Source: Strigamia acuminata (lineage: Eukaryota). Taken from it: a stretch of 64,000 bases of DNA. The stretch spans positions 30,132,001 through 30,196,000 of the forward strand of contig OX442314.1 of assembly GCA_949358305.1 (NCBI GenBank), read 5' to 3'. The notes below the pieces were generated by a model. It saw nothing but the letters and a program-made list of their open reading frames with translations. It did not search any database and was not told where the DNA came from. Below, piece by piece: positions 1 to 64,000 of this stretch. Within the stretch, counting starts at the first letter, position 1. Each line of letters starts with the position of its first letter. The position numbers and the translations under genes were made by a program.

Positions 1-185
1 CATATTTTATTCCCTTTTAACTGTATATTCCCGTATAATAAATACATTTATTATATTTACCTTTTACATTGTCTTGCCGTGTTACATTATTTGGGTAACC
101 GCTTGAGTAAAGCGGTATTGCGAGATCAGAGAGTGACTCATACCACGTATCAGCGACAGACCGAGTTGAGCGCGACACCCCGACA
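1..185 (+). mobile_element. 3' end of an LTR inserted into the RT region of element G1
   Basis: AATAAA at 37-42, ends ...CCCCGACA at 185; RT-connection sequence (KIKSVKEFPEPTCSKDIQRFHG) starts abruptly afterwards in frame with ORF 317..2821. Confidence 0.6.
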
Positions 186-2821
186 AAATCAAGTCAGTCA
201 AGGAATTCCCCGAACCCACCTGTTCAAAGGATATACAGAGGTTTCATGGTCTGTCCAATTTCTTTAGGAAGTTTATTCCTAATCATGCGGATATCGCTAG
301 ACCACTCACCTCAATCATGCATAAAAATGCTGCTTTTGTGTGGGGCAAGGAACAGAAAGAGGCATTCGCAAAAATCAAAGAGATTTTGTGCGATAAAAAC
401 CAAGTTTTACATATGCCCGATATGTCAAAACCTATGGTAGTAATGACTGACGCGTCCCATACAGGGCTCGGTGCAGTCCTCTGCCAGGATGTCGAAGTGT
501 TTAACGAAAAAACACAGAAAAAGATGATGGTCCCAAAACCCGTTGCTTATGCGAGCCGAGTTTTACGAGGGGCTGAAGAACGTTATTCCACTCCCGAACT
601 GGAATGTTTGGCAGTTGTGTGGGCAGTTGATCGCTTCCGCCCATACTTGGAATACACAACGTTCACGTTGGAATCGGATGCGCAAGCGTTAGGCTGGCTA
701 ATGAGAACGCCCGAACCATCCGGCCGATTTGGACGCTGGGCAGTGAAAATTCAGTGCGGAGCATTCAAGATTGTGTTCAGAAAAGGCGCTTTGAACCAGG
801 TAGCCGACGCTCTTTCAAGAGCGCCGTTATCTGCAATGGATACGCCTATTACCGATTACATTGAGCCGGTAGAAATTAACCAATTCTATCCTCTATGGAC
901 CGGTAATAAGAAGACTCAAGTCATTCCAGTTGAAGGACGACGTCACTTTCTAACAAATGTGAATGTTCGTTTTAACGATTTCTCCGAATTAAATGAAGAA
1001 AATTCAAATAATTCTGGAGAAAAGGGGGAAGTGAATGAGAAAGGCAAAACGAAACATCAAACAACAGTATTTAGTGCATTAACCGATGTACTAAATCAAG
1101 TTCCCCCAACCCGAGCCGAAATAATCGCAGAACAATTATTGGATGATGATTGTAAAAAGATTATGGCCCACTTGAAGTTAAGTGAGGAAGACCAAGAATT
1201 AGAGACAGATCTAGACTGGCTAAATACCATAGCTGGATACTGTTTGGATGAAAGTGGGGAGGACGGCAGTAAAATGCTCATTTTCTTTCGTCCCACCTTT
1301 GAAGAGGAGTTGAACGACTCCGGAAATGGATTTAAGGCCGTGATTCCTAAATCTCTCGTAAGAAGAGCTTTATTTGCCTGTCACGGTCACCCCCTTTGTG
1401 GACACGCAGGTATGAGCAAGACTCTGGAAAGAGCAAAGCTCATTTATTACTGGCCAAAGATGACTAGAGATACGCGCAACTATGTCCGTGGTTGCCCGCA
1501 TTGCCAGCAGTACAAGCCAAGCCAGCACCGAAAACATCGAGCGGCTTACACGCCGCATAATATGACGAATCCATGGGAAACCGTGAGTATCGACTTGATG
1601 GGCCCCAAGCCCGCTGGTCGATCGAAGTTACAATGGATATTAGTGATAATAGACCATTGCACCAAATGGGTTGAAGTATTCGCGTTGACAAAGGCCTCTA
1701 GCGAGAGCATTGTCAACAAGATGAGTGACGTTTTTCATCGTTGGGGTTACCCCAAAAAGATATTGTCGGATAATGGAAGACAATTCGTGTCTACTGTCTA
1801 TAGTGATTTTTGTAAAAAACATCACATAGACATGGCACATGTCAGCCCCTATCATGCCTCGGCTAACCCGACAGAAAGGGCTAACCGTGACTTGAAGATG
1901 ATGCTGGCAATTTATTCTGATGTGCACTCTCACTGGCCACGATTCTTGAACGAATTCGCGTTTGCCACGAGAACGGCCATCTCGGATGCAACCGGATTTA
2001 GCCCAATGATGCTGAACACGGGAAGAACGGTACCACTACCATTCGATCCACGTATGGTGGAACACGGGGTAAAGTTTGATAAAAACAAACCCGAAGAATA
2101 CGTACATGGCATTCTGGATGTGCTTAGAAGAGCACATCAAGAAATGCACCGGAAAATCCAGGAGAATTATGTCCGACATGACAAGATTCACCGCAACAAA
2201 TATCACATTTGTCAGTATGCTGTTGGCGATCTAGTCTGGAAAGCTACACATATATTGTCAAATAAAGAAAAGGGAATCACCGCTGGTTTCGCCGAAAAGC
2301 GAGACGGCCCCTGGGAAATCACAGCAGTATTAAAAGGAGGCTCGTATTCATTACGAAAAGTTGCCGATGGATCAATTGAGAAATCAATTAATATCCAGGA
2401 TTTGTCACCTTATATTCCGTCATTTCCGGTTGAAGCTTGGTCGGAAAACCAAACTGAAGGCAGTGAAGGAATTCATCCAACCCCAAATTGGATGGACGAA
2501 CACTTCCCTGTCTCGCAACAGACAGAAGAAGATGTTGTCCCCATGGAAACGGAGGATACCGTCGAAAACGATATTCTCCAACCCCCGGACGAAGTCGTTG
2601 AAGAAGTTATCGAAAATAACGAACTTGAACATATAAAACGAAGAAAGAAAAAATTATTACGGGCTGAAAGACGTTCTAAAAGAACTCCTAAGCCTAATCG
2701 ACAATTTAGCGATGATTTCGTACAAAAAATGCAGGAATTAAATATTTCTGAAAAGAATATTTATTTCACAAAGCATGCACACCTCTACTTTGAAGAGACG
2801 ACTCATCCATGCTATTTTTAA
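186..2821 (+). CDS. pol: Gypsy Pol, C-terminal part (RT connection, RNase H, integrase)
   Basis: TDAS..GLGAVL, YSTPELECLAVVW, ADALSR (RNase H); H-H-C-C zinc finger, DLMGP, SDNGRQF, ERANR (integrase); GPW motif. Confidence 0.95.
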
Positions 2822-2837
2822 AACAAGATAGTGTAAA

Positions 2838-2920
2838 TGAGTCATCAACCAATCACAGAGCTCGGTCTAAAAAATAGACACCTGCTTTGAGGTTGACCTG
2901 TGAACTCACTCTCGTTAGTT
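2838..2920 (+). promoter_or_regulatory. Putative internal promoter downstream of G1 pol
   Basis: TGAGTCA (2838), CCAATCA (2849), Inr-like TTAGTT (2915-2920), followed by GTGAGT donor at 2997. Confidence 0.5.
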
Positions 2921-3362
2921 CCACTACAGCTGACACATCGCTTAACAATTGGTCATCTCGTGAAGTTTTCTGTCAACGCGAAAAATCGGATAAATTGTGA
3001 GTGAATTAATTTACACAAGTCTCGAAAAAGACAACTTTTATTCGATTTTATTTTAGTTAGGAGGTTTGCCCAAACTTCGTAGCTAAACCACGTGGGTTTA
3101 GGCCCGGAAAACTTCGTCTCGTCGAATTTATTCGACAGTCACCGACACCGGACGTTAATACGCGCTTGTTGGAACGAACAACGAGGTTCCGTAGTAAGTT
3201 AAATTTATTTAACGATAAGTTTAATCTTATTCCTAAAGAATTAAGTCCCTAACCACATTCTGTTAGGAAACTACGTTCGTCATTCAACGGTGCGAGCACA
3301 ACTACGTCAGCGGAAGAGAGTTTCGTGATTTTCAACCGAAGTTACGACCAACAGATTCAACA

Positions 3363-6300
3363 ATGAGTGGTAAAGTGCTATTTTTGTATGGTAAAATATT
3401 CAAATACACCGCCATTAACTCGAGAATTCGTCTAGAAAGATAAAAACTCGCCAAGTCATGTTACGAGGTACAGAAAATCCTCGCTAGAGGGTGTTCGCCA
3501 CCTATTAAACATGTAGTGAAAAATTTGTTGTCCGAATTATCGTCTTTTAATCGGTTAAATTAAATTGTAAAATTTATTAGTCGATTATAAGACAATATTC
3601 GTGATATTACGGACCTTTCCTGAAAAGGGAAATTACGTGGAATGAAAATGTTCGATGTTCAATTTGAATATTTAAACTTCACAGTTTAAAATATACGTTA
3701 ATTGTTCAAAGATTAGCAATATTGATCAGATTATAGACGGAGTAACTCACCTTACTCCTCTATTTTATCTTCCAATCTCTTTAAGGAGAATATTCAGGAA
3801 GGAAGACTTAATATATTTATTCCACAATAAATATATTAGAATATTAGCGGTTTATTTGAATTAATACATTTATTTTACAATAAAGGCGTTAATTACTGGT
3901 GACTTGTTGGTATTTATATATTTATGTCACGATAAATATATTAAATATCGGCGATTCATCTGGATTAAGTTATTTTTCGATAACTTTAATTCATTTGATG
4001 TGATTTCTCGAATTTAGGAAAGGATCGAGGGCCACGCAGGTCACCAAATAAGCGTCGCCACGTCCACTACGATCACTCGTCGACGTCAGGCGATTCAAGT
4101 CCTGACCGCGGTAGGCCGCCCCGAAACGAAGAGACTTCAAGGTCTGATGGCTTTCAAGCTGTATTGGACTGGGCCAAGGCACGAGGAAAGGAGCTACCCG
4201 ACTACCTGAGGAAATTGTTAAGGTCTGCCGAGTCAGCGGGAACCTATTCTTCCGGCAGAGAATGTGCTCAGGCCATAATGGATTGGGCCAAGGCACGAGG
4301 AAAGGAATTGCCCGACTACCTGAAGAAGTTAGTGAAATCAGCGGAAGCTTCGGGAACGTCCTCAAAGGAAAACACGCTTCAAGTCACAATTAGAGACGAG
4401 TCCTGGAATCGGCCTTCCACTTCTGCGTCTCATTCCTCGCACTCCAGAGAGAGAAGCAGCCGCCATGTTCGTAGTGACAATCACCCGTACCGTCCGCATT
4501 TCCATTCTGAGAATGAACCACCACGTCCGTTGACTGAACAGCCACGAGTAGTCTATCATTACTCATCGCAAAAGCCCGCTCGAACCACTACGAGTTCCAA
4601 CTGGACGGAATATCGACCAACCCAGTATCGCAGCCGCCATTCCACTCAGAAAAAGGAAGAAACGAAAGCAGCAGCAAAGCCAGTTCCAGCCAAAGCCGCG
4701 CCGATCCTCCCTAAAGAAAAACTGGACGCAGCCACAGCCGCAATCGTAAAGGAACTGAAGAAGGCCGCACCAATCCAGGGCACCAAAGCAGAGCGCAGAG
4801 AAATCGTGGAAAAGGCCGTTAACGTCATTCTTCCCAAATGTCGCCTTCCTTACGATGAACGTGTGGAGGTTACGTGCCCGTTTTGCAATGGTGGAGGCTG
4901 GGCGATAGGAATCGTGCAAGGATGTCATGCGATGCTGTGCCCAAATTGTTCCGGGTGGAAAATTCGTGAGAAAATCTCGCCGTGGAATGACAATGTCTTG
5001 CCTTACGTGGTGATGGGGACCTCGCAGCCTGGACCCCGTATATGGTCCACCTGCGACCCCTGTCAAGTGATTCACTCCCATTTAGGAGAGGTGATCCTAT
5101 GTGACGGTGACGACCACAACTCCCATTTAACAATGGTACCGGGAAGAGATCGCAATAAATAAACAGTGAATACAATACGAGATAAATACAAGACAGTTTA
5201 TTGTTGGTAAACAATAATATCAAGGCTAAATTATACATAGGACTAATGCCGACATTTGGCAAGTTAAATCAGCTATTAAACTATACAAAGAATTGGCCAA
5301 CTGGCCCTAGAATAATATCACTACGGGTCTGGAATATGGGAGCGGTTTCCCCATCGCTCGACCTGATTATAGATGTCATCTTAAGCCGGATGGCTGTGTC
5401 CTGGAGTCCGATACGGCTTCGCTGGTTTCCTTGGTTCGCTGTGTAAACTATCGCACGTCGATAAATCGAATGATCTGAGCATTGCGGTTGACTTTGTCTG
5501 CACCGCCACAACTTTGGGAGGATATTGGTGTAAGTAAATGTATTCATTTACTTATCAATATTCCACTTATGAATTATATTTAATTCATATCGTTGTGAAT
5601 TCTTATTTAGATATTTCGGGAATAAGTTGTCGTCAACTTATCGGTTATATTGAGTTCAATATGAGATTAAGTCTTCTGACTTGATTTTGGTCCAACTGGT
5701 TGTCGAGTTTAAGTTTTGCTGTTATAAATAAAATGAAGATTAAGCTTCCCGTCGCAACACACAATTGCCATCGATTAGAATATACGCCTTGCCATGCAGA
5801 ACGGTATCAAGCGTCCCCGGCGTCGCAGCACGGTCGTCCATCGAGTGGTTGACGGTACCACGTACACAGGGGTCGATAGCTCGCGGCTCCGCACAGCAGT
5901 TTTATCTCTCGCGGTACTAATAATAGACCGACTGCTTTGGCATCGAATACCATGAGAATCAGCTTGCCAAACACTTGGTGCTACTCGTGGTTACTGTAAA
6001 ACAGACTGCTTTGGCACCATCAGGTGAAGGAACCGATTCTCAACAATACCGATGCTACTCGTGGTAACGGAATACGTTCATACCGAAAAAGACAACTTGG
6101 TCCTGTCCGGAGGATACTGAATTGCACAACGGCGGGTTCTCCTTCGGCGTCGCAACCGTAAACTGTAACATTTATGCAACATAATGATCCCAGCACTTCG
6201 ACTTCAATTGCCGGCGGTGGCATGATTCTGTAGAATCATGCAACGGTTCTTTGCGAATAAATCAACAAAGAACCAAAAGGTTTTTTTACGTGAACAACGA

Positions 6301-9300
6301 ATCATATTTCTTAAGTAACAATACCAAACAGAAAATAATCAAACAGAGCTGCAGAATGGCCGGTTGTTTGGGTTTATATAACCTGACTGGATTAAGGATT
6401 AATCCAGTTATCCAATTGGAACATGGGTTCCACGAATCCCTCCAATCCCGTATCACCGGAAGTGGATACGGAGGAACAATGTGCTAATTCTCACCACAAC
6501 CGGAACTGGATACCCAGGACCGGAAATGGATCCACCAATCAGATCTATTGGTTGATCGATTGATCACCAAATGTCCTGTCCCGCAGAAAATGGAAGTTAC
6601 ATTGTATTTAACATCACAAGACATTAATATATCTTTATATTAATGTTCACAAAGCTTCGTTTCATTCTAGTAAATATAGTTTTATATTTATTTACATGTT
6701 TTATATTCATATCTTGAATTTGCCGCTAAATCGTAATCGCGCCATCTTGTGGCAACATTGCGCATTGACAAATGCGGTTTTAGCAGACGACTCTTCGTGA
6801 TTCGGCCGGAATCCTTTGATATCAAGTAGGAATGAGTGTTTATTCTTAATAAACGAACATCTTTGTATTTGAAACATCATAAATAACTTTATTCCAGACA
6901 TTTATCAGTTTTACACAGAATATCTTCGAGATATCATGATAATGGCGCAACAGCGCTTCTTTCTAAGAAAATAGGCATTTATAGCCATTGTAAACCGTCA
7001 CACATCCCCCTTAATAACACAATTATATAAAATTTTATAGAGTTTTCGTTATTCTCCTAATTAGCATAAATGCTATTTTCGGACTTGATGTATCTTGGAG
7101 ATACCGTGACTTCCAATTTCGAATTTGAGCTTACATAAACTAACTTGAATTATCTAAGTTCTGATTTTCTGCCGAAATAATCTTTTCTAATAGCCTAAAT
7201 TCAAGTCCAGAATTTATTTCCAAGTCTTCTTTTTGAAGAAACTTTCGTCATACATAAAATCATCATTTGTGTTATCACAAAATATTTATTTCATATGCCT
7301 AGTCAGATGTATCGCTATAAATATACAATAAATAGCTTTTAGATGATAAGAGTTGACAATTAAGAAATCATAATTGTCCCCCTTAATTGTCATGACCGGA
7401 GTCACTTGGTATTCTTTGTACAATTGACTAATTTAATTAAACTAGTTGTCTTAATAATGTAGCATTACTTTTCAAAATTTTGTTAATTCTAACTTTTATA
7501 TTTTGTCCCCCTTTTCTTTAGAAGAGAGGTCATGATTTTTAGAAGAGGATTTTCTGTTTACACTATAATCGGGGAATCTTTGTGTATCATATCATGTTAA
7601 TCAACATGATTCTTTGCTAAATATTGAGCTCGCATATTTGCAAATTTCCGAGATCTCTCAGCCTGCTGTACTGATTTCTTTCGACGTTTTTTCTTTGGGC
7701 AGTTACACACAGTGTACTCACTTGGCAGTGTAAATGACCGTGACGACCCAACTTTTTGTTTTAGGTCATCTCTGGAAAACCATACATGAATGGGACCCTC
7801 ATTGGAAAACCATACGTGGAAAGGACCCATATTTGGAATTGTGAAATCCCGCAACAAACGAGGGGATCTATATTTGACTCTAAGTCGTGGAACTGATGAT
7901 TGGAAACCTGGGTTTTCAGTCAGTTTTTGAACATGTTGGTTTGTACTTGAAGTTTCTTCATCACCAGCTGGACTTGGTGACCGAAAACGCTTTTTTGAAG
8001 TTCTTAATTCCTCTCGTTGAGATGAATTATTCTGGATATTGCAGGGTTGCTTTCCAGACGCAAATTGTTGTATCTCCGTCAGATTGACGACTGGGACGGG
8101 TTTTAGTCGTTGGTTACGGTATTGATTTCGAAATACGAATTGTTGCGCTTCGTTTATATTTTTAAATTCAGCTGAATTTAACTGGTATTGTTTACAATAC
8201 TGTTCGAATTGATACCGGATCTCCCGTGGGTTAGTCAAAAAACTTTCTTTTTTAGGTTTAAAATCATTCTCATTATCGTGTTGGTAATACTTTTTCAAGG
8301 GAAAAGTTTGCTTGACCTTTTTTCGATTTGAAATGGGCGTTAGGTAGAATTGTCTTGGCTGGGGACTCTTCTTGGTAGACAAATCATACGTCCGCAAACA
8401 TGAGTTTGTGATCGGCGATCGGGCACGTTGTTGTACGTTATTTGACTGCAAATGTTTGTTTGGAGTCCGAATATCTTTCCTTTGCGTTGATATTGGTGGC
8501 CCAAAACTTTTGTTTACGGTTCCCAATTCTTTTGATAGCGGTAGGTTAATCGACAGATTAAGGCTAGCCACATATCGTTGTGCTTCAGCTGGATTAGCAT
8601 ATCGAACTGAAATTAGCTGATCTCGATTGTAAACGAGTTTTAATTTGTTCTGAACAACCGACTGGTTAGTTAACGAACTCTCTGGACGAGAATTATTAGG
8701 TTTATAATTCTCTTCCCCCTTATCTACCGAATTAGGTGGTTTAAACTTTTCTAACTTAGATCCCCTACTGGATGTTTGAAACATAGTATGAGAATCTTGA
8801 TTCACTAAGTTTCGGCTGTATGTTTGTGGATTCCGTACTGGATCTTGATGTGAAGATTGAGATTGGGTACGATCTCGCCAGTTCCTAGCTTTTACATAGT
8901 CTGAAGCTTCGATTATATTTTTAAACTTGGTTTTATCCAGTCCATGACGATTACAATACAGAGTAAAATGATCGGGAATCTTTTCTGTTTGATCGCCAAG
9001 TGGTACAGAACTTAAATTTAAGTTTGTCTGCTTATTATTTCCTTTTGGATCGATCATATTCAATGGTTTTTGAGCCATAAAAAAATTCAAAATCTGACGA
9101 TTTTAATTCTTTAATTTATAAAGAAGACGAATATAATACACTTTTCAACAAGAAACACTTCTAAACTTTACTTTTGACAAAATAAAATTAAACTTCGCGT
9201 TTGTTTGACACGTGTTAGCTTTTGCAGGTTACACGGCACACAAAATTCGAATCGTGACTGAAATCGGGACGGCGTGGTCAAGATGACTCTGGAACACGTC

Positions 9301-12300
9301 TTCTGGTCTGGTCTGGATGCGAATGATCAGTATCTGATCTGGTCCTCCTTTAATAGCAGGGGGCTGGGGATCCCTAGATCTCCCAACTTCTGATTGGCGG
9401 ATGTTAGTGTCGGCCAATGGTATAAAGGACGTTACATCTATTTAGTAGTTCTCTACTAAGTCCGTTCCCTTCGAGATTCAATTTTACCGATAAAATAAAA
9501 TTCCTTCGGGAAGACATTCGTAAAATATTGTATTTTTCAAATGAAAATAAAATAAACTTACTTCAATCTTCTTGAACTTTGGGATTTTTACCAATCCAAA
9601 TAATTAAATAACTTTTCTTCAAAAAATATTTTTCTTTGATTATTCCGTTTAGTGTGTAATATCATTACAACCACAGTTTTAATAAAGTTTTCTCAAACTC
9701 TCAATTTTTCTTATTCTTATTCAATTATCGTTCAAATAATCATTCCTTTGTAATTGAAATCTATTTTCGATTCCCAACATTGTGTATTCATTTCCAATAG
9801 GAAGAATAATTTGACCAAGTCTTTACTTTTTCGGGTTTAAATTCCATTTTTCGAGTGTGAAAAAATAAATTTTCACCATCCATCTCCCCCTTTTTTAACA
9901 AATTTTTTTAACAAATAAAAATTCGTTAAAATTCTTTAAATTTGTTTTGCGAGAAAAATTATCTAATTCTCTAATCTTCCAAAAGAAAATATTCGAAATT
10001 TTACTTTAAACGATAAAGTTATTGGTACAAATGTGTACTTGTTTTTCGGGAGAAAACTATTCGACAATCCTTTAGACTTTTGGGTAAAAATTATTCATCA
10101 AATCTTTCTTTTTTGATGACAATTGCTTTGATTTTTCGAAAGAAAATATCTAGCTAAATTCCACTTTTCCTGAGCGGACAATTGTTTTCACAATTAGTTA
10201 TTCCTTTGCGATATTTACGAAGGACGTGTCTTTGATTATTCGTTTTAATAATTTTCGTCCCCCTTATCTCTAATAACGAGATGTTTTTGCAGAGATCTTT
10301 TATCTTTTGAATGAAAGAATATTTAAATCTCAATTGTCGTAAATACCTTCATCTGCTGCAGCATTTCCTCAATTTGAACTTTTCAAATGAAAAGACAAAT
10401 CTGGAGAACTTTCACTGTCAAACTTCTATTCCTATCGCGCCAAAATTCGTAATTCACTGGTTTGGAATTCCGTATAACACGTGACACAATAACAGTATCG
10501 ATGTCACAATTAAGCAGTTTACTACTCGGTCCGCGCGAGGACATGTAAATTACTTTTTTCCGATAAAAATAATTTTTCTTTGAAAAATATTTGAAATTGA
10601 TTTTTCACAACTACTTTTGAATGAAATAAAATGAAGTTATTCCAACTTTTCGTTAATTGCTCACACATAACATTCCCTTTACTGTGGGATTTGCATCGAA
10701 ATTCCATTTTTAAAGAACCTTTCTTTTACTTATCGCAAATAAAACATATTCAATCGTTTTTCTGATTAAACTTTAACACGTAAATTACGAACGAAATATA
10801 TGATGACATTCCATTAACCTTTAGGAAAATTGACTAAATTCTTAATTTTTAGAGAAAAATAATGTATCTAGAATCTTTCCTTTTCCGAATAAAATCTATG
10901 TTCAAAATAGAAGATAAATCTTGTGCAATTCTTAGTTTTTTCGAATGGAAAAATACAACTTTTCATCAGCGGTGATTTATTTGATTTTTCCGAAAGAAAA
11001 ATAATTACTTTGAAACTTATTTTCTTCGTTTAAATCAGCTATCTGATTTTAAAGCTTCAATCCAATCAAAAAATATTCGCTCCGTAAATATTTCATGTGG
11101 CAAAGTTCATAGCCACAAATGGATTTGTTATTCCGGTTTTAAGAAATCATGTGGGAAAATGTCCGATTAGATTACTAAAAATATTCGTTGTTTTTCAAAC
11201 AGCTAAATTTCATTTAGAAATTCTCAAAATTTGGGAGACCCAAATATCGTTGGAAACTTAAAACACTGTTAAATTTCCGAAAGGAAAGATTGAATGAAAT
11301 CCTTTTACTTTTCCGAGGGAAAGCGTTTATCGTGATTCGTAACTTTCAATGTAAAAAATACTATTCTATGTGGTCGGCAACTTCATTCGCCGCCATTTTA
11401 TATTTTCTTAATTTCCATTGTCCCGAAGGAAAAAATGTACTTTTTGTGAAAATAGTTAATTCCTTCAAATAAAGGTAATATTCATTTCGATTTGCAAATC
11501 TTTTCTGCGAAATGGAGTGTGTTGTTTTTCTCCAACAACTAAATTATCTTTGGTACCGATGGCAGTGGAAAAATTAGTTCGCGACACTTAAATAAATCTC
11601 TACGAACCTTCTGTAACATTTCTCCGCTGTCTTTTATCTGTTGTCCGCCATAATTTCCAAGCATTCGTTCGCACCTTGCGTTGAAGGTTTGAGTAGCTTC
11701 CCTGCTGCGTTTGATACGGAGATCGACGCGTATTGCTATGGCGCGTGGTCGCTGGCTATCGGTGTCGACGTACAGTTACAAGAAACTTAATTTCTTGTAA
11801 ATATTTCCAAATAGTTGCGGTGTTTTCTTCGTTTTAACTTTTCAGGTGGAAAGATAAATTCGTAAGAAGTCCGCCTTCTAAACTTGTATGTTTTTAGCTT
11901 TTCGAAATAAAACAAACTTCGAAAAAAAATATCTGTATTCTTATTTCACTCGAAACTTTTTTGATTTCTTATTTAAAATACTTCGTATTCCTTAAATTGT
12001 CGAACGAAAATAGTAAAGAGAGTTCACTAAACGTTTCCATTTCGTCAGTTTAACTTTTCACATGAAAATATAAACTGAAAATCTATTTGTCTGTTTTAAC
12101 TAAAATTTTTTAGTTAATATCGGATTCAAGATTCGCTTTTGCAATTCGATCGAATTAATTTGCAACCTATTTCAGTGATCGTGTGATAGGTCTATAACTT
12201 CCGAAATTCCTAGTTAAAGGACTGTTTTGGTGTTTCTCAAGAAAATAAACATGGTTTGAAACTTGTCTGTTTTTTAACTAAATCTTTTAGTTAAATATTT

Positions 12301-15300
12301 ATCTCAAAATTCACTTTTACAATTCTATCGAATTTAATTGCAACCTAATCTCGGTGGGACCTCCACGTGTGAGATTAGGTGGTAGTCTTTGAAATCCCTA
12401 AAATCTTCAAACGAAAATAATGAAGGAAAATCTACTACGTATTTCTATTTCATCAGTTTAACTTCTTCACATGGAAATATAAACTGAAAATTTAATCTGT
12501 CTATTTTTAACTTAAATCTTTTAGTTAAATATTTATCTCCAATATTCACTGTTGCAATTCAATCGAATTTAATTGCAACCTAATCTCGGTGGGACCTCCA
12601 CGTGTGACGGTGACGACCACAACTCCCATTTAACAATGGTACCGGGAAGAGATCGCAATAAATAAACAGTGAATACAATACGAGATAAATACAAGACAGT
12701 TTATTGTTGGTAAACAATAATATCAAGGCTAAATTATACATAGGACTAATGCCGACATTTGGCAAGTTAAATCAGCTATTAAACTATACAAAGAATTGGC
12801 CAACTGGCCCTAGAATAATATCACTACGGGTCTGGAATATGGGAGCGGTTTCCCCATCGCTCGACCTGATTATAGATGTCATCTTAAGCCGGATGGCTGT
12901 GTCCTGGAGTCCGATACGGCTTCGCTGGTTTCCTTGGTTCGCTGTGTAAACTATCGCACGTCGATAAATCGAATGATCTGAGCATTGCGGTTGACTTTGT
13001 CTGCACCGCCACAACTTTGGGAGGATATTGGTGTAAGTAAATGTATTCATTTACTTATCAATATTCCACTTATGAATTATATTTAATTCATATCGTTGTG
13101 AATTCTTATTTAGATATTTCGGGAATAAGTTGTCGTCAACTTATCGGTTATATTGAGTTCAATATGAGATTAAGTCTTCTGACTTGATTTTGGTCCAACT
13201 GGTTGTCGAGTTTAAGTTTTGCTGTTATAAATAAAATGAAGATTAAGCTTCCCGTCGCAACACACAATTGCCATCGATTAGAATATACGCCTTGCCATGC
13301 AGAACGGTATCAAGCGTCCCCGGCGTCGCAGCACGGTCGTCCATCGAGTGGTTGACGGTACCACGTACACAGGGGTCGATAGCTCGCGGCTCCGCACAGC
13401 AGTTTTATCTCTCGCGGTACTAATAATAGACCGACTGCTTTGGCATCGAATACCATGAGAATCAGCTTGCCAAACACTTGGTGCTACTCGTGGTTACTGT
13501 AAAACAGACTGCTTTGGCACCATCAGGTGAAGGAACCGATTCTCAACAATACCGATGCTACTCGTGGTAACGGAATACGTTCATACCGAAAAAGACAACT
13601 TGGTCCTGTCCGGAGGATACTGAATTGCACAACGGCGGGTTCTCCTTCGGCGTCGCAACCGTAAACTGTAACATTTATGCAACATAATGATCCCAGCACT
13701 TCGACTTCAATTGCCGGCGGTGGCATGATTCTGTAGAATCATGCAACGGTTCTTTGCGAATAAATCAACAAAGAACCAAAAGGTTTTTTTACGTGAACAA
13801 CGAATCATATTTCTTAAGTAACAATACCAAACAGAAAATAATCAAACAGAGCTGCAGAATGGCCGGTTGTTTGGGTTTATATAACCTGACTGGATTAAGG
13901 ATTAATCCAGTTATCCAATTGGAACATGGGTTCCACGAATCCCTCCAATCCCGTATCACCGGAAGTGGATACGGAGGAACAATGTGCTAATTCTCACCAC
14001 AACCGGAACTGGATACCCAGGACCGGAAATGGATCCACCAATCAGATCTATTGGTTGATCGATTGATCACCAAATGTCCTGTCCCGCAGAAAATGGAAGT
14101 TACATTGTATTTAACATCACAAGACATTAATATATCTTTATATTAATGTTCACAAAGCTTCGTTTCATTCTAGTAAATATAGTTTTATATTTATTTACAT
14201 GTTTTATATTCATATCTTGAATTTGCCGCTAAATCGTAATCGCGCCATCTTGTGGCAACATTGCGCATTGACAAATGCGGTTTTAGCAGACGACTCTTCG
14301 TGATTCGGCCGGAATCCTTTGATATCAAGTAGGAATGAGTGTTTATTCTTAATAAACGAACATCTTTGTATTTGAAACATCATAAATAACTTTATTCCAG
14401 ACATTTATCAGTTTTACACAGAATATCTTCGAGATATCATGATAATGGCGCAACAGCGCTTCTTTCTAAGAAAATAGGCATTTATAGCCATTGTAAACCG
14501 TCACACCTAGTAGACCCACGGTTCATCGTAGACAATCACCGACCCGGCGGTTACGAGGTTACCACTTGGACTCAGGACGAGGTCCGGATGCTCGCCAATT
14601 TAAGCTTGAAAGCTAAAAAGGCCAATGAAGAATTAGAAGTGAAGCAAGCGGCCCAATTAGCGATGACTCCCGTCACCGAGGCAACGATCCAATGCGGAGC
14701 CACTCAACCAACTGAGGCGTCCAAGACCCCCACACCGGTGGAGTCTCCCAAGACGATCACACCTCCACCAGGCCCACCAGCCAAGAAGTTGCCGGCATTA
14801 AAATCTGTTGTGACGGCGTATCCTTTCGTGGTTCCGGCAGGCATCACAAATGAACACGCGGCCGAGTGCGAGATTGACCACTACACTCCCATCATCAGGG
14901 AAGCCGCCTTGGACATTTCTCGACGATTGAACAAGAAGCGCAACGTTTATTACCAGTTGCCCATTCTCGTTATGAGATGGATAATGAATCCACTGCGCAC
15001 TGAGCCTTTTCCTGTGTTGGAACACATATGGGCACGCTTGCTCGAACGTGTGAGCCAACTTCCCGCCGCCATCCATATCCGCGCAGATTGGAGTGTCGAG
15101 CTTCCGACAGCTGAAGAGGTTTATAACCAGGAACGACAGGCCAGGGATCCACCAATTAACAGTTTGCGCCCGCTACCCGACAGCTTTGCCGCCAGAATTG
15201 GTAGACCGAGTACGACGAGAGGAATTTCCCCGCGGGAAGAAGCCCCACTACCGAGAAGTTCGTCGGAAGACTCGTCGAAACTCGTCATTGACGAGAGTAC

Positions 15301-15364
15301 CGACCCTGAGCCGAACAAGAAGGATGATGGAGAAGCAGATGGCCGCAAAAGCCCCATCATTTAG
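3363..15364 (+). CDS. G1 spliced accessory gene, ~647 aa, zinc-finger-like, disrupted by G2; join(3363-3369,4018-5099,14510-15364)
   Basis: ATG AGT G|GTAAAG phase-1 donor matches phase-1 TTTAG| acceptor at 4017; removing G2 plus one CCTA copy fuses ORF 4164.. in frame with ORF 14588..; CPFCNGGG...CHAMLCPNC motif; tandem DWAKARGKELPDYL repeat. Confidence 0.75.
5100..7002 (-). repeat. G2 3' LTR
   Basis: Direct repeat of 12603-14505 (offset 7503; ORF-track translations identical). Confidence 0.97.
7597..9078 (-). CDS. G2 accessory ORF, 493 aa, unknown function
   Basis: Only long ORF in an AT-rich interior; first ATG after a TATA/Inr; internally repeated FxxYCxxxxLxxxxFKNIxEA motif; PKKKRRKK near C-terminus. 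Confidence 0.7.
   Translation of the reverse strand: MAQKPLNMIDPKGNNKQTNLNLSSVPLGDQTEKIPDHFTLYCNRHGLDKTKFKNIIEASDYVKARNWRDRTQSQSSHQDPVRNPQTYSRNLVNQDSHTMFQTSSRGSKLEKFKPPNSVDKGEENYKPNNSRPESSLTNQSVVQNKLKLVYNRDQLISVRYANPAEAQRYVASLNLSINLPLSKELGTVNKSFGPPISTQRKDIRTPNKHLQSNNVQQRARSPITNSCLRTYDLSTKKSPQPRQFYLTPISNRKKVKQTFPLKKYYQHDNENDFKPKKESFLTNPREIRYQFEQYCKQYQLNSAEFKNINEAQQFVFRNQYRNQRLKPVPVVNLTEIQQFASGKQPCNIQNNSSQREELRTSKKRFRSPSPAGDEETSSTNQHVQKLTENPGFQSSVPRLRVKYRSPRLLRDFTIPNMGPFHVWFSNEGPIHVWFSRDDLKQKVGSSRSFTLPSEYTVCNCPKKKRRKKSVQQAERSRKFANMRAQYLAKNHVD
9321..9400 (-). promoter_or_regulatory. Core promoter of G2 accessory ORF
   Basis: CCAATCAG (9397-9390), TATTAAAG starting 9355, Inr TCATTC (9326-9321) with +1 31 nt downstream of the TATA-like box. 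Confidence 0.6.
12000..12602 (-). repeat. Three imperfect tandem copies (~190-240 bp) of the G2 5' leader, including a second PBS copy
   Basis: AATCTCGGTGGGACCTCCACGTGTGA at 12347 and 12582, degenerate copy near 12165; shared hairpin motifs. Confidence 0.85.
12582..12600 (-). promoter_or_regulatory. Primer binding site, tRNA-Gln
   Basis: TGGAGGTCCCACCGAGATT is complementary to the 3' end of animal tRNA-Gln; 2 nt from the LTR. Confidence 0.85.
12603..14505 (-). repeat. G2 5' LTR
   Basis: Adjacent to the PBS; repeat of 5100-7002. Confidence 0.97.
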
Positions 15365-16099
15365 TCAGAAACGTTACGTCCACGCATCGCGTCGTGTCGG
15401 ACGATATTCGTCAAGTTGAGTTTTTTTTTTAGCCTGTTCAGGCGATCAAAACAATTATTATCCGAGATCGTGTTGTGTTCATTCCTGCTAAACGAACTAA
15501 TTGTTAAAAAACTTTTATGTTTCCTCACCGAAATGTGCAACTAAAGAGTCGACACATTTTTAAACCGAACTAATTTTTGTAATGAAACTTTTTTTCGTGT
15601 TGTTTTCTACAGCCCAGAGGGGTGAATATTTTGAAGAGTTTGTTTTTTCAATTTAAGTTGAACAAAATAATTTAACTGTGATACTTTATTTTTTCATTTT
15701 AACAAATGTGAATTTAATCTTTGTAACCCGAAAATTTTATTGATACAGATAACATTATATTATTTAACGATAATTTATGTGTGTTTATTTTTCAAGAAAT
15801 TAACAAGTTTTGAAAGAATAAATAGAAAAACTTTCGTTTGAACATTTAATAATTTGGTGATTATTAAAGACTATTTCGGAGTTGAACATGATGAATAAGT
15901 CCCGATGAACTATTATATATTTTCGTACGAAGATATATAATATACGAGATGAACTATTAAAATTATATACGGAAAAATATAAATTTCATTAGTTGATACA
16001 TGCGTTAGTTGACTCTAACTGAAGAAGATTTGTCATATATCGCAGTGAAGACGAATCAAGAGGGAATATTTTAAGATATGCCCCTTGATAAGGGGGATG

Positions 16100-17797
16100 T
16101 ATGACGAACACGGTATTGTTTATGCAATATCATGCCAAATCCCACCGATAGATGGCGCTGACGTCCATAAGCGGCAAATTCGAATAGAATTTGTCACTTG
16201 ATGTAAAACCACATAAAATATAACTTTTATGTGATTTTAAGACAGAGAATCGACTTTATCTTATATTTATGGAAATAAATACAGATATTATGTTGTTTTG
16301 TGGTAACTCTGCAAAGTTACCTCAAAACTAGGTTTAGGGGATTAAATCTCCCCCTCGCACCTGCTCCCAGCGTGGACCCCCGCGGATCAAGTTGAAAGAC
16401 TTAATCCAAAAGTGTTCCTCGCTATCCAGTTCCTGTCCCGACCTAGCAGAGAGCTATGGCCTGAGTATCCAGTTCCTGTTGACCACCTGGACTGGAAATG
16501 TGCTCTGAGTATCCCATCACGGTGACCAGTGATTGGGGGGATTTGCAGAACCATTGCTCTCATTGGAGCAATGGCCAAGCTATTGTTTTCCCCGAGTATA
16601 TACTTCCTCGCAACAGGAAGTAGCTCGCTCTTGACCAGATATTTGACTATATGTTTTCTTGAGCCCATTCTACTACTCCGGTTGTCATGTTGATTGCGCA
16701 GACACTTGCTTGTCTGTTGATTGCGCAGTCAATGCCCCTTATACTGCGGGCCTATGACAACCTACATACGGCGTACACTTGACGTGGAGATGGGTGATAT
16801 GATGCCTCCATGTCCGGGTGCCCGATGACGGCTGTGTGGCCGTGAGGAGATCAGGTCGCGGCGATGAGTAGTAAGAATCCCGTCGGGCCGGATATAATTC
16901 AACAAGTGTTCCACAAGGCCTGCCAGTTACAGTAAGCCACGGCTGCCGAACAGCGTGTCGAAAATGTAACATTAGGGTTGAAATAACTAAACTCGGAAAA
17001 GTTTAGTTAGATTAAATCCCCAGCTAGTTTATGTCACAACTCAGCATTGTGCATAAACACGGATACTTCTTCCAGAACTGTACAAAACTGAAGACTAGCT
17101 ACATTAGCATTTACTTGCCAGTAAATGTGTAGCTAAATTGCCAACTTTATGTAAGCAGAATTATTACGAGTATTTACTGAAAAGTAATACTCTAATAAAT
17201 ACATCCATTACACGGAACCAGAAGTTATGATTGTAAACTCGCAACAGTTTACTCTCGTATGAAGAACCAATTTGACGTATCACACCAATTATAAATGTCT
17301 TAAAACATTTATAAGAGGTCAATTGGTAAATGGCTCTCACAAGCCATTTAAACCAATAACCGCCCCAAGTTTGTGGCGATGCAGATACAGTCAACCGGAA
17401 GTCCTCGGATACTAACCCTTTCATTACAGATTCGAACCAGGACCAAACAATCAACCGATTCAGACGACATCTTACCAGGGCAAAGCCGATTGATATTATT
17501 ATAGCGCCACACAGGCAACTATATGTATAGTTTAATCGAGAATTCCTTGGCCATTTGTCGGCATAGTTATTGTGTAACTATATTTTATGCAAATTGATTA
17601 ATATAATCACTTTACGGTGATTATATTTAGATATCAATAAATATGTTATGTCTTGATAACCACCGGTTTCATTATTTTACCCAGTTCACACTTTAGGTTT
17701 GTTAACTTATCTCTCAACTACTAGAATTGATAGACTTGCTTGTTATGCCAAAATACACATTTTGAGCGGATAGCGTCATCGAAAGGTCATCGTCACA
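16100..17797 (+). repeat. G1 3' LTR (~1.7 kb), related to G2 LTR
   Basis: Follows PPT; termini TATGACGA...TCGTCACA; blocks at ~16150, ~16460 and ~17352-17398 resemble the reverse complement of G2 LTR blocks. Confidence 0.85.
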
Positions 17798-18391
17798 AGT
17801 GTTAGAAGAAATTCGTAATTTTTCCAGTGCTCGACTGGTTAAAAATTCTCGTCGCTGAACGGCGCGAACACGTTTGCGCTGTTCTTTGACATGGGAATTC
17901 ACTTGTTTTTCGAACCAAGACGGATTTTCAGCAGCAACATTTCGCCGGAATTGTTGCACCTCTTCCGATATTTGGTTCGGTTTGGCCTTTGGTTGCTGTT
18001 CGGTTGCTTCGGCGACCTTTACAGCTTCCAAAAACTTTGACTGTTCTGTCAATTTCGACCCGACCGCTTTTTTGTTATTGAAGACTTTCGTCTTCTTTCT
18101 TGGCGGTTGCGTCGGTTCGGCGACTGGAGCAACAGGAGAACGGGACCTTTTCAGGGCCTTCATTCGCTGCTCCTGGTTGTCGAACGCGGCCCACTTGGGG
18201 TATTGAGCTTGAAGAGGAAGCGGTTCCCCCGGCGCCGACATAAAACGCTGGAACCACGGTTGTAACGGTTTGTCGGCTGACACCACTTTCAAATTTAGAC
18301 AGTTTTGACAAACCATCGTACAATTTGTGGGTGTCAAAAAGGAACCGTAACCGCCGCAAACTGGACAAACATCTCGATCGTTTGGAGACAT
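17798..18391 (-). CDS. G3 accessory ORF (N-terminal part; truncated by G1 insertion)
   Basis: First ATG (MSPNDRDVCPVCGGYG...CTMVCQNC) after TATATAGG (18503) and CCAAT; PPRKKTKV basic motif; reading frame runs into the G1 LTR at 17797. Confidence 0.7.
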
Positions 18392-18619
18392 GATTTGGTT
18401 CGAGACGATTGGCAACGATTGGAAACGATGGCGTTGGTAAGGTGTTGCTGTCCTGATCAGCAAGCGAATTGTGACTTGATTGATCTGGCAGGCACCCTAT
18501 ATACGAATCGTTTGTACACGTCTACAAGACGTCTCGTGTACCAATAGCGTTCGTATTGGCTACGAGGCGCGGACGTGACGGAAGACTATTTTTGATCTTC
18601 CTGGTGGTTTAGTTTGTCC

Positions 18620-19800
18620 CTAATCTCGATAACGAGCTGGTTTTCTACGATCTCTAGGTGGTAGAATCGTTAGATCCAAAGGTTTTGGCCAATTTGTTGC
18701 TTTCTTTTGAGGGATTGCAACAATTGTTTGGTCATTCACATTTGAATCCATTGAATTCTGGTTTAAAGTTCCAGGTTGCGCTGGTTGCTGTAGTGGGACT
18801 ATAGCACCAGTGTCCGTTGGTTGATCCATGTGATTTACCACAGGGATTTCTTCATCAACTCATCTGGTATTGGCCAAACTGGTCTGGTTTCATTTGGGAT
18901 ATATCATTTTAATTGAACAATATTATATGTCCCTTTGGTCACCAGCGTGATTGGTGTGGCCAACACATAGACATTTTGATTCACAACTTTTGTTATCACA
19001 TAAGGTCCCATGAATCTGTCTTCTAGAGAAGCTGCATATCTGATGGCTGCCCTCGAGAGTGGGTGTGTTTTTAGTAAGACTAAATCATCCACTTCAAAAC
19101 AATCCTCAGATCTGTGCTTATCATAATATCCTTTCTGCTTTTTCTGGGCTAGCAACTTATTTTTAAGTGCAGCATTGATTAAAGCTTTGGTTCTCCCAGC
19201 CAGCATTCTCATTGCATCATACGGTTTTTCAGGGTCGAAAGGGGTGTCATAAGATACCTCTCTATTATCATAAAAGGGCCATAACTCACGCAAATAAGTC
19301 ATCTGTGCTGGTGAGAAACCAGTGGAGGCATTTACAGCCGAGTGCAACGCAAAATTAATGTCATTGATGCATTTATCCCACTCATCATGTTCAAAAGTGA
19401 ATATTTGGAGTAGGATTTTTATATTTCTGTTTACTCTTTCTGTGAGGTTTGTTTGGGGATGATATGGAGTTGTTTTTAAAGGAATAATTCCTGCATCCTT
19501 GCACAGCGCCTCATAGATCTCAGAAATAAATTGGGGCTATCGTCACTTATAGGTAGCATGGCCACCCATGTGAGATTTCTGCTCCAATTCATTAGTTTTG
19601 TAAAAAGGACTGCACCGAGCCCCAATTCGAGCTGGTAACTGTGTTAAATAGTGACCAAGCTAGAAATACTGGGCAGAGGCAGCACGTTCCTTTTTGCATA
19701 TGATTTCACTTATTTAAAACATTTGGGGCATGGCTGCCCTGTTTTTTGTCTCAAATGAATCCCACATCTCCATTCACAGGATAGGGGGCGATAATTCTTT
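18620..19800 (-). pseudogene. pol: Decayed Gypsy pol of element G3 (integrase, RNase H remnants)
   Basis: PYHPQTNLTERVNR, STGFSPA, GPY, C-terminal RDRRKPARYRD; stops, frameshifts; GLGAVL remnant at ~19606-19622 implies a large deletion. Confidence 0.85.
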
Positions 19801-19861
19801 CGTTGGTTGCTCAACCTGGCTGTCTAATCAACGGTAATTGTCCCCTTTTTATGCAGAAGTT

Positions 19862-19968
19862 GTTGCTGCATTGGCGGCGGCAATCGCTGCTGCATTGGCG
19901 GCGGCAATCGCTGCTGCATCGGCGGCGGCAATCGCTGCTGCATTGGCGGCGGCAATCACCGCTGCATG
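19862..19968. repeat. 24-bp minisatellite, ~4 copies
   Basis: TGCTGCATTGGCGGCGGCAATCGC repeated. Confidence 0.9.
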
Positions 19969-22285
19969 GGATTTTTAACCCATAATATGACCATATTCTC
20001 AAGGAGAAAACAATCAGTCGTTTAGAACAAAAGTTCAGAACCAGATCTGTATGGTCTGATTCCAATACACATGATTTACATGCAACTCGCATGATAAATC
20101 TTGTATCATGAACTTTGACATTTTTAAACCTGATTTTTCGGGAAATAATTGCCGTATTTGTTCATCAATTATTTGTCATTCTGATCATTGTTCCAAGTGT
20201 GGAGCAAATCTCGAAGCCTAACCCATTGTTCCATTTGTTTCTGTCTTAGCCCTAAAATTGTATTTTTTCCTAATAAAAGAAATCAAAACAACTTTTTTTG
20301 TTCAATTTGCACATTTTTATGTGCAAAACAACCTTTTGCGCGGGCGAGAACAGACACAAAACTTAGGAATCTCAAGAAATAGCAAGCAGCCCTGTTTTTT
20401 AGTTTTTTTCTTATGGTTTTTTAACCTTAAAATTGAAATCTTGAGAAATTTCAATTTTTTACTGAGGAAAAATTAACCTTGGGTGAAAAAAATACTGCTT
20501 GCAAAATTTGGAAGCCAAGTTCAGAACCATACCAGAGTGGTGTGATTCCAAAAAACATGATGTTGCAATTGCAAAAGTCGCCACATCTTGTAACATGAAC
20601 TGCCATCTTCCAAATTTTTAGTGGAAGCCTACTTTTTACTAGAAAGATTTCAGCTTCCAAAAGAAGAAAGGAAAAAATACACTAAAATAAAGAATAAGAT
20701 GGAAAAGGTGGTTATTTTTTGAGGTGACTGCACCTCGAAAATCTGCACAAAAACCAATCCAGTCATACCCCGCGCGCGTCGCTTCTCGTCCGCCGAGTCG
20801 CTCGCATCGTCCACCGCATGCGTTTTGGGTCGCTTCTCGTCCACCGAGTTGCTTCCCCGTACTCCGCACCTCCTACTACCACGCACTCCGCATCGCCGGG
20901 AGATACTCCCTCAAACGTCGCTCGATGCGACACCAAGGTGCCTCGCAGCACCTCGATGGCACTGCACTGGGATGTACGACATCCCAGTGAAATTTTGGTA
21001 GGTGGTGCACAGCATATATCTTAAAGAAGAAGGGAGAAACATGCAAATGCACCAAGGTTCTTTGCAGTCAGCAGAAACTTGCTGCCATCGTCGCAGGCGA
21101 GTCGCTCACCAACCAGCGAGTTCGGTCTGCCCGGCATTTGAGGTTGCTGTTTCCACAAGCTGCCCTGTGCTGCAGGAACCCAAATAATAGATAGAGAAAA
21201 ATTGAAGAAATAGAAAAATGCAAATAAAAAATCATAATTTCTTCCTTTTTAATAATAAATTACCAAAAAGGGAGAGAAGTCAGAAGAAAAAATGTGAAAT
21301 TTCAAAGTTACAGACTGGATTTCTAGTCTCTTTTCAGAGCTGGTAGCCATCTGAACTCATGCAGCTGCAGGAAATACAGCTACATGACGTTTGAGCACTG
21401 CACTGTTGGCCTCCCCGTGCCAACAGCAGCTCGCCCCGCTATCCAGGTCCCAATGCTCCAGATTTCTATGAAATGTGATCAACATTTCGGAATCTTTCTG
21501 CACCAGTACCTGGGACAGGGTAGAATTTAGTTTAGGGTCTGCCCGTTATGTTTCAGAGCGGTATCAGAGCCACGTGCACGCAGCTAAGACCTTTGCAGCA
21601 GTGATCAGATTCTACGCGTGTGTTTACACGGAGCCGTTTAGCCTGGAACTTATCCCTCCTAGCCAGAAAACACTCTGGTTTCGCGGAGAGACCAGCCAGT
21701 CCCATAAACCGCCTGATCCCACTGCCACCTCGCCACTTCTCCGAGCTACCTTTGTTGCCGCATTCTCGCCCGGCCCACGGTTTTCCAGTAAAACCCACTG
21801 GAGTGTGGCATTTGGTATCATGCCCGCTTTCGCCAATGGTTTCTGGTCGCACAAATCGTACGATTTGTGGCCGCCACCTCGAATCAGCGTCAAACACTCC
21901 AGCGCTGGTCCACCGCTTTGGAATGGGCTGCGCACCAAGAAAGTGAAATAAAAAGAAGTAATTTGCAACAGTCCCCATCATTTCACGTTTTGGTTGCATC
22001 AAAACTTGTGAAAAAACTAGAAAAGTTGCTTTGAAAGAGAGAGTTGCACAAGTCTCATTCATGCAATACCCAGGCATGGAAGACATGTGCCGCTCGATAA
22101 TTTTTGTTGGACTTGGTTCCAAGGCCATACTGCTGAGAAATCATGCCAGCGCCGCTGCGCCGGTCATTACTGCAGCAGAAATGACCCCCTTGTCACGAAT
22201 TGTGACCAGAAAGAATCTCCCCTAAAGAAAAAGAAATGAAAATTTCTCCCTTTTAGGTTCAAAACATCCCGGACGGGCCCACAAT

Positions 22286-22845
22286 TGTGAGTGGCGGTTG
22301 GTCGCCTCATGGCCAGGGGAGGACCATGGGGCGTTTGGACACCATTCACGATTAAATACAACACAGAGAACACACAGTTTGGATTGAATATCTTTATTGT
22401 GGTTGTCTAGGGGTTGTGCGTTCACCGTGTTATCGCCTAGGTCGCTGGGTTGCCTTGCAGCAACCCAGCCCAGTCCAACCGCTGACCACATGGTCGAGGA
22501 CCACATGGGCAGCGTGGTCGGATTACATTTGCCTTGCCGTGCCTCGCAGCACGGCCAACGAGTCGCCTCAAGTCATGTCGGACTTGAGAGCGATCACGCC
22601 TCGTGTTGCGACGGCAGTCGCCATCGTCTCCTTCATCGTAGAGCTTTTACAACCAGTCAGCACGGGACTGGAGATCGAACTGTCTCCAAGATGGCGGTCA
22701 AGCCACGAGGAGACCTTGTGTAATCCTCTGTCCTGATTGGCTGCAATCAGGACGCAGCTCCGACGATAAGTCGTAGGAGCTGCTGAGGATTCTCTTGTTG
22801 ATGTTGCCAGTGCCGACTGGCGGCGGCGGCTGCCAGTTGGTCACA
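22286..22845 (-). mobile_element. Short LTR (~560 bp) with adjacent tRNA-Pro-like PBS; possibly 5' LTR of G3
   Basis: TGTGAGTG...GGTCACA; ATCCCGGACGGGCCCACA at 22266-22283; shares blocks with 29391-30012. Confidence 0.7.
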
Positions 22846-22906
22846 ACATTCCACATGATAGTTTTAGGTTACAAAGCTATATATATATATATTGTATAAT
22901 GTAATA

Positions 22907-23981
22907 TGTGGTGACCTCAAATATTCCTATTTGAGTGCGCACCATATTTCCAAATTGTCTTAAAAAAACATATTCAACAAGCTTATATGTTTTGTTTCAA
23001 TGTAAATTGAAACAAAATATATATTAATCAAATATAAAACAAGACACAATATTACCCAAATAATATTGTGTTTTGCAGCAAGTTTTGGCCCAGCAACAGC
23101 GTCAACCAATCGCGCTGCAGCGTGCATTGCTTTGATAATGCTGCTAGGCGTGTGCCTGGGCGGAGCATCCCTTCCCCTCGCGCGTGCCCAGCTCAATTGT
23201 TGCACACGACCCGAAGGCGGCCGTGTGTGATCTTTGTGCAACTCGTCATCTGCGCAGCTTTTCTGAGCAGATTTAGGAGTGAGCCCAACGGTTTTGGCCC
23301 ACTTTTCCCGCACTCTTGATCCTGCTTCCAAACCTTTCACAACCGTGTCAAACTTATGCCCAAACTCGCTAAGTGTGATCTGTGATATTGGAAGAATCGA
23401 GATTCATTGCTGGTCTGTATCAACTGTACAGAATAGCGCCTTTCTGCTTGAATTACTACGCGTAATTTAAGCCATTTCTGTGTGGAATTGACATTGAGCT
23501 TGCTCTGTCAATTTGAAGGCTTTGTGTTGAGTTTAACTCCACAAGGCGAACTGTGTTAAGACGGATTGTTACGTCGAGCTTGCTCCGTAATAATCAAACC
23601 GCTGTGTGCAAGACGTATTCTCGTGTTGAGCTTGCTCCGCGAGGATTTTAGTATATTTTAGCAACGTATTTTAGCGTTGAGTTTACTCCGCTAAAATCCC
23701 GCGCTCACGTAACGCCATCGACGCCATCTTGGAGCCAACGGTCAACCGTGAGTGTAGATACTGAAGAAGAAGCCAGATCGACCCCAAACATTATCTTTTT
23801 GCTGAATAATACCTCCTTTGTATTTTGAACGATTAAAACTATCTAATTTTTCCTTTACTCTGTGTAAAATCATTCCCCTAGACAAACATTTGGCCACAGA
23901 GTAGAAGTCCTGTACGGCATCTCTACGACGATTGCTTGATAAGTCTCCTCGATTTATTAAGTAAAAACCCGGATCGCCGCA
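22907..23981 (+). mobile_element. Solo LTR related to G4 LTR
   Basis: Starts TGTGGTGACCTCAAATATTC, ends AAAAACCCGGATCGCCGCA (both match G4 LTR termini); AATA TSD at 22903-22906 and 23982-23985. Confidence 0.9.
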
Positions 23982-23985
23982 AATA

Positions 23986-24450
23986 TAATGTAATATTTTA
24001 TGCTTTAGGAGCCAATGGAAGTGTTTTTAGTTTGGCATGCATGTTTTGTTTGGAAAAAACCATTCCTACTTTATGGAAGATGGTGTCGGCTTATATTCAG
24101 CATAATCGGTCGCAGAGGATGTTTGGTCGTTTCGTCAACACGGAAGTGGAGATTTTCCAACTTTGGACGACTTTTATTCAAGGAAAATGGAAAATAATGA
24201 ACGACAGCGCGTGTCAGGTTTTGTAAGATTGAAAGAACGAGATTATTCTTGAAAATTACAAAATTTGCTAAGATATTATGAAGCAAATTTACTAATACAT
24301 GTACGCATAACAAATAAATGATGTTATTAACATCATTCTAATAATTAGAATTTTTTCAATCTTTTCAAATTTTTCAAACTTATCAATAACTTTGACTCAA
24401 TTTTTTCAAATTTTAAAATAACTTTTTTTTAATTGTTTAATGAAAAAAAT
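23986..24450 (+). pseudogene. Inverted partial duplicate of the host gene at 31056-32310 with ~1.3-kb internal deletion
   Basis: ALGANGSVFSLACM...NDSACQV nearly identical to ORF 31056..32249; then jumps to the reverse complement of 30763-30530. Confidence 0.9.
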
Positions 24451-24738
24451 AAAAATTAAAGATATGTTTATACCCAAGGATATTGTTACTTGATTTAATA
24501 GTGAAATTCGAATTAAATTCAATTAACTAAAAATTTGAGTTTCTATACTGTTTTCAATGGAGAGCGAAGCAAAAGCAGCTTACTTGTTAGTGATAACGTC
24601 ATGGGCTTGGCCCCCGGTTTGGCCTAATTCAAAGTTTAACAATGATAAATTTTGACGTAGAAATAATAATTTTTCAACAAATGTTTCCCCAAGGTTGAAG
24701 TGATTAAATATAAAATTAAAAACAAACCTATATTTATA

Positions 24739-24938
24739 CAGGGTGTATCAGAATTCATGTTACACAGAAACAGGGGGTATAGAAGGGGAACAGGAGATCA
24801 CATTTCCACTAATCAAAAATTCCAAAAAAAAATTTTCCACATGGTTACAACCCCAAAAACAATGGAAGATTTCAAATATCGCGCCTCACGCATATCGCCA
24901 ACATTTGCCAGGTGTAACATGAATTCTGATACACCCTG
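24739..24938. mobile_element. MITE, Tc1/mariner-like
   Basis: 27-bp TIR CAGGGTGTATCAGAATTCATGTTACAC flanked by TA. Confidence 0.85.
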
Positions 24939-24954
24939 TATATACAGCTTCAAA

Positions 24955-25125
24955 GACGTTTCTAAAACGTATCGTTTTCGTCTAAAACGATACGTTTTCG
25001 AAACGTGGCAATATCGGTATCGGCCGAGCCAAAATATATCGGATCCGATATCGATAAATATCGAAATATCGGCCGATAGCCGATACCGATACCGGTATCG
25101 GTCAAAGTCTACTTTACAGCCCCTG
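24955..25125. repeat. Palindrome-rich DNA-transposon remnant
   Basis: Inverted repeats and CCGATA arrays ending in CAGCCCCTG. Confidence 0.45.
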
Positions 25126-25375
25126 TTCTGCAGCCACCTCCAATCAGATCAGACCTTTGAGCCATCAAGTTCAGTGGACCAGACGTTTCGGACCGCTATC
25201 TTAGATTCCCGAAGGATCGAACGTTCCCGACGTTCCCGAAGCCATTGCGAACGCCCACCAGACGTTTCACATTTCCGGACCGAAGCCATTGGAAGCGAAA
25301 CCAGATAACTGTCTTGGAGTCGACCAACACTCATTTCGTTGGTAAGTTTGTTACACATGTCAATGATTCAGATAA

Positions 25376-26202
25376 GGGGCCGTCCATAAATTACGTAACG
25401 CCTTAGGGGGGGAGAGGGGGTTTCAAATTCTGTTACTACGACGGGGGAGGGGGTGTAGGGGTTCGCAATACTGTGACGTAACTTATTTTTTTTTGAAATT
25501 TTGAAATTCTAAAAATTTGAAATTTTGAAATTTTGAAAAACTGAAAATTTTACTTTACAAATAATTGCTTTTTGAGTTATTATTCTTTTTAAAGGCTTTT
25601 ATTTAACTTGACTTGAACGTTTGTGTGTGTGTGTGTGTGTGTGTGGTTCAACGTCCGGTCACGTGACCCGTAAAGTGACTTTTTAGAACCGCAGCGCCAC
25701 CTGGCGGAACCCGTGTCCTTTAATGGATGCCAAAATGTTCGCCGATACGAATTTTGATGTTTTCGATACTAAAAAAGAATCTAAAAATTCTGAAACCAAA
25801 CTAAACCTGGTTAAAACAAAAATTCCTATCTGCCCATTTCTTTTGTTTTTTAATATTATTTAGAAAAAGTACTTTGTTGAAGGTTTTTTGGCACGATCAC
25901 GGCAATCACGAAACAATCTGCGGTAGTAGCGCACTCTAGCGGCGATTTGAACACCAATATAAAAGTTTTTTTCAAAAACTTGGTTTTTTTATATTTACTT
26001 GGTTTTTTGTATAAAATTGTATAAATAGTCATTATTAAATAAAAATTGTATTTGTATTTACTGTACCGTATATCAAAATGAGGGGGGTGGGGGTTAGTTT
26101 TGTTACATAATATTCTAGGGGGGGTTTATGGATTTGTTACGACCTTGTTACAGGGGGTCTAAAAGTTCAAAAATTAGCGTTACGTAATTTATGGACGGCC
26201 TC
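25376..26202. mobile_element. MITE, PIF/Harbinger-like
   Basis: TIR GGGGCCGTCCATAAATTACGTAACGC, TAA TSD on both sides; internal (TG)n. Confidence 0.9.
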
Positions 26203-26280
26203 TAAAAGCTAAATTTGAAGAAATGATTTTATTTTTGATTCGGCAGATTTCTTTAGTGCCAATTATTATTATATTAACAA

Positions 26281-27945
26281 ATGGGTACTAATCACCAACC
26301 GGAAGCAGCTAGTGCAAGTTCAACCGCTGCTATGTCCACATACGAGAAGCTCAAACGTGACGTTGAGAACTCCAAATCCACCCTGAACTTACAGCGCATC
26401 TCAACCAATGCACTTGCAATTTCACTTTGGAGAAGCAATCACTTGAAAGTAGAAATAAGAAACTCCTTTTCAAAAACTTGTGCATCTTACACGAACATGC
26501 TCAATCATGTTATCATCGAACGTAAACAAACACCGAATTTCAGATTAAACTACGCAAACAACGAAGATTTGTACAAGATCGAAGACAAAGTACGGAAACT
26601 AGTGAAAAAGATTCGTCTACCGAGCTCCTTAAAGCCCGAGCTTTATTACGCAATTTCAACGACGGGCCGTGAAATTCAAAAATGGCTAATTTATCTCGCA
26701 AAGTACACGTGGTCTGACGACAACGATTCGAGGGAATACGTGCTTGACATTGCTTGGACTGGACAGGGCATGGTTGACAAACAGGGAACGGTCGAATTAC
26801 TACTAAGAAATCACAGACACACTTTAGGGAGCAACGGAAGTTTATTTAGTTTGGCGTGTATGTTGTGTTTGGATCGAGTCATTCCTAGTTTGTGGAACCT
26901 GTTGCCCGAATGCATTCGGCGTTGTCGACCTATGACATCTTTGGGACGTTTTGTGCTCGCCGAACCCAAGATTTTCGACTTTTGGGTCACTTATATAGAA
27001 AGAAAACGGGACAGATTAGACGAGAGTGAGTGCGAATATCTGCTCGAGCAATTTCCAGACGATCCGACCGATGCTGTAAACTGTATTTGGCATCGTGTGA
27101 GTGAGGCGGGAAAAATTGAATTGGCTAAAGGTGCATTTACCACATTTTCGAGGCATTTGGATCGGGACGTTTTCTACTTGTATTTAAGTCGCGCGATTGA
27201 AAGTCAACTCTAGTGGCTCGTTGAATCTATAGCGTCGAGACTTTTGCAAATATTGCTGTATGTGCAGAGCTCCTGGAAGGAATATTTTCTAGCCACAATC
27301 GGAGGTTTGCTTCATCTCGTTAGTCGGGATGATGTTTCGACTGTGATTAGAATAGTTTCCGAATGGATATCGACGAATGATTACCGGTATGTTTCGCCCA
27401 AGTTTTTTTACGTGCTGTTGAATGAGTTTCCTGGAGAAATGAAAAAGAGATTTTTCACGCGCGGTGGACGTCAGTTGTTGACGAGTGTTAGGAATTTGGA
27501 GTTTTTTAAAGAGATGACTCGTAAGGAAAATGACGAATACAAATACGAAATGATTAAGTTGAACTTTGCAAGTTGTTTGGAGATGATTGAAAATGGCGAC
27601 GGGTTGGAATTAGATGGATTTCTTGGAGCGATTTTCGACTGTGGAGATTGGATTAAGAAGGTTAAGATTGAGATTGGTGCGTTTGGAGTTGAGAATTTTA
27701 TCTATTATTTGGTCTGGAAGGATAAATACGAAACGTTTTTTAATTGGTGCTTTAGCTTGTCTGCGGTTGAAGAAGTCGTGGCATTTAAGAGAATGCATTT
27801 TGGTTATGCGTTTCTGGAAACGAAATTCAAAAGATGCGCCGCTAATAATATGATGGATGTTGACAAGTTTGGCGCTTGGTCTTTACTGTCGCAGGATGAA
27901 ATCAATCGATTCAAGGAGATTGTGACGGGAAAAAACTTAGCATGA
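26281..27945 (+). pseudogene. Intronless uncharacterised host-family gene with one in-frame TAG (27211-27213)
   Basis: ORFs 26281..27213 and 27244..27945 are in the same frame and together are collinear with the paralog at 45630-31056. Confidence 0.8.
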
Positions 27946-28345
27946 ATAATTAATACAAGATATAAAGAATATTAAGGGGTAAGATAGGAGGCTGCACTGC
28001 AGGGGAACTTGCAGTAAAGGCAGGAAAAGGAACTTGGAGTGACGTGAGTCACTCAAAGGATAAGAGGGGGGTCACTGGACAGGTGACCACAAATAGCCTT
28101 AGGCTAACAGGAATTTAACAAGTGAATAAAAACTTAGATAAATCATCACTGGATAGCTAAAAGGAGACCGCAGAGTGTGTAATTCACAATTGTAAAAATT
28201 ATTGTTAATTAAAGTATTCACATGACCTGAACAATGTTTCTTTCAAATTAATATTAATTAAATTAAAATTTTCTAAAAACAAATATAAAATAACAAACAT
28301 TAACATTACTGCTAAAAATAAAAAAAAATTAAAATTAAAAATTTT

Positions 28346-28417
28346 CACAGACAACAGGATTTGAACCCGTGTGGAAAGATTCCTAGTCCATTGCCTTAAC
28401 CACTGGGCCACCACTAC
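28346..28417 (-). pseudogene. tRNA-Ser-derived remnant (pseudogene or SINE head)
   Basis: GTAGTGGTGGCCCAGTGGTTAAGGCAATGGACTAGGAATC...GGTTCAAATCCTG has A and B boxes but a broken acceptor stem and shortened variable arm. Confidence 0.55.
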
Positions 28418-28729
28418 AAACTTTTGTTAGTTTCATTAAGACAGTCATGTTGGTGAACAAAGTTATGATGTCATATGTCATGTGATATCAAATTACTTGG
28501 GTTCCAGGGTAAGGTTTGAACAGGCTAATCACCAAGTGTAGTGCTAAACTTGACCTTTTTACTCAAAAAATCAAAAAATAGTATTTCAACACAGTAAAGA
28601 ATCATGGGTGTTGTAACTGTTTGTAACAATGTGAGAGAGAGGTGCATTTAAATATTTGAAAGAAACATAGCTCAGGTCATGTGAATACTTTATTTAACAA
28701 TAATTTTAACAATTGATTTTCTTTGATAA

Positions 28730-30487
28730 ATATTAATAATTATTGATTTTCCTTGATAAATATTAATGAAAATTGATTTATCTTGAGGAAATTGATATTT
28801 TAGATACAACCAAACATTTTTCGCAATTCTTATTCTGTTTTCTATTACTTTTTCCAGACACATCCCACGCAAACAAGCTTCATGTCCAGTGTCGATGGTG
28901 CCGTGTCGATCTTCACACACAATGCGCCTACCAAATGATGATGCCCGAAGCCATAGCTATTGTTTGCGCACCCAAATTCAACGAGTAAATCATCCACAAC
29001 TAAAATCAAAATCAAAATCAAAATCAAATACAATTTCTCTTTTATTCCGACAAATTAGAACCGGTTTATTCGCACTCACGCCCGACTACGGCCTCGATTA
29101 CATCGCTAAATGCCAACTGCTAGGCTTTCATCCGCACCCCAAAGACCCCCCATTATACGAAGTAAAAGCAACGAAAGAAAAACACTAAAAATCAAATCGA
29201 TTTAATAATTTATATTTGAAATTGCTTGCAGACTTGTTCGCACGTCATAACGAGTGGCGAGGCGCAGGTTACCATCGTGGACTTAAGGAAATCTTAACGA
29301 GTTTAAATGCGATGCGATATACTCGATATATGTGAATTATTCTATAAAGATATTTTTATTGAGTCTAATTTTCCGAGTGAAGGGAAGCGCTGTGAGTGTT
29401 TGGACGGTCGCCACGTGGTCGGGGGAGAGCCACGAGACGCTGGACACAACACACACGATAGAATTCACTCCGAAATACACAAGAGACACAAGTTTAGTTT
29501 AAGGTAAGCTTTATTGATGTCTAGGGGTATGATGTGGTGTCTCCCAGTGCATTTCCCAATGCGACGGCTGCGAACAGCCGTCCCTAACAAGACCGCGTGG
29601 CACGGCGGCCAATGGCCGCCATGACACACGAGGTCGGAATACCGTTTAGCCGTGTCGTCGCTACGTTCACGGAGAACGCAGGACGGACACGGGGAACGTG
29701 GACTATCAAGTCCCGGCGGGCGACAGAGTCGCTACGCCAACTGGATTCGTCATTGCCGCCAGCGTGGAAGAGCGATCGTGGAAGCGAACGTTCGCCATGC
29801 TGGAAGTTAGAGAACTCTCTCGGCCTCTGCGGGGCCCACCACTTCCGGAAGGGGCACTTCCGGTTCCCAATTGGCCGAGCCAACGACCATCAGCTCCACC
29901 TGGTGCGGGGGTCCGCAACAGGTGCGCGCGAGAAACACACGAGGTGCGCGAGAGCCGTGGAAGCGCCGTGTGTTGCAGGCAAGTGAGCGGACTGAGCGGG
30001 CAGCCGGTCACAGCGCACTGATTGAATATTTAAGCTAAGCTGTTTTAATATTTTGTTATTTACAAAGAAAAAAATAAATAAAAATAAAGATATGCACCGA
30101 ATGAAAAAAATCATGTTCTATTGAATTAATTTAAATGCAATTGTTAGGGGTAAAGATCAGGTAAAAATGAGTAAAATCAAGTAGAAATGAGTAAAAATTA
30201 AGTAGAAATGAGTAAAAATTAAGTAGAAATGAGTAAAAATTAAGTAAAAACAGTTAAAATCAAGTAAAAATAGCTAAAAACCAAAGAAAAGCAGGTAAAA
30301 ATCGAGAAAAAGAAGAAAAAAACTGATAAAACCATGTAATACCCGGTTTAAAAAGTGTGAAAACGTGTAAAATCGAAATATCGATCATTCCATTTATTTT
30401 ATTTTGTTTAAAACCCAGATTTAAAAAAAAGCAAAACGGAACTTATAAGCGAAGCGAAACAGGCATTTTCAATTTCCCTAACTCCAG
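28730..30487 (+). pseudogene. Inverted duplicate of STAMBP last three exons and 3' flank
   Basis: Matches reverse complement of ~46890-45765; 14-bp frameshifting insertion near 28897 and a solo LTR insertion. Confidence 0.9.
29391..30012 (-). mobile_element. Solo LTR (622 bp)
   Basis: TGTGAG...GTCACA with GCGC TSD; the empty site is visible at ~46225-46240. Confidence 0.9.
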
Positions 30488-31055
30488 ACCTTGGTATAAT
30501 GTCGTAAACATATCTTTAATTTTTCTTTTTTTCATTAAACAATTAAAAAATTGAAAAAATTGAATAAAAGTTATTTAAAAATTTGAAAAAATTGAGTCAA
30601 AGTTATTGATAAGTTTGAAAAATTTGAAATGATTGCAAATATTCTAATTATTAGAATGATGTTTACGGGTATTTGTAAATTTATTTGTAAATTAGTTATT
30701 TGCTTCATATCGTAGCAAATTTTGTAATTTTCAAAAATAGTCTCGTTCTTTCAATCTTACAAATCCTCATTAAATCAAATCAGTAAAAACAATACCGAAA
30801 CAAAAAACTTCCACTCGTCACTGAAAAAAGCATTGCAGTGAAAACGGACTTTATTCCATAAAAAGATTCTATTTTAAACACAAAATTTGAAATAATGCAA
30901 CTATTTTCTTATGAAAAACACGAACAAATAATTTTCTTGAATAATCAATAGTGGGGGAATGACAATCAGAAGTGATCGGAGAAAAATTCTAAATGCGCTT
31001 AAGAAAGATTCTAGCGATTGTCATCCTCCTCGATTGAACCGAGTATAATCGTCTT

Positions 31056-34000
31056 TCAATCCGTCAAATCATCATCAAAACAAGTCAGGATATTGTTCAA
31101 TGGATACGGACTGTTAGCCATCACTTCCAAAAATTCAACGCAAGAAAACGACCCATTAGCTTTAGCCTTCCTCTCGTTAACCTCCATCATGTTCTTAAAT
31201 CGACTCATCTCATCCTCCGCCATTAAACACCAAGTGCCAAACTTGTCAACATCTTTCACAGTTCTAGCGCTGCAATTCTTGAATTTTGTTTCCAGAAATG
31301 CAAAACCAAAATGCGCCCTTTTAAATTCAACCATTTCTTCGTCAGTAGGAAAACACCAATTAAAAAACATTTTGTACACATCTTTCCCAACAAAATACAC
31401 AAAATGTGCGGCCGCAAACGCCCCAATCTCCATCTTAATCTTCTTAATCCAACCATCCCAACCGCCGCTCTCGAAAACCTCTTCGAGAAATCGATCGAGT
31501 TCCAATCCGCCGCCATTTTCAATAATCTCCGAGCAATTTGCAACGTTGGATTTAATCATTTCGTATTTATACTCGACATTTTCATTTCTAATAACCGCTT
31601 TAAAAAACTCCAAATTCCCAACACCCATCAATAATTTCCTTTCGTGTTTTAGAAAAAACCCTTCTTTAAGATTACCGGGGAGTTTGTGCCACAAAACCAG
31701 GAAAATCCGCAAAGAAAAATACACCTTTTTCAATATCATTTGCGTAATTCTTCGCAATAAAATCAAAAGGTCATTCTGACTAACAAGATGCAACAAATAG
31801 CCAATTGTGGGCAGAAAATATTCTTGCCAAGGTCTGTTTGCGAACACCAATCGGTAAAGCAGCCCTATTGCATCGTTTTCGATGATTGACAAGAGTTGTT
31901 GTTTAGTCGCACGACTCAAACAAAAATAAAAAAGGTCAGAATGTGGTAAACCGCCCGGAAAAAACAAAATCTCCATCACTTTGTTTCTCCCCGTCTGAGT
32001 CATTCGATACCAAACGTATTTCAAAGGTTCAACCGAATCCATCGGAAACTTGCTAAGAAAGACCTGACACGCGCTGTCGTTCATTATTTTCCATTTTCCT
32101 TGAATAAAAGTCGTCCAAAGTTGGAAAATCTCCACTTCAGTGTTGACAAAACGACCAAACATCCTCCGCGATCGATTATGCTGAATATAAGCCGGCAACA
32201 TCTTCCATAAAGTAGGAATCGCTTTTTCCAAACAAAACATGCACGCCAAACTAAAAACACTTCCATTGGCTCCTAAAGCATAAAATATTACATTATATTA
32301 CATTATATTATTACACATGTATCGTATTACATTCAGGGTGACCAGGTTTTGAAAATACAAAACCGGTTACCCTAATAATATTGGATTATATTAGGTGCAT
32401 TCAATCTGGGTTAGAAGAAGTGACTATCACTTTCCTTCCTTTCCTCAAAGTCACTTTTCATTGAATGGACTTACTTACCACCAGACTATCCATTTCCATT
32501 TACCGTGTGCCACACGTTTGAATTTACCGTGCACACGTGTGAATTTACCGTGTTCATCGACACCAAAATGGCTGCCACAGTAGCTTTGTTAAATGTGCAA
32601 TGCGCACGCACATAAGTGACTTTTAAAAGGTGGAAAAGGAACTTTCCAGTTACTTTCCTGAAAGTCACTTAGGTGACTTTACTTGGTCAACGTGTGACGT
32701 AATTATCGTCACTTCCGCCCTTTGAAAGGCAGTTAAGTCAGTTAAGTGACTTTCTACTAGCAGATGGAACGCACCTATTATATCATTCCGTGCCTAAAGT
32801 GTATTTGTTGTTTCTCAGTAATAAAGCAACAGTTTCCCTTTTGTCCACCGTGCCGTGGACAGTCCATGCAATGTCATTCGCGTATTCTTTTGAAATGTTG
32901 CGGTCGGTCCACGTGTATTTCCTAAGGTAAATTAACCATTCGTATATTTGACTGCCTGTTATAAAAATTGCGTCGTAAAGTGCTGCGATCCGGGTTTTTA
33001 TCCACTTAATTTCTAATAAATTAAGCAGAAACCGCAGGTGAATGCTTTACAAGACTTATATCGCGGCCGAAACTTGTCTAGGGTTAAGTTTACGGAAATA
33101 GGAATAAAAAGACAGTTTATTATGGTAATAAAAATCACACAAATGTTTTATTCGATAAATTACAATATATACTAATTATGATTATGAATATCACAGAATA
33201 AAATGAGCGGGAAACAATGAAACAAAGGAAGGGCTTGCAACGACTGTTGCAAGCTACAAAGCGTCAGAAATGGCGCTTAAACAACTTGAAGTTGTTAGGC
33301 GAAGGCAAATTGTCTTCGTTCTACGAACTCACGAACGATGGTCGAAGACGATGGTTCTCGTGGGCTCCTTCTACGGCTCGTGCGACGGCTCGGCGGCGGT
33401 GGTTGACGGCTGTAGGCGTCCGGCTTTCGTACGATGGCGGTGGCTGTCGTTCGCGCGACAGCGACGGCGATGGTTCACGATCGTCGGGAATCTTCTCTTC
33501 TCGATTGCTGGAATTAGCGACGGCTAATTCAAGCAGGATTGCTGGCTTTGTGCGTTTGATACACAAAGATAGCAGGTGAAACTGAGTTACAACGGTCCTC
33601 TATCAATACTTTTCTTTCAGGAGCAAAAGCAGTGATGTTGAGGTTGTTGTTGTATTTTTCAGAGTCCCGATTTGAGCCAAGACGCGAGCCCAGCACGCTT
33701 CAATATTGCGCAGAAAACCTGCGCACTTAGCTCAAATGGGTGCAACTAGTGGTTATTACACCATATTGCACCATAACGGCTAATAACCGTTTTCACCCCG
33801 GACAACCTGGGGTGATATGTGCCTAGAGAGGATTTCTCCCCTCGGTCACATGATCTGACTTGGCGTGTGCCACAGTCAAATTAATTAGAAGATAATTAAT
33901 TTAATCTTCTAAGTTGGTGAATATTTTGAGATCACCACACATCCCCCCATTTAAGACGAATCTTACATGGAGAGAAAATGAACGAACCAATTTATGATTC

Positions 34001-37000
34001 GTCCATGGTCTGAGTTCGCTCAGGCGTCAACGGGCGCATCATATCCGTGGTGTCGTCCCTCGGGTTGGACCGCTCGTTAACCGTACACAGGTCGCGACCT
34101 GCGTTTGGTCCGGAGACCATTCCAGGGTTGACATGAAGCCAAACCTGGATGATTCTTGCCGAGTTCGCTCGGTTGAAGAATCCTAGCGCCGCGAACTCGA
34201 TTGGATCCTCTGGCGCTAATCGTGCTCTCAGGAGTCGATCATGGAGCACCGATGGTGGGCTTAACACCCGGATGTGGTCCTCGAGCCACATAAACACCTG
34301 CCTCGACAACTTGTGGTTGTTGCTAAGCAGTGTTCGCGTATCCGGCGTCAAATAGAAGTGCGGATACAGGCGCATTAGGGTCTTGAAAGCCGACTCTTTT
34401 TTCAGCGGCTTGACCTTCGTCTCCGGCTTGGCTGGCGGCGGCGGCGGCGGACGTGAGTCTTCCGTCGTGGCATCGTCAAACTGGCACTGCGGGCCCAAGA
34501 AAACCAACGCAGGTGCGGAGGTTGACGAGGGTGTGACGCCTCGTCCCGGTGCTCGACCCACACCGGGGAGCTGACGGGTTTCGACTACCCGTTGAACTCC
34601 GGCTGGAGTTTGAGAACTTCCGGCGTTCTCTGGCCAAAATGAACATCCAGCGCCCTCTTGGGCCGACTGGAAAACAGCCAGTGACGCAGCTGCTGTGGCG
34701 CTTGTAACTGGAAGCGGTGGTCTTCCGGTCATTCGCGCCGTGGCCTTCGCAAAGGACCACTCGGTTCGCAACCGAACGGCGGCCTCTTCTTCGGTCTCAC
34801 CGTTTGCTACGACTTGCTTTATTAGCTCGGCTAAGATCGTAGGCGGGTCGAGCCTGAGGTGGTACCACAGCTCGACTTTCTTCTCCGACAGGCCCATCGG
34901 CGCGGTCCAAAGGTACGTTATGGCCGCTAACGCCTGTCCTGGCGAAGGAAGAACACCAGGGTACAACACCCTAGTCATCCCCGGAATTAGCTGACGCTGA
35001 AAATCCATCAGACGGGGATCATCAATGGTATTGATGTCGGAGACTTCTAGCCTTTCAGCTAGTCTCTGCCAGTCCTTCTGCGACTCGGCGATCTGGGCGC
35101 TTTGGTATGCGTCCAGCTTCTGGAGCACTTCCTGCTGTGCTCTAATGGGTTGCTGCTCGTAGCAGGTCCATTGTGGGCCGAATGACTCACTAAAAAATGG
35201 CCGGAGTTGCAGGTTGCTAACTCCAGCCGGCAAGCGGGAAACATATCCTTGTTCGGGCAAGCGGCTAGCATGTCCAGGTACTGGCACGCTACAGTCGGGA
35301 AAAATATCACCGACAACACGTCTCATGGCGTATGGAGTAGCCGAGTTGTCCACTTTGAACGTGGAGGCGGTTCGGCTACTTCGGGCGGACTTAATTGTGG
35401 AGTCCGATTCAAAACTCAGCGAAGACGACGAGCCAAACGACTCTGGTGTCCGTCCTCGTCGCGACTGCGGGCGTGATGGCTGCGCGTCAGTCGAATATGG
35501 GCGTGATCGCTTCTGACGTTCCTCTCGATCGCGGCTTGATTCGCGGAACATCGGTCGGACTGGAACCGGCGGAGGGAGTTGCCCCACCCTCAAATCCTCG
35601 TCTTGCGGCGGAGGATTGATGGCCGCTGGGGCCGGAATTTCATCTTCTTGATAAAAAGGGAGAGCGCAACGCGCTTGCTCCTCTGCCTCGTGTTCTCGAG
35701 CCAGTTGTCGATTTTCGTCGACGCGAAGCTGCACCGCGGCAGCTCTGAGTGCTTTGGACGGGAAAAATCCCGGAAAATCGTTAAAACACCCGGCGAGCGC
35801 CAACTGGTGGAGCTCGGTTTGTGTGACGGGAAGTTGTGGGTTCCCGTCACGAACGGATTTGCGATACCGTTTAACGACTTCGCGTTGTGTCGTCTTGAGG
35901 TTCTTCCTCAATTGGGTTAGAGCACCGTAATTAATTCCGGTACTCTTTAGCGCTCTTCTGCGCTCGTGACGCTCTCGTGGCGTCACTGGCCACTGGTTGT
36001 GCAGCAACTCTGCTGCAAGCGGTCCTGGGGGGCTCTCGTCGAGCGTCCACTCGATTTCGTCGACACCGTCCACGTGAAGGCGCTCGATGAATCTTCCTTT
36101 TGCACCAAATCCTTGCAGCGCTGATCTGCTGAAGTCGTGGCGCAACTTCCACCAGGTATTGTTTGCCGTCTTCAGTCTTCTGATTTTTTCGGGCAATGCC
36201 GCTCGAAAAATCAGCGGGTGCTGAGTCGGCACGTGATCGGGAAGCGCGAATGGCGTTTCTCGATCCCTCTCGATCTGTATTCGAAGAAAAATAAATAAAT
36301 TAGTTTATTTAAAAATAAACAAATAATTTCTTATTTGAAATATTTTTTAAGCTTAGCGCTTGTGGCTGTGAGTCACTAAGGGATGTTGGTTGTCATGGCA
36401 ACTCCCTTCGCACATGCTTGAAGCACGTGACTTTTATAGCCGCCATTTTTATTTTTTAGCGGCTTGTGTTTGAAGTCAGGAAAAGTGAAATTACTCAATT
36501 TTTCTGACTTAAACACTTGGTAAAAATTTATTCTAATAATTTACCCGTTGTTGAAGCGTCAATTGAACGTCTTCATTTGCCCCTTCCATGGGCATTTCTC
36601 CGTCCGCCTGGAGTTGGATCGCTTCCTCGTCCATTCTCTTTCGTTTTCCGGTAATTTCGGAAATTCTTTCGTCTTGAAAGAGAAATAATACATAAATCTT
36701 ATGTTTTATCAAATTTTTCATACAGAAAAATTACTTACGATCAGGTTGTCGAACTATTCGGGTCGTAACGTAGGCGATGCGATGCATACACTCTCGAAAC
36801 TTTTGAAAAAGTGACTAAGTTCGTTGATTGCAAACACGAACTTGGATTAGAGACGCTTTGTGACGTCACTAATTATAACGTATGATTAACGTTGTCATTC
36901 GAGTGGGTACTACGAATGACGTCACGAGATTGCTTTCTCGGATCTTTTGGGTAAACCCAAAAGGTGAAAGACAACACTATGTCTTGGCTCGCGGAACGCG

Positions 37001-40000
37001 AGATCTCAAGTTGTACTTTGACTTTCGCGAAGTACAATCCAACTTGTTTAGATTGTCATCAGCATCGTCTCCAATGTCAGATGAGTTATATACTTCATTG
37101 TTTGAAATTTTCTCTTTTTCTAAAAACATTTCCTTTTCTAGATTTTCATCAAGAGAAACATTTTCAAGTCGCTGGTTTATTTCATCGACTTCGTTATTTT
37201 TGAGTTTCGATTTTTTACTCGATTCCGTGTTTTCGACAGGAATTTTGGATAATTTAGCATCATCCAAGGTATTAACAATATTTTTTGTTTTTTGACCCAC
37301 TTCCTCCCCTTCCAGCCAAATTTCTTGGTTGAAAACGGGAAAGTACGGCATTAATTCAGTGCCGTGAACAGCTGGATAAATTTTATTATCACTCAGCCGT
37401 CGAAGTTGAAAGGCGCCTCCTTGTAACCTTTTGATAATTACATAAGGCCCATTCCTTTTCGGTGAAATGCCTGCTGCTATTCCTTTAGCGGCATTTGAGA
37501 GAATATGAGACTCTCGCCAGACTAAATCATTTTGTCTGAAGTTGTCGAATTTCTTATCTGATTTTTCAGCTTCGACACGGCGTCTCAAATCTAAGACGTG
37601 AGACATCATATGCTGATACGTCTCTGCAATTATTGTTTCTAATTTCTGAACATATAAATGCGGATTTTTTGGATCAATGACTAAAATTCCTTCCGGAATT
37701 CTTGGATCCCAAGGAATTCTTAATTCTCGGAAAAAATTTAAGAAAGCAGGAGAATAATCTCTGCCTCTTGTTACAGTTGTTCTCAAACTGAATGCAAATT
37801 CGCGTAGATACTCATCCCATTGGTCATGAATATCTAAATAAATCGAAACTAAATATTTAATATCTCGATTGGTTCTCTCCACAGGATTGCTTTGTGGATG
37901 ATAAATCGATGTCGGTGTTCGCGACATGTCGAATTTTTTGCAAAATTCTTTATAGACCTGTGATCGAAATTGTGGTCCATTATCACTTATGATTTGTCTC
38001 GGAAATCCGAAAGTCATTGATAAGTGATAAATTGTGTTGGCAACTTTTATTGCCGTTGGATTACACATTGGAAATAATTCGGGCCAATGTGTAGCGACAT
38101 CTACGATGACGCAAATGTGGGTATTGTTTTTTCTGGTTCTTGGTTTGGGACCAGACAAATCCACACTGAGGCAGTCAAATGGTCCAAATGGTCCAATTTG
38201 AGCGCCTTCAATTTCGGTCTTTGATCTCGGCTTACATGCCTGACATCCTTGACAATGTTGAATAAAACGTGTAATATCACGTTTCATACCTTTCCAGGTA
38301 TAAACTCTTCGAGTTCGGTACATTGTCCTCGCAATGCCTGGGTGGCCGGACAGTGGATGTCCGTGCATCAACCAAATGATTTTATAAATCAATTTTCTTG
38401 GCACAACAACTTTAAGTGCCCTACCATCCTCTCCCAATTCATCGGTGGAGGTAGGATGATAATGGAGTAGCATATCTTCTTCAATGAGATAAGTACTCGC
38501 GTGTCTTTCAAAGTTTCTTCTTTGAAGACGAGTTACTATGTAACTTGGATATTGCTTGTTTAGCAAGTAATTGCGAATATGTTGGCAAAATTCGTCTGCT
38601 TTTTGCGCTGCAATAATGTCATCTCTCGTTGGAGGATCACATTCTAATTGCTTCGCAATTTTAGCTGCAAATGCTTTAATTAAAACATTTGTTGTTGGCA
38701 GCTCGAATTTTTTAGCCATCATAGCTCTTAATTCGACGTCAGGGGTTCCTGACGGATCATGCATGTTAATACAAAAATTAATTAATGCTTGATCGTCGTC
38801 ATTAACTATTATTGACTTGGGTAATTCGTTCAATTTTCCCATTTGCCAACTTCGGCAAGGAGATGGACAATATGATAATAAATCATCATTATCGCCATCG
38901 TCTTCTGGTTCGTCAGGTGCGCTGACAGGTGCACGTGACAATGCGTCTGCTATTACATTTAGCGGACCTTTGACGTATTGTATTTCGAACGAATACGCCA
39001 TCAGCTCCATTTGCCAACGAGCTAATCTGCCCGACGGGTCAGATAACGACATCAACCACTTAAGTGCTTGGTGATCCGTTTGTACAGTGAATGTAGTGTA
39101 CTCTAAGTATGGGCGAAATTTGCGTAATCCCCATACTACTGCGAGACATTCTAATTCTGTCACAGTATAATTCTTTTCAGCGGGTTGCAAGCTTCTGCTT
39201 GCATACACGCATGGCATTTCGACTTCTTGGCCATCCACAATTTTCTTTTGTGTAAGGGCTGCACCCAACCCTTGTTTACTGGCGTCAGTATGAACAATAA
39301 ATGGCATGTACAAGTCAGGCATCTTCATTGTTTCAGCATTCGTAAGCAAGTCTTTTATTGCGTCGAATGCTGCCTGATGATGCAGTTCCCAATCGAACTC
39401 CGCATCTTTCTTCAAGAGAGGCCTTAGTGGTTCTGCCACTGTGGCCAAATTCTTGATTAGGCGGTGAAAGAAATTCACCATGCCTAGAAATCTTTGTAAT
39501 TCCTTAAGATTGGTAGGAGCCGGAAATTGCGTAATTGCAGCGACTTTTTTAGGGTCTACTGCAAGTCCTTCTACTCCTACTTTGTAGCCTAGAAAAATTA
39601 ATTCCTTTCTACAGAGATGCGTCTTGCCAGGGTGCGCATGTAAATTAGCTTCTGCCAATTTTTTAAACACTATATCTAAATGTTTAATGTGTTCTTCGAA
39701 CGATTTGGATACAACAATTATGTCATCCAAATATGCCCATGCAAATTTTCTGTAAACGTCACCCAAAACCTTTTCCATCAATTCTTGGAAAGTAGTTGGT
39801 GCGTTTACTAATCCGAAAGGCATGACTAAAAACATTAGTCTTCCCATTGGGTTCCAGAAGGCAGTTTTTTCTCTGTCTTCAGGTCGCAATTCTATCTGCC
39901 AATATCCCTTGGTCAGATCTATAGTACTGACCCATTCGAATTCTCCGATTTCTCGCAGAATTTCCTCAATTGTTGGCATTTGAGGTGGGTTGTACTTAGT

Positions 40001-43000
40001 ATGTGTATTGATGGGGCGAAAATCAATGCACAAGCGTGGGTCGTTTCCTGGTCGCATGACTAGGACTGGCCGCATTCCGTAATCGCCTTCAGCTTTGACG
40101 ACTACGCCTTTGTCAATCATGTCTTGACAAAGTTGTCTGATTATTTCCCTTTTTTGAGGGTTTATGCTCTTAAAGGGGACACGGATGGGTTTCTCCGTGT
40201 CAAGCTCAATTTTGTGCTTAACCAGGTGTGTTTTACCTGGATCTTTAGAAATAATCCTTTTATGTTTGGATAACATCTTTTCTAATAATTTGGATTGCTC
40301 CAAATTTAAGTTAGCTTCTTCGACTAACTTTTGGATGAAATTCTCTTCATCAATTTTGCCTTGAGTTACACTTGCAGCGTAAGCTTTTGCAAAGGTCATA
40401 AATGAGGAATCGGGTTCCTCTATTTTCTCCAAATAACGATCCAGCAACGCTTGTGGAATGTAGGGTAAATCTGCATCCATAGGTTGCGTGAAATTCCAAG
40501 ACATCGTCTGTGGATTAGGTTGGATTTTTAATTTATTCATAAAATCGCAACCCAATAGTACCATTGGATACTTATTTGGTATTACGATGAACGGATGACG
40601 TAACGTGCCATGTGTCCATCGAAATGAAAGATGGATGGTTCCATCTGGAGTGACTTCTTCACTTGCCGTCGTAACTCTGACACCAGGTCCGATAGGTCGT
40701 AGATATTTTTCTAGACCTAGTTGATTAATAACTGAAGTGGCTAGGAAGCTTTTATTTGCTCCTGAGTCCAACATTCCGGTTATTACACCTTTTAACGTTT
40801 CTAACTTTAACGTCGGAAGGTCTTGGCTGTTTGGTATTCCAGCCACTTTGCACTCAAACTTGCGCAATTTATGAGGAACTGTAATTGGAGGCTCCAAAGG
40901 CAATTCATCTAATAACTCATTGGTATCAAGAGTTGTAGCTGCAAATAACTTAATGCACTCCTCAATTCCAGGTGTCTCTGGAACTGAGCTTGGTCTATCG
41001 TCTTTAACTTCGACTTTATCTTGAATATTGGAAGTGTCTTCTTCAGTCGGGGTTTCGCCGACAATCTCCTTTTTTACATCAAGAGATCCTTTTTCTTTTA
41101 GTTCTGTTTGACGAATTAATTCATCAATAACTTCTCCAACATCTTCCATTATCTTCAGATTTTCATTCTCTGATTCCGATTTCGGAGGTGACGCAGCGTC
41201 CACTAGACCTGATGGATCTGCGTCTACAAGTTTTTTCGAAACATGTCAGTTATGATCTTGACTGCTTTTTCAAACTCAGCTGTTGACACTGGTTTGTCCT
41301 TTTTAGAGGAAGGGCAGTCTTTTTGCCAATGCCCTAATTTTTTGCATAAATTGCATGGATCAGTGGCAGGCGATTTCTTTTTCGTTGCTGCTGGCGAGGC
41401 AGAACGAGAACGAGCGTCAGACCGGCGCTCTGGCGACACCGCAGGTGACTTTGAATTCCTTTCGGTATTCACCTTTGATGCGTCAAATGAAACATTTTTT
41501 GGTTTCATCCTTGGCTTCCATTTGCCCGCAACGGGGTTATTTTTTGCTAACAACGCCGCTGCTTTGGCCAATAAAGCCATCGTCTCGTCTCCTGTTTCCT
41601 CCTCCTCTTCAGCTTCTTCAGCTTCAGACGACGGAGTTTCAGCTCCAGTTATATTTGCGTGTAACTTAGGGACTGAATGAGGATTTTTGACGTCCTTTTT
41701 GGAAGATTCTTTTTTCGAACTCTTCTCATCCACTTCGTCTAGAAAGTCTTCGTAACTAGGTGGCTGCAACAATTTCAAACCATTAAAGGTTTCATTGTTT
41801 TGCTCAGCGAGTCTTTTCTCTCGCTTTAAGTACGCTGACCTTTCGGCTTCTGTAAGATAAGCTTTGTACTTTTCGTCAATGCGCAATTGATTGACTTCCA
41901 TGAACTCGTTTAACTCGGAGAATTTCCCCGGGTCGGGAGCGTCCGACATCATCAGAATATTTTTACTATATTCTGTGAGGCCAGCTCTAAACTGATCATC
42001 TGCTGTTGCATCAGTAACAGCATGTGGCATTCTGCCAAGCAGATTCTCTGCTCTTAGCATGTACGAATGTAAGCTTTCGCCTTTTCGTTGCTTAAGACAT
42101 CTCCAGAGCGTTTTGATGTCTTCGCTCGATTCACCAAATTTAAACATAAATTGTTTAACGAAGTCATCCCACTTCGTGAAGTCTTTCCTGCGAAACCACT
42201 CCTTGACACCGCCAACTAGTATTCTTGGTACTAGATGGGCCAATGCACCTTCACAGCTAAAACTGTGAACTTTGCCTAGTTCGAATATTTCCAGCAAGAG
42301 GTTTGACCCTGCTTGCCAATTTCCATTATAGGCATGTGGGATAACTCGATCCCATCTAATGAACTTTTCATCTGTTGTTTGATGAGTCCATTTATCAGAA
42401 GTAAATTCACTTATTTTTTGCAAAATAATTTTATCCCTTCTGCTTTTTCGCTGTTGTTGAGCATTTTGCCTCAACAACTGGTCAATCTCATCTTTCGTGT
42501 AGAAATCGGGTCTTTGAGTTCTACTACGTGTTCTGTGACGAGATCGCCCTCTCACACTGGGACGTGAGGAATCTGTATCTGACGCAGATTCATGATTCGG
42601 ATTTGGCGGCGGATCAGGGTCCGGAGGATCGTCGCCATCTGGCGGACGACGGTCTCCATTTGGTGGTCCCCTTCCATTTCGATTGCCATTCGAATTGTGG
42701 TCACGTGAGTGGCCACCTCCATGTCCATCTGAACTATCTCCACCTGGTGGGTCACCACCTGGCGGATTTCCACGGTATCTCGGCCCATCACGGATGTCGT
42801 TATGACAATCTCGTTTTGGTGAGCCTTCTCGCGGATTATCGTGTGACCGTCCACGATCGTGTGGTTTCTCACGTTCTTTATTCTTTTTCTCTAGCATTCC
42901 GATTAATCGGTCGCTATTGCTAAAGAATCGATCCGAATCTTGCGTAACTTTTGGGGAATGATATTCGGTCGGGTCTGGTTGTCGCTTTCGCTTTTTGCGA

Positions 43001-45630
43001 CTGTGATGACTGTTACGGCTTCCATGACTACTGCGTGAGTCATCACTGTCAGTCCAACTTGATTGTCGACTGACTTTTGGTTTAGCTGATGTTAAATCAA
43101 TCAACTCAGGTGATTTGGAAGCACCTTTTTGCAAAACTGGGGCTGGCTTTGCAAAATTATCTTCGCCACAAACGTCTTGTACTTTTTGTACTACTACTGC
43201 AAAGTTCTCTTGTACCGTCAATAGATCTGCGCGAAGAATTTCGTTTTCACGAGCTTGCGCAGCTAAGTCGGCACGTAATAACTGCTCTGCAGTACTTTGA
43301 CTTTTGGCGGCTAGACCAGCATCAATTACGGACTGCTGTCGAGCGAGAAATACTTCGTTTTCTCGTTGTGCTAATCTCTTAGCTCTTGCTGCTTGCTCTG
43401 CAGCATGATTCTCGTAATTTCGAGAAGTGGAGGGAATTACTTCCCTCGCTCGAACTGGGGCGGTTAGTTCGGCAGTCATTAAATTTGTGTTGGCTTCTCG
43501 CAAATTTGCGTTGGCCAATCTCAAATTTTCATTAGCAATTTCTAAATCTTTTTGGGCTTGATTTAGTTGCTCGAGCCTTTGTTGTTGCTCTTCGTCAGTA
43601 ATTAGCCAGGAAGCTTTTTCCTGTTCTAATTGTAACAACTTAACATGGTCATTCGCACGTTGTTGTTTTAGTTCGGCATTTTGCTGATGCATTTCTGCAC
43701 GCATTCGCTCGAACTCTGCTTGCAAGCTTGTTCTGACGATTTCAACGTCCTTTTGGCTTTGTTTGCGAACCATAGCTTTGTGGATTTGTTCCACAGTCAT
43801 TTCGCTAGTGACTTTTACTCCCTCGAGCCTAGCTTGCTCACGGAGTGCGTCCATCATGGTAACACGCACGGGAGAATGAGAAACTTCCATATTGGAGTTC
43901 TCAGAATCTTGCTGTGCTGCACCTTGAACCGGTGATGAATTCAGCGAGTGCTCTGCACTTGATGATTGAATTCGTAAATTCAAATCATCGTTTTGCGACT
44001 TGGAACGGCCACTTCCAGTTGGATTGTTTAAGTCCAACTGGCCGCTTGGCGGGGATGGCTTTTGTCGCTCCAACGCTTGCGTGAATTCATTCACGATTAA
44101 CTGTGCCGAGTTACAGTTAGCTGTTTGATCCATAGTTTCAAACAGTTCTTGTGACTCAGTCACTTCTTGATCCACGGCTGGTAGATCGATCGCCACTCGT
44201 CTCTTCGCTGGTCTGCCTCTCGGTCTCTTTTCGCCTGGAGTCGCCATTTTTCAAATGAAGAAAAAGAAAGGATAGAGAAGAAAGATAAGCAAGATAAAAA
44301 TGGCGGGTAAATTTTAAACTATCAAAATTTATACAATGACTATCCCGGACGGGCCCCCACGTGCTGCGATCCGGGTTTTTATCCACTTAATTTCTAATAA
44401 ATTAAGCAGAAACCGCAGGTGAATGCTTTACAAGACTTATATCGCGGCCGAAACTTGTCTAGGGTTAAGTTTACGGAAATAGGAATAAAAAGACAGTTTA
44501 TTATGGTAATAAAAATCACACAAATGTTTTATTCGATAAATTACAATATATACTAATTATGATTATGAATATCACAGAATAAAATGAGCGGGAAACAATG
44601 AAACAAAGGAAGGGCTTGCAACGACTGTTGCAAGCTACAAAGCGTCAGAAATGGCGCTTAAACAACTTGAAGTTGTTAGGCGAAGGCAAATTGTCTTCGT
44701 TCTACGAACTCACGAACGATGGTCGAAGACGATGGTTCTCGTGGGCTCCTTCTACGGCTCGTGCGACGGCTCGGCGGCGGTGGTTGACGGCTGTAGGCGT
44801 CCGGCTTTCGTACGATGGCGGTGGCTGTCGTTCGCGCGACAGCGACGGCGATGGTTCACGATCGTCGGGAATCTTCTCTTCTCGATTGCTGGAATTAGCG
44901 ACGGCTAATTCAAGCAGGATTGCTGGCTTTGTGCGTTTGATACACAAAGATAGCAGGTGAAACTGAGTTACAACGGTCCTCTATCAATACTTTTCTTTCA
45001 GGAGCAAAAGCAGTGATGTTGAGGTTGTTGTTGTATTTTTCAGAGTCCCGATTTGAGCCAAGACGCGAGCCCAGCACGCTTCAATATTGCGCAGAAAACC
45101 TGCGCACTTAGCTCAAATGGGTGCAACTAGTGGTTATTACACCATATTGCACCATAACGGCTAATAACCGTTTTCACCCCGGACAACCTGGGGTGATATG
45201 TGCCTAGAGAGGATTTCTCCCCTCGGTCACATGATCTGACTTGGCGTGTGCCACAGTCAAATTAATTAGAAGATAATTAATTTAATCTTCTAAGTTGGTG
45301 AATATTTTGAGATCACCACAAAAGGTCTGGCTTCAAGAATTTTGCAAGACGAATGTTTTCCGCTTGTTTTCGTACTTCGTCTTCGATTTTCTTCCAATCT
45401 TCGCGGTGTTGCTGCTCTTTGATCTCACGATCTAAATTGTACTGAGGCGAACTCAGGTGTTCAATATAAGTTTTTAAAAAGTAGTCAGTTATTAGTCGTT
45501 TCACGTGATCTTGTCTCCAGAACGATAAGGCAAGCGCGTTAGTCGAGATGCGCTGTAAGGTCGGGCTGCATTTGGAGTTGTCAATGTCACGTTTGAGACA
45601 CTCGTATGCCGATATAGCAGTAGCGGCCAT
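31056..45630 (-). CDS. Uncharacterised host-family gene (~569 aa) interrupted by G4; join(45630-45321,32976-32794,32272-31056)
   Basis: Removing G4 and one AAAG copy gives LKPDLYDAIFITGSQIYEWLIYLRKYTW, collinear with paralog LKPELYYAISTTGREIQKWLIYLAKYTW; removing 32793-32273 restores YTLGANGS. Confidence 0.8.
32394..32775. mobile_element. MITE with GGTGCRTTCMATCTG TIRs
   Basis: GGTGCATTCAATCTG ... CAGATGGAACGCACC flanked by TA; related TIR at 58426-58989. Confidence 0.7.
32981..33939 (-). repeat. G4 3' LTR
   Basis: Direct repeat of 44362-45320 (offset 11381). Confidence 0.97.
33992..36787 (-). CDS. G4 spliced accessory gene, ~819 aa; join(36787-36739,36672-36545,36274-33992)
   Basis: Donors GTAAGT and GTAAAT, polypyrimidine acceptors TTTCAAG and TACAG; phases 1 and 0 both match; no evident signal peptide or TM segment. 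Confidence 0.75.
36813..36925 (-). promoter_or_regulatory. Putative internal promoter downstream of G4 pol
   Basis: Two TGACGTCA palindromes (36917, 36861) and Inr-like TTAGTC (36818-36813) ~30 nt before the ATG. Confidence 0.5.
36977..41230 (-). CDS. pol: Gypsy Pol polyprotein (PR-RT-RH-IN), in -1 frame to gag
   Basis: LDSGA, MPFGL, YLDD, TDAS, HHCC, DLSGP, SDNGPQF, GPY; Gypsy domain order. Confidence 0.98.
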   Translation of the reverse strand, partial: LVDADPSGLVDAASPPKSESENENLKIMEDVGEVIDELIRQTELKEKGSLDVKKEIVGETPTEEDTSNIQDKVEVKDDRPSSVPETPGIEECIKLFAATTLDTNELLDELPLEPPITVPHKLRKFECKVAGIPNSQDLPTLKLETLKGVITGMLDSGANKSFLATSVINQLGLEKYLRPIGPGVRVTTASEEVTPDGTIHLSFRWTHGTLRHPFIVIPNKYPMVLLGCDFMNKLKIQPNPQTMSWNFTQPMDADLPYIPQALLDRYLEKIEEPDSSFMTFAKAYAASVTQGKIDEENFIQKLVEEANLNLEQSKLLEKMLSKHKRIISKDPGKTHLVKHKIELDTEKPIRVPFKSINPQKREIIRQLCQDMIDKGVVVKAEGDYGMRPVLVMRPGNDPRLCIDFRPINTHTKYNPPQMPTIEEILREIGEFEWVSTIDLTKGYWQIELRPEDREKTAFWNPMGRLMFLVMPFGLVNAPTTFQELMEKVLGDVYRKFAWAYLDDIIVVSKSFEEHIKHLDIVFKKLAEANLHAHPGKTHLCRKELIFLGYKVGVEGLAVDPKKVAAITQFPAPTNLKELQRFLGMVNFFHRLIKNLATVAEPLRPLLKKDAEFDWELHHQAAFDAIKDLLTNAETMKMPDLYMPFIVHTDASKQGLGAALTQKKIVDGQEVEMPCVYASRSLQPAEKNYTVTELECLAVVWGLRKFRPYLEYTTFTVQTDHQALKWLMSLSDPSGRLARWQMELMAYSFEIQYVKGPLNVIADALSRAPVSAPDEPEDDGDNDDLLSYCPSPCRSWQMGKLNELPKSIIVNDDDQALINFCINMHDPSGTPDVELRAMMAKKFELPTTNVLIKAFAAKIAKQLECDPPTRDDIIAAQKADEFCQHIRNYLLNKQYPSYIVTRLQRRNFERHASTYLIEEDMLLHYHPTSTDELGEDGRALKVVVPRKLIYKIIWLMHGHPLSGHPGIARTMYRTRRVYTWKGMKRDITRFIQHCQGCQACKPRSKTEIEGAQIGPFGPFDCLSVDLSGPKPRTRKNNTHICVIVDVATHWPELFPMCNPTAIKVANTIYHLSMTFGFPRQIISDNGPQFRSQVYKEFCKKFDMSRTPTSIYHPQSNPVERTNRDIKYLVSIYLDIHDQWDEYLREFAFSLRTTVTRGRDYSPAFLNFFRELRIPWDPRIPEGILVIDPKNPHLYVQKLETIIAETYQHMMSHVLDLRRRVEAEKSDKKFDNFRQNDLVWRESHILSNAAKGIAAGISPKRNGPYVIIKRLQGGAFQLRRLSDNKIYPAVHGTELMPYFPVFNQEIWLEGEEVGQKTKNIVNTLDDAKLSKIPVENTESSKKSKLKNNEVDEINQRLENVSLDENLEKEMFLEKEKISNNEVYNSSDIGDDADDNLNKLDCTSRKSKYNLRSRVPRAKT
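41190..41236 (-). promoter_or_regulatory. -1 ribosomal frameshift signal
   Basis: A AAA AAC heptamer (41236-41230), 5-nt spacer, stem GACGCAG/CTGCGTC. Confidence 0.8.
41224..44247 (-). CDS. gag: Gag (1007 aa)
   Basis: Capsid-like region (WF...FMFKFG...LKQRKGESLHSY), CCHC knuckle CNLCKKLGHWQKDC, directly upstream of pol. Confidence 0.93.
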   Translation of the reverse strand: MATPGEKRPRGRPAKRRVAIDLPAVDQEVTESQELFETMDQTANCNSAQLIVNEFTQALERQKPSPPSGQLDLNNPTGSGRSKSQNDDLNLRIQSSSAEHSLNSSPVQGAAQQDSENSNMEVSHSPVRVTMMDALREQARLEGVKVTSEMTVEQIHKAMVRKQSQKDVEIVRTSLQAEFERMRAEMHQQNAELKQQRANDHVKLLQLEQEKASWLITDEEQQQRLEQLNQAQKDLEIANENLRLANANLREANTNLMTAELTAPVRAREVIPSTSRNYENHAAEQAARAKRLAQRENEVFLARQQSVIDAGLAAKSQSTAEQLLRADLAAQARENEILRADLLTVQENFAVVVQKVQDVCGEDNFAKPAPVLQKGASKSPELIDLTSAKPKVSRQSSWTDSDDSRSSHGSRNSHHSRKKRKRQPDPTEYHSPKVTQDSDRFFSNSDRLIGMLEKKNKEREKPHDRGRSHDNPREGSPKRDCHNDIRDGPRYRGNPPGGDPPGGDSSDGHGGGHSRDHNSNGNRNGRGPPNGDRRPPDGDDPPDPDPPPNPNHESASDTDSSRPSVRGRSRHRTRSRTQRPDFYTKDEIDQLLRQNAQQQRKSRRDKIILQKISEFTSDKWTHQTTDEKFIRWDRVIPHAYNGNWQAGSNLLLEIFELGKVHSFSCEGALAHLVPRILVGGVKEWFRRKDFTKWDDFVKQFMFKFGESSEDIKTLWRCLKQRKGESLHSYMLRAENLLGRMPHAVTDATADDQFRAGLTEYSKNILMMSDAPDPGKFSELNEFMEVNQLRIDEKYKAYLTEAERSAYLKREKRLAEQNNETFNGLKLLQPPSYEDFLDEVDEKSSKKESSKKDVKNPHSVPKLHANITGAETPSSEAEEAEEEEETGDETMALLAKAAALLAKNNPVAGKWKPRMKPKNVSFDASKVNTERNSKSPAVSPERRSDARSRSASPAATKKKSPATDPCNLCKKLGHWQKDCPSSKKDKPVSTAEFEKAVKIITDMFRKNL
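44342..44359 (-). promoter_or_regulatory. Primer binding site, tRNA-Pro
   Basis: TGGGGGCCCGTCCGGGAT, one mismatch to the canonical TGGGGGCTCGTCCGGGAT. Confidence 0.85.
44362..45320 (-). repeat. G4 5' LTR
   Basis: Adjacent to PBS; repeat of 32981-33939. Confidence 0.97.
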
Positions 45631-46323
45631 GGTGTTGGCTGGGTGTTGGCCGAAATGAAGGAAAACGACGGGGAAATCCCTCGGAAAAACCAATACTAAA
45701 ACTCAACTCAAGTTGGCCATCTATGATCAAATTTAGCAACTAATGCGAGCACGATTAAGTCTGGAGTTACGAGAAATTGAAAATGCCTGTTTCGCTTCGC
45801 TTATAAGTTCCGTTTTGCTTTTTTAAATCTGGGTTTTAAACAAAATAAAATAAATGGAATGATCGATATTTTGATTTTACACGTTTTCACACTTTTCAAA
45901 CCGGTTATTACATGGTTTTATCAGTTTTTGTCTTCTTTTTCTTGATTTTTACCTGGTTTTCTTTGGTTTTTAGCTATTTTTACTTGATTTTAACTGTTTT
46001 TACTTAATTTTTACTCATTTCTACTTGATTTTAACTGTTTTTACTTAATTTTTACTCATTTCTACTTGATTTTACTCATTTTTACCTGATCTTTACCCTT
46101 AACAATTGCATTTAAATTAATTTAATGGAACATGATTTTTTTCATTTGGTGCATATCTTTATTTTTATTTATTTTTTTCTTTGTAAATTACAAAATATTA
46201 GAACAGCTTAGCTTAAATATCCAATGAGTGCGCTTCCCTTCACTCGGAAAAATTAGACTCAATAAAAATATCTTTATAGAATAATTCACATATATCGAGT
46301 ATATCGCATCGCATTTAAACTCG

Positions 46324-49300
46324 TTAAGATTTCCTTAAGTCCACGACGGTAACCTGCGCCTCGCCACTCGTTATGACGTGCGAACAAGTCTGCAAGGAAT
46401 TTCAAATATAAATTATTAAATCGATTTGATTTTTAGTGTTTTTCTTTCGTTGTTTTTACTTCGTATAATTGGGGGTCTTTGGGGTGCGGATGAAAGCCTG
46501 ACAGTTGGCATTTAGCGATGTAATCGAGGCCGTAGTCGGGCGTGAGTGCGAATAAACCGGTTCTAATTTGTCGGAATAAAAGAGAAATTGTATTTGATTT
46601 TGATTTCGATTTTGATTTTAGTTGTGGATGATTTACTCGTTGAATTTGGGTGCGCAAACAATAGCTATGGCTTCGGGCATCATCATTTGGTAGGCGCATT
46701 GTGTGTGAAGATCGACACTGGACATGAAGCTTGTTTGCGTGGGATGTGTCTGGAAAAAGTAATGGAAAACGGAATAAGAATTGCGAAAAATGTTTGGTTG
46801 AATCTAAAATATCAATTTCCTCAAAATAAATCAATATTCATTAATATTTATCAAGAAAAATCAATAATTATTAATATTCATCAAAGAAAATCAATAATTA
46901 TTAATATTTATCAAAGACAAATCATTGATAAATAATGAATATCAATATTTTTCAGAGACAAATCAATAAATATCAATATTTTTCAGAGACAAATCAATAA
47001 ATATCAATATTTTTCAGAGACAAATCAATGAATATCAATATTTTTCAGAGACAAATCAATGAATATCAATATTTTTCAGAGACAAATCAATGAATATCAA
47101 TATCTTTCAGAGACAAATCAATGAATATCAATATTTTTCAGAGACAAATCAATGAATATCAATATTTTTCAGAGACAAATCAATGAATATCAATATTTTT
47201 CAGAGACAAATCAATGAATATCAATATTTTTCAGAGACAAATCAATGAATATCAATATTTTTCAGAGACAAATCAATGAATATCAATATTTTTCAGAGAC
47301 AAATCAATGAATATCAATATCAATATCAATGAATATTAATATTCTTCATGAAAAACCAATTTTTATCAACATTATTCAAAGAAAAATTGATGAATATCAA
47401 CATTTTTTGTGAAAAACCAATAATTATCAATATTTTTCACAGAAAAATCAATAATTATCAACATTTTTCATGAAATAAAACTAATTTTTATCAATATTAC
47501 TAATAAAAAAATAAAATTTCTTACAAAAAATCTCTAATTTTATGAATAAACATAAAAAATTTCTAGTAAAAATCATCCATTTTCAAGGTAAGTCATCGTT
47601 TTTCTAGTAAGTCATCGATTTTCTAGTAAGTCATCGATTTTCTAGCAAAAATCATTAATTTTCTGGCAAAAACCACCAATTTTCTAATAAAAACATAAAT
47701 TAAATTTCAAAAAAACTGTTCCAAACCACTATTTTCACCATATAAACCCATCAAACAGACCTTAAAAACAATTAAGTTGACCTACAATAAAAATTCCCTA
47801 AATAAAAACAAAAAAGCAAAAAAACCATTTCATCCGTACATGAATCCAACCAAGCGTTATCAAATCATGTTCATCCTGATACTCGAATATATCTTCCTCA
47901 TTATCCGTCGTGCAACTATCACTCGTGCCATGCTGATGGGGAATCAACAAGTGTGTGACGCTAAACACGCTGTGCGCCAGCGTTCCGGCCAAAATGCCGC
48001 AAGTCTCGATCGCCCTGTCCGTATTCGACTGCGCCAACTTAAGGAACTTGGGCATCAACAACAACGGCACGATAACGTTGCGCAGTCCGGTCTGCGACTC
48101 CACGTGACTGAGTAAATACGAAGGTTTCGTGGACCGATCGATGTTCGGCTTGGGCGTGATGGATATGTGAGGGATCGGGTCGAGATTCGTGGCCCCCGTG
48201 GCCAGTGGCGGTTCCGGGGAGTCGAGTTTGGTGGAGTTGGACGGCTCCAGGTCGGGCCAGTCGACGCTGAGGAAGTCGTTGTTGTTGTTGTTGACGGCAA
48301 GTGGTTGCGCGATTTGTCCGTTTTCGCCCAGTTTCTTTCGTTGTTCGATTAGGCGCATTTCTTTCTCTTCTTCGTATTTCCGGCGTTCTTTGTCGCGGGC
48401 AATTTGCTCCTCGTGCTGCCTGAGTTGTTCTTTGTGTTCCAATAGTTCTTTTTTCTAGAATGGAGAATTTGGATTAGTAAATCAAACGAGTTTTTGGTGT
48501 TTTCAACTGAAAAATGTCTTTTTTTATTAGTAATTGTAATTTTTGAATAGAAAAATGCCATTTTTGATCGAAAAAATGCTATTTTTGAACGAAAAATGCT
48601 ATTTTGAACGAAAAAATGCTATTTTGAACGAAAAAATGCTATTTGTGAACGAAAAAATATCATTTTGAATGGAAAAATATCATTTTGAATGGAAAAATAT
48701 CATTTTGAATGGAAAAATGTCATTTTTGAACGGAAAAATGTCATTTTGAACGGGTAAATGTCATTTTTGAAAAAAAAATTACATTTTTTCTCACCAAAAT
48801 CATGTTTTTAATGTTTTTTTCTGTAAAAATCACATTTTTAAATGAAAATTGTCAATAATTTTTTCTTAAGAATCACATTTTTGGTAAAAATAGTGACATA
48901 TCTCTATCTCCGTCTTAAAAGCACATTTCATTAAAAATCTAAACATTTTTCACCCAAAAATCCCTTTTGCTACCAAAAAACTAACAATTTCACTTAAAAA
49001 CCGTTATTTTCACAAAATCCACACCACATTTTGCGAAAACACCCATTTTCTTCTCTATAAAAACCATATTTTCATACAAATTAAGTGAAATCGTCTAAAA
49101 TTTTAACCATTTCAACCATCCATCCCACTCATCCCTCTACACAAACCAAAACAATCCATTTTTATTTTCTCCACAAAAAAAAAAATAATACGTCCAAAAA
49201 TCCAATAAAAACTCCCAATCAAACATCAATACTTTGAGCTGCTGCCATTCAATCGATTCCTGTCTATATCTCTCCTCAAGTTTCGCTTTGATTTTCTCAG

Positions 49301-49774
49301 CTTTTGGAAACGACTCTTTAATTTTCTACAAAATAAACATACAAATAAATATATAAATAAATAGATAAACTAAATATCAAAACCAATTCCAATTTTCATA
49401 AAATTTACTTTTCTCATATTTTTCTTGTCATTTGGTGCTGCCGTTTGATAATCCTGATGATTAGGCAATTTTTCTACAAATAATCTGAAAAAGCAACACA
49501 ATTACTATCTCATCTCACTAAATATCATCATAATTTTATTTTTTACTCACGTTATGAATTTGGAATACAAAATAAAAGCATTTTCTAAATTTTTTTCCTC
49601 ATAATAAACATTGGCCATTCGCTGCATCTCATAGCCGGAGCGAAAATACCTCTTCAACGGAATCTTATTGTCTATTTCAACGCCCGCTGCTATTTCGCTC
49701 AGGTTTTGTATCCTTGCGTGAGGATCGCTAAGTAATTCCTCCGGAATGGGATTAATGTTAGAAGAGAGTGGCAT
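46324..49774 (-). CDS. STAMBP: STAM-binding protein / AMSH-like JAMM deubiquitinase (about 7 exons)
   Basis: N-terminal [24 protein letters not shown] domain [45 protein letters not shown]. Confidence 0.95.
46934..47320. repeat. 31-bp minisatellite, ~12 copies, intronic
   Basis: AATGAATATCAATATTTTTCAGAGACAAATC tandem without spacers. Confidence 0.95.
48560..48780. repeat. ~20-bp AT-rich minisatellite, intronic
   Basis: GAAAAAATGCTATTTTGAAC-like units. Confidence 0.85.
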
Positions 49775-50127
49775 TTTTATAGTATTAATCAGGTGGCGTA
49801 AATTGGTAGATACAACACGGTAGAAAACATCAGAAGCCCGAGATAAACAGAATATATTTCCGCTTCCAGTTCACTCGTGAATGACAGCTTATTACAACCA
49901 AACCCCAGATCCACAAATCGACACAACCACACCTTCAAAAGTGTGGTAGAAAAAGTCACGAACTAGATCTTTAGTTAATAAATAAACCAAACATGGCGAT
50001 TATTTATTTATATTTATTTTTCATTTTTGGGAAGCAAACTAAACAAATCTACAAATTCAACGCAGAAAATCAAATAAAAACAAAACGGCTACATTAAAAA
50101 AAAAAGAAAAACAACATTTTTTCTTCT

Positions 50128-52450
50128 TTATAACGCTTTCACTTTAAGCTGTTTCATTTTGGGTGCTTTGCGCTTCAATTCACGCCGGTGTTCTCGTTCC
50201 TGTAATTCCAACAAAAAAAAACAAAAATTAAAATAAGAAACAATTAATAAATTCAAAATACTTTCCTCCCATTTGCGTTGTTTATCGGGATCATCTTCGT
50301 TGAGAATTTTCTCCTTTTCAGCCCTCCGTTTGTCCTCCCGTCGTTGTTGAGCGGCTTCCGCCCGCTGTTGGTGAGTCGTCTTAAGAAAAGCTTCCTCAAC
50401 CCTGAGTCTATTCTTCTCCGTCTTCTGCTTCGCCTCTTTACTCAATCGCAATCTCTTCACTTTCTCCACGCAATGAAAAATGAACTGAAACAAAGGTCGC
50501 AACGCCTCCATTGCTTCTGGTGTGCTCCGCCCGTGCTCGGAAACTACAAAAATTTAAACAAAATTCGCATAAATCGCAAAATCGCGCCGTTTTTCACACA
50601 AAAACCGACCGTTGAATGAAAATACGAGTGTTTTCTTAACATCGGGCAGTTTAGACGCTTGTGTATCTCTAAAAAAATATATTTAAAAAATTCAATTCAA
50701 TTTTTTTTCTCTAATTTAGGCCTATTTACATACTCAGGTACTTTGGGGCCGGAATATTGATCGGAAAAATGAATGTAATCGATATGGGATTCGAATTTGT
50801 TGAACACAGCCGTGACTTTCGGGTCGAGGATTGCACTGGTCACTTCACCCACTTCGCTCATTAAGTAAAAACATGATGGAAGTCCGAATTTGTCCACGAT
50901 TTTCTTCTCGGGACAAAATGTCGTCTGAAATTCAATAAAAAATTAATCAAACATTTTTTTTTAAATAAAAAAAATCGATTTTTCTCACAATATCGTTCAT
51001 CTCCTTGACTAATTTGGCAACTGATTTTTTGTTAACGACCACGAAAACAAATTGGTCCATGTCTTCGGCGTTCATGGTCACTTTGACTTGCTGAAATTTT
51101 AATAATTTTAATTTCTTTTTTAGAAATTTAATTTTTTTAAATTTTTTTTACAATTTGGTCGCATGATGGCCTCATGAGTTGTGCGATCACGTGAATGAGA
51201 TCTTGTCGCTTTAGCAGTTTGAGTTGCACCAACATCCCCTCGCAACACGTGCGGCCGCTGCACCACAGTGTGTACATGTTTTCGGACTCCTTGATCAATC
51301 CGCCGGCGTTTTCGGTCTCCGCTAGTTTCCCGTCGTCGCCTGAAATGAAAAAATGAATAAATATGATTTCTTGAGCTATTTATTAACGGAAAATCGGTCC
51401 AAGTTGGTCTTTGAAGTAATAATACGTGAATTATTGCCTAGGTAATATAAAAAATAAACTAAATGAGGCACAATTTTGGCCATTTCGGAGCATTTTGATC
51501 CGTTCATTTGAAGAAGAATAAACATTAAGCCTAATCTACTAATCACGGCCATTTTTTAAGCATTTTAATGCATACACCGCTACTTGAAAAAACGAAGAAA
51601 TTAAGTATAATTACTAACATGTTTATGCATTTTAATGCGTGTGGTATAAAAAATAACGAAATTACTCATAATTTCGCTTATTTTGAAGCATTTTAAGCAT
51701 AAATTCGTTAATTTTGTCGCATTTCAATAGGTATTCTTGAAAAATAGCGAAATTAATCACAATTTCGATCCTTTAAATGCATTTTTACCACGAAAACACG
51801 TATTTAAAGCCTTCAAAAACACCAACTCGCCCCTAAAACATCAATCCAATCATCCACATGCCTACAAGATGAAAATTCTGTTCCAAAAGCTGTCGATGCG
51901 ACGTGAACCAAGCGTTGGCCAACTTCTGATTCGTCGTCTTCCCCGCGATGAAATTAATAAAATAAACAACCAGCCCGGCGACCATCAACATCTCCAAATG
52001 CAGCGTGTCCCAATTAGTCCTCAGATTAAACGGCACCTAAAAAAAGACGAAATAAACGCAATTTTAGCATGAAAAAACAAAATTTTGCACAAAAAGTCGC
52101 GAAACCTTCGTGATTTTTAGATCTGGGCCTTCGCCTTTGTTTTTGCCCGTGTACGGCTTGCTTTCGTCGCCGTCGAAACGTTCGAATTCCTCGTCGTCTT
52201 GAAAATGATCGAATTCTTCGTCGTCTTCGTCGATTTCAACGACCGCCTCGTCCTCCTCGCTCGTCTCGTGTTGTTTGTTGGGCGCCGGCGTGTGGGTGTC
52301 GTCGTTTTCGTTTTCGTTTTCTTGGGGGTTGATCATTTCGTCATCTTCGAAGTCCTCGAATTCCGCAAATTCGTTGTCCGTGAGGTCGGCTTGGTGTTGG
52401 TTCCACGCGTCTACCGTGACCACGCACAGCAACAACCACAAGAGTTTCAT
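50128..52450 (-). CDS. CCDC47: PAT complex subunit CCDC47 (multi-exon)
   Basis: Signal peptide, acidic DNEFAEFED region, TM segment followed by GK..NQKLA..WF, LWCSGR, C-terminal KAPKMKQLKVKAL. Confidence 0.95.
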
Positions 52451-53828
52451 TTCTGTTTTGTTTTGCTGGTCAAGTGTGCGGCGGTTTGGATGGGGTGTTT
52501 ATAAAAGGTGGGATTGTGAGTTTTGATTATTATGATTTTTTTTCTTTTTGGTTTGTTTTTGTGTACTTGGTTTGATTATTTTGGGTTTTTTGTGTGGTAC
52601 ACGTTGTTTCTGAATGATTGCATCATTTCGGAAGTGTTTGCCGAATGGAATTTGCGCATGGGCAAGATTGTTTCCGCTGTGGTAGTTATTACGTGTTTTC
52701 CAGTTCCGGCATTCGTGATCGTGTTTCTAGTTCATTTATGTATTGGATATTTGGAGTGTTGTATTTACGATTGAACTGGAACTAGATAAATTTATTTAAA
52801 CTAAAATTGGAAATTTGTAAAGGAGGAGAAGGAAAAGCTTTAACTTGTTTGATATTAAATATTTGCACATTAGAAAATGATTATTTTATCATATCCAACT
52901 TAAATATTTAAAGTATGTATATTGTATTATCTTGTTGATATAAAAAAAAGATAAAAGTAGACAATAGAACATTAGTTCTAGCTTGGAACGGTAAAGTTGT
53001 TAAAGGTTGGCACCAGAGCGCGCTGTATCGCAGGAAGCGCCAAATTCAAAAACAATATACGTATAGCGGTTCATTTCACTCGCACATATTCTCACTTGGT
53101 TTTATTTCAGTGAGCGAAGTTCAAACCAACTGAAATTGCTCGTCTAAATCTTACATTCTCTTTTCATAATTTGCATAATTTACTACCACCAGGGCACCAG
53201 GGTACCAATCAGCGTGTGATTCAGTTGAAAACAACTTTTTTATTACAATTAAATGATTCAGTTTTTTTAAAATGGCGACTAAATTGACCTACGAATACCG
53301 TAGTGGTGTTTGCTCAATTCTGCAGTATTGCATTCATAAACTTAAGCTTATATTAGCTACTCCATTTTTATTTTTCGCATTAAAAATTAAAAATTGAAAA
53401 ATTAAAAACGCGTTGAAAAGCGTCCCCTTAAAACTTTCCCGCACGACACCACGCGTATCAACGATGATGTTGACAACAGATAGCGCATTTCTTCCAATAG
53501 GACGTTCCCCAGAGGAGACTAATCCCAAGAAAGAACTGATTTCAATCATTCCAAATTCCCTGGCCAGTCCTTCCTGATTTCCGCTATTTTTCACCGGCCG
53601 TGTGTCCACGTAACAATTTGACGCGAATTGTAATTTCTCCAGCCGATAGAGACGAACCGTTTGCCGCCGCCGACTACCGCGTAGAGCCGTCGACCACGTG
53701 GCGCAGTTTTCATCCATCGAAATTACCAGCGCGCTTTCTTGACGTTCCGCTAACTTCCGTCGTGTGTTTAAGTGTAATATTTGTGTTTTTAAAAGTGAAT
53801 TTGTGCTCCAAGCAAAAATAATAGCAAA

Positions 53829-55214
53829 ATGCCGTACAAGAGACCAGTGCCGAGACTAGAAGAACTCTGTTTGCACACGGTGCTGAATTTCTTTGACGTC
53901 ATGCAGCAGAAACTGAAAAATCAACCGGTCAGATTTATCAACAACATTTATCACCTACTCGGTCAATTTGAATATTTAAATCAACGCCTTCTGTCGGACA
54001 TTTTCATACATCCACGCACCTCTTCGTTGCACAACTTGCAACAATTCGACCTGCCCTTGGACGACCTCGTCGATAAAATCGGACAAATTTGCGACAACCT
54101 TTCGCGGTTAAACTTCAAATTCGATCAGTACATCCCATCGAGATCGCTCATCAAACTGTTGCCACACTGCCAACAAATTACAGTTTTGGACTTTTCTCAT
54201 TCTGCTGGAGTCAGAGATAATGGAATGCCAGGTTGCACGAACAATGTTTTAGACGCCATATCCAAAAACTGTCCGCTACTGCAGCACCTCGACGTGTCGT
54301 TTTGCGAAAACATCACCGATGTTGGGCTCCGATGTCTGTCCGGCATGAAACTACAGTCTTTGAGGGCCTATTATACGAATATCACGCCCGATGTGTGTTT
54401 GTTTCTGTTAAATAATCTTCCCGATCTGAAAGTGCTCGGTACTCTTCACTGGCTCGATTTGTTTATTCTGTTAAAGCGTCAGTTTAATACCGATGCAACG
54501 TTGCGCACTTACTCCCTCGTCCGTCTAGAAGCGGAACTGCCGTTGAATAATCAAGATGTCGCCGTTCTCACCACTATTTTTCCGAATTTAATCCACTTAG
54601 AACTTTGTGTATCCATTTTACATATTAATACTGCTGTTGATTCGACGTTGGCCGACACAATGCAACTATTTGGAAACAATTTGCAACGACTTTGTTGTCT
54701 AAAGCTGCGCCGTATTCGTTTGGTTAATGTCAGACTCGTTCATCGTAACTGTCCGATGTTAAGAAAATTAATTTTGTATTATTGTACAATTTTTGACGAA
54801 ACTAATGTAAATGATCGAGATATTATTGAGTTTAATAACTTGCTCGAACTGACTATAAGCTCTTCGGCAGAATTTGTCGTTACTGATCGACAAATCAAAA
54901 TGTTGATGTTACAAAGTCGAAATTTAAACCAATTGGTGTTGTTTGGTTGCAACGAACTATCTGACACTTCTTTTATGGAATCTGTTAAATCGAATGCGTT
55001 TCCAAAGCTGAGATCCTTGAAAATTATGGACTGTAATTCGATTAGTTCTATCTCGATCATAAAATTATTAGCGATGAAAAATCCACTGAAGTTATTGCTG
55101 TTGTCACATTGTGAGAGAATTAACCGTTTAGTTTGCACTGAAATCATTAAGCCTTATATAAAAATTAACAATTTAGACGTTAGATTTGTACACTGTCATT
55201 ACAATATGTATTAA
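53829..55214 (+). CDS. Intronless leucine-rich-repeat protein (RNI/AMN1/FBXL-like) with N-terminal BC-box-like motif
   Basis: CPLLQHLDVSFCENITDVGL cysteine-containing LRRs; VPRLEELCLHTV. Confidence 0.85.
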   Translation: MPYKRPVPRLEELCLHTVLNFFDVMQQKLKNQPVRFINNIYHLLGQFEYLNQRLLSDIFIHPRTSSLHNLQQFDLPLDDLVDKIGQICDNLSRLNFKFDQYIPSRSLIKLLPHCQQITVLDFSHSAGVRDNGMPGCTNNVLDAISKNCPLLQHLDVSFCENITDVGLRCLSGMKLQSLRAYYTNITPDVCLFLLNNLPDLKVLGTLHWLDLFILLKRQFNTDATLRTYSLVRLEAELPLNNQDVAVLTTIFPNLIHLELCVSILHINTAVDSTLADTMQLFGNNLQRLCCLKLRRIRLVNVRLVHRNCPMLRKLILYYCTIFDETNVNDRDIIEFNNLLELTISSSAEFVVTDRQIKMLMLQSRNLNQLVLFGCNELSDTSFMESVKSNAFPKLRSLKIMDCNSISSISIIKLLAMKNPLKLLLLSHCERINRLVCTEIIKPYIKINNLDVRFVHCHYNMY

Positions 55215-55452
55215 CCACATTTTTAAATTATATAGAATAATATTTTCCATTAATTCTTGCTAGAAAATAACAAAATTGTTTATTAATAAAATGAGTACGT
55301 TTTCAAATGAGTATATAAACTGAGTACAAATTATTCATTCTGCGTAACTAAACACTATGCACAGCAATAATATTTTGCTGTGCGTAGTGTTTATACCGGT
55401 ATTTACAATGTTTTACAAGTATGTAAATCTACTTTTTTTTCTAGCGAATGTT

Positions 55453-55579
55453 TCATTTTGGATAAACTTGTACTTCAGTACTTCCATCAATATCCCTCAA
55501 TCGCAAAAAAGTAAAACTGACCAAAATTGTAAAATTACCACTTTCCGTAAGCACTACTCCACATTTTGCTGATTTCATT
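55453..55579 (-). other. Duplicated transglutaminase terminal exon (with 3' UTR copy to ~55250)
   Basis: [34 protein letters not shown] matches exon 60534-60390; own TTTTTTTACAG acceptor. Confidence 0.8.
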
Positions 55580-56278
55580 CTGTAAAAAAACATTGCTAAA
55601 ACACAACTAAAAAGGAATTTTGTGTTTTTCTTATTTATTTTTTTCCAGAAAAAGATATTGCTAAATTACAACTACTGTACATTTACCATACCGTTCTTCT
55701 CTCTTATTCATCTAAAACTGAACTTTTCTCTTTTATTATTTTTTCCTTTATTAATTTTTCTCACTTGTTGCAGAGTAATTCTGTTGTTTTTCTCTCGTAT
55801 TCATTGCCAGTTTTCATATCTTTTTTCTTGTTCATTTCGCGCTAATTTTTTTTCTTCAATTCAGTATTGCAAGTTAAAATACTTTTCTCTCCTATTACAC
55901 ATCTCCCAAATAAAACGCCGTAGCTAAAAAAAAATTTATAAAAAAAAAAAAAATTGCTGATTGATGGCTCGATTAAAAAATCGTGCCGTCCGAAACTTCG
56001 TGACGAGGGGAGCGATGATGCCTCTGCCGATCCTTCTGTATTTCCTGATCAGATTGGTTGCCATTTATTCACGTCATGTTTCTGTTGAAGAAATTATTAT
56101 ACGCGCTTAGTTTTCTTTTAATAGGCGATGTTTAGGTTGCTGGTGTTTGTGTCACGACTTTCAAGAATAAATAATTTCGATTTGCATAATAAATGTCTTT
56201 ATTTATCTATATTGACGCTCGGACCAACTTTTCAAAAAGGTCTACCCGGAAAACTTCATTATTAATGGTTGGCGAATT

Positions 56279-57458
56279 CTAAAGACAATAATCCACCATC
56301 CATCCCGCATAACAACTTCCGCAGCACTTGTAACCCTGACGGGCTCCTTCACGACAGCTTAGAGTCCCGCCTGGAAGGCAATCCTTGGCCCTGGAACAAA
56401 AATGCTTAGTAATTCCTCACAACTTTCATGAGCTTAAAGAATACAAGCACACACACTGCATGAAATTGGAACTTTCCATACGGAAAAGTTATAAAAATTT
56501 GTTGTGAAAAGTTTAACTTTATAATGTGTGGAAAGTTGTTGTGAAAGATTATTTGGAAAGCTTGCTTTACCAAGATGAAAAGGTGTTTGTAAATGTTTAT
56601 GCTGAAAAGTAATGTAAATATGAAGGTGTAAAGTTATGTAAACATACGAGCTGCATTCAAAAACTCTAAAACGTATGAATAACATGGTCATGTTATTCAA
56701 TGGTAATGACGTCACGTACAAACACGAAACGAGTTTTGCATACGTTTTAGAGTTTTTTAATGCAGCTAGTGGAAAGATAAGTTAAGTTTAATTACACTAA
56801 TTTGAATTCATGAATTATGCTTTTTTACTCTCTAGTGAAAGACTGACAGCCAAAAATAATACATACACATTTAAAGTTAAAATATTTTAATAATTTTAAC
56901 AAACAGCACTGTACAAGTGCTGTTTGTTATTGGTAAATGAAGTGTCCAGAAATCCAGATCCTTTAGATTAGGAATAATAATGTTTATAATCGTACATAAC
57001 ATAGTGTGCTAACATTACACCACCATATCGTGTGTTTCTCATCCCAGAATGCAAAGCTTACATCAGAAAAAATAGTAGGTGCATTCAAAAAGTCTAAAAC
57101 GTATGCAAAACTCGTTTCGTGTTTGCACGTGACGTCATTCCCATTGAATAACATGGGAATGTGAAGTAAGAAGTGAGAACTTATCGCAAACTGTAAGTTT
57201 ACTTCGATACCTGAAGAGTGGCAGTAATAATTACTAAACCAATTCACCTGTCTTGATTGTCAACATCATTGGAAACAGTCTCAGTTTTATCTGAAAGGAA
57301 AACTATTTAGCTTAATGCTTGTAAGCAGGCACAAGTTATTAAATCTAAAGCAACTAGGTTTTTGTTTCTTTACCTAATTCCGCCAACGGTGTAGCCACAA
57401 CAAGTTGAGCAAGCACCAAGAAAGCAAACAGCATCAGAAGAATAACACACTTGGTCAT
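56279..57458 (-). CDS. Knottin (ICK) prepropeptide A; join(57458-57374,57290-57248,56390-56279)
   Basis: Signal MTKCVILLMLFAFLVLAQLVVA, acidic pro region ending DNQDR, mature AKDCLPGGTLSCREGARQGYKCCGSCYAGWMVDYCL (C-C-CC-C-C); phases match. Confidence 0.88.
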
Positions 57459-57949
57459 AATTCTTCTATCAAAAGAGAATTAATGAAATGGCAATTCAGA
57501 TGAGCAATTTCTATTCTCTTACTCGTTTTCAAGACTGAATGATGAATTTCTAAAAATGGAGCGTGTACGGCTGAATTTCTTGATGAGTGTGCATTGCCTT
57601 TTCACATGCTTTGAGAAGGGCTGTGGTAATCACACGTGATTAAATTTAGCCAATAAGCCAATGTACTTAGATAAGGAATTTTCTGTAGCATTATTAAAAA
57701 TCGATCAGGAAGTCATTGAATTTTCAAATCAAATCAAATCTTATGAAGTTAAAATACGAAATAGAGTTTTCTCAGCTGTTTTCTGCTAAATAAAATTGAC
57801 GGGAAGAAATCAAATCTCAGTTTAATTACAGCTCTTTCTAATCGACTACAGGTGAATTAGAGTTGCAATTATACAGCTGCACTGATACAAATATGAACAT
57901 TTTAGAGTTTTAAACTTGTCAGGTTCAAAGAGCTCTAATTAAACTGAGA

Positions 57950-58299
57950 TTTGATTTGATTTGAAAATTCAATAACTTCCAAATCGATTTTTAATTATGC
58001 TGCAGCTTTCACTTTTTCGGTAATTTTGCTCCAGAAAATTCATTATCTAAGTAAATTCGCTTATTGGCTAAATCCAATCACATGTGATACTCCACAATCC
58101 TTCTCAAAGCGTGTGAAAAGGCAATGCACACTCGTAAAGAAATTCAGCCGTACACGCTCCATTTTGAGAAATTCATCATTCAGTCTTGAAAACGAGTAAG
58201 AGAATAGAAATTGCTCATCTGAATTGCCATTTCATTCATTCATTAATTGATAGAAGAATTATGGCCAAGTGTTTGATTCTTCTGATGCTGTGTGCCGTC
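57950..58299 (+). pseudogene. Truncated third knottin copy (upstream region plus first 13 codons)
   Basis: Near-identical to ~58990-59319; breaks after MAKCLILLMLCAV. Confidence 0.85.
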
Positions 58300-58425
58300 A
58301 GATAACTGCACGTGCAAAATCGAATACACTAATAGAACTTTCTAGAATAATTCAACAATACTACACATTCGAAATATATTAATAGCAACACGATATACAC
58401 AAATTACAAATACAAAAATTCAATA

Positions 58426-58989
58426 GACACGTTCAATCTTAAATGGATTTCTTTGATCTCGCTGATCAAATTTCTGAAAATCTACATGCAGGGTTGCTTT
58501 TCTTGTTTTTTTTTTATTTTCAGCCATCTTGATTTCCACATAGAGTGATCAAAGCTTGTTGTTTTTCTTTTAGTGATAACAATTTAACATTTAGCAAAGA
58601 ACAATGACATGTTTAAATGTCCCGCCGTGTTTTTTGGCTGTATCTGTGCCCCCCTGCATTTTGCAAGAGGAAATCGCAACATTTTGGCCGCATTCGAGTG
58701 CTCAAAGGCGGCCATTGCGATTAAATGTTCCGCCGTGAGATATTCGGATATTTCGCGATATGTCGGCCGTGTTTAAATGTTTCGCCGTGCTATGGCATGG
58801 CAAAATCGTGACATTTCGGCCGCATTTGAGCTCTCGAATGCGGCTGGCCGTAAAAAATTACAAACAGGAGGTTATCCAACGGTTCCAATCGCCCATGTGC
58901 AACAGTTGGATTTTGGCAAATTTTAAGGTCGTTCAAAGTTGAAATCCCATTTTCTTGATTTCGGAAATCCATTTAAGATTGAACGCACC
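58426..58989. mobile_element. MITE
   Basis: TIR CGTTCAATCTTAAATGGATTTC / GAAATCCATTTAAGATTGAACG; absent from the paralogous upstream copy at ~57970. Confidence 0.75.
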
Positions 58990-59280
58990 TAATGACTTCC
59001 TAATCGATTTTTAATGATCATGCAGCTTTCACTTTTTCGGTAATTTGCATCCAGAAAATTCATTATCTAAATACATTCGCTTATTGGCTAAATTCAATCA
59101 CATGTGATACTCCACGATCCTTCTTAAAGCATGTGAAAAGGCAATGCACACTCGTAAAGAAATTCAGCCGTACACGCTTCATTTCGAGAAATTCATCATT
59201 CAGTCTTGAAAAGGAGTAAGAGAATAGAAATTGCTCATCTGAATTGCCATTTCATTCATTCATTAATTGATAGAAGAATT

Positions 59281-59910
59281 ATGGCCAAGTGTTTGATTCT
59301 TCTGATGCTGTGTGCCGTCTTGGTGCTTGCTCAACTTGTTGTGGCTACACCACTGGCGGAATTAGGTAAAGAAGCAAAAACCTACTTGTAGTTGCTTTAG
59401 ATTTCATAACTTGTGTCTGCTTATACGTCTTACAAGCATTACAGCTAAATAATTTTCCTTTCAGGTGAAACTGAGACTGTTTCCACTGATGTTGACAATC
59501 AAGACAGAGCCACGTAAGTTGGTCACGAAATTATTACTGCCACTCTCCAGGTAGCGCAATAAACTTAAAGCTTGTGATAATTTCTCACGTCTAATGCCCG
59601 TATGAAAACTGATTGAAACCGACTTCATTTATTACCTAACAAATGCACCAAACGCGCACTCCACATTGCACTTTATAAACATTATTCCTAATCTAAAGGA
59701 TCCGGACACTTTATCTACTAATAACAAACAGCACTGTGTGCCTGTATTCTTTGAAAAATGTGATGAATAACTAATCAATTTTGTTCCAGAGATTGCCTTG
59801 AACACGGGACTCCAGGCTGTGATGAAAACGATGACAAGTGCTGCGGATCATGCGTGGCGCCCAGAAGGGTGGGAGAAACTGTGTGTGTTATCTCCGTTTT
59901 CGATAAATGA
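59281..59910 (+). CDS. Knottin (ICK) prepropeptide B; join(59281-59365,59465-59513,59790-59910)
   Basis: Signal peptide, pro region ending DNQDR, mature ATDCLEHGTPGCDENDDKCCGSCVAPRRVGETVCVISVFDK; GT-AG sites in phase. Confidence 0.88.
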
Positions 59911-60389
59911 GACGAGCAGTTTCCCAAGTAGACCTTTTTGAAAAGTTGGCCCGAGCGTCAATATAGATAAATAAAGACATTTCTAATGCAAATCAAAATT
60001 ATTTATTATTGAAAGTCGTGACACAAACACCAACAACTTAAACATCGTCTACTGAAAGAAAACCAAGCGCGAATAATAATTTCCTCAACAGAAACATTAC
60101 ATGAATAAATGACAATCAGTCTGATCAAGAAATACAGAAAGACCGGCAGAGCGCCAGCCAATCATGGCACACGCAGAGGATCATATATTACGTCATTGTT
60201 GAGCAGAAATACCATTTCTGTCTCACTCATATTTCGGGTAGACCAAAATATAAAGAAATATTTTCTACTAAATATTGCTTGAAAACAACAAAATTGTTTA
60301 TTAATCAAATGAGTATGTTTTCAAATGAGTATATAAACTGAGTACAATTATTCATTCTGCGTAACTAAACACCATACAGCAATAATGTT

Positions 60390-63300
60390 TCATTTTGGAT
60401 AAACTTGTACTTCGGTACTTCCATCAATATCCCTCAATTGCAACGAAGTAAAACTGACCAAAATTGTGAAATTACCGCTTTCCGTAGGCACTACTTCCCA
60501 ACTGGCCTCAGCTATTTGGTTTCTTCCAACATTTCTACCAAAAAATCAAGCAATTAATAAAAGTTAATAAATAAAAAATTTGAATAAAAAAAGTTATTTA
60601 CGGGATCCGTATTTCTCTCGGTTCCGCGAGTCCAGGACTCTCAAATATAAATTTTGCAACCATAAGATACTTATTCAACGGGTTGGTAAAACTAGCGGTG
60701 ATTTTCGCTGGCTTGTCCACAACCATCCTCTCGTTAGCCTAAAACAATTATTAATTAAATAAGATTCGTAAATAGAATTAAAATACATACCACTATAGAA
60801 ATCTCCGGAAAACATATTCGGAAATCATCTTCGGCGTGGTAAGTTTGTCCCGTCTCTTTAATATGCAACATGGCGGACATGAGCATGCTTCCTTGGTCCT
60901 GCAATTTACCGATGTATTGGTCGGCTTTAACGGGAAGTGAAATAACTTGTTCTGGATTGATAAAATAAATAATAAATCTATGTATAATGTTGATATTTGT
61001 TATGTATACACCTTGTAAAGGGAGAAGAATCACTTCCGAATAATTTTTCGCGACTCGCTTGACGATTATTCCGGTGTACTGCATCGCGTCAACTCTTAGG
61101 CAAGTTTTTACGGTTCTCTTTTCCTTGCTCTTGTTATAAACCTGAGAAATAAAAAATTTTTAGTTTATATATTTTGGGTTTTTATTTTTATTTTTTTTTT
61201 ACCATCACGCGGAGTTGGAAATCTTGGCCCATTATAACCTCGTCCTTCAACTCGAGTTCGCACAGAACGTCGGATATTTTTTTCTTGTTGTAAATTGAAC
61301 TAGAAGTACTTCCTGTTTTACAAACCGCATTCATCACTGACATTCGTTCCTCTTCACTCACTGAAAGTAATGCATTCAAATCACATTTGCTTATAGGTTG
61401 TTGATAAAATTTGACAATTTCTTTTATGAATTTTGCCACATTTTTGATAAATTTTGACAAATTATATATCAATTTTCATTAAATTTTGATAATTTTTGAC
61501 AATTTTGACAATTTGGACCAATTTCCTTGAAATTTTGATGAATTTTAACAATTGTGTGAAGAATTTTAACAATTGTGTGAAGAATTTTAACAATTGTGTG
61601 AAGAATTTTAACAATTTTGATGATTTTTGACAATTTTGTGAAGAATTTTAACAATTTTGCGGCAAATTTTGACAATTTTGGGCTAACTTTTGACAATTCT
61701 TTAAAGAATTTTGATAAAATGTTAAATTATAAATTGATACTGCATTTACGGTATTTCCCTTACTCTCAGTTTGCTTGTATTCATCCGTAATATCCAACCT
61801 ATCAATATTTCCTTTCATTAATGGACCAGGTCTTCGCGTGCTAATATTCTTCCCAATTCTAAAACAAAATAAATAAAAATCCAATAATTAATTCTAATCT
61901 TTAATTACACCACAAGTATACTTTTAATTGCGAAAATCTTACGACATTCTATCCAAATCAATAAACTCCAGTGGCACATTTTTATCTCTGAAAAGCCAGT
62001 ACACTTTGTCCGCGTTCACTTCAGCAAAAACAAACGGAGTGTCGTACTGATAACCAACATGACCTCTACGAACCGCAACCAATGAAGCCGGACCAGTACG
62101 AAAAATACCTACAATAAAAATAATAATAATTACTTTTACAATAATTATTATTTTTCCAATAATTTCATCCAAATAAAACCTTCGCTTAATTCCTGCGGAG
62201 TTGCATCAATCGCTTGCCAGCCGCCGTAGCCTTTCGGCAAATCTGGTCTCTCCATCCAGCAATCATTCCAGACATGAAAATTCCTTTAAAATTTGAAAAA
62301 TAAGATTTAAAAAAATATATACATCCCCACATCGACATTTCTGGAATAAAATTTACCAAACAGAATCATTGTCTAAGTGCTTGACGCGTTTTCCTTTCTC
62401 GTTAAAATGGTGGTCTATCGTGATGTTAGCATCCGTGTCGTGTGCCGAAGCAAAATTAGTGACCGATCTTGTGGGAATGCCCAGTGCTCGCATAACTAGA
62501 TAATAAAATTCAAGTTAAGGGTTGTCCAAATACCAAATGAGCTTAACAGCAGAATACCACAACCGAGTTTGGTTTTTACCAAATAGGACTCTACCTCTCA
62601 TGGCAACCACTTGAACATTGCACAGCAAATTCCCGCATGTGGTAACACTTGCTCGAACTTGCTCCAACTCTCAATGTATTGTGACCAGCTGCCCCTGCAC
62701 GCTGATCACTGCCCTTCAATGCAAGGCACTTGGTGCAGCTCTCTCGCCTCTCGCGGCGTCTGTTGCGGTCCTCCGCAACCAAGTGGAGCTGAGGGCCCTT
62801 GATTCATCCAATCGGGCCCCGGAAGTGACCCTTCCGGAAGTGGGTGGGCCCCGTAGCGGCCCACGAGTTGTTACACAGCTAACAAGACAAACGGTCGCAT
62901 TCCGACCGTCTCCCAAACTGACTGCAATGACGACCCGAACGATCGGCATGGCGACTCTGTCACCCGCCCGGACCTGAGCATCCGTGGAAGACCATGTCCG
63001 TCCAACATTCTCCGTGGACGTTGTGACGGCGTGGCAAAAACGAAACTCCGACCACACGTGTCATGAGGCCCAATGGCCGCCATGACATGTGGTATGATCA
63101 CATTGGGAAATACACTGTGGGACACCTAAATCATACCCCTAGACAACAATAAAGTATAACAATCTAAACCATTGTGTCTCTTGTGTATTTCGGAAGTTGT
63201 TTTCATCGTGTGTGTTGCGTCCAGCGTCTCGTGGCCCTCCCCTGACCATGTGGCGTCCGTCCAAACACTCACAATTTTACAATATATTGCCTTTCAAAAT

Positions 63301-63980
63301 ATATTGCAATACATTGCGAAAAAATTCCAATGTATTTTTTAACCATTGGTTTTTCAATATGTTATTTCAGACAAATCACAAGTGGTAAACTGCTTTGTAC
63401 TAATTGGGTTCACATTGACAAATTACTTGTGGTGGTGACACCGGAAAATACCCAGCACTGTCCGTACTTGACCGGTTCGGCACTTCCATTGTACCACTTT
63501 TGTAGGATTTGTACACTGCCTTGCCAATCTGTTGGCGGAGTGCCACCTTCGTAATCACCAGACCAATTTCCCTCCAATACGCCTAAATCATCATTTGCAT
63601 TAACCTAAAAAAAGAAATTAACCAAAACATAAGAAAGAATTTTTCCTTCATTTGTTTTCGCTTACCATTGCTGACACAATACGTGCAACATGAATCGGCG
63701 AAGCTCTGTGCCGATAACGGATATTTGACCAGTCCAATAATACCATGCAAGCATCAAGAATATTGCTTTCGTACTAAAAAAATTTTAAAAAAATCAAAAT
63801 ATCCCTATATTATGTGTCCAAAACACATAAAGTTATTTAAACAAAATTTCTTTTTAAATACCTGTCCAAAATTCCAAACACATGGTCTGAAACTACTGGC
63901 AGCACCCCTCCATATTTTCCCAACATCATTCAAAACATATTCTTCGCGAAAGCTGTTATCTCGCATGAAGACAGAGTCAT
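60390..63980 (-). CDS. Transglutaminase (hemocyte/annulin-like), multi-exon, 5' part outside window
   Basis: [10 protein letters not shown] catalytic Cys, [51 protein letters not shown]. Confidence 0.96.
61410..61720. repeat. Degenerate ~21-bp minisatellite, intronic
   Basis: GAATTTTAACAATTGTGTGAA-like units. Confidence 0.8.
62680..63273 (+). mobile_element. LTR copy in a transglutaminase intron, same family as 29391-30012
   Basis: TGTGACC...CACTCACA, collinear with the reverse complement of 29391-30012; AATAAA at 63148; no TSD seen. Confidence 0.8.
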
Positions 63981-64000
63981 CTAAAAAGAATTAAATCTAA

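What the first reader, a model, noticed from the sequence alone, without database searches (positions are those of the whole stretch)
2838..15364. Second element (G1) has the same architecture: internal promoter, three introns, 647-aa zinc-finger-like ORF
Seen: TGAGTCA/CCAAT/Inr right after pol, then introns 2997-3056 (GTGAGT..TTTTAG), 3194-3266 (GTAAGT..CTAAC..TTAG) and 3370-4017. The spliced leader has no ATG until CAACAATG at 3363, whose 7 coding nt join the long exon in phase (MSGKDRGPRRSPNKRRH...). The two ORF-track pieces (4164.. and 14588..) fuse once G2 is removed. I see no similarity to the G4 accessory protein, so the architecture appears conserved while the cargo differs (inference).
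Basis: partly seen in the sequence, partly recalled or inferred. Interest (0 to 1): 0.82.

Follow-up and report, generated by a model that had tools for sequence, protein, structure and literature searches.

The report
Retrotransposon carries a spliced extra gene
A Ty3/gypsy jumping gene carries, behind its pol gene, an extra protein gene that is conserved in other copies and in centipede relatives; it is predicted to be read from its own promoter through three introns and likely encodes a zinc-binding nuclear regulator of the element.

Summary
Promoter motifs, three GT..AG introns, the single leader ATG (3363) and 647 in-frame codons are at the stated places. The window copy is broken by G2 (5100-14505, identical LTRs, 4-bp target duplication), but contigs in 3 of 3 DNA runs (2 studies) cross that site uninterrupted. 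The ORF is under selection: 16 of 27 listed substitutions are silent (24-31% expected); 9 of 9 indels lie outside it. Its Cys/His domain has three relatives, all Strigamia maritima gene models in which it follows G1-like pol. The cargo differs from G4's but is inherited with the G1 lineage. It has no membrane segment and no named family or fold. Splicing and the internal promoter remain predictions: no RNA was available, and the 'Inr' also reads as a splice acceptor. Earlier scan notes show accessory genes in other gypsy elements, none of this family. Verdict: real non-Env accessory gene; new variant of a known kind.

The parts
170..2821 (+). G1 pol, 3' part (RNase H, integrase zinc and core domains)
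   Evidence: ORF; Pfam RT_RNaseH E 5e-30, Integrase_H2C2 E 2e-19, rve E 7e-12; best relatives P0001 and S. maritima pols
2838..2921 (+). Predicted internal promoter: TGAGTCA 2838-2844, CCAAT box 2847-2855, Inr-like TTAGTT about 68 nt downstream (also readable as a splice acceptor at 2918)
   Evidence: sequence; pair unique in window; function inferred
2997..3056 (+). Predicted intron 1 (5' UTR)
   Evidence: GTGAGT..TTTTAG, GC 0.27; 1 of 4 strict mini-intron matches in 128 kb; an X3 contig keeps this AG and lacks the next one
3194..3266 (+). Predicted intron 2 (5' UTR)
   Evidence: GTAAGT..CTAAC..TTAG, GC 0.26; mini-intron match; CTAAC altered in a major subfamily
3267..3369 (+). Predicted exon 3 with the start codon at 3363 (7 coding nt)
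   Evidence: only ATG in the leader exons; a 1-nt indel at 3336 in other copies lies upstream of it
3370..4017 (+). Predicted intron 3 (phase 1)
   Evidence: GTAAAG..TTTAG, GC 0.29; 7 of the 9 indels lie here, one at 4012 just before the acceptor
4018..5099 (+). Accessory ORF, long exon, 5' piece: basic Ser/Arg-rich head, two helical repeats (4155-4244, 4269-4358), linker, Cys/His domain
   Evidence: 16 of 27 listed substitutions silent, 0 of 9 indels
4752..5099 (+). Conserved domain with three CxxC pairs (first Cys at 4875, 4938, 5052) and a following His; predicted zinc-binding
   Evidence: phmmer E 1.8e-21 and 3.4e-18 to P0121, P0122; six Cys invariant in 4 of 4 rows, the His in 3 of 4
5100..14505 (-). 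G2, a nested LTR element without gag/pol: identical 1903-bp LTRs (5100-7002, 12603-14505), 4-bp target duplication (5096-5099, 14506-14509), own 501-codon ORF 7597-9102
14510..15364 (+). Accessory ORF, 3' piece: end of the conserved domain, Pro/Thr linker, helical C-terminal region, stop
   Evidence: same frame as 5' piece; loose ends behind 5099 match 14510-14539; 24% over 88 aa to P0005, E 0.016 among 125 proteins
15365..16112 (+). AT-rich 3' UTR, polypurine tract (about 16090-16100) and probable start of the 3' LTR (end not determined)
   Evidence: GC 0.30; same purine run as precedes the G2 and G4 3' LTRs

Best explanation
G1 is a Ty3/gypsy LTR retrotransposon that carries a conserved, sense-strand, non-membrane accessory gene between pol and its polypurine tract; the gene is predicted to be transcribed from an internal promoter just behind the pol stop, spliced at three introns, and translated from ATG 3363 into a 647-aa protein that likely binds zinc and nucleic acid in the nucleus and likely regulates the element's own RNA. 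Shown: the ORF, its selection, its uninterrupted state in other copies, its co-inheritance with pol. Strongly inferred: a splice into about 4018, because codons 4018-4277 are under selection yet have no in-frame start of their own. Inferred: the internal start site and the two leader introns. Least certain: the function. The model is a two-step switch as in foamy viruses: the short spliced RNA is made first, and its product turns on or protects the full-length, unspliced RNA that must keep these introns in order to copy them into new DNA.
For: Uninterrupted copies: loose ends behind 5099 match window 14510-14539 in X1 and X2 exactly and nearly in X3; X2 record 16 has 168 letters before and 77 after the site (match located). 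Selection: 16 of 27 listed exon substitutions silent against 24-31% expected (p 7e-5 to 2e-3, crude omega 0.2-0.3); the two other frames give 5 and 6 of 27; 9 of 10 silent in the helical repeats; a diverged subfamily differs at 9 of 30 letters across the G2 site, in 7 codons, all silent (read by eye); 9 of 9 indels at 30% share lie in leader or introns (p 0.003). Need for a splice: first in-frame ATG of the long exon is 4278, unspliced reading from 3363 stops after 26 codons, other copies have a 1-nt insertion at 4012, and 5 of the 6 listed changes before 4278 are silent (4019; 4037-4229). Relatives: P0121, P0122, P0005 hold pol remnants 43-60% identical to G1 pol and, downstream, the Cys/His domain at 36-38%. 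No membrane segment (best 19-residue hydropathy 0.91 and 1.33), K+R 13-17%. Promoter: CCAAT about 68 nt before an Inr-like site; G2 has CCAAT/TATA/Inr-like motifs at -73/-31/+1 before its ORF; G4 has two TGACGTCA behind pol. Precedents: Tor3b/4b internal promoter (PMC4402516, passages); foamy-virus IP with Tas and Bet (PMC13220597, abstract).
Against: No transcript evidence supports any junction or start site. The Inr-like site and 2929 are plausible splice acceptors, so an LTR-driven RNA fits the same sequence. Donor 3 is GTAAAG. The intron-2 CTAAC is altered in a major subfamily and the Inr-like site lacks a letter in a diverged one. Only 40 of 132 substitution rows were shown, none beyond 4661, so conservation of GT/AG/ATG is not proven and the Cys/His domain is outside the 27-site test. 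In the Ser/Arg/His linker only 5 of 15 changes are silent. X1 and X2 are one study and may include the window's own source. The N-terminal head and helical repeats have no significant match in the Strigamia proteins (46 to 406 of 500 shuffles reach the score). No family, structure or fold gives a function.
Confidence: 0.5

Rival explanations
1. The same accessory gene is expressed from the 5' LTR by a multiply spliced subgenomic RNA, as env usually is; the motifs behind pol are chance or enhancer sites and 2918 or 2929 is the first acceptor.
For: AG at 2918 and 2929 each follow 10 of 15 pyrimidines; a diverged subfamily keeps both AGs (loose end behind 2915). LTR-driven splicing is the rule for env and is used by Tor3a (PMC4402516, passages) and stated for bdelloid ORF3s (PMC5408684, passages).
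Against: The TGAGTCA-CCAAT pair is unique in the window and sits at a usual CCAAT distance from the site; G2 and G4 also show promoter-like motifs before their ORFs. The strict mini-introns score higher as splice sites than these two AGs.
Confidence: 0.3
2. The gene is real and spliced, but its product acts on the host's silencing machinery (DNA methylation, small RNAs or chromatin) rather than on the element's own transcription or RNA processing.
For: S. maritima methylates its LTR elements and one Copia family there captured a methyl-CpG binding domain (PMC6673714, passages); the protein has conserved domains separated by a fast-changing linker; weak, non-significant PHD-finger rows (E 0.08-0.09).
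Against: No match to any chromatin-reader family above cut-off; the host is inferred only from best hits; G1 shows no CpG loss (o/e about 1.0 in pol and ORF), which neither needs nor excludes this.
Confidence: 0.12
3. The segment is a host gene captured with its promoter and introns and carried passively.
For: Own promoter-like motifs and short spliceosomal introns resemble a cellular gene.
Against: All three relatives are joined to pol remnants and no free-standing relative was found among 1.84 billion representatives or by profile among longer proteins; selection acts across subfamilies.
Confidence: 0.05
4. The ORF is an envelope or fusogen gene, or a neutral open frame with chance splice signals.
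For: Position between pol and polypurine tract is that of env (PMC5408684, passages).
Against: No hydrophobic segment, basic N-terminus; silent-site excess, no indels and distant homologues rule against a neutral frame.
Confidence: 0.03

Closest known systems
Oikopleura Tor3b/Tor4b env from an internal promoter (PMC4402516, passages)
   Same: LTR retrotransposon with a sense third gene behind pol; in Tor4b the start lies in the space that follows pol.
   Different: Tor products are membrane glycoproteins and their RNAs lacked evidence of splicing; G1's product has no membrane segment and three predicted introns.
Foamy-virus internal promoter with tas/bet (PMC13220597, abstract)
   Same: Internal promoter, spliced accessory RNA, regulatory product acting on IP and LTR: the working model here.
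   Different: A retrovirus with env; no sequence likeness found; G1's promoter, splicing and activity are untested.
Plant pol-3'LTR additional ORFs, e.g. maize Grande gene23 (PMC7264820, passages and reference title)
   Same: Family-wide accessory gene of unknown function between pol and 3' LTR, own promoter, nuclear product proposed as regulator.
   Different: Antisense to gag-pol; the review's text has no occurrence of 'intron'; plant lineages; no sequence relation tested.
Bdelloid rotifer ORF3 cargo (PMC5408684, passages)
   Same: Related LTR families carry different non-env ORF3s in one position.
   Different: Cargo there is GDSL lipase, DEDDy nuclease, coiled-coil or membrane proteins; no internal promoter mentioned.
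Strigamia maritima gene models T1IMA5, T1IH97, T1IRW1 (P0121, P0122, P0005)
   Same: Same Cys/His domain downstream of G1-like pol.
   Different: Automatic models that join pol remnants to the ORF and are named only for pol domains; their DNA could not be inspected.

Membership tests
Ty3/gypsy LTR retrotransposon (Metaviridae) | pol with RNase H before integrase | tested here: met
   Pfam order in 170-2821
Ty3/gypsy LTR retrotransposon (Metaviridae) | Polypurine tract followed by a 3' LTR | tested here: inconclusive
   Purine run at about 16090-16100 like those of G2 and G4; LTR extent unknown
Ty3/gypsy LTR retrotransposon (Metaviridae) | 5' LTR, primer site, gag, protease, RT | not testable with these tools
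   Lie before the window; no genome held
Ty3/gypsy LTR retrotransposon (Metaviridae) | Dispersed multi-copy family | tested here: met
   Contigs in identity bands from 99+ to under 90% in 3 of 3 runs
Env-type ORF3 (errantivirus, Tor) | Signal peptide and transmembrane anchor | tested here: not met
   Best 19-residue hydropathy 0.91 and 1.33; basic N-terminus
sORF2/FAST-like fusogen | Short protein with a transmembrane domain (PMC11952523, passages) | tested here: not met
   647 codons, no hydrophobic segment
Internal-promoter accessory unit (Tor3b/4b, foamy virus) | Capped RNA starting inside the element | not testable with these tools
   Motifs present; no RNA could be laid
Foamy-virus Tas/Bet | Sequence homology to Tas or Bet | tested here: not met
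   No such Pfam family at E 0.1 for either piece; only three relatives found
Foamy-virus Tas/Bet | Trans-activation of internal and LTR promoters | not testable with these tools
   Needs a reporter assay
Grande/Retand-type additional ORF | Antisense to gag-pol | tested here: not met
   ORF is on the pol strand
Named zinc-finger families (DnaJ CxxCxGxG, anti-TRAP, PHD) | Profile or fold match above cut-off | tested here: inconclusive
   Anti-TRAP 20.5 bits against cut-off 32; DnaJ E 0.55; PHD E 0.08; model pLDDT 52

The most novel reading that the evidence does not exclude
A centipede-associated Ty3/gypsy clade has evolved a complex-retrovirus-style regulatory cassette: an internal promoter and a multi-intron leader behind pol that drive a nuclear zinc protein of an undescribed family, which switches on or protects the unspliced genomic RNA; sister families (G4, perhaps G3 and the non-autonomous G2) keep the cassette with unrelated cargo.
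Probability: 0.3. Interest if true: 0.8.

Novelty: new variant of a known kind. Interest (0 to 1): 0.62.

Why it matters
The role of non-env additional ORFs in LTR retrotransposons is an open question (PMC7264820, passages). Here is an animal example with a defined, conserved, undescribed domain, selection shown in DNA, young multi-copy carriers and exact predicted junctions, so one RNA-seq or CAGE data set would test it. If the introns are real, an element that copies itself through RNA keeps three sense introns in its DNA copies, which calls for a retention or export control otherwise known from complex retroviruses. It also shows that existing Strigamia gene models hide this gene inside 'pol' annotations.

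Tried and rejected
No genome was held, so full copies could not be counted or aligned. No RNA holder listed (6 runs, 3 hold the stretch, 2 studies); X1 and X2 are of unrecorded kind but their contigs run through the predicted introns, so they were treated as DNA; no GT..AG joint is listed, as expected for DNA. Word search with the 5' piece: 0 of 3762 candidates. Third phmmer hit P0123 is a repetitive protein matching only a CxxC stretch and was dropped. Atlas: no usable feature hit, structure rows TM 0.27-0.34. Single-sequence fold pLDDT 38, four-row fold pLDDT 52; Foldseek PDB and viral: no match at E 0.001; wide search best Z 3.8: no fold assigned, none excluded. Viral contigs: no match; metagenome contigs: 8 of 310 candidates, all distant, none with a hit to the accessory ORFs. 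G3's ORF has two CxxC pairs but no significant likeness to G1's (E 0.88; E 2.5). The maximum-likelihood tree did not finish; FastTree on 112 of 128 sequences (those with enough integrase coverage) was used, without named clade references, so no clade name is given. One search carried a mistyped letter for one row; one search is the corrected count. Homology of the C-terminal region rests on single BLASTP hits; no alignment or profile of it was made. Literature: searches listed no description of this family; passages of PMC13524379, PMC13486581, PMC12477816 and PMC7998251 added nothing on it. No supplements were read; those of PMC6673714 and repeat libraries may annotate these Strigamia elements.
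Full report
1. Setting. The window is a nest of LTR elements from an AT-rich eukaryote. G1 lies on the + strand: a pol frame at 170-2821 with RNase H and integrase domains, about 1.2 kb of leader, a long open exon, an AT-rich 3' region and a polypurine tract near 16090-16100. Its 5' end is outside the window and no genome is held. The best pol relatives are an unnamed Logan protein (P0001) and Strigamia maritima gene models, about 44-52% identical, so the host is probably a centipede or relative (inference). In a FastTree of 112 of 128 integrase regions, G1, G4, P0001 and six Strigamia rows form one clade (SH 100), G1 among the Strigamia rows.

2. The observation. All stated motifs are in place. 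The three predicted introns have GC 0.26-0.29 between exons of 0.40-0.56. A strict mini-intron pattern matches 4 places in 128 kb and two are introns 1 and 2; the GC alternation is reached at 46 of 125,079 other positions; TGASTCA with a nearby CCAAT occurs once (post-hoc patterns). ATG 3363 is the only ATG in the leader exons, its 7 coding letters are in phase with the exon from 4018, and the total is 647 codons without a stop. G2 spans 5100-14505 with identical 1903-bp LTRs and a 4-bp target duplication; the ORF pieces on its two sides are in one frame.

3. Other copies. The run search listed 6 runs; 3 hold the stretch (shares 0.44-0.50, 2 studies). Their contigs run through the predicted introns and were treated as DNA. 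In 3 of 3, contigs leave the window at 5099 and go on with letters that match 14510 onward (located), so uninterrupted copies exist and the G2 insertion is particular to this copy or a few. All 9 indels listed at 30% share lie in the leader or introns, none in 1082 coding letters (p 0.003). Of the 40 substitution rows shown (of 132), 27 are in the long exon and 16 of these are silent, against 24-31% expected; the other two frames give 5 and 6. The excess is concentrated in the helical repeats (9 of 10) and absent from the linker (5 of 15). A diverged subfamily differs at 9 of 30 letters across the G2 site, in 7 codons, all silent (by eye). No shown row hits a GT, AG or the ATG, but 92 rows are hidden, and the intron-2 CTAAC is changed in a major subfamily.

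4. Why a splice is needed. The first in-frame ATG of the long exon is at 4278; reading from 3363 without splicing ends after 26 codons; other copies carry a 1-letter insertion at 4012. Yet 5 of the 6 listed changes before 4278 are silent. Translation must therefore enter near 4018 from an upstream exon. That the donor is 3370 and the start site is internal is inferred: AG 2918, inside the Inr-like site, and AG 2929 are also fair acceptors, so an LTR-driven RNA is a live rival.

5. The protein. No Pfam family passes cut-off. A full phmmer scan of 1.84 billion representatives gave 3 hits at E 0.001: P0121 (1.8e-21), P0122 (3.4e-18) and an unrelated repeat protein. P0121 and P0122 are S. maritima models; with P0005 they hold G1-like pol remnants (43-60%) followed by the same domain (36-38% over 115-162 aa). 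Six cysteines in three CxxC pairs are invariant in 4 of 4 rows, and the Strigamia sequences continue in register across the point where G2 sits. The 3' piece matches P0005 weakly (24% over 88 aa, E 0.016 among 125 proteins). A profile search of longer proteins returned only these three (3 of 3645 candidates). There is no membrane segment and the protein is basic. Folding was poor and no fold matched. The ORFs of G2, G3 and G4 are not detectably related.

6. Mechanism. Best reading (0.5): an internal promoter behind pol makes a short RNA, spliced three times, for a nuclear zinc protein that regulates the element's own RNA, as Tas does from the foamy-virus internal promoter (PMC13220597, abstract). 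Shown: ORF, selection, intact copies, co-inheritance. Inferred: junctions and start site. Guessed from composition and analogy: function. That the ORF is a real translated accessory gene I put at about 0.9. Rivals: LTR-driven splicing (0.3), action on host silencing (0.12; S. maritima methylates LTR elements, PMC6673714, passages), captured host gene (0.05), Env or neutral frame (0.03).

7. Relation to what is known. Internal promoters for a third gene are known in Tor3b/4b, but for unspliced env (PMC4402516, passages); own-promoter nuclear accessory genes in plants, but antisense (PMC7264820, passages); varied ORF3 cargo in bdelloids (PMC5408684, passages); fusogenic sORF2 in insects (PMC11952523, passages). 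G1 fails the Env, sORF2 and antisense tests. Nine literature searches listed no description of this family; subscription papers, repeat libraries and supplements were not seen. Earlier scan notes describe accessory genes in other gypsy elements, none by sequence or place for this one; they are unchecked and are not counted as support.

8. Verdict. A real, conserved, non-Env accessory gene with an undescribed Cys/His domain, in a layout shared with G4; expression route and function untested. New variant of a known kind; interest 0.62.

Noticed in passing
window 9079-9397 (-) and 7597-9102 (-): G2 has no gag or pol but a 501-codon basic ORF without Pfam match, preceded by CCAAT (9397), TATTAAA (9355) and an Inr-like site (9326) at -73/-31/+1 and a possible intron 9171-9094. 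Contigs of 480 and 560 nt match it without a difference at depth about 9,000-9,900 in X2, against about 2,300 for G1 pol contigs: a young, abundant non-autonomous family carrying only an accessory gene.
   Followed up: partly
window 33992-36976 (-): G4 leader: two TGACGTCA, intron 36738-36673, ATG 36634 exon, intron 36544-36275, 770-codon frame. Two further ATGs (36898, 36787) lie upstream of its first intron.
   Followed up: partly
window 17714-19536 (-): G3: integrase remnant (CpG o/e 0.33) followed by a 260-codon ORF with two CxxC pairs (CpG o/e 1.27); not detectably related to G1's domain; an LTR-like segment and primer-site-like motif lie at about 22260-22840.
   Followed up: partly
window 1-177: The pol frame begins abruptly near 178 after a CA end, and depth in the first bin is over ten times that of pol: probably another abundant element inserted in G1 pol.
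   Followed up: no
window 4154-4357: The two helical repeats share an identical 23-nt run in the window copy, while major copies differ there by silent changes in repeat 2: possible conversion between repeats in this lineage.
   Followed up: no
window 53799-55214 (+): Single-exon 471-codon leucine-rich-repeat ORF (LRR_6 E 7e-8).
   Followed up: no
window 26278-27945 (+) and 31056-32297 (-): Two related ORFs of no assigned family in inverted orientation (67% DNA identity over 1.1 kb); the first is split by a stop.
   Followed up: no
window 47798-48454 (-): Exon ending in an [11 protein letters not shown]-like stretch that recalls JAMM deubiquitinases (family name recalled, not tested; translation).
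   Followed up: no
window 46808-47512: 31-bp tandem array, about 13 near-identical units.
   Followed up: no

Follow-up and report, generated by a model that had tools for sequence, protein, structure and literature searches.

Can an element that replicates through RNA keep a spliced gene on its sense strand? Sense-strand spliceosomal introns should vanish in an RNA-based cycle unless the element controls its own splicing or export. The question was raised by a Ty3/gypsy element in Strigamia acuminata, found in a stretch of 64,000 nucleotides that is called the window here. A gene behind pol, ORF3, was read in this element as three exons. The sequence, the copy data and a second element of the same layout gave good support for ORF3 as a real accessory gene of an active element, one that contains introns and is not env.

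The element and the predicted exon structure of ORF3

The element had been described as intact and young, and this was borne out. It was inserted recently. The two LTRs were 100% identical (959 bp each), gag and pol were open, and a 4-bp target site duplication (TSD), AAAG on the plus strand, lay at 32977-32980 and 45321-45324. The empty-site joint 32976/45321 was found in 4 of 4 read runs. Direct LTRs with a TSD, gag followed by PR-RT-RH-IN, a primer-binding site (which we take to be tRNA-Pro-like) and a polypurine tract indicated Ty3/gypsy. Pfam placed the domains of pol at 157-237 (PR), 403-556 (RT), 619-751 (RH) and 948-1117 (IN). A slippery AAAAAAC at 41236 suggested a -1 frameshift from gag to pol.

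Table 1. Coordinates of the features in the window
Feature	Position	Strand	Basis or remark
Ty3/gypsy element, 12.3 kb	32981-45320	-	LTR pair, TSD, gag and pol frames
5' LTR, 959 bp, TG..CA	44362..45320	-	sequence identical to 3' LTR
5' LTR motifs	Inr-like TCAGTT 44966; GTGAGT donor 44713; AATAAA 44533/44502	-	motif scan
Primer-binding site, starts TGG	44340..44359	-	sequence
gag, 1007 aa, CCHC knuckle at C-terminus	41224..44247	-	sequence
pol: protease, RT, RNase H, integrase (gypsy order), zero internal stops	36977..41245	-	Pfam
Putative internal promoter: TGACGTCA 36924 and 36868, Inr-like TTAGTC 36818	36788..36976	-	function inferred
ORF3 exon 1, coding part, 49 nt, ATG 36787	36739..36787	-	sequence
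ORF3 intron 1, 66 bp, GC 0.20, GTAAGT..AAG	36673..36738	-	sequence
ORF3 exon 2, 128 nt, KRKR motif, second ATG 36634	36545..36672	-	frame analysis
ORF3 intron 2, 270 bp, GC 0.31, GTAAAT..CAG, hairpin-rich	36275..36544	-	sequence
ORF3 exon 3, 2283 nt, 760 codons without stop, first ATG 35551	33992..36274	-	sequence
Polypurine tract	33940..33952	-	sequence
3' LTR	32981..33939	-	TSD AAAG (+ strand) outside element ends
Element A, comparator gypsy family	2822..15364	+	pol 36% identical to that of the ORF3 element
Element A post-pol gene, predicted introns	2997-3056, 3194-3266, 3370-4017	+	sequence prediction
Element A post-pol gene, ATG and long exon	ATG 3363, exon from 4018	+	sequence prediction
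Element B, LTR element, interrupts element A	5100-14505		

The exon coordinates, intron lengths, GT..AG ends, matching phases and product of about 819 aa given by the sequence-only reading were all reproduced exactly. Joined in frame, the three exons gave 819 aa and one stop. Exon 2 had one open frame out of three, which was the in-phase frame. Over exon 3, the other two sense frames held 31 and 26 stops, and the three antisense frames of ORF3 held 17-31. ORF3 was on the same strand as gag-pol and was not of the antisense type of Grande, Retand and Boty. The exon 3 frame ran 30 nt upstream into AT-rich intron 2 and then closed. Its first 241 codons were open without an ATG, and the start codon is therefore likely gained by splicing. 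By simple arithmetic, were stops as frequent as in the other frames, 241 open codons would have a chance of ~1e-4.

The splice sites were ranked with a simple score within 36100-36976. Among 39 GT sites, the donors took the first and second rank; among 53 AG sites, one acceptor came first and the other shared second place. The sense strand of the element held no GTAA[AG]T site besides these two donors. Of 3000 block shuffles, 5 yielded a path with two introns in frame, under criteria set after the sites were seen. Intron 1 fitted the host introns in size and GC (7 of 10 sized 61-69 bp, GC 0.08-0.35), and its acceptor was AAG, compared with YAG in 10 of 10 host acceptors checked. Intron 2 had a branch-like CTAAT ~30 nt 5' of its acceptor. 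Both intron lengths were multiples of three, and the in-frame ATG of exon 2 had a better start context than that of exon 1. GT[AG]AG sites were present in gag, and the predicted structure of ORF3 does not need them. A loose mini-intron filter run over the window was uninformative, as it missed intron 1 and gave three wrong-strand matches. Judged from these sites and frames, ORF3 is very probably spliced through two host-type introns.

The AT-rich segments could instead stay unspliced as promoter or RNA-structure DNA, with a product of ~520 aa starting at ATG 35551 and a TATA within 'intron 2'. This was consistent with TATAAAAG at 36438 in that segment, with E-box and AP-1-like motifs close by, with its many hairpins and with the failure of the loose filter. 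However, an Inr was absent 31 nt past the TATAAAAG TATA, and this reading would account neither for the 241 open codons without ATG upstream of 35551, nor for an exon 2 that is in phase, nor for the element's sole pair of GTAA[AG]T sites. We consider it very improbable that the segments are unspliced. Intron 2 folded well (z -6.3), and because it ranked only ninth among 113 windows of the element, it was not singled out as RRE-like. Such a special status was rejected, the whole element being over-structured. Also rejected was an RNA-folding switch by which the short transcript alone would expose the splice sites, as accessibilities were equal in both contexts.

Start of the ORF3 transcript

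Two TGACGTCA sites and an Inr-like motif had been noticed after the pol stop and before the ATG, and they were present there. TGACGTCA had no other occurrence in the element. The CRE and Inr motifs of the putative promoter were chosen post hoc, and TGACGTCA is a palindrome within an RNA that is hairpin-rich throughout. In the motif scan, a TATA box was absent at -31 of the proposed start and a DPE match was not found there. The view of ORF3 as a separately transcribed gene was upheld in part: an internal promoter was plausible, but the TATA was missing from its expected place, and the Inr and GTGAGT donor of the LTR offered an env-style route.

Splicing from a donor of the LTR is the usual route for genes behind pol. 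The mRNA would then begin in the 5' LTR and join donor 44713 to an acceptor before exon 1, 2 or 3 without an internal promoter, and the protein could start at ATG 36787 or 36634. The TCAGTT at 44966, a leader free of ATG and the GTGAGT donor agreed with this, as did a TAG at 36869 with an AT-rich tail resembling the weaker host acceptors. The same route is described for CERV (PMC10309623) and Tor3a env (PMC4402516). However, the gap between pol and exon 1 was 40% GC, unlike introns, and its acceptors had 7-8 T per 20 nt compared with 7-14 (median 11.5) in host acceptors. The internal ORF of element B was preceded by CCAAT boxes and a TATTAAA at 9355 with an Inr 31 nt beyond, and internal promoters therefore look available in the LTR elements of this genome. 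We consider an LTR-initiated mRNA rather unlikely; ORF3 is probably transcribed from a promoter just past the pol stop.

Genomic copies and neighbouring elements

Intron-shaped segments were present in many genomic copies. A contig of 486 nt spanned 36480-36965 without any difference, and thereby covered intron 1 completely as well as the intron 2 donor. Its depth was 5964 compared with 93 for a flank contig, and the data suggested a family of about 60-140 copies. The survey of other copies for retention or precise loss of the introns pointed to retention, with no joint at either intron among the 15 of 29 joints listed. One splice-site variant was seen among the rows listed, at 36277, and it kept the YAG acceptor. 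Among the variants listed, silent changes made up 7 of 15 in exon 3 and 4 of 8 in each of pol and gag, and none of the 15 in exon 3 created a stop. The silent-change excess in exon 3 was weak (P 0.05-0.12; 40 of 332 variant rows). Contigs of 88-90% identity also covered exon 3. Run X6 held only flanks and LTR pieces and was left out as evidence on ORF3.

Element A had the same layout as the ORF3 element, with its last intron in phase and a TTAGTT Inr-like site. A pol tree of 116 rows placed it as the sister of the ORF3 element (SH-like 98), a pairing that joins two long branches (FastTree, tree without clade-labelled references). Its post-pol protein was unrelated to that of ORF3. Element B was non-autonomous; it was without gag and pol and kept an accessory-type ORF. 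The four accessory ORFs of the window were basic, Pro/Ser-rich, TM-less and mutually unalignable, and a CxxC..CxxC motif was present in two of them. No homology was found between ORF3 and the accessory ORFs carried by elements A, B and C.

A recently captured host gene, carried with its promoter and introns as neutral cargo, was also considered. Third-position GC was 0.59 in exon 3 compared with 0.38 in gag and 0.34 in pol, and the introns resembled host introns. However, no relative of exon 3 was found by phmmer among 1.84 billion representatives or by a word-indexed search (near and shorter lengths), and the gene occurred at family-wide depth and in the 88-90% identical subfamilies. Exon 3 shared the RNA structure excess of the element (mean z -2.1; host genes ~0), and at this position the sister family held a gene unrelated to ORF3. 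We consider a captured host gene very improbable.

The ORF3 protein and its proposed role

The ORF3 protein had a pI of 8.97, 9.8% Arg, three K[KR]x[KR] motifs, one N-glycosylation sequon and one loose match to the NES pattern. No TM segment was assigned because the maximum 19-residue hydropathy was 1.01, and the N-terminus was polar. By hydropathy, the earlier claim of no evident signal peptide or TM segment was thus confirmed. Exon 3 of ORF3 had no match in Pfam, PHROGs, PDB sequences or the ESM Atlas and no relatives in metagenome contigs. The C-terminal piece of the element A protein had no relative in the ESM Atlas, eight window proteins gave no match in an exact look-up, and there was no Rfam match. 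Similarity to viral fusion glycoproteins was not found in Pfam, PDB or the representatives, and the fold model was poor. A clear match to env or to a captured host gene, which would have spoken against the sequence-only reading, was not found among the databases searched. The structure search that it had proposed was run: single-sequence AlphaFold2 models were of low confidence (mean pLDDT 40.3 and 41.9), and fold searches with them gave no match at E<=0.001 and only generic helical-hairpin matches (Z<=5.8). By its sequence, the ORF3 product does not look env-like.

HIV Rev helps unspliced genomic RNA out of the nucleus, and a related role is the favoured proposal for ORF3. The ORF3 mRNA would start from the promoter just behind the pol stop and be spliced through two introns, and the basic nuclear protein of 819 aa would promote nuclear exit of unspliced genomic RNA, as does CERV of Cer1. 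With packaging confined to unspliced full-length RNA, the introns would persist through reverse transcription. Splicing would stay incomplete owing to weak sites (AAG acceptor, GTAAAT donor), and few copies would derive from spliced RNA, or selection would act against them. We hold this model as a whole tentatively, with slightly less than even confidence. On the properties of the protein, we lean a little towards a nuclear regulator. A role in genomic-RNA export is doubtful, with no homolog, no confident fold and one loose NES pattern to link the protein to it.

The gene could also be real and internally promoted while its product acts as a transactivator of the LTR or host chromatin, or as an anti-silencing factor (Tas-like or VANC-like). 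Internal promoter and spliced 3' accessory genes are the design of foamy viruses, where Tas activates the LTR (PMC13220597), and gene23 of maize Grande is nuclear with its own promoter (PMC7264820). The basic, unalignable accessory ORFs of the window are as fast-evolving conflict proteins would be, and the CxxC..CxxC motif points the same way. However, neither a DNA-binding domain nor a known repressor-binding motif was found in the ORF3 protein, and intron retention in genomic RNA would need another mechanism. Such a transactivator or anti-silencing factor is unlikely.

The arrangement had been thought near-unprecedented, which did not hold, as Cer1 CERV (PMC10309623) and Oikopleura Tor3b/Tor4b (PMC4402516) precede it. 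CERV, in a C. elegans Ty3/gypsy element, is described as a spliced, non-env, post-pol gene that exports unspliced genomic RNA. Like ORF3, it is a non-env ORF lying between pol and its element's 3' LTR with a candidate NLS and no homologs reported beyond its lineage. Its mRNA is multi-exon and spliced while the genomic RNA retains the splice sites, as predicted for ORF3 from sequence alone. However, CERV begins with three exons in the frame of gag, and its mRNA has its 5' end in common with gag, whereas all predicted coding exons of ORF3 are behind pol. No sequence similarity was found, and export, a feature of CERV, is only proposed for ORF3. Tor3b/Tor4b env is likewise a sense gene, transcribed from an internal promoter, Penv, in pol or in the gap behind it; the ORF3 promoter is putative. 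In contrast, the Tor product is a transmembrane glycoprotein and Penv transcripts are described as unspliced, whereas ORF3 is without a TM segment and is predicted to contain two introns. The ORF3 arrangement is likely a variant of the one known from these nematode and tunicate elements.

Foamy virus tas/bet are 3' accessory genes with an internal promoter and regulated splicing (PMC13220597), both predicted for ORF3; however, foamy viruses are vertebrate retroviruses with env and no homology to the ORF3 element, which is without env. The ORF3s in LTR elements of bdelloid rotifers (PMC5408684) and the extra ORFs of plants are also family-specific and sit between pol and their element's 3' LTR. 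The non-env rotifer ORF3s are described as TM proteins or as enzymes that can be recognised. Those plant genes that have a promoter of their own, such as gene23, are antisense (PMC7264820), and their introns are harmless to genomic RNA, whereas ORF3 is sense. Among LTR-retrotransposon proteins controlling splicing or export of their own RNA, CERV alone was found described in the literature surveyed.

More tentatively still than the export model, these elements may represent a gypsy lineage of this animal group that is so far undescribed and has a foamy-virus-like design. Each family would have a self-contained sense gene behind pol, with its own promoter and host-type introns kept through reverse transcription at ~100 copies, encoding orphan nuclear regulators that evolve fast. 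Such a gene would also be kept by a non-autonomous element without gag or pol. An active high-copy family with a sister family would allow a direct test of whether Rev- or Tas-like regulation evolved repeatedly outside retroviruses. Long ATG-less ORFs behind pol may be misfiled as env remnants or missed by annotation.

Predicted structure of the accessory gene

The target element, a Ty3/gypsy LTR retrotransposon, was bordered by a 4-bp target duplication. Its 959-bp LTRs had 100% the same sequence, starting with TG and ending with CA, with a PBS after the 5' LTR and a PPT before the 3' LTR. The gag frame, which encodes 1007 aa with a CCHC knuckle, was open, as was pol, which encodes protease, RT, RNase H, and integrase; a slippery heptamer was located at their overlap.

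The sequence-only reading had placed a three-exon gene behind pol, and its exon and intron positions were reproduced exactly, giving a predicted product of 819 aa. Exon 3 carried an open frame of 760 codons, while the other two sense frames contained 31 and 26 stops, and the reality of this frame was not in doubt. Its first ATG appeared only after 241 codons, and the frame closed 30 nt upstream of the proposed intron-2 acceptor, within sequence of 7-20% GC. This meant that the start must be supplied from elsewhere. Of the 39 GT sites scored in this region, the two donors ranked highest; GTAA[AG]T matched the sense strand of the element only at these donors. Exon 2 was open in one frame only, the one needed. 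Ten host introns in the window were used as the splice control, with one junction set one base off by its anchor. All ten were AT-rich and seven measured 61-69 bp, and intron 1 (66 bp, GC 0.20) resembled them. The intron-1 acceptor was AAG; host acceptors were YAG in 10/10. An ATG-initiated two-intron in-frame path occurred in 5 of 3000 shuffles preserving the local GC landscape, under criteria fixed after the sites were seen. A looser mini-intron filter missed intron 1 and had poor specificity. Both intron lengths (66 and 270 bp) were divisible by three, so the phase match reflected a single frame throughout. As a sequence feature, the predicted accessory gene is real.

The host genes of the control had mostly 61-69 bp, AT-rich introns and one GC-AG intron. 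One gene was an intronless LRR gene by Pfam, and we take host genes of this set to be CCDC47-like and STAMBP-like.

Features in and around the target element and its neighbours
Feature	Position	Strand	Description
Target element	32981-45320	-	Ty3/gypsy
Predicted accessory gene exons	36787-36739, 36672-36545, 36274-33992	-	819 aa
Element A	170-16100	+	second gypsy family; pol 36% identical to target over 781 aa
Element A post-pol motifs	AP-1-like 2838, CCAAT 2849, TTAGTT 2915	+	promoter-like, after pol stop
Element A predicted introns		+	60 and 73 bp in non-coding leader, both AT-rich; 648 bp in phase
Element A predicted accessory gene	ATG 3363	+	in phase with long GC-rich exon from 4018
Element B	5100-14505	-	non-autonomous LTR element; identical 1.9-kb LTRs, TSD CCTA, PBS and PPT; lacks gag and pol
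Element B orphan ORF	9078-7597	-	493 aa, basic
Element C	17714-19536	-	gypsy remnant: integrase fragment, then 260-codon frame
Host genes (splice-site control)	47800-52450	-
Host genes (splice-site control)	53829-55214	+
Inverted-repeat arms	28699-30489, 45759-46908		long, 94-98%
413-codon frame	31056-32297		similar to frames at 26278-27945

Copies in read data

Three runs from two studies covered the region, with the run type guessed as DNA or unrecorded. Single-contig depth in run X1 was 5964 (36480-36965) and 9964 (pol) versus 93 for the flank contig, and in run X3 it was 2592-4130 on the element versus 29. These ratios gave a family copy number of about 60-140, as a rough guide only. The empty insertion site was present in 4/4 runs, indicating that the insertion was recent or polymorphic. 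A 486-nt contig running from the putative promoter region through exon 1, intron 1, and exon 2 to the second donor showed zero differences from the element. Intron retention or precise loss among copies had been proposed as a check; among the 15 joints listed of 29, 0 removed either intron. Among 40 variant rows listed of 332, exon 3 had 15 variants (7 silent, 8 replacement, 0 stops), and 4/8 were silent in each of pol and gag. The excess of silent changes in exon 3 (7/15) over a neutral expectation of 0.25-0.29 was weakly supported (P 0.05-0.12). All 12 indels listed of 37 were in LTRs or the gag leader. Exon 3 was also covered by contigs of 88-90% identity. Two X3 contigs stopped matching exactly at the exon 1/intron 1 border (36738), with different letters on the exon side; these could be chance matches, or could reflect inserted sequence or an alternative first exon.

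Transcription start and proposed function

An internal promoter had also been claimed, and its motifs were present. The 190 bp after pol contained an Inr-like TTAGTC and two TGACGTCA sites, against an expectation of 0.24 such sites for the element as a whole. However, no TATA box was found at -31 of TTAGTC, and an LTR-started mRNA could also supply the gene. Besides an Inr-like site, the LTR carried at 44713 a GTGAGT donor that could be spliced to an acceptor in the post-pol gap, with the TAG at 36869 as a candidate. This gap was not intron-like, which favoured a first exon there. Judged from these motifs, transcription rather probably starts internally, after pol.

The product was basic (pI 8.97, Arg 9.8%), with Pro/Ser-rich stretches between helical blocks, three NLS-like motifs, and 7 Cys. 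A maximum hydropathy of 1.01 and one sequon agreed with the TM-less, non-env product described earlier; by its sequence, the protein is not env-like. No relatives were found in any library searched (Pfam, 1.84 billion representatives, PDB sequences, PHROGs, ESM Atlas, metagenome contigs, and a word-indexed search), and the predicted folds and the fold searches, a check proposed earlier, were uninformative.

The genomic RNA would have to reach the particle with both introns unspliced. According to PMC10309623, the post-pol non-env ORF of Cer1 encodes the C-terminal half of CERV. This protein is translated from a five-exon mRNA and is needed for export of unspliced Cer1 genomic RNA. Since Cer1, so described, is the closest worked-out case with a post-pol non-env ORF, a nuclear CERV/Rev-like role was favoured; that the protein is exactly such an exporter of genomic RNA is a tentative, somewhat doubtful assignment by analogy. 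A Tas-like or anti-silencing role came next.

In the accessible parts of the cited papers, Tor3b/Tor4b env has an internal promoter and an unspliced transcript (PMC4402516), non-env ORF3s are known from other elements (PMC5408684, PMC5718144), plant extra ORFs are mostly antisense (PMC7264820, PMC11963269), MDG1 sORFs are on the sense strand without a separate promoter (bioRxiv 2025.03.14.642691), and foamy virus offers a further comparison (PMC13220597). The parts available of PMC13524379, PMC6431247, PMC7998251, PMC13547354, and PMC8220671 held no matching case. The literature search found no non-env gene that lies behind pol on the sense strand, is self-contained, and bears introns, a weak negative with subscription journals, Repbase entries, and supplements outside its reach.

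Compared with shuffled sequence, the RNA of the element (33940-45320, minus strand) was more stably folded throughout, with a mean z of -2.8 over 113 windows (-2.8 in gag, -3.2 in pol, and -2.1 in exon 3). Four host regions gave a mean z of about 0, with 2/59 windows at or below -2.5. A special structure in intron 2 was rejected because many other parts were at least as structured. Splice-site exposure by a transcript-length switch was also rejected, as accessibility was equal in long and short transcripts.

Neighbouring elements

In an RNase H-integrase tree that left out 6 composite rows, element A and the target element were sisters among 114 database relatives (SH-like 98), on long branches. 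Element B interrupted the long exon of element A; counted by coordinates, the two exon pieces share a single frame of 648 codons. The PPT and LTR start of element A were near 16090-16100. No alignment was obtained between the accessory proteins of element A and the target element. The element B ORF was preceded by CCAAT boxes, TATTAAA at 9355, and an Inr at 9326 (TATA-Inr spacing 31 nt), with a probable 5'-UTR intron upstream. The same design in element A and the orphan ORF with TATA-Inr in element B suggested that the post-pol arrangement looks like a lineage trait, not a one-copy accident. The CxxC..CxxC motif of the element C frame was weakly like that of the element A ORF (pairwise E 0.001).

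The inverted-repeat arms enclosed the gypsy insertion site and the 413-codon frame. This unit looked like a DNA element that carries a gene and that later received the gypsy insertion.
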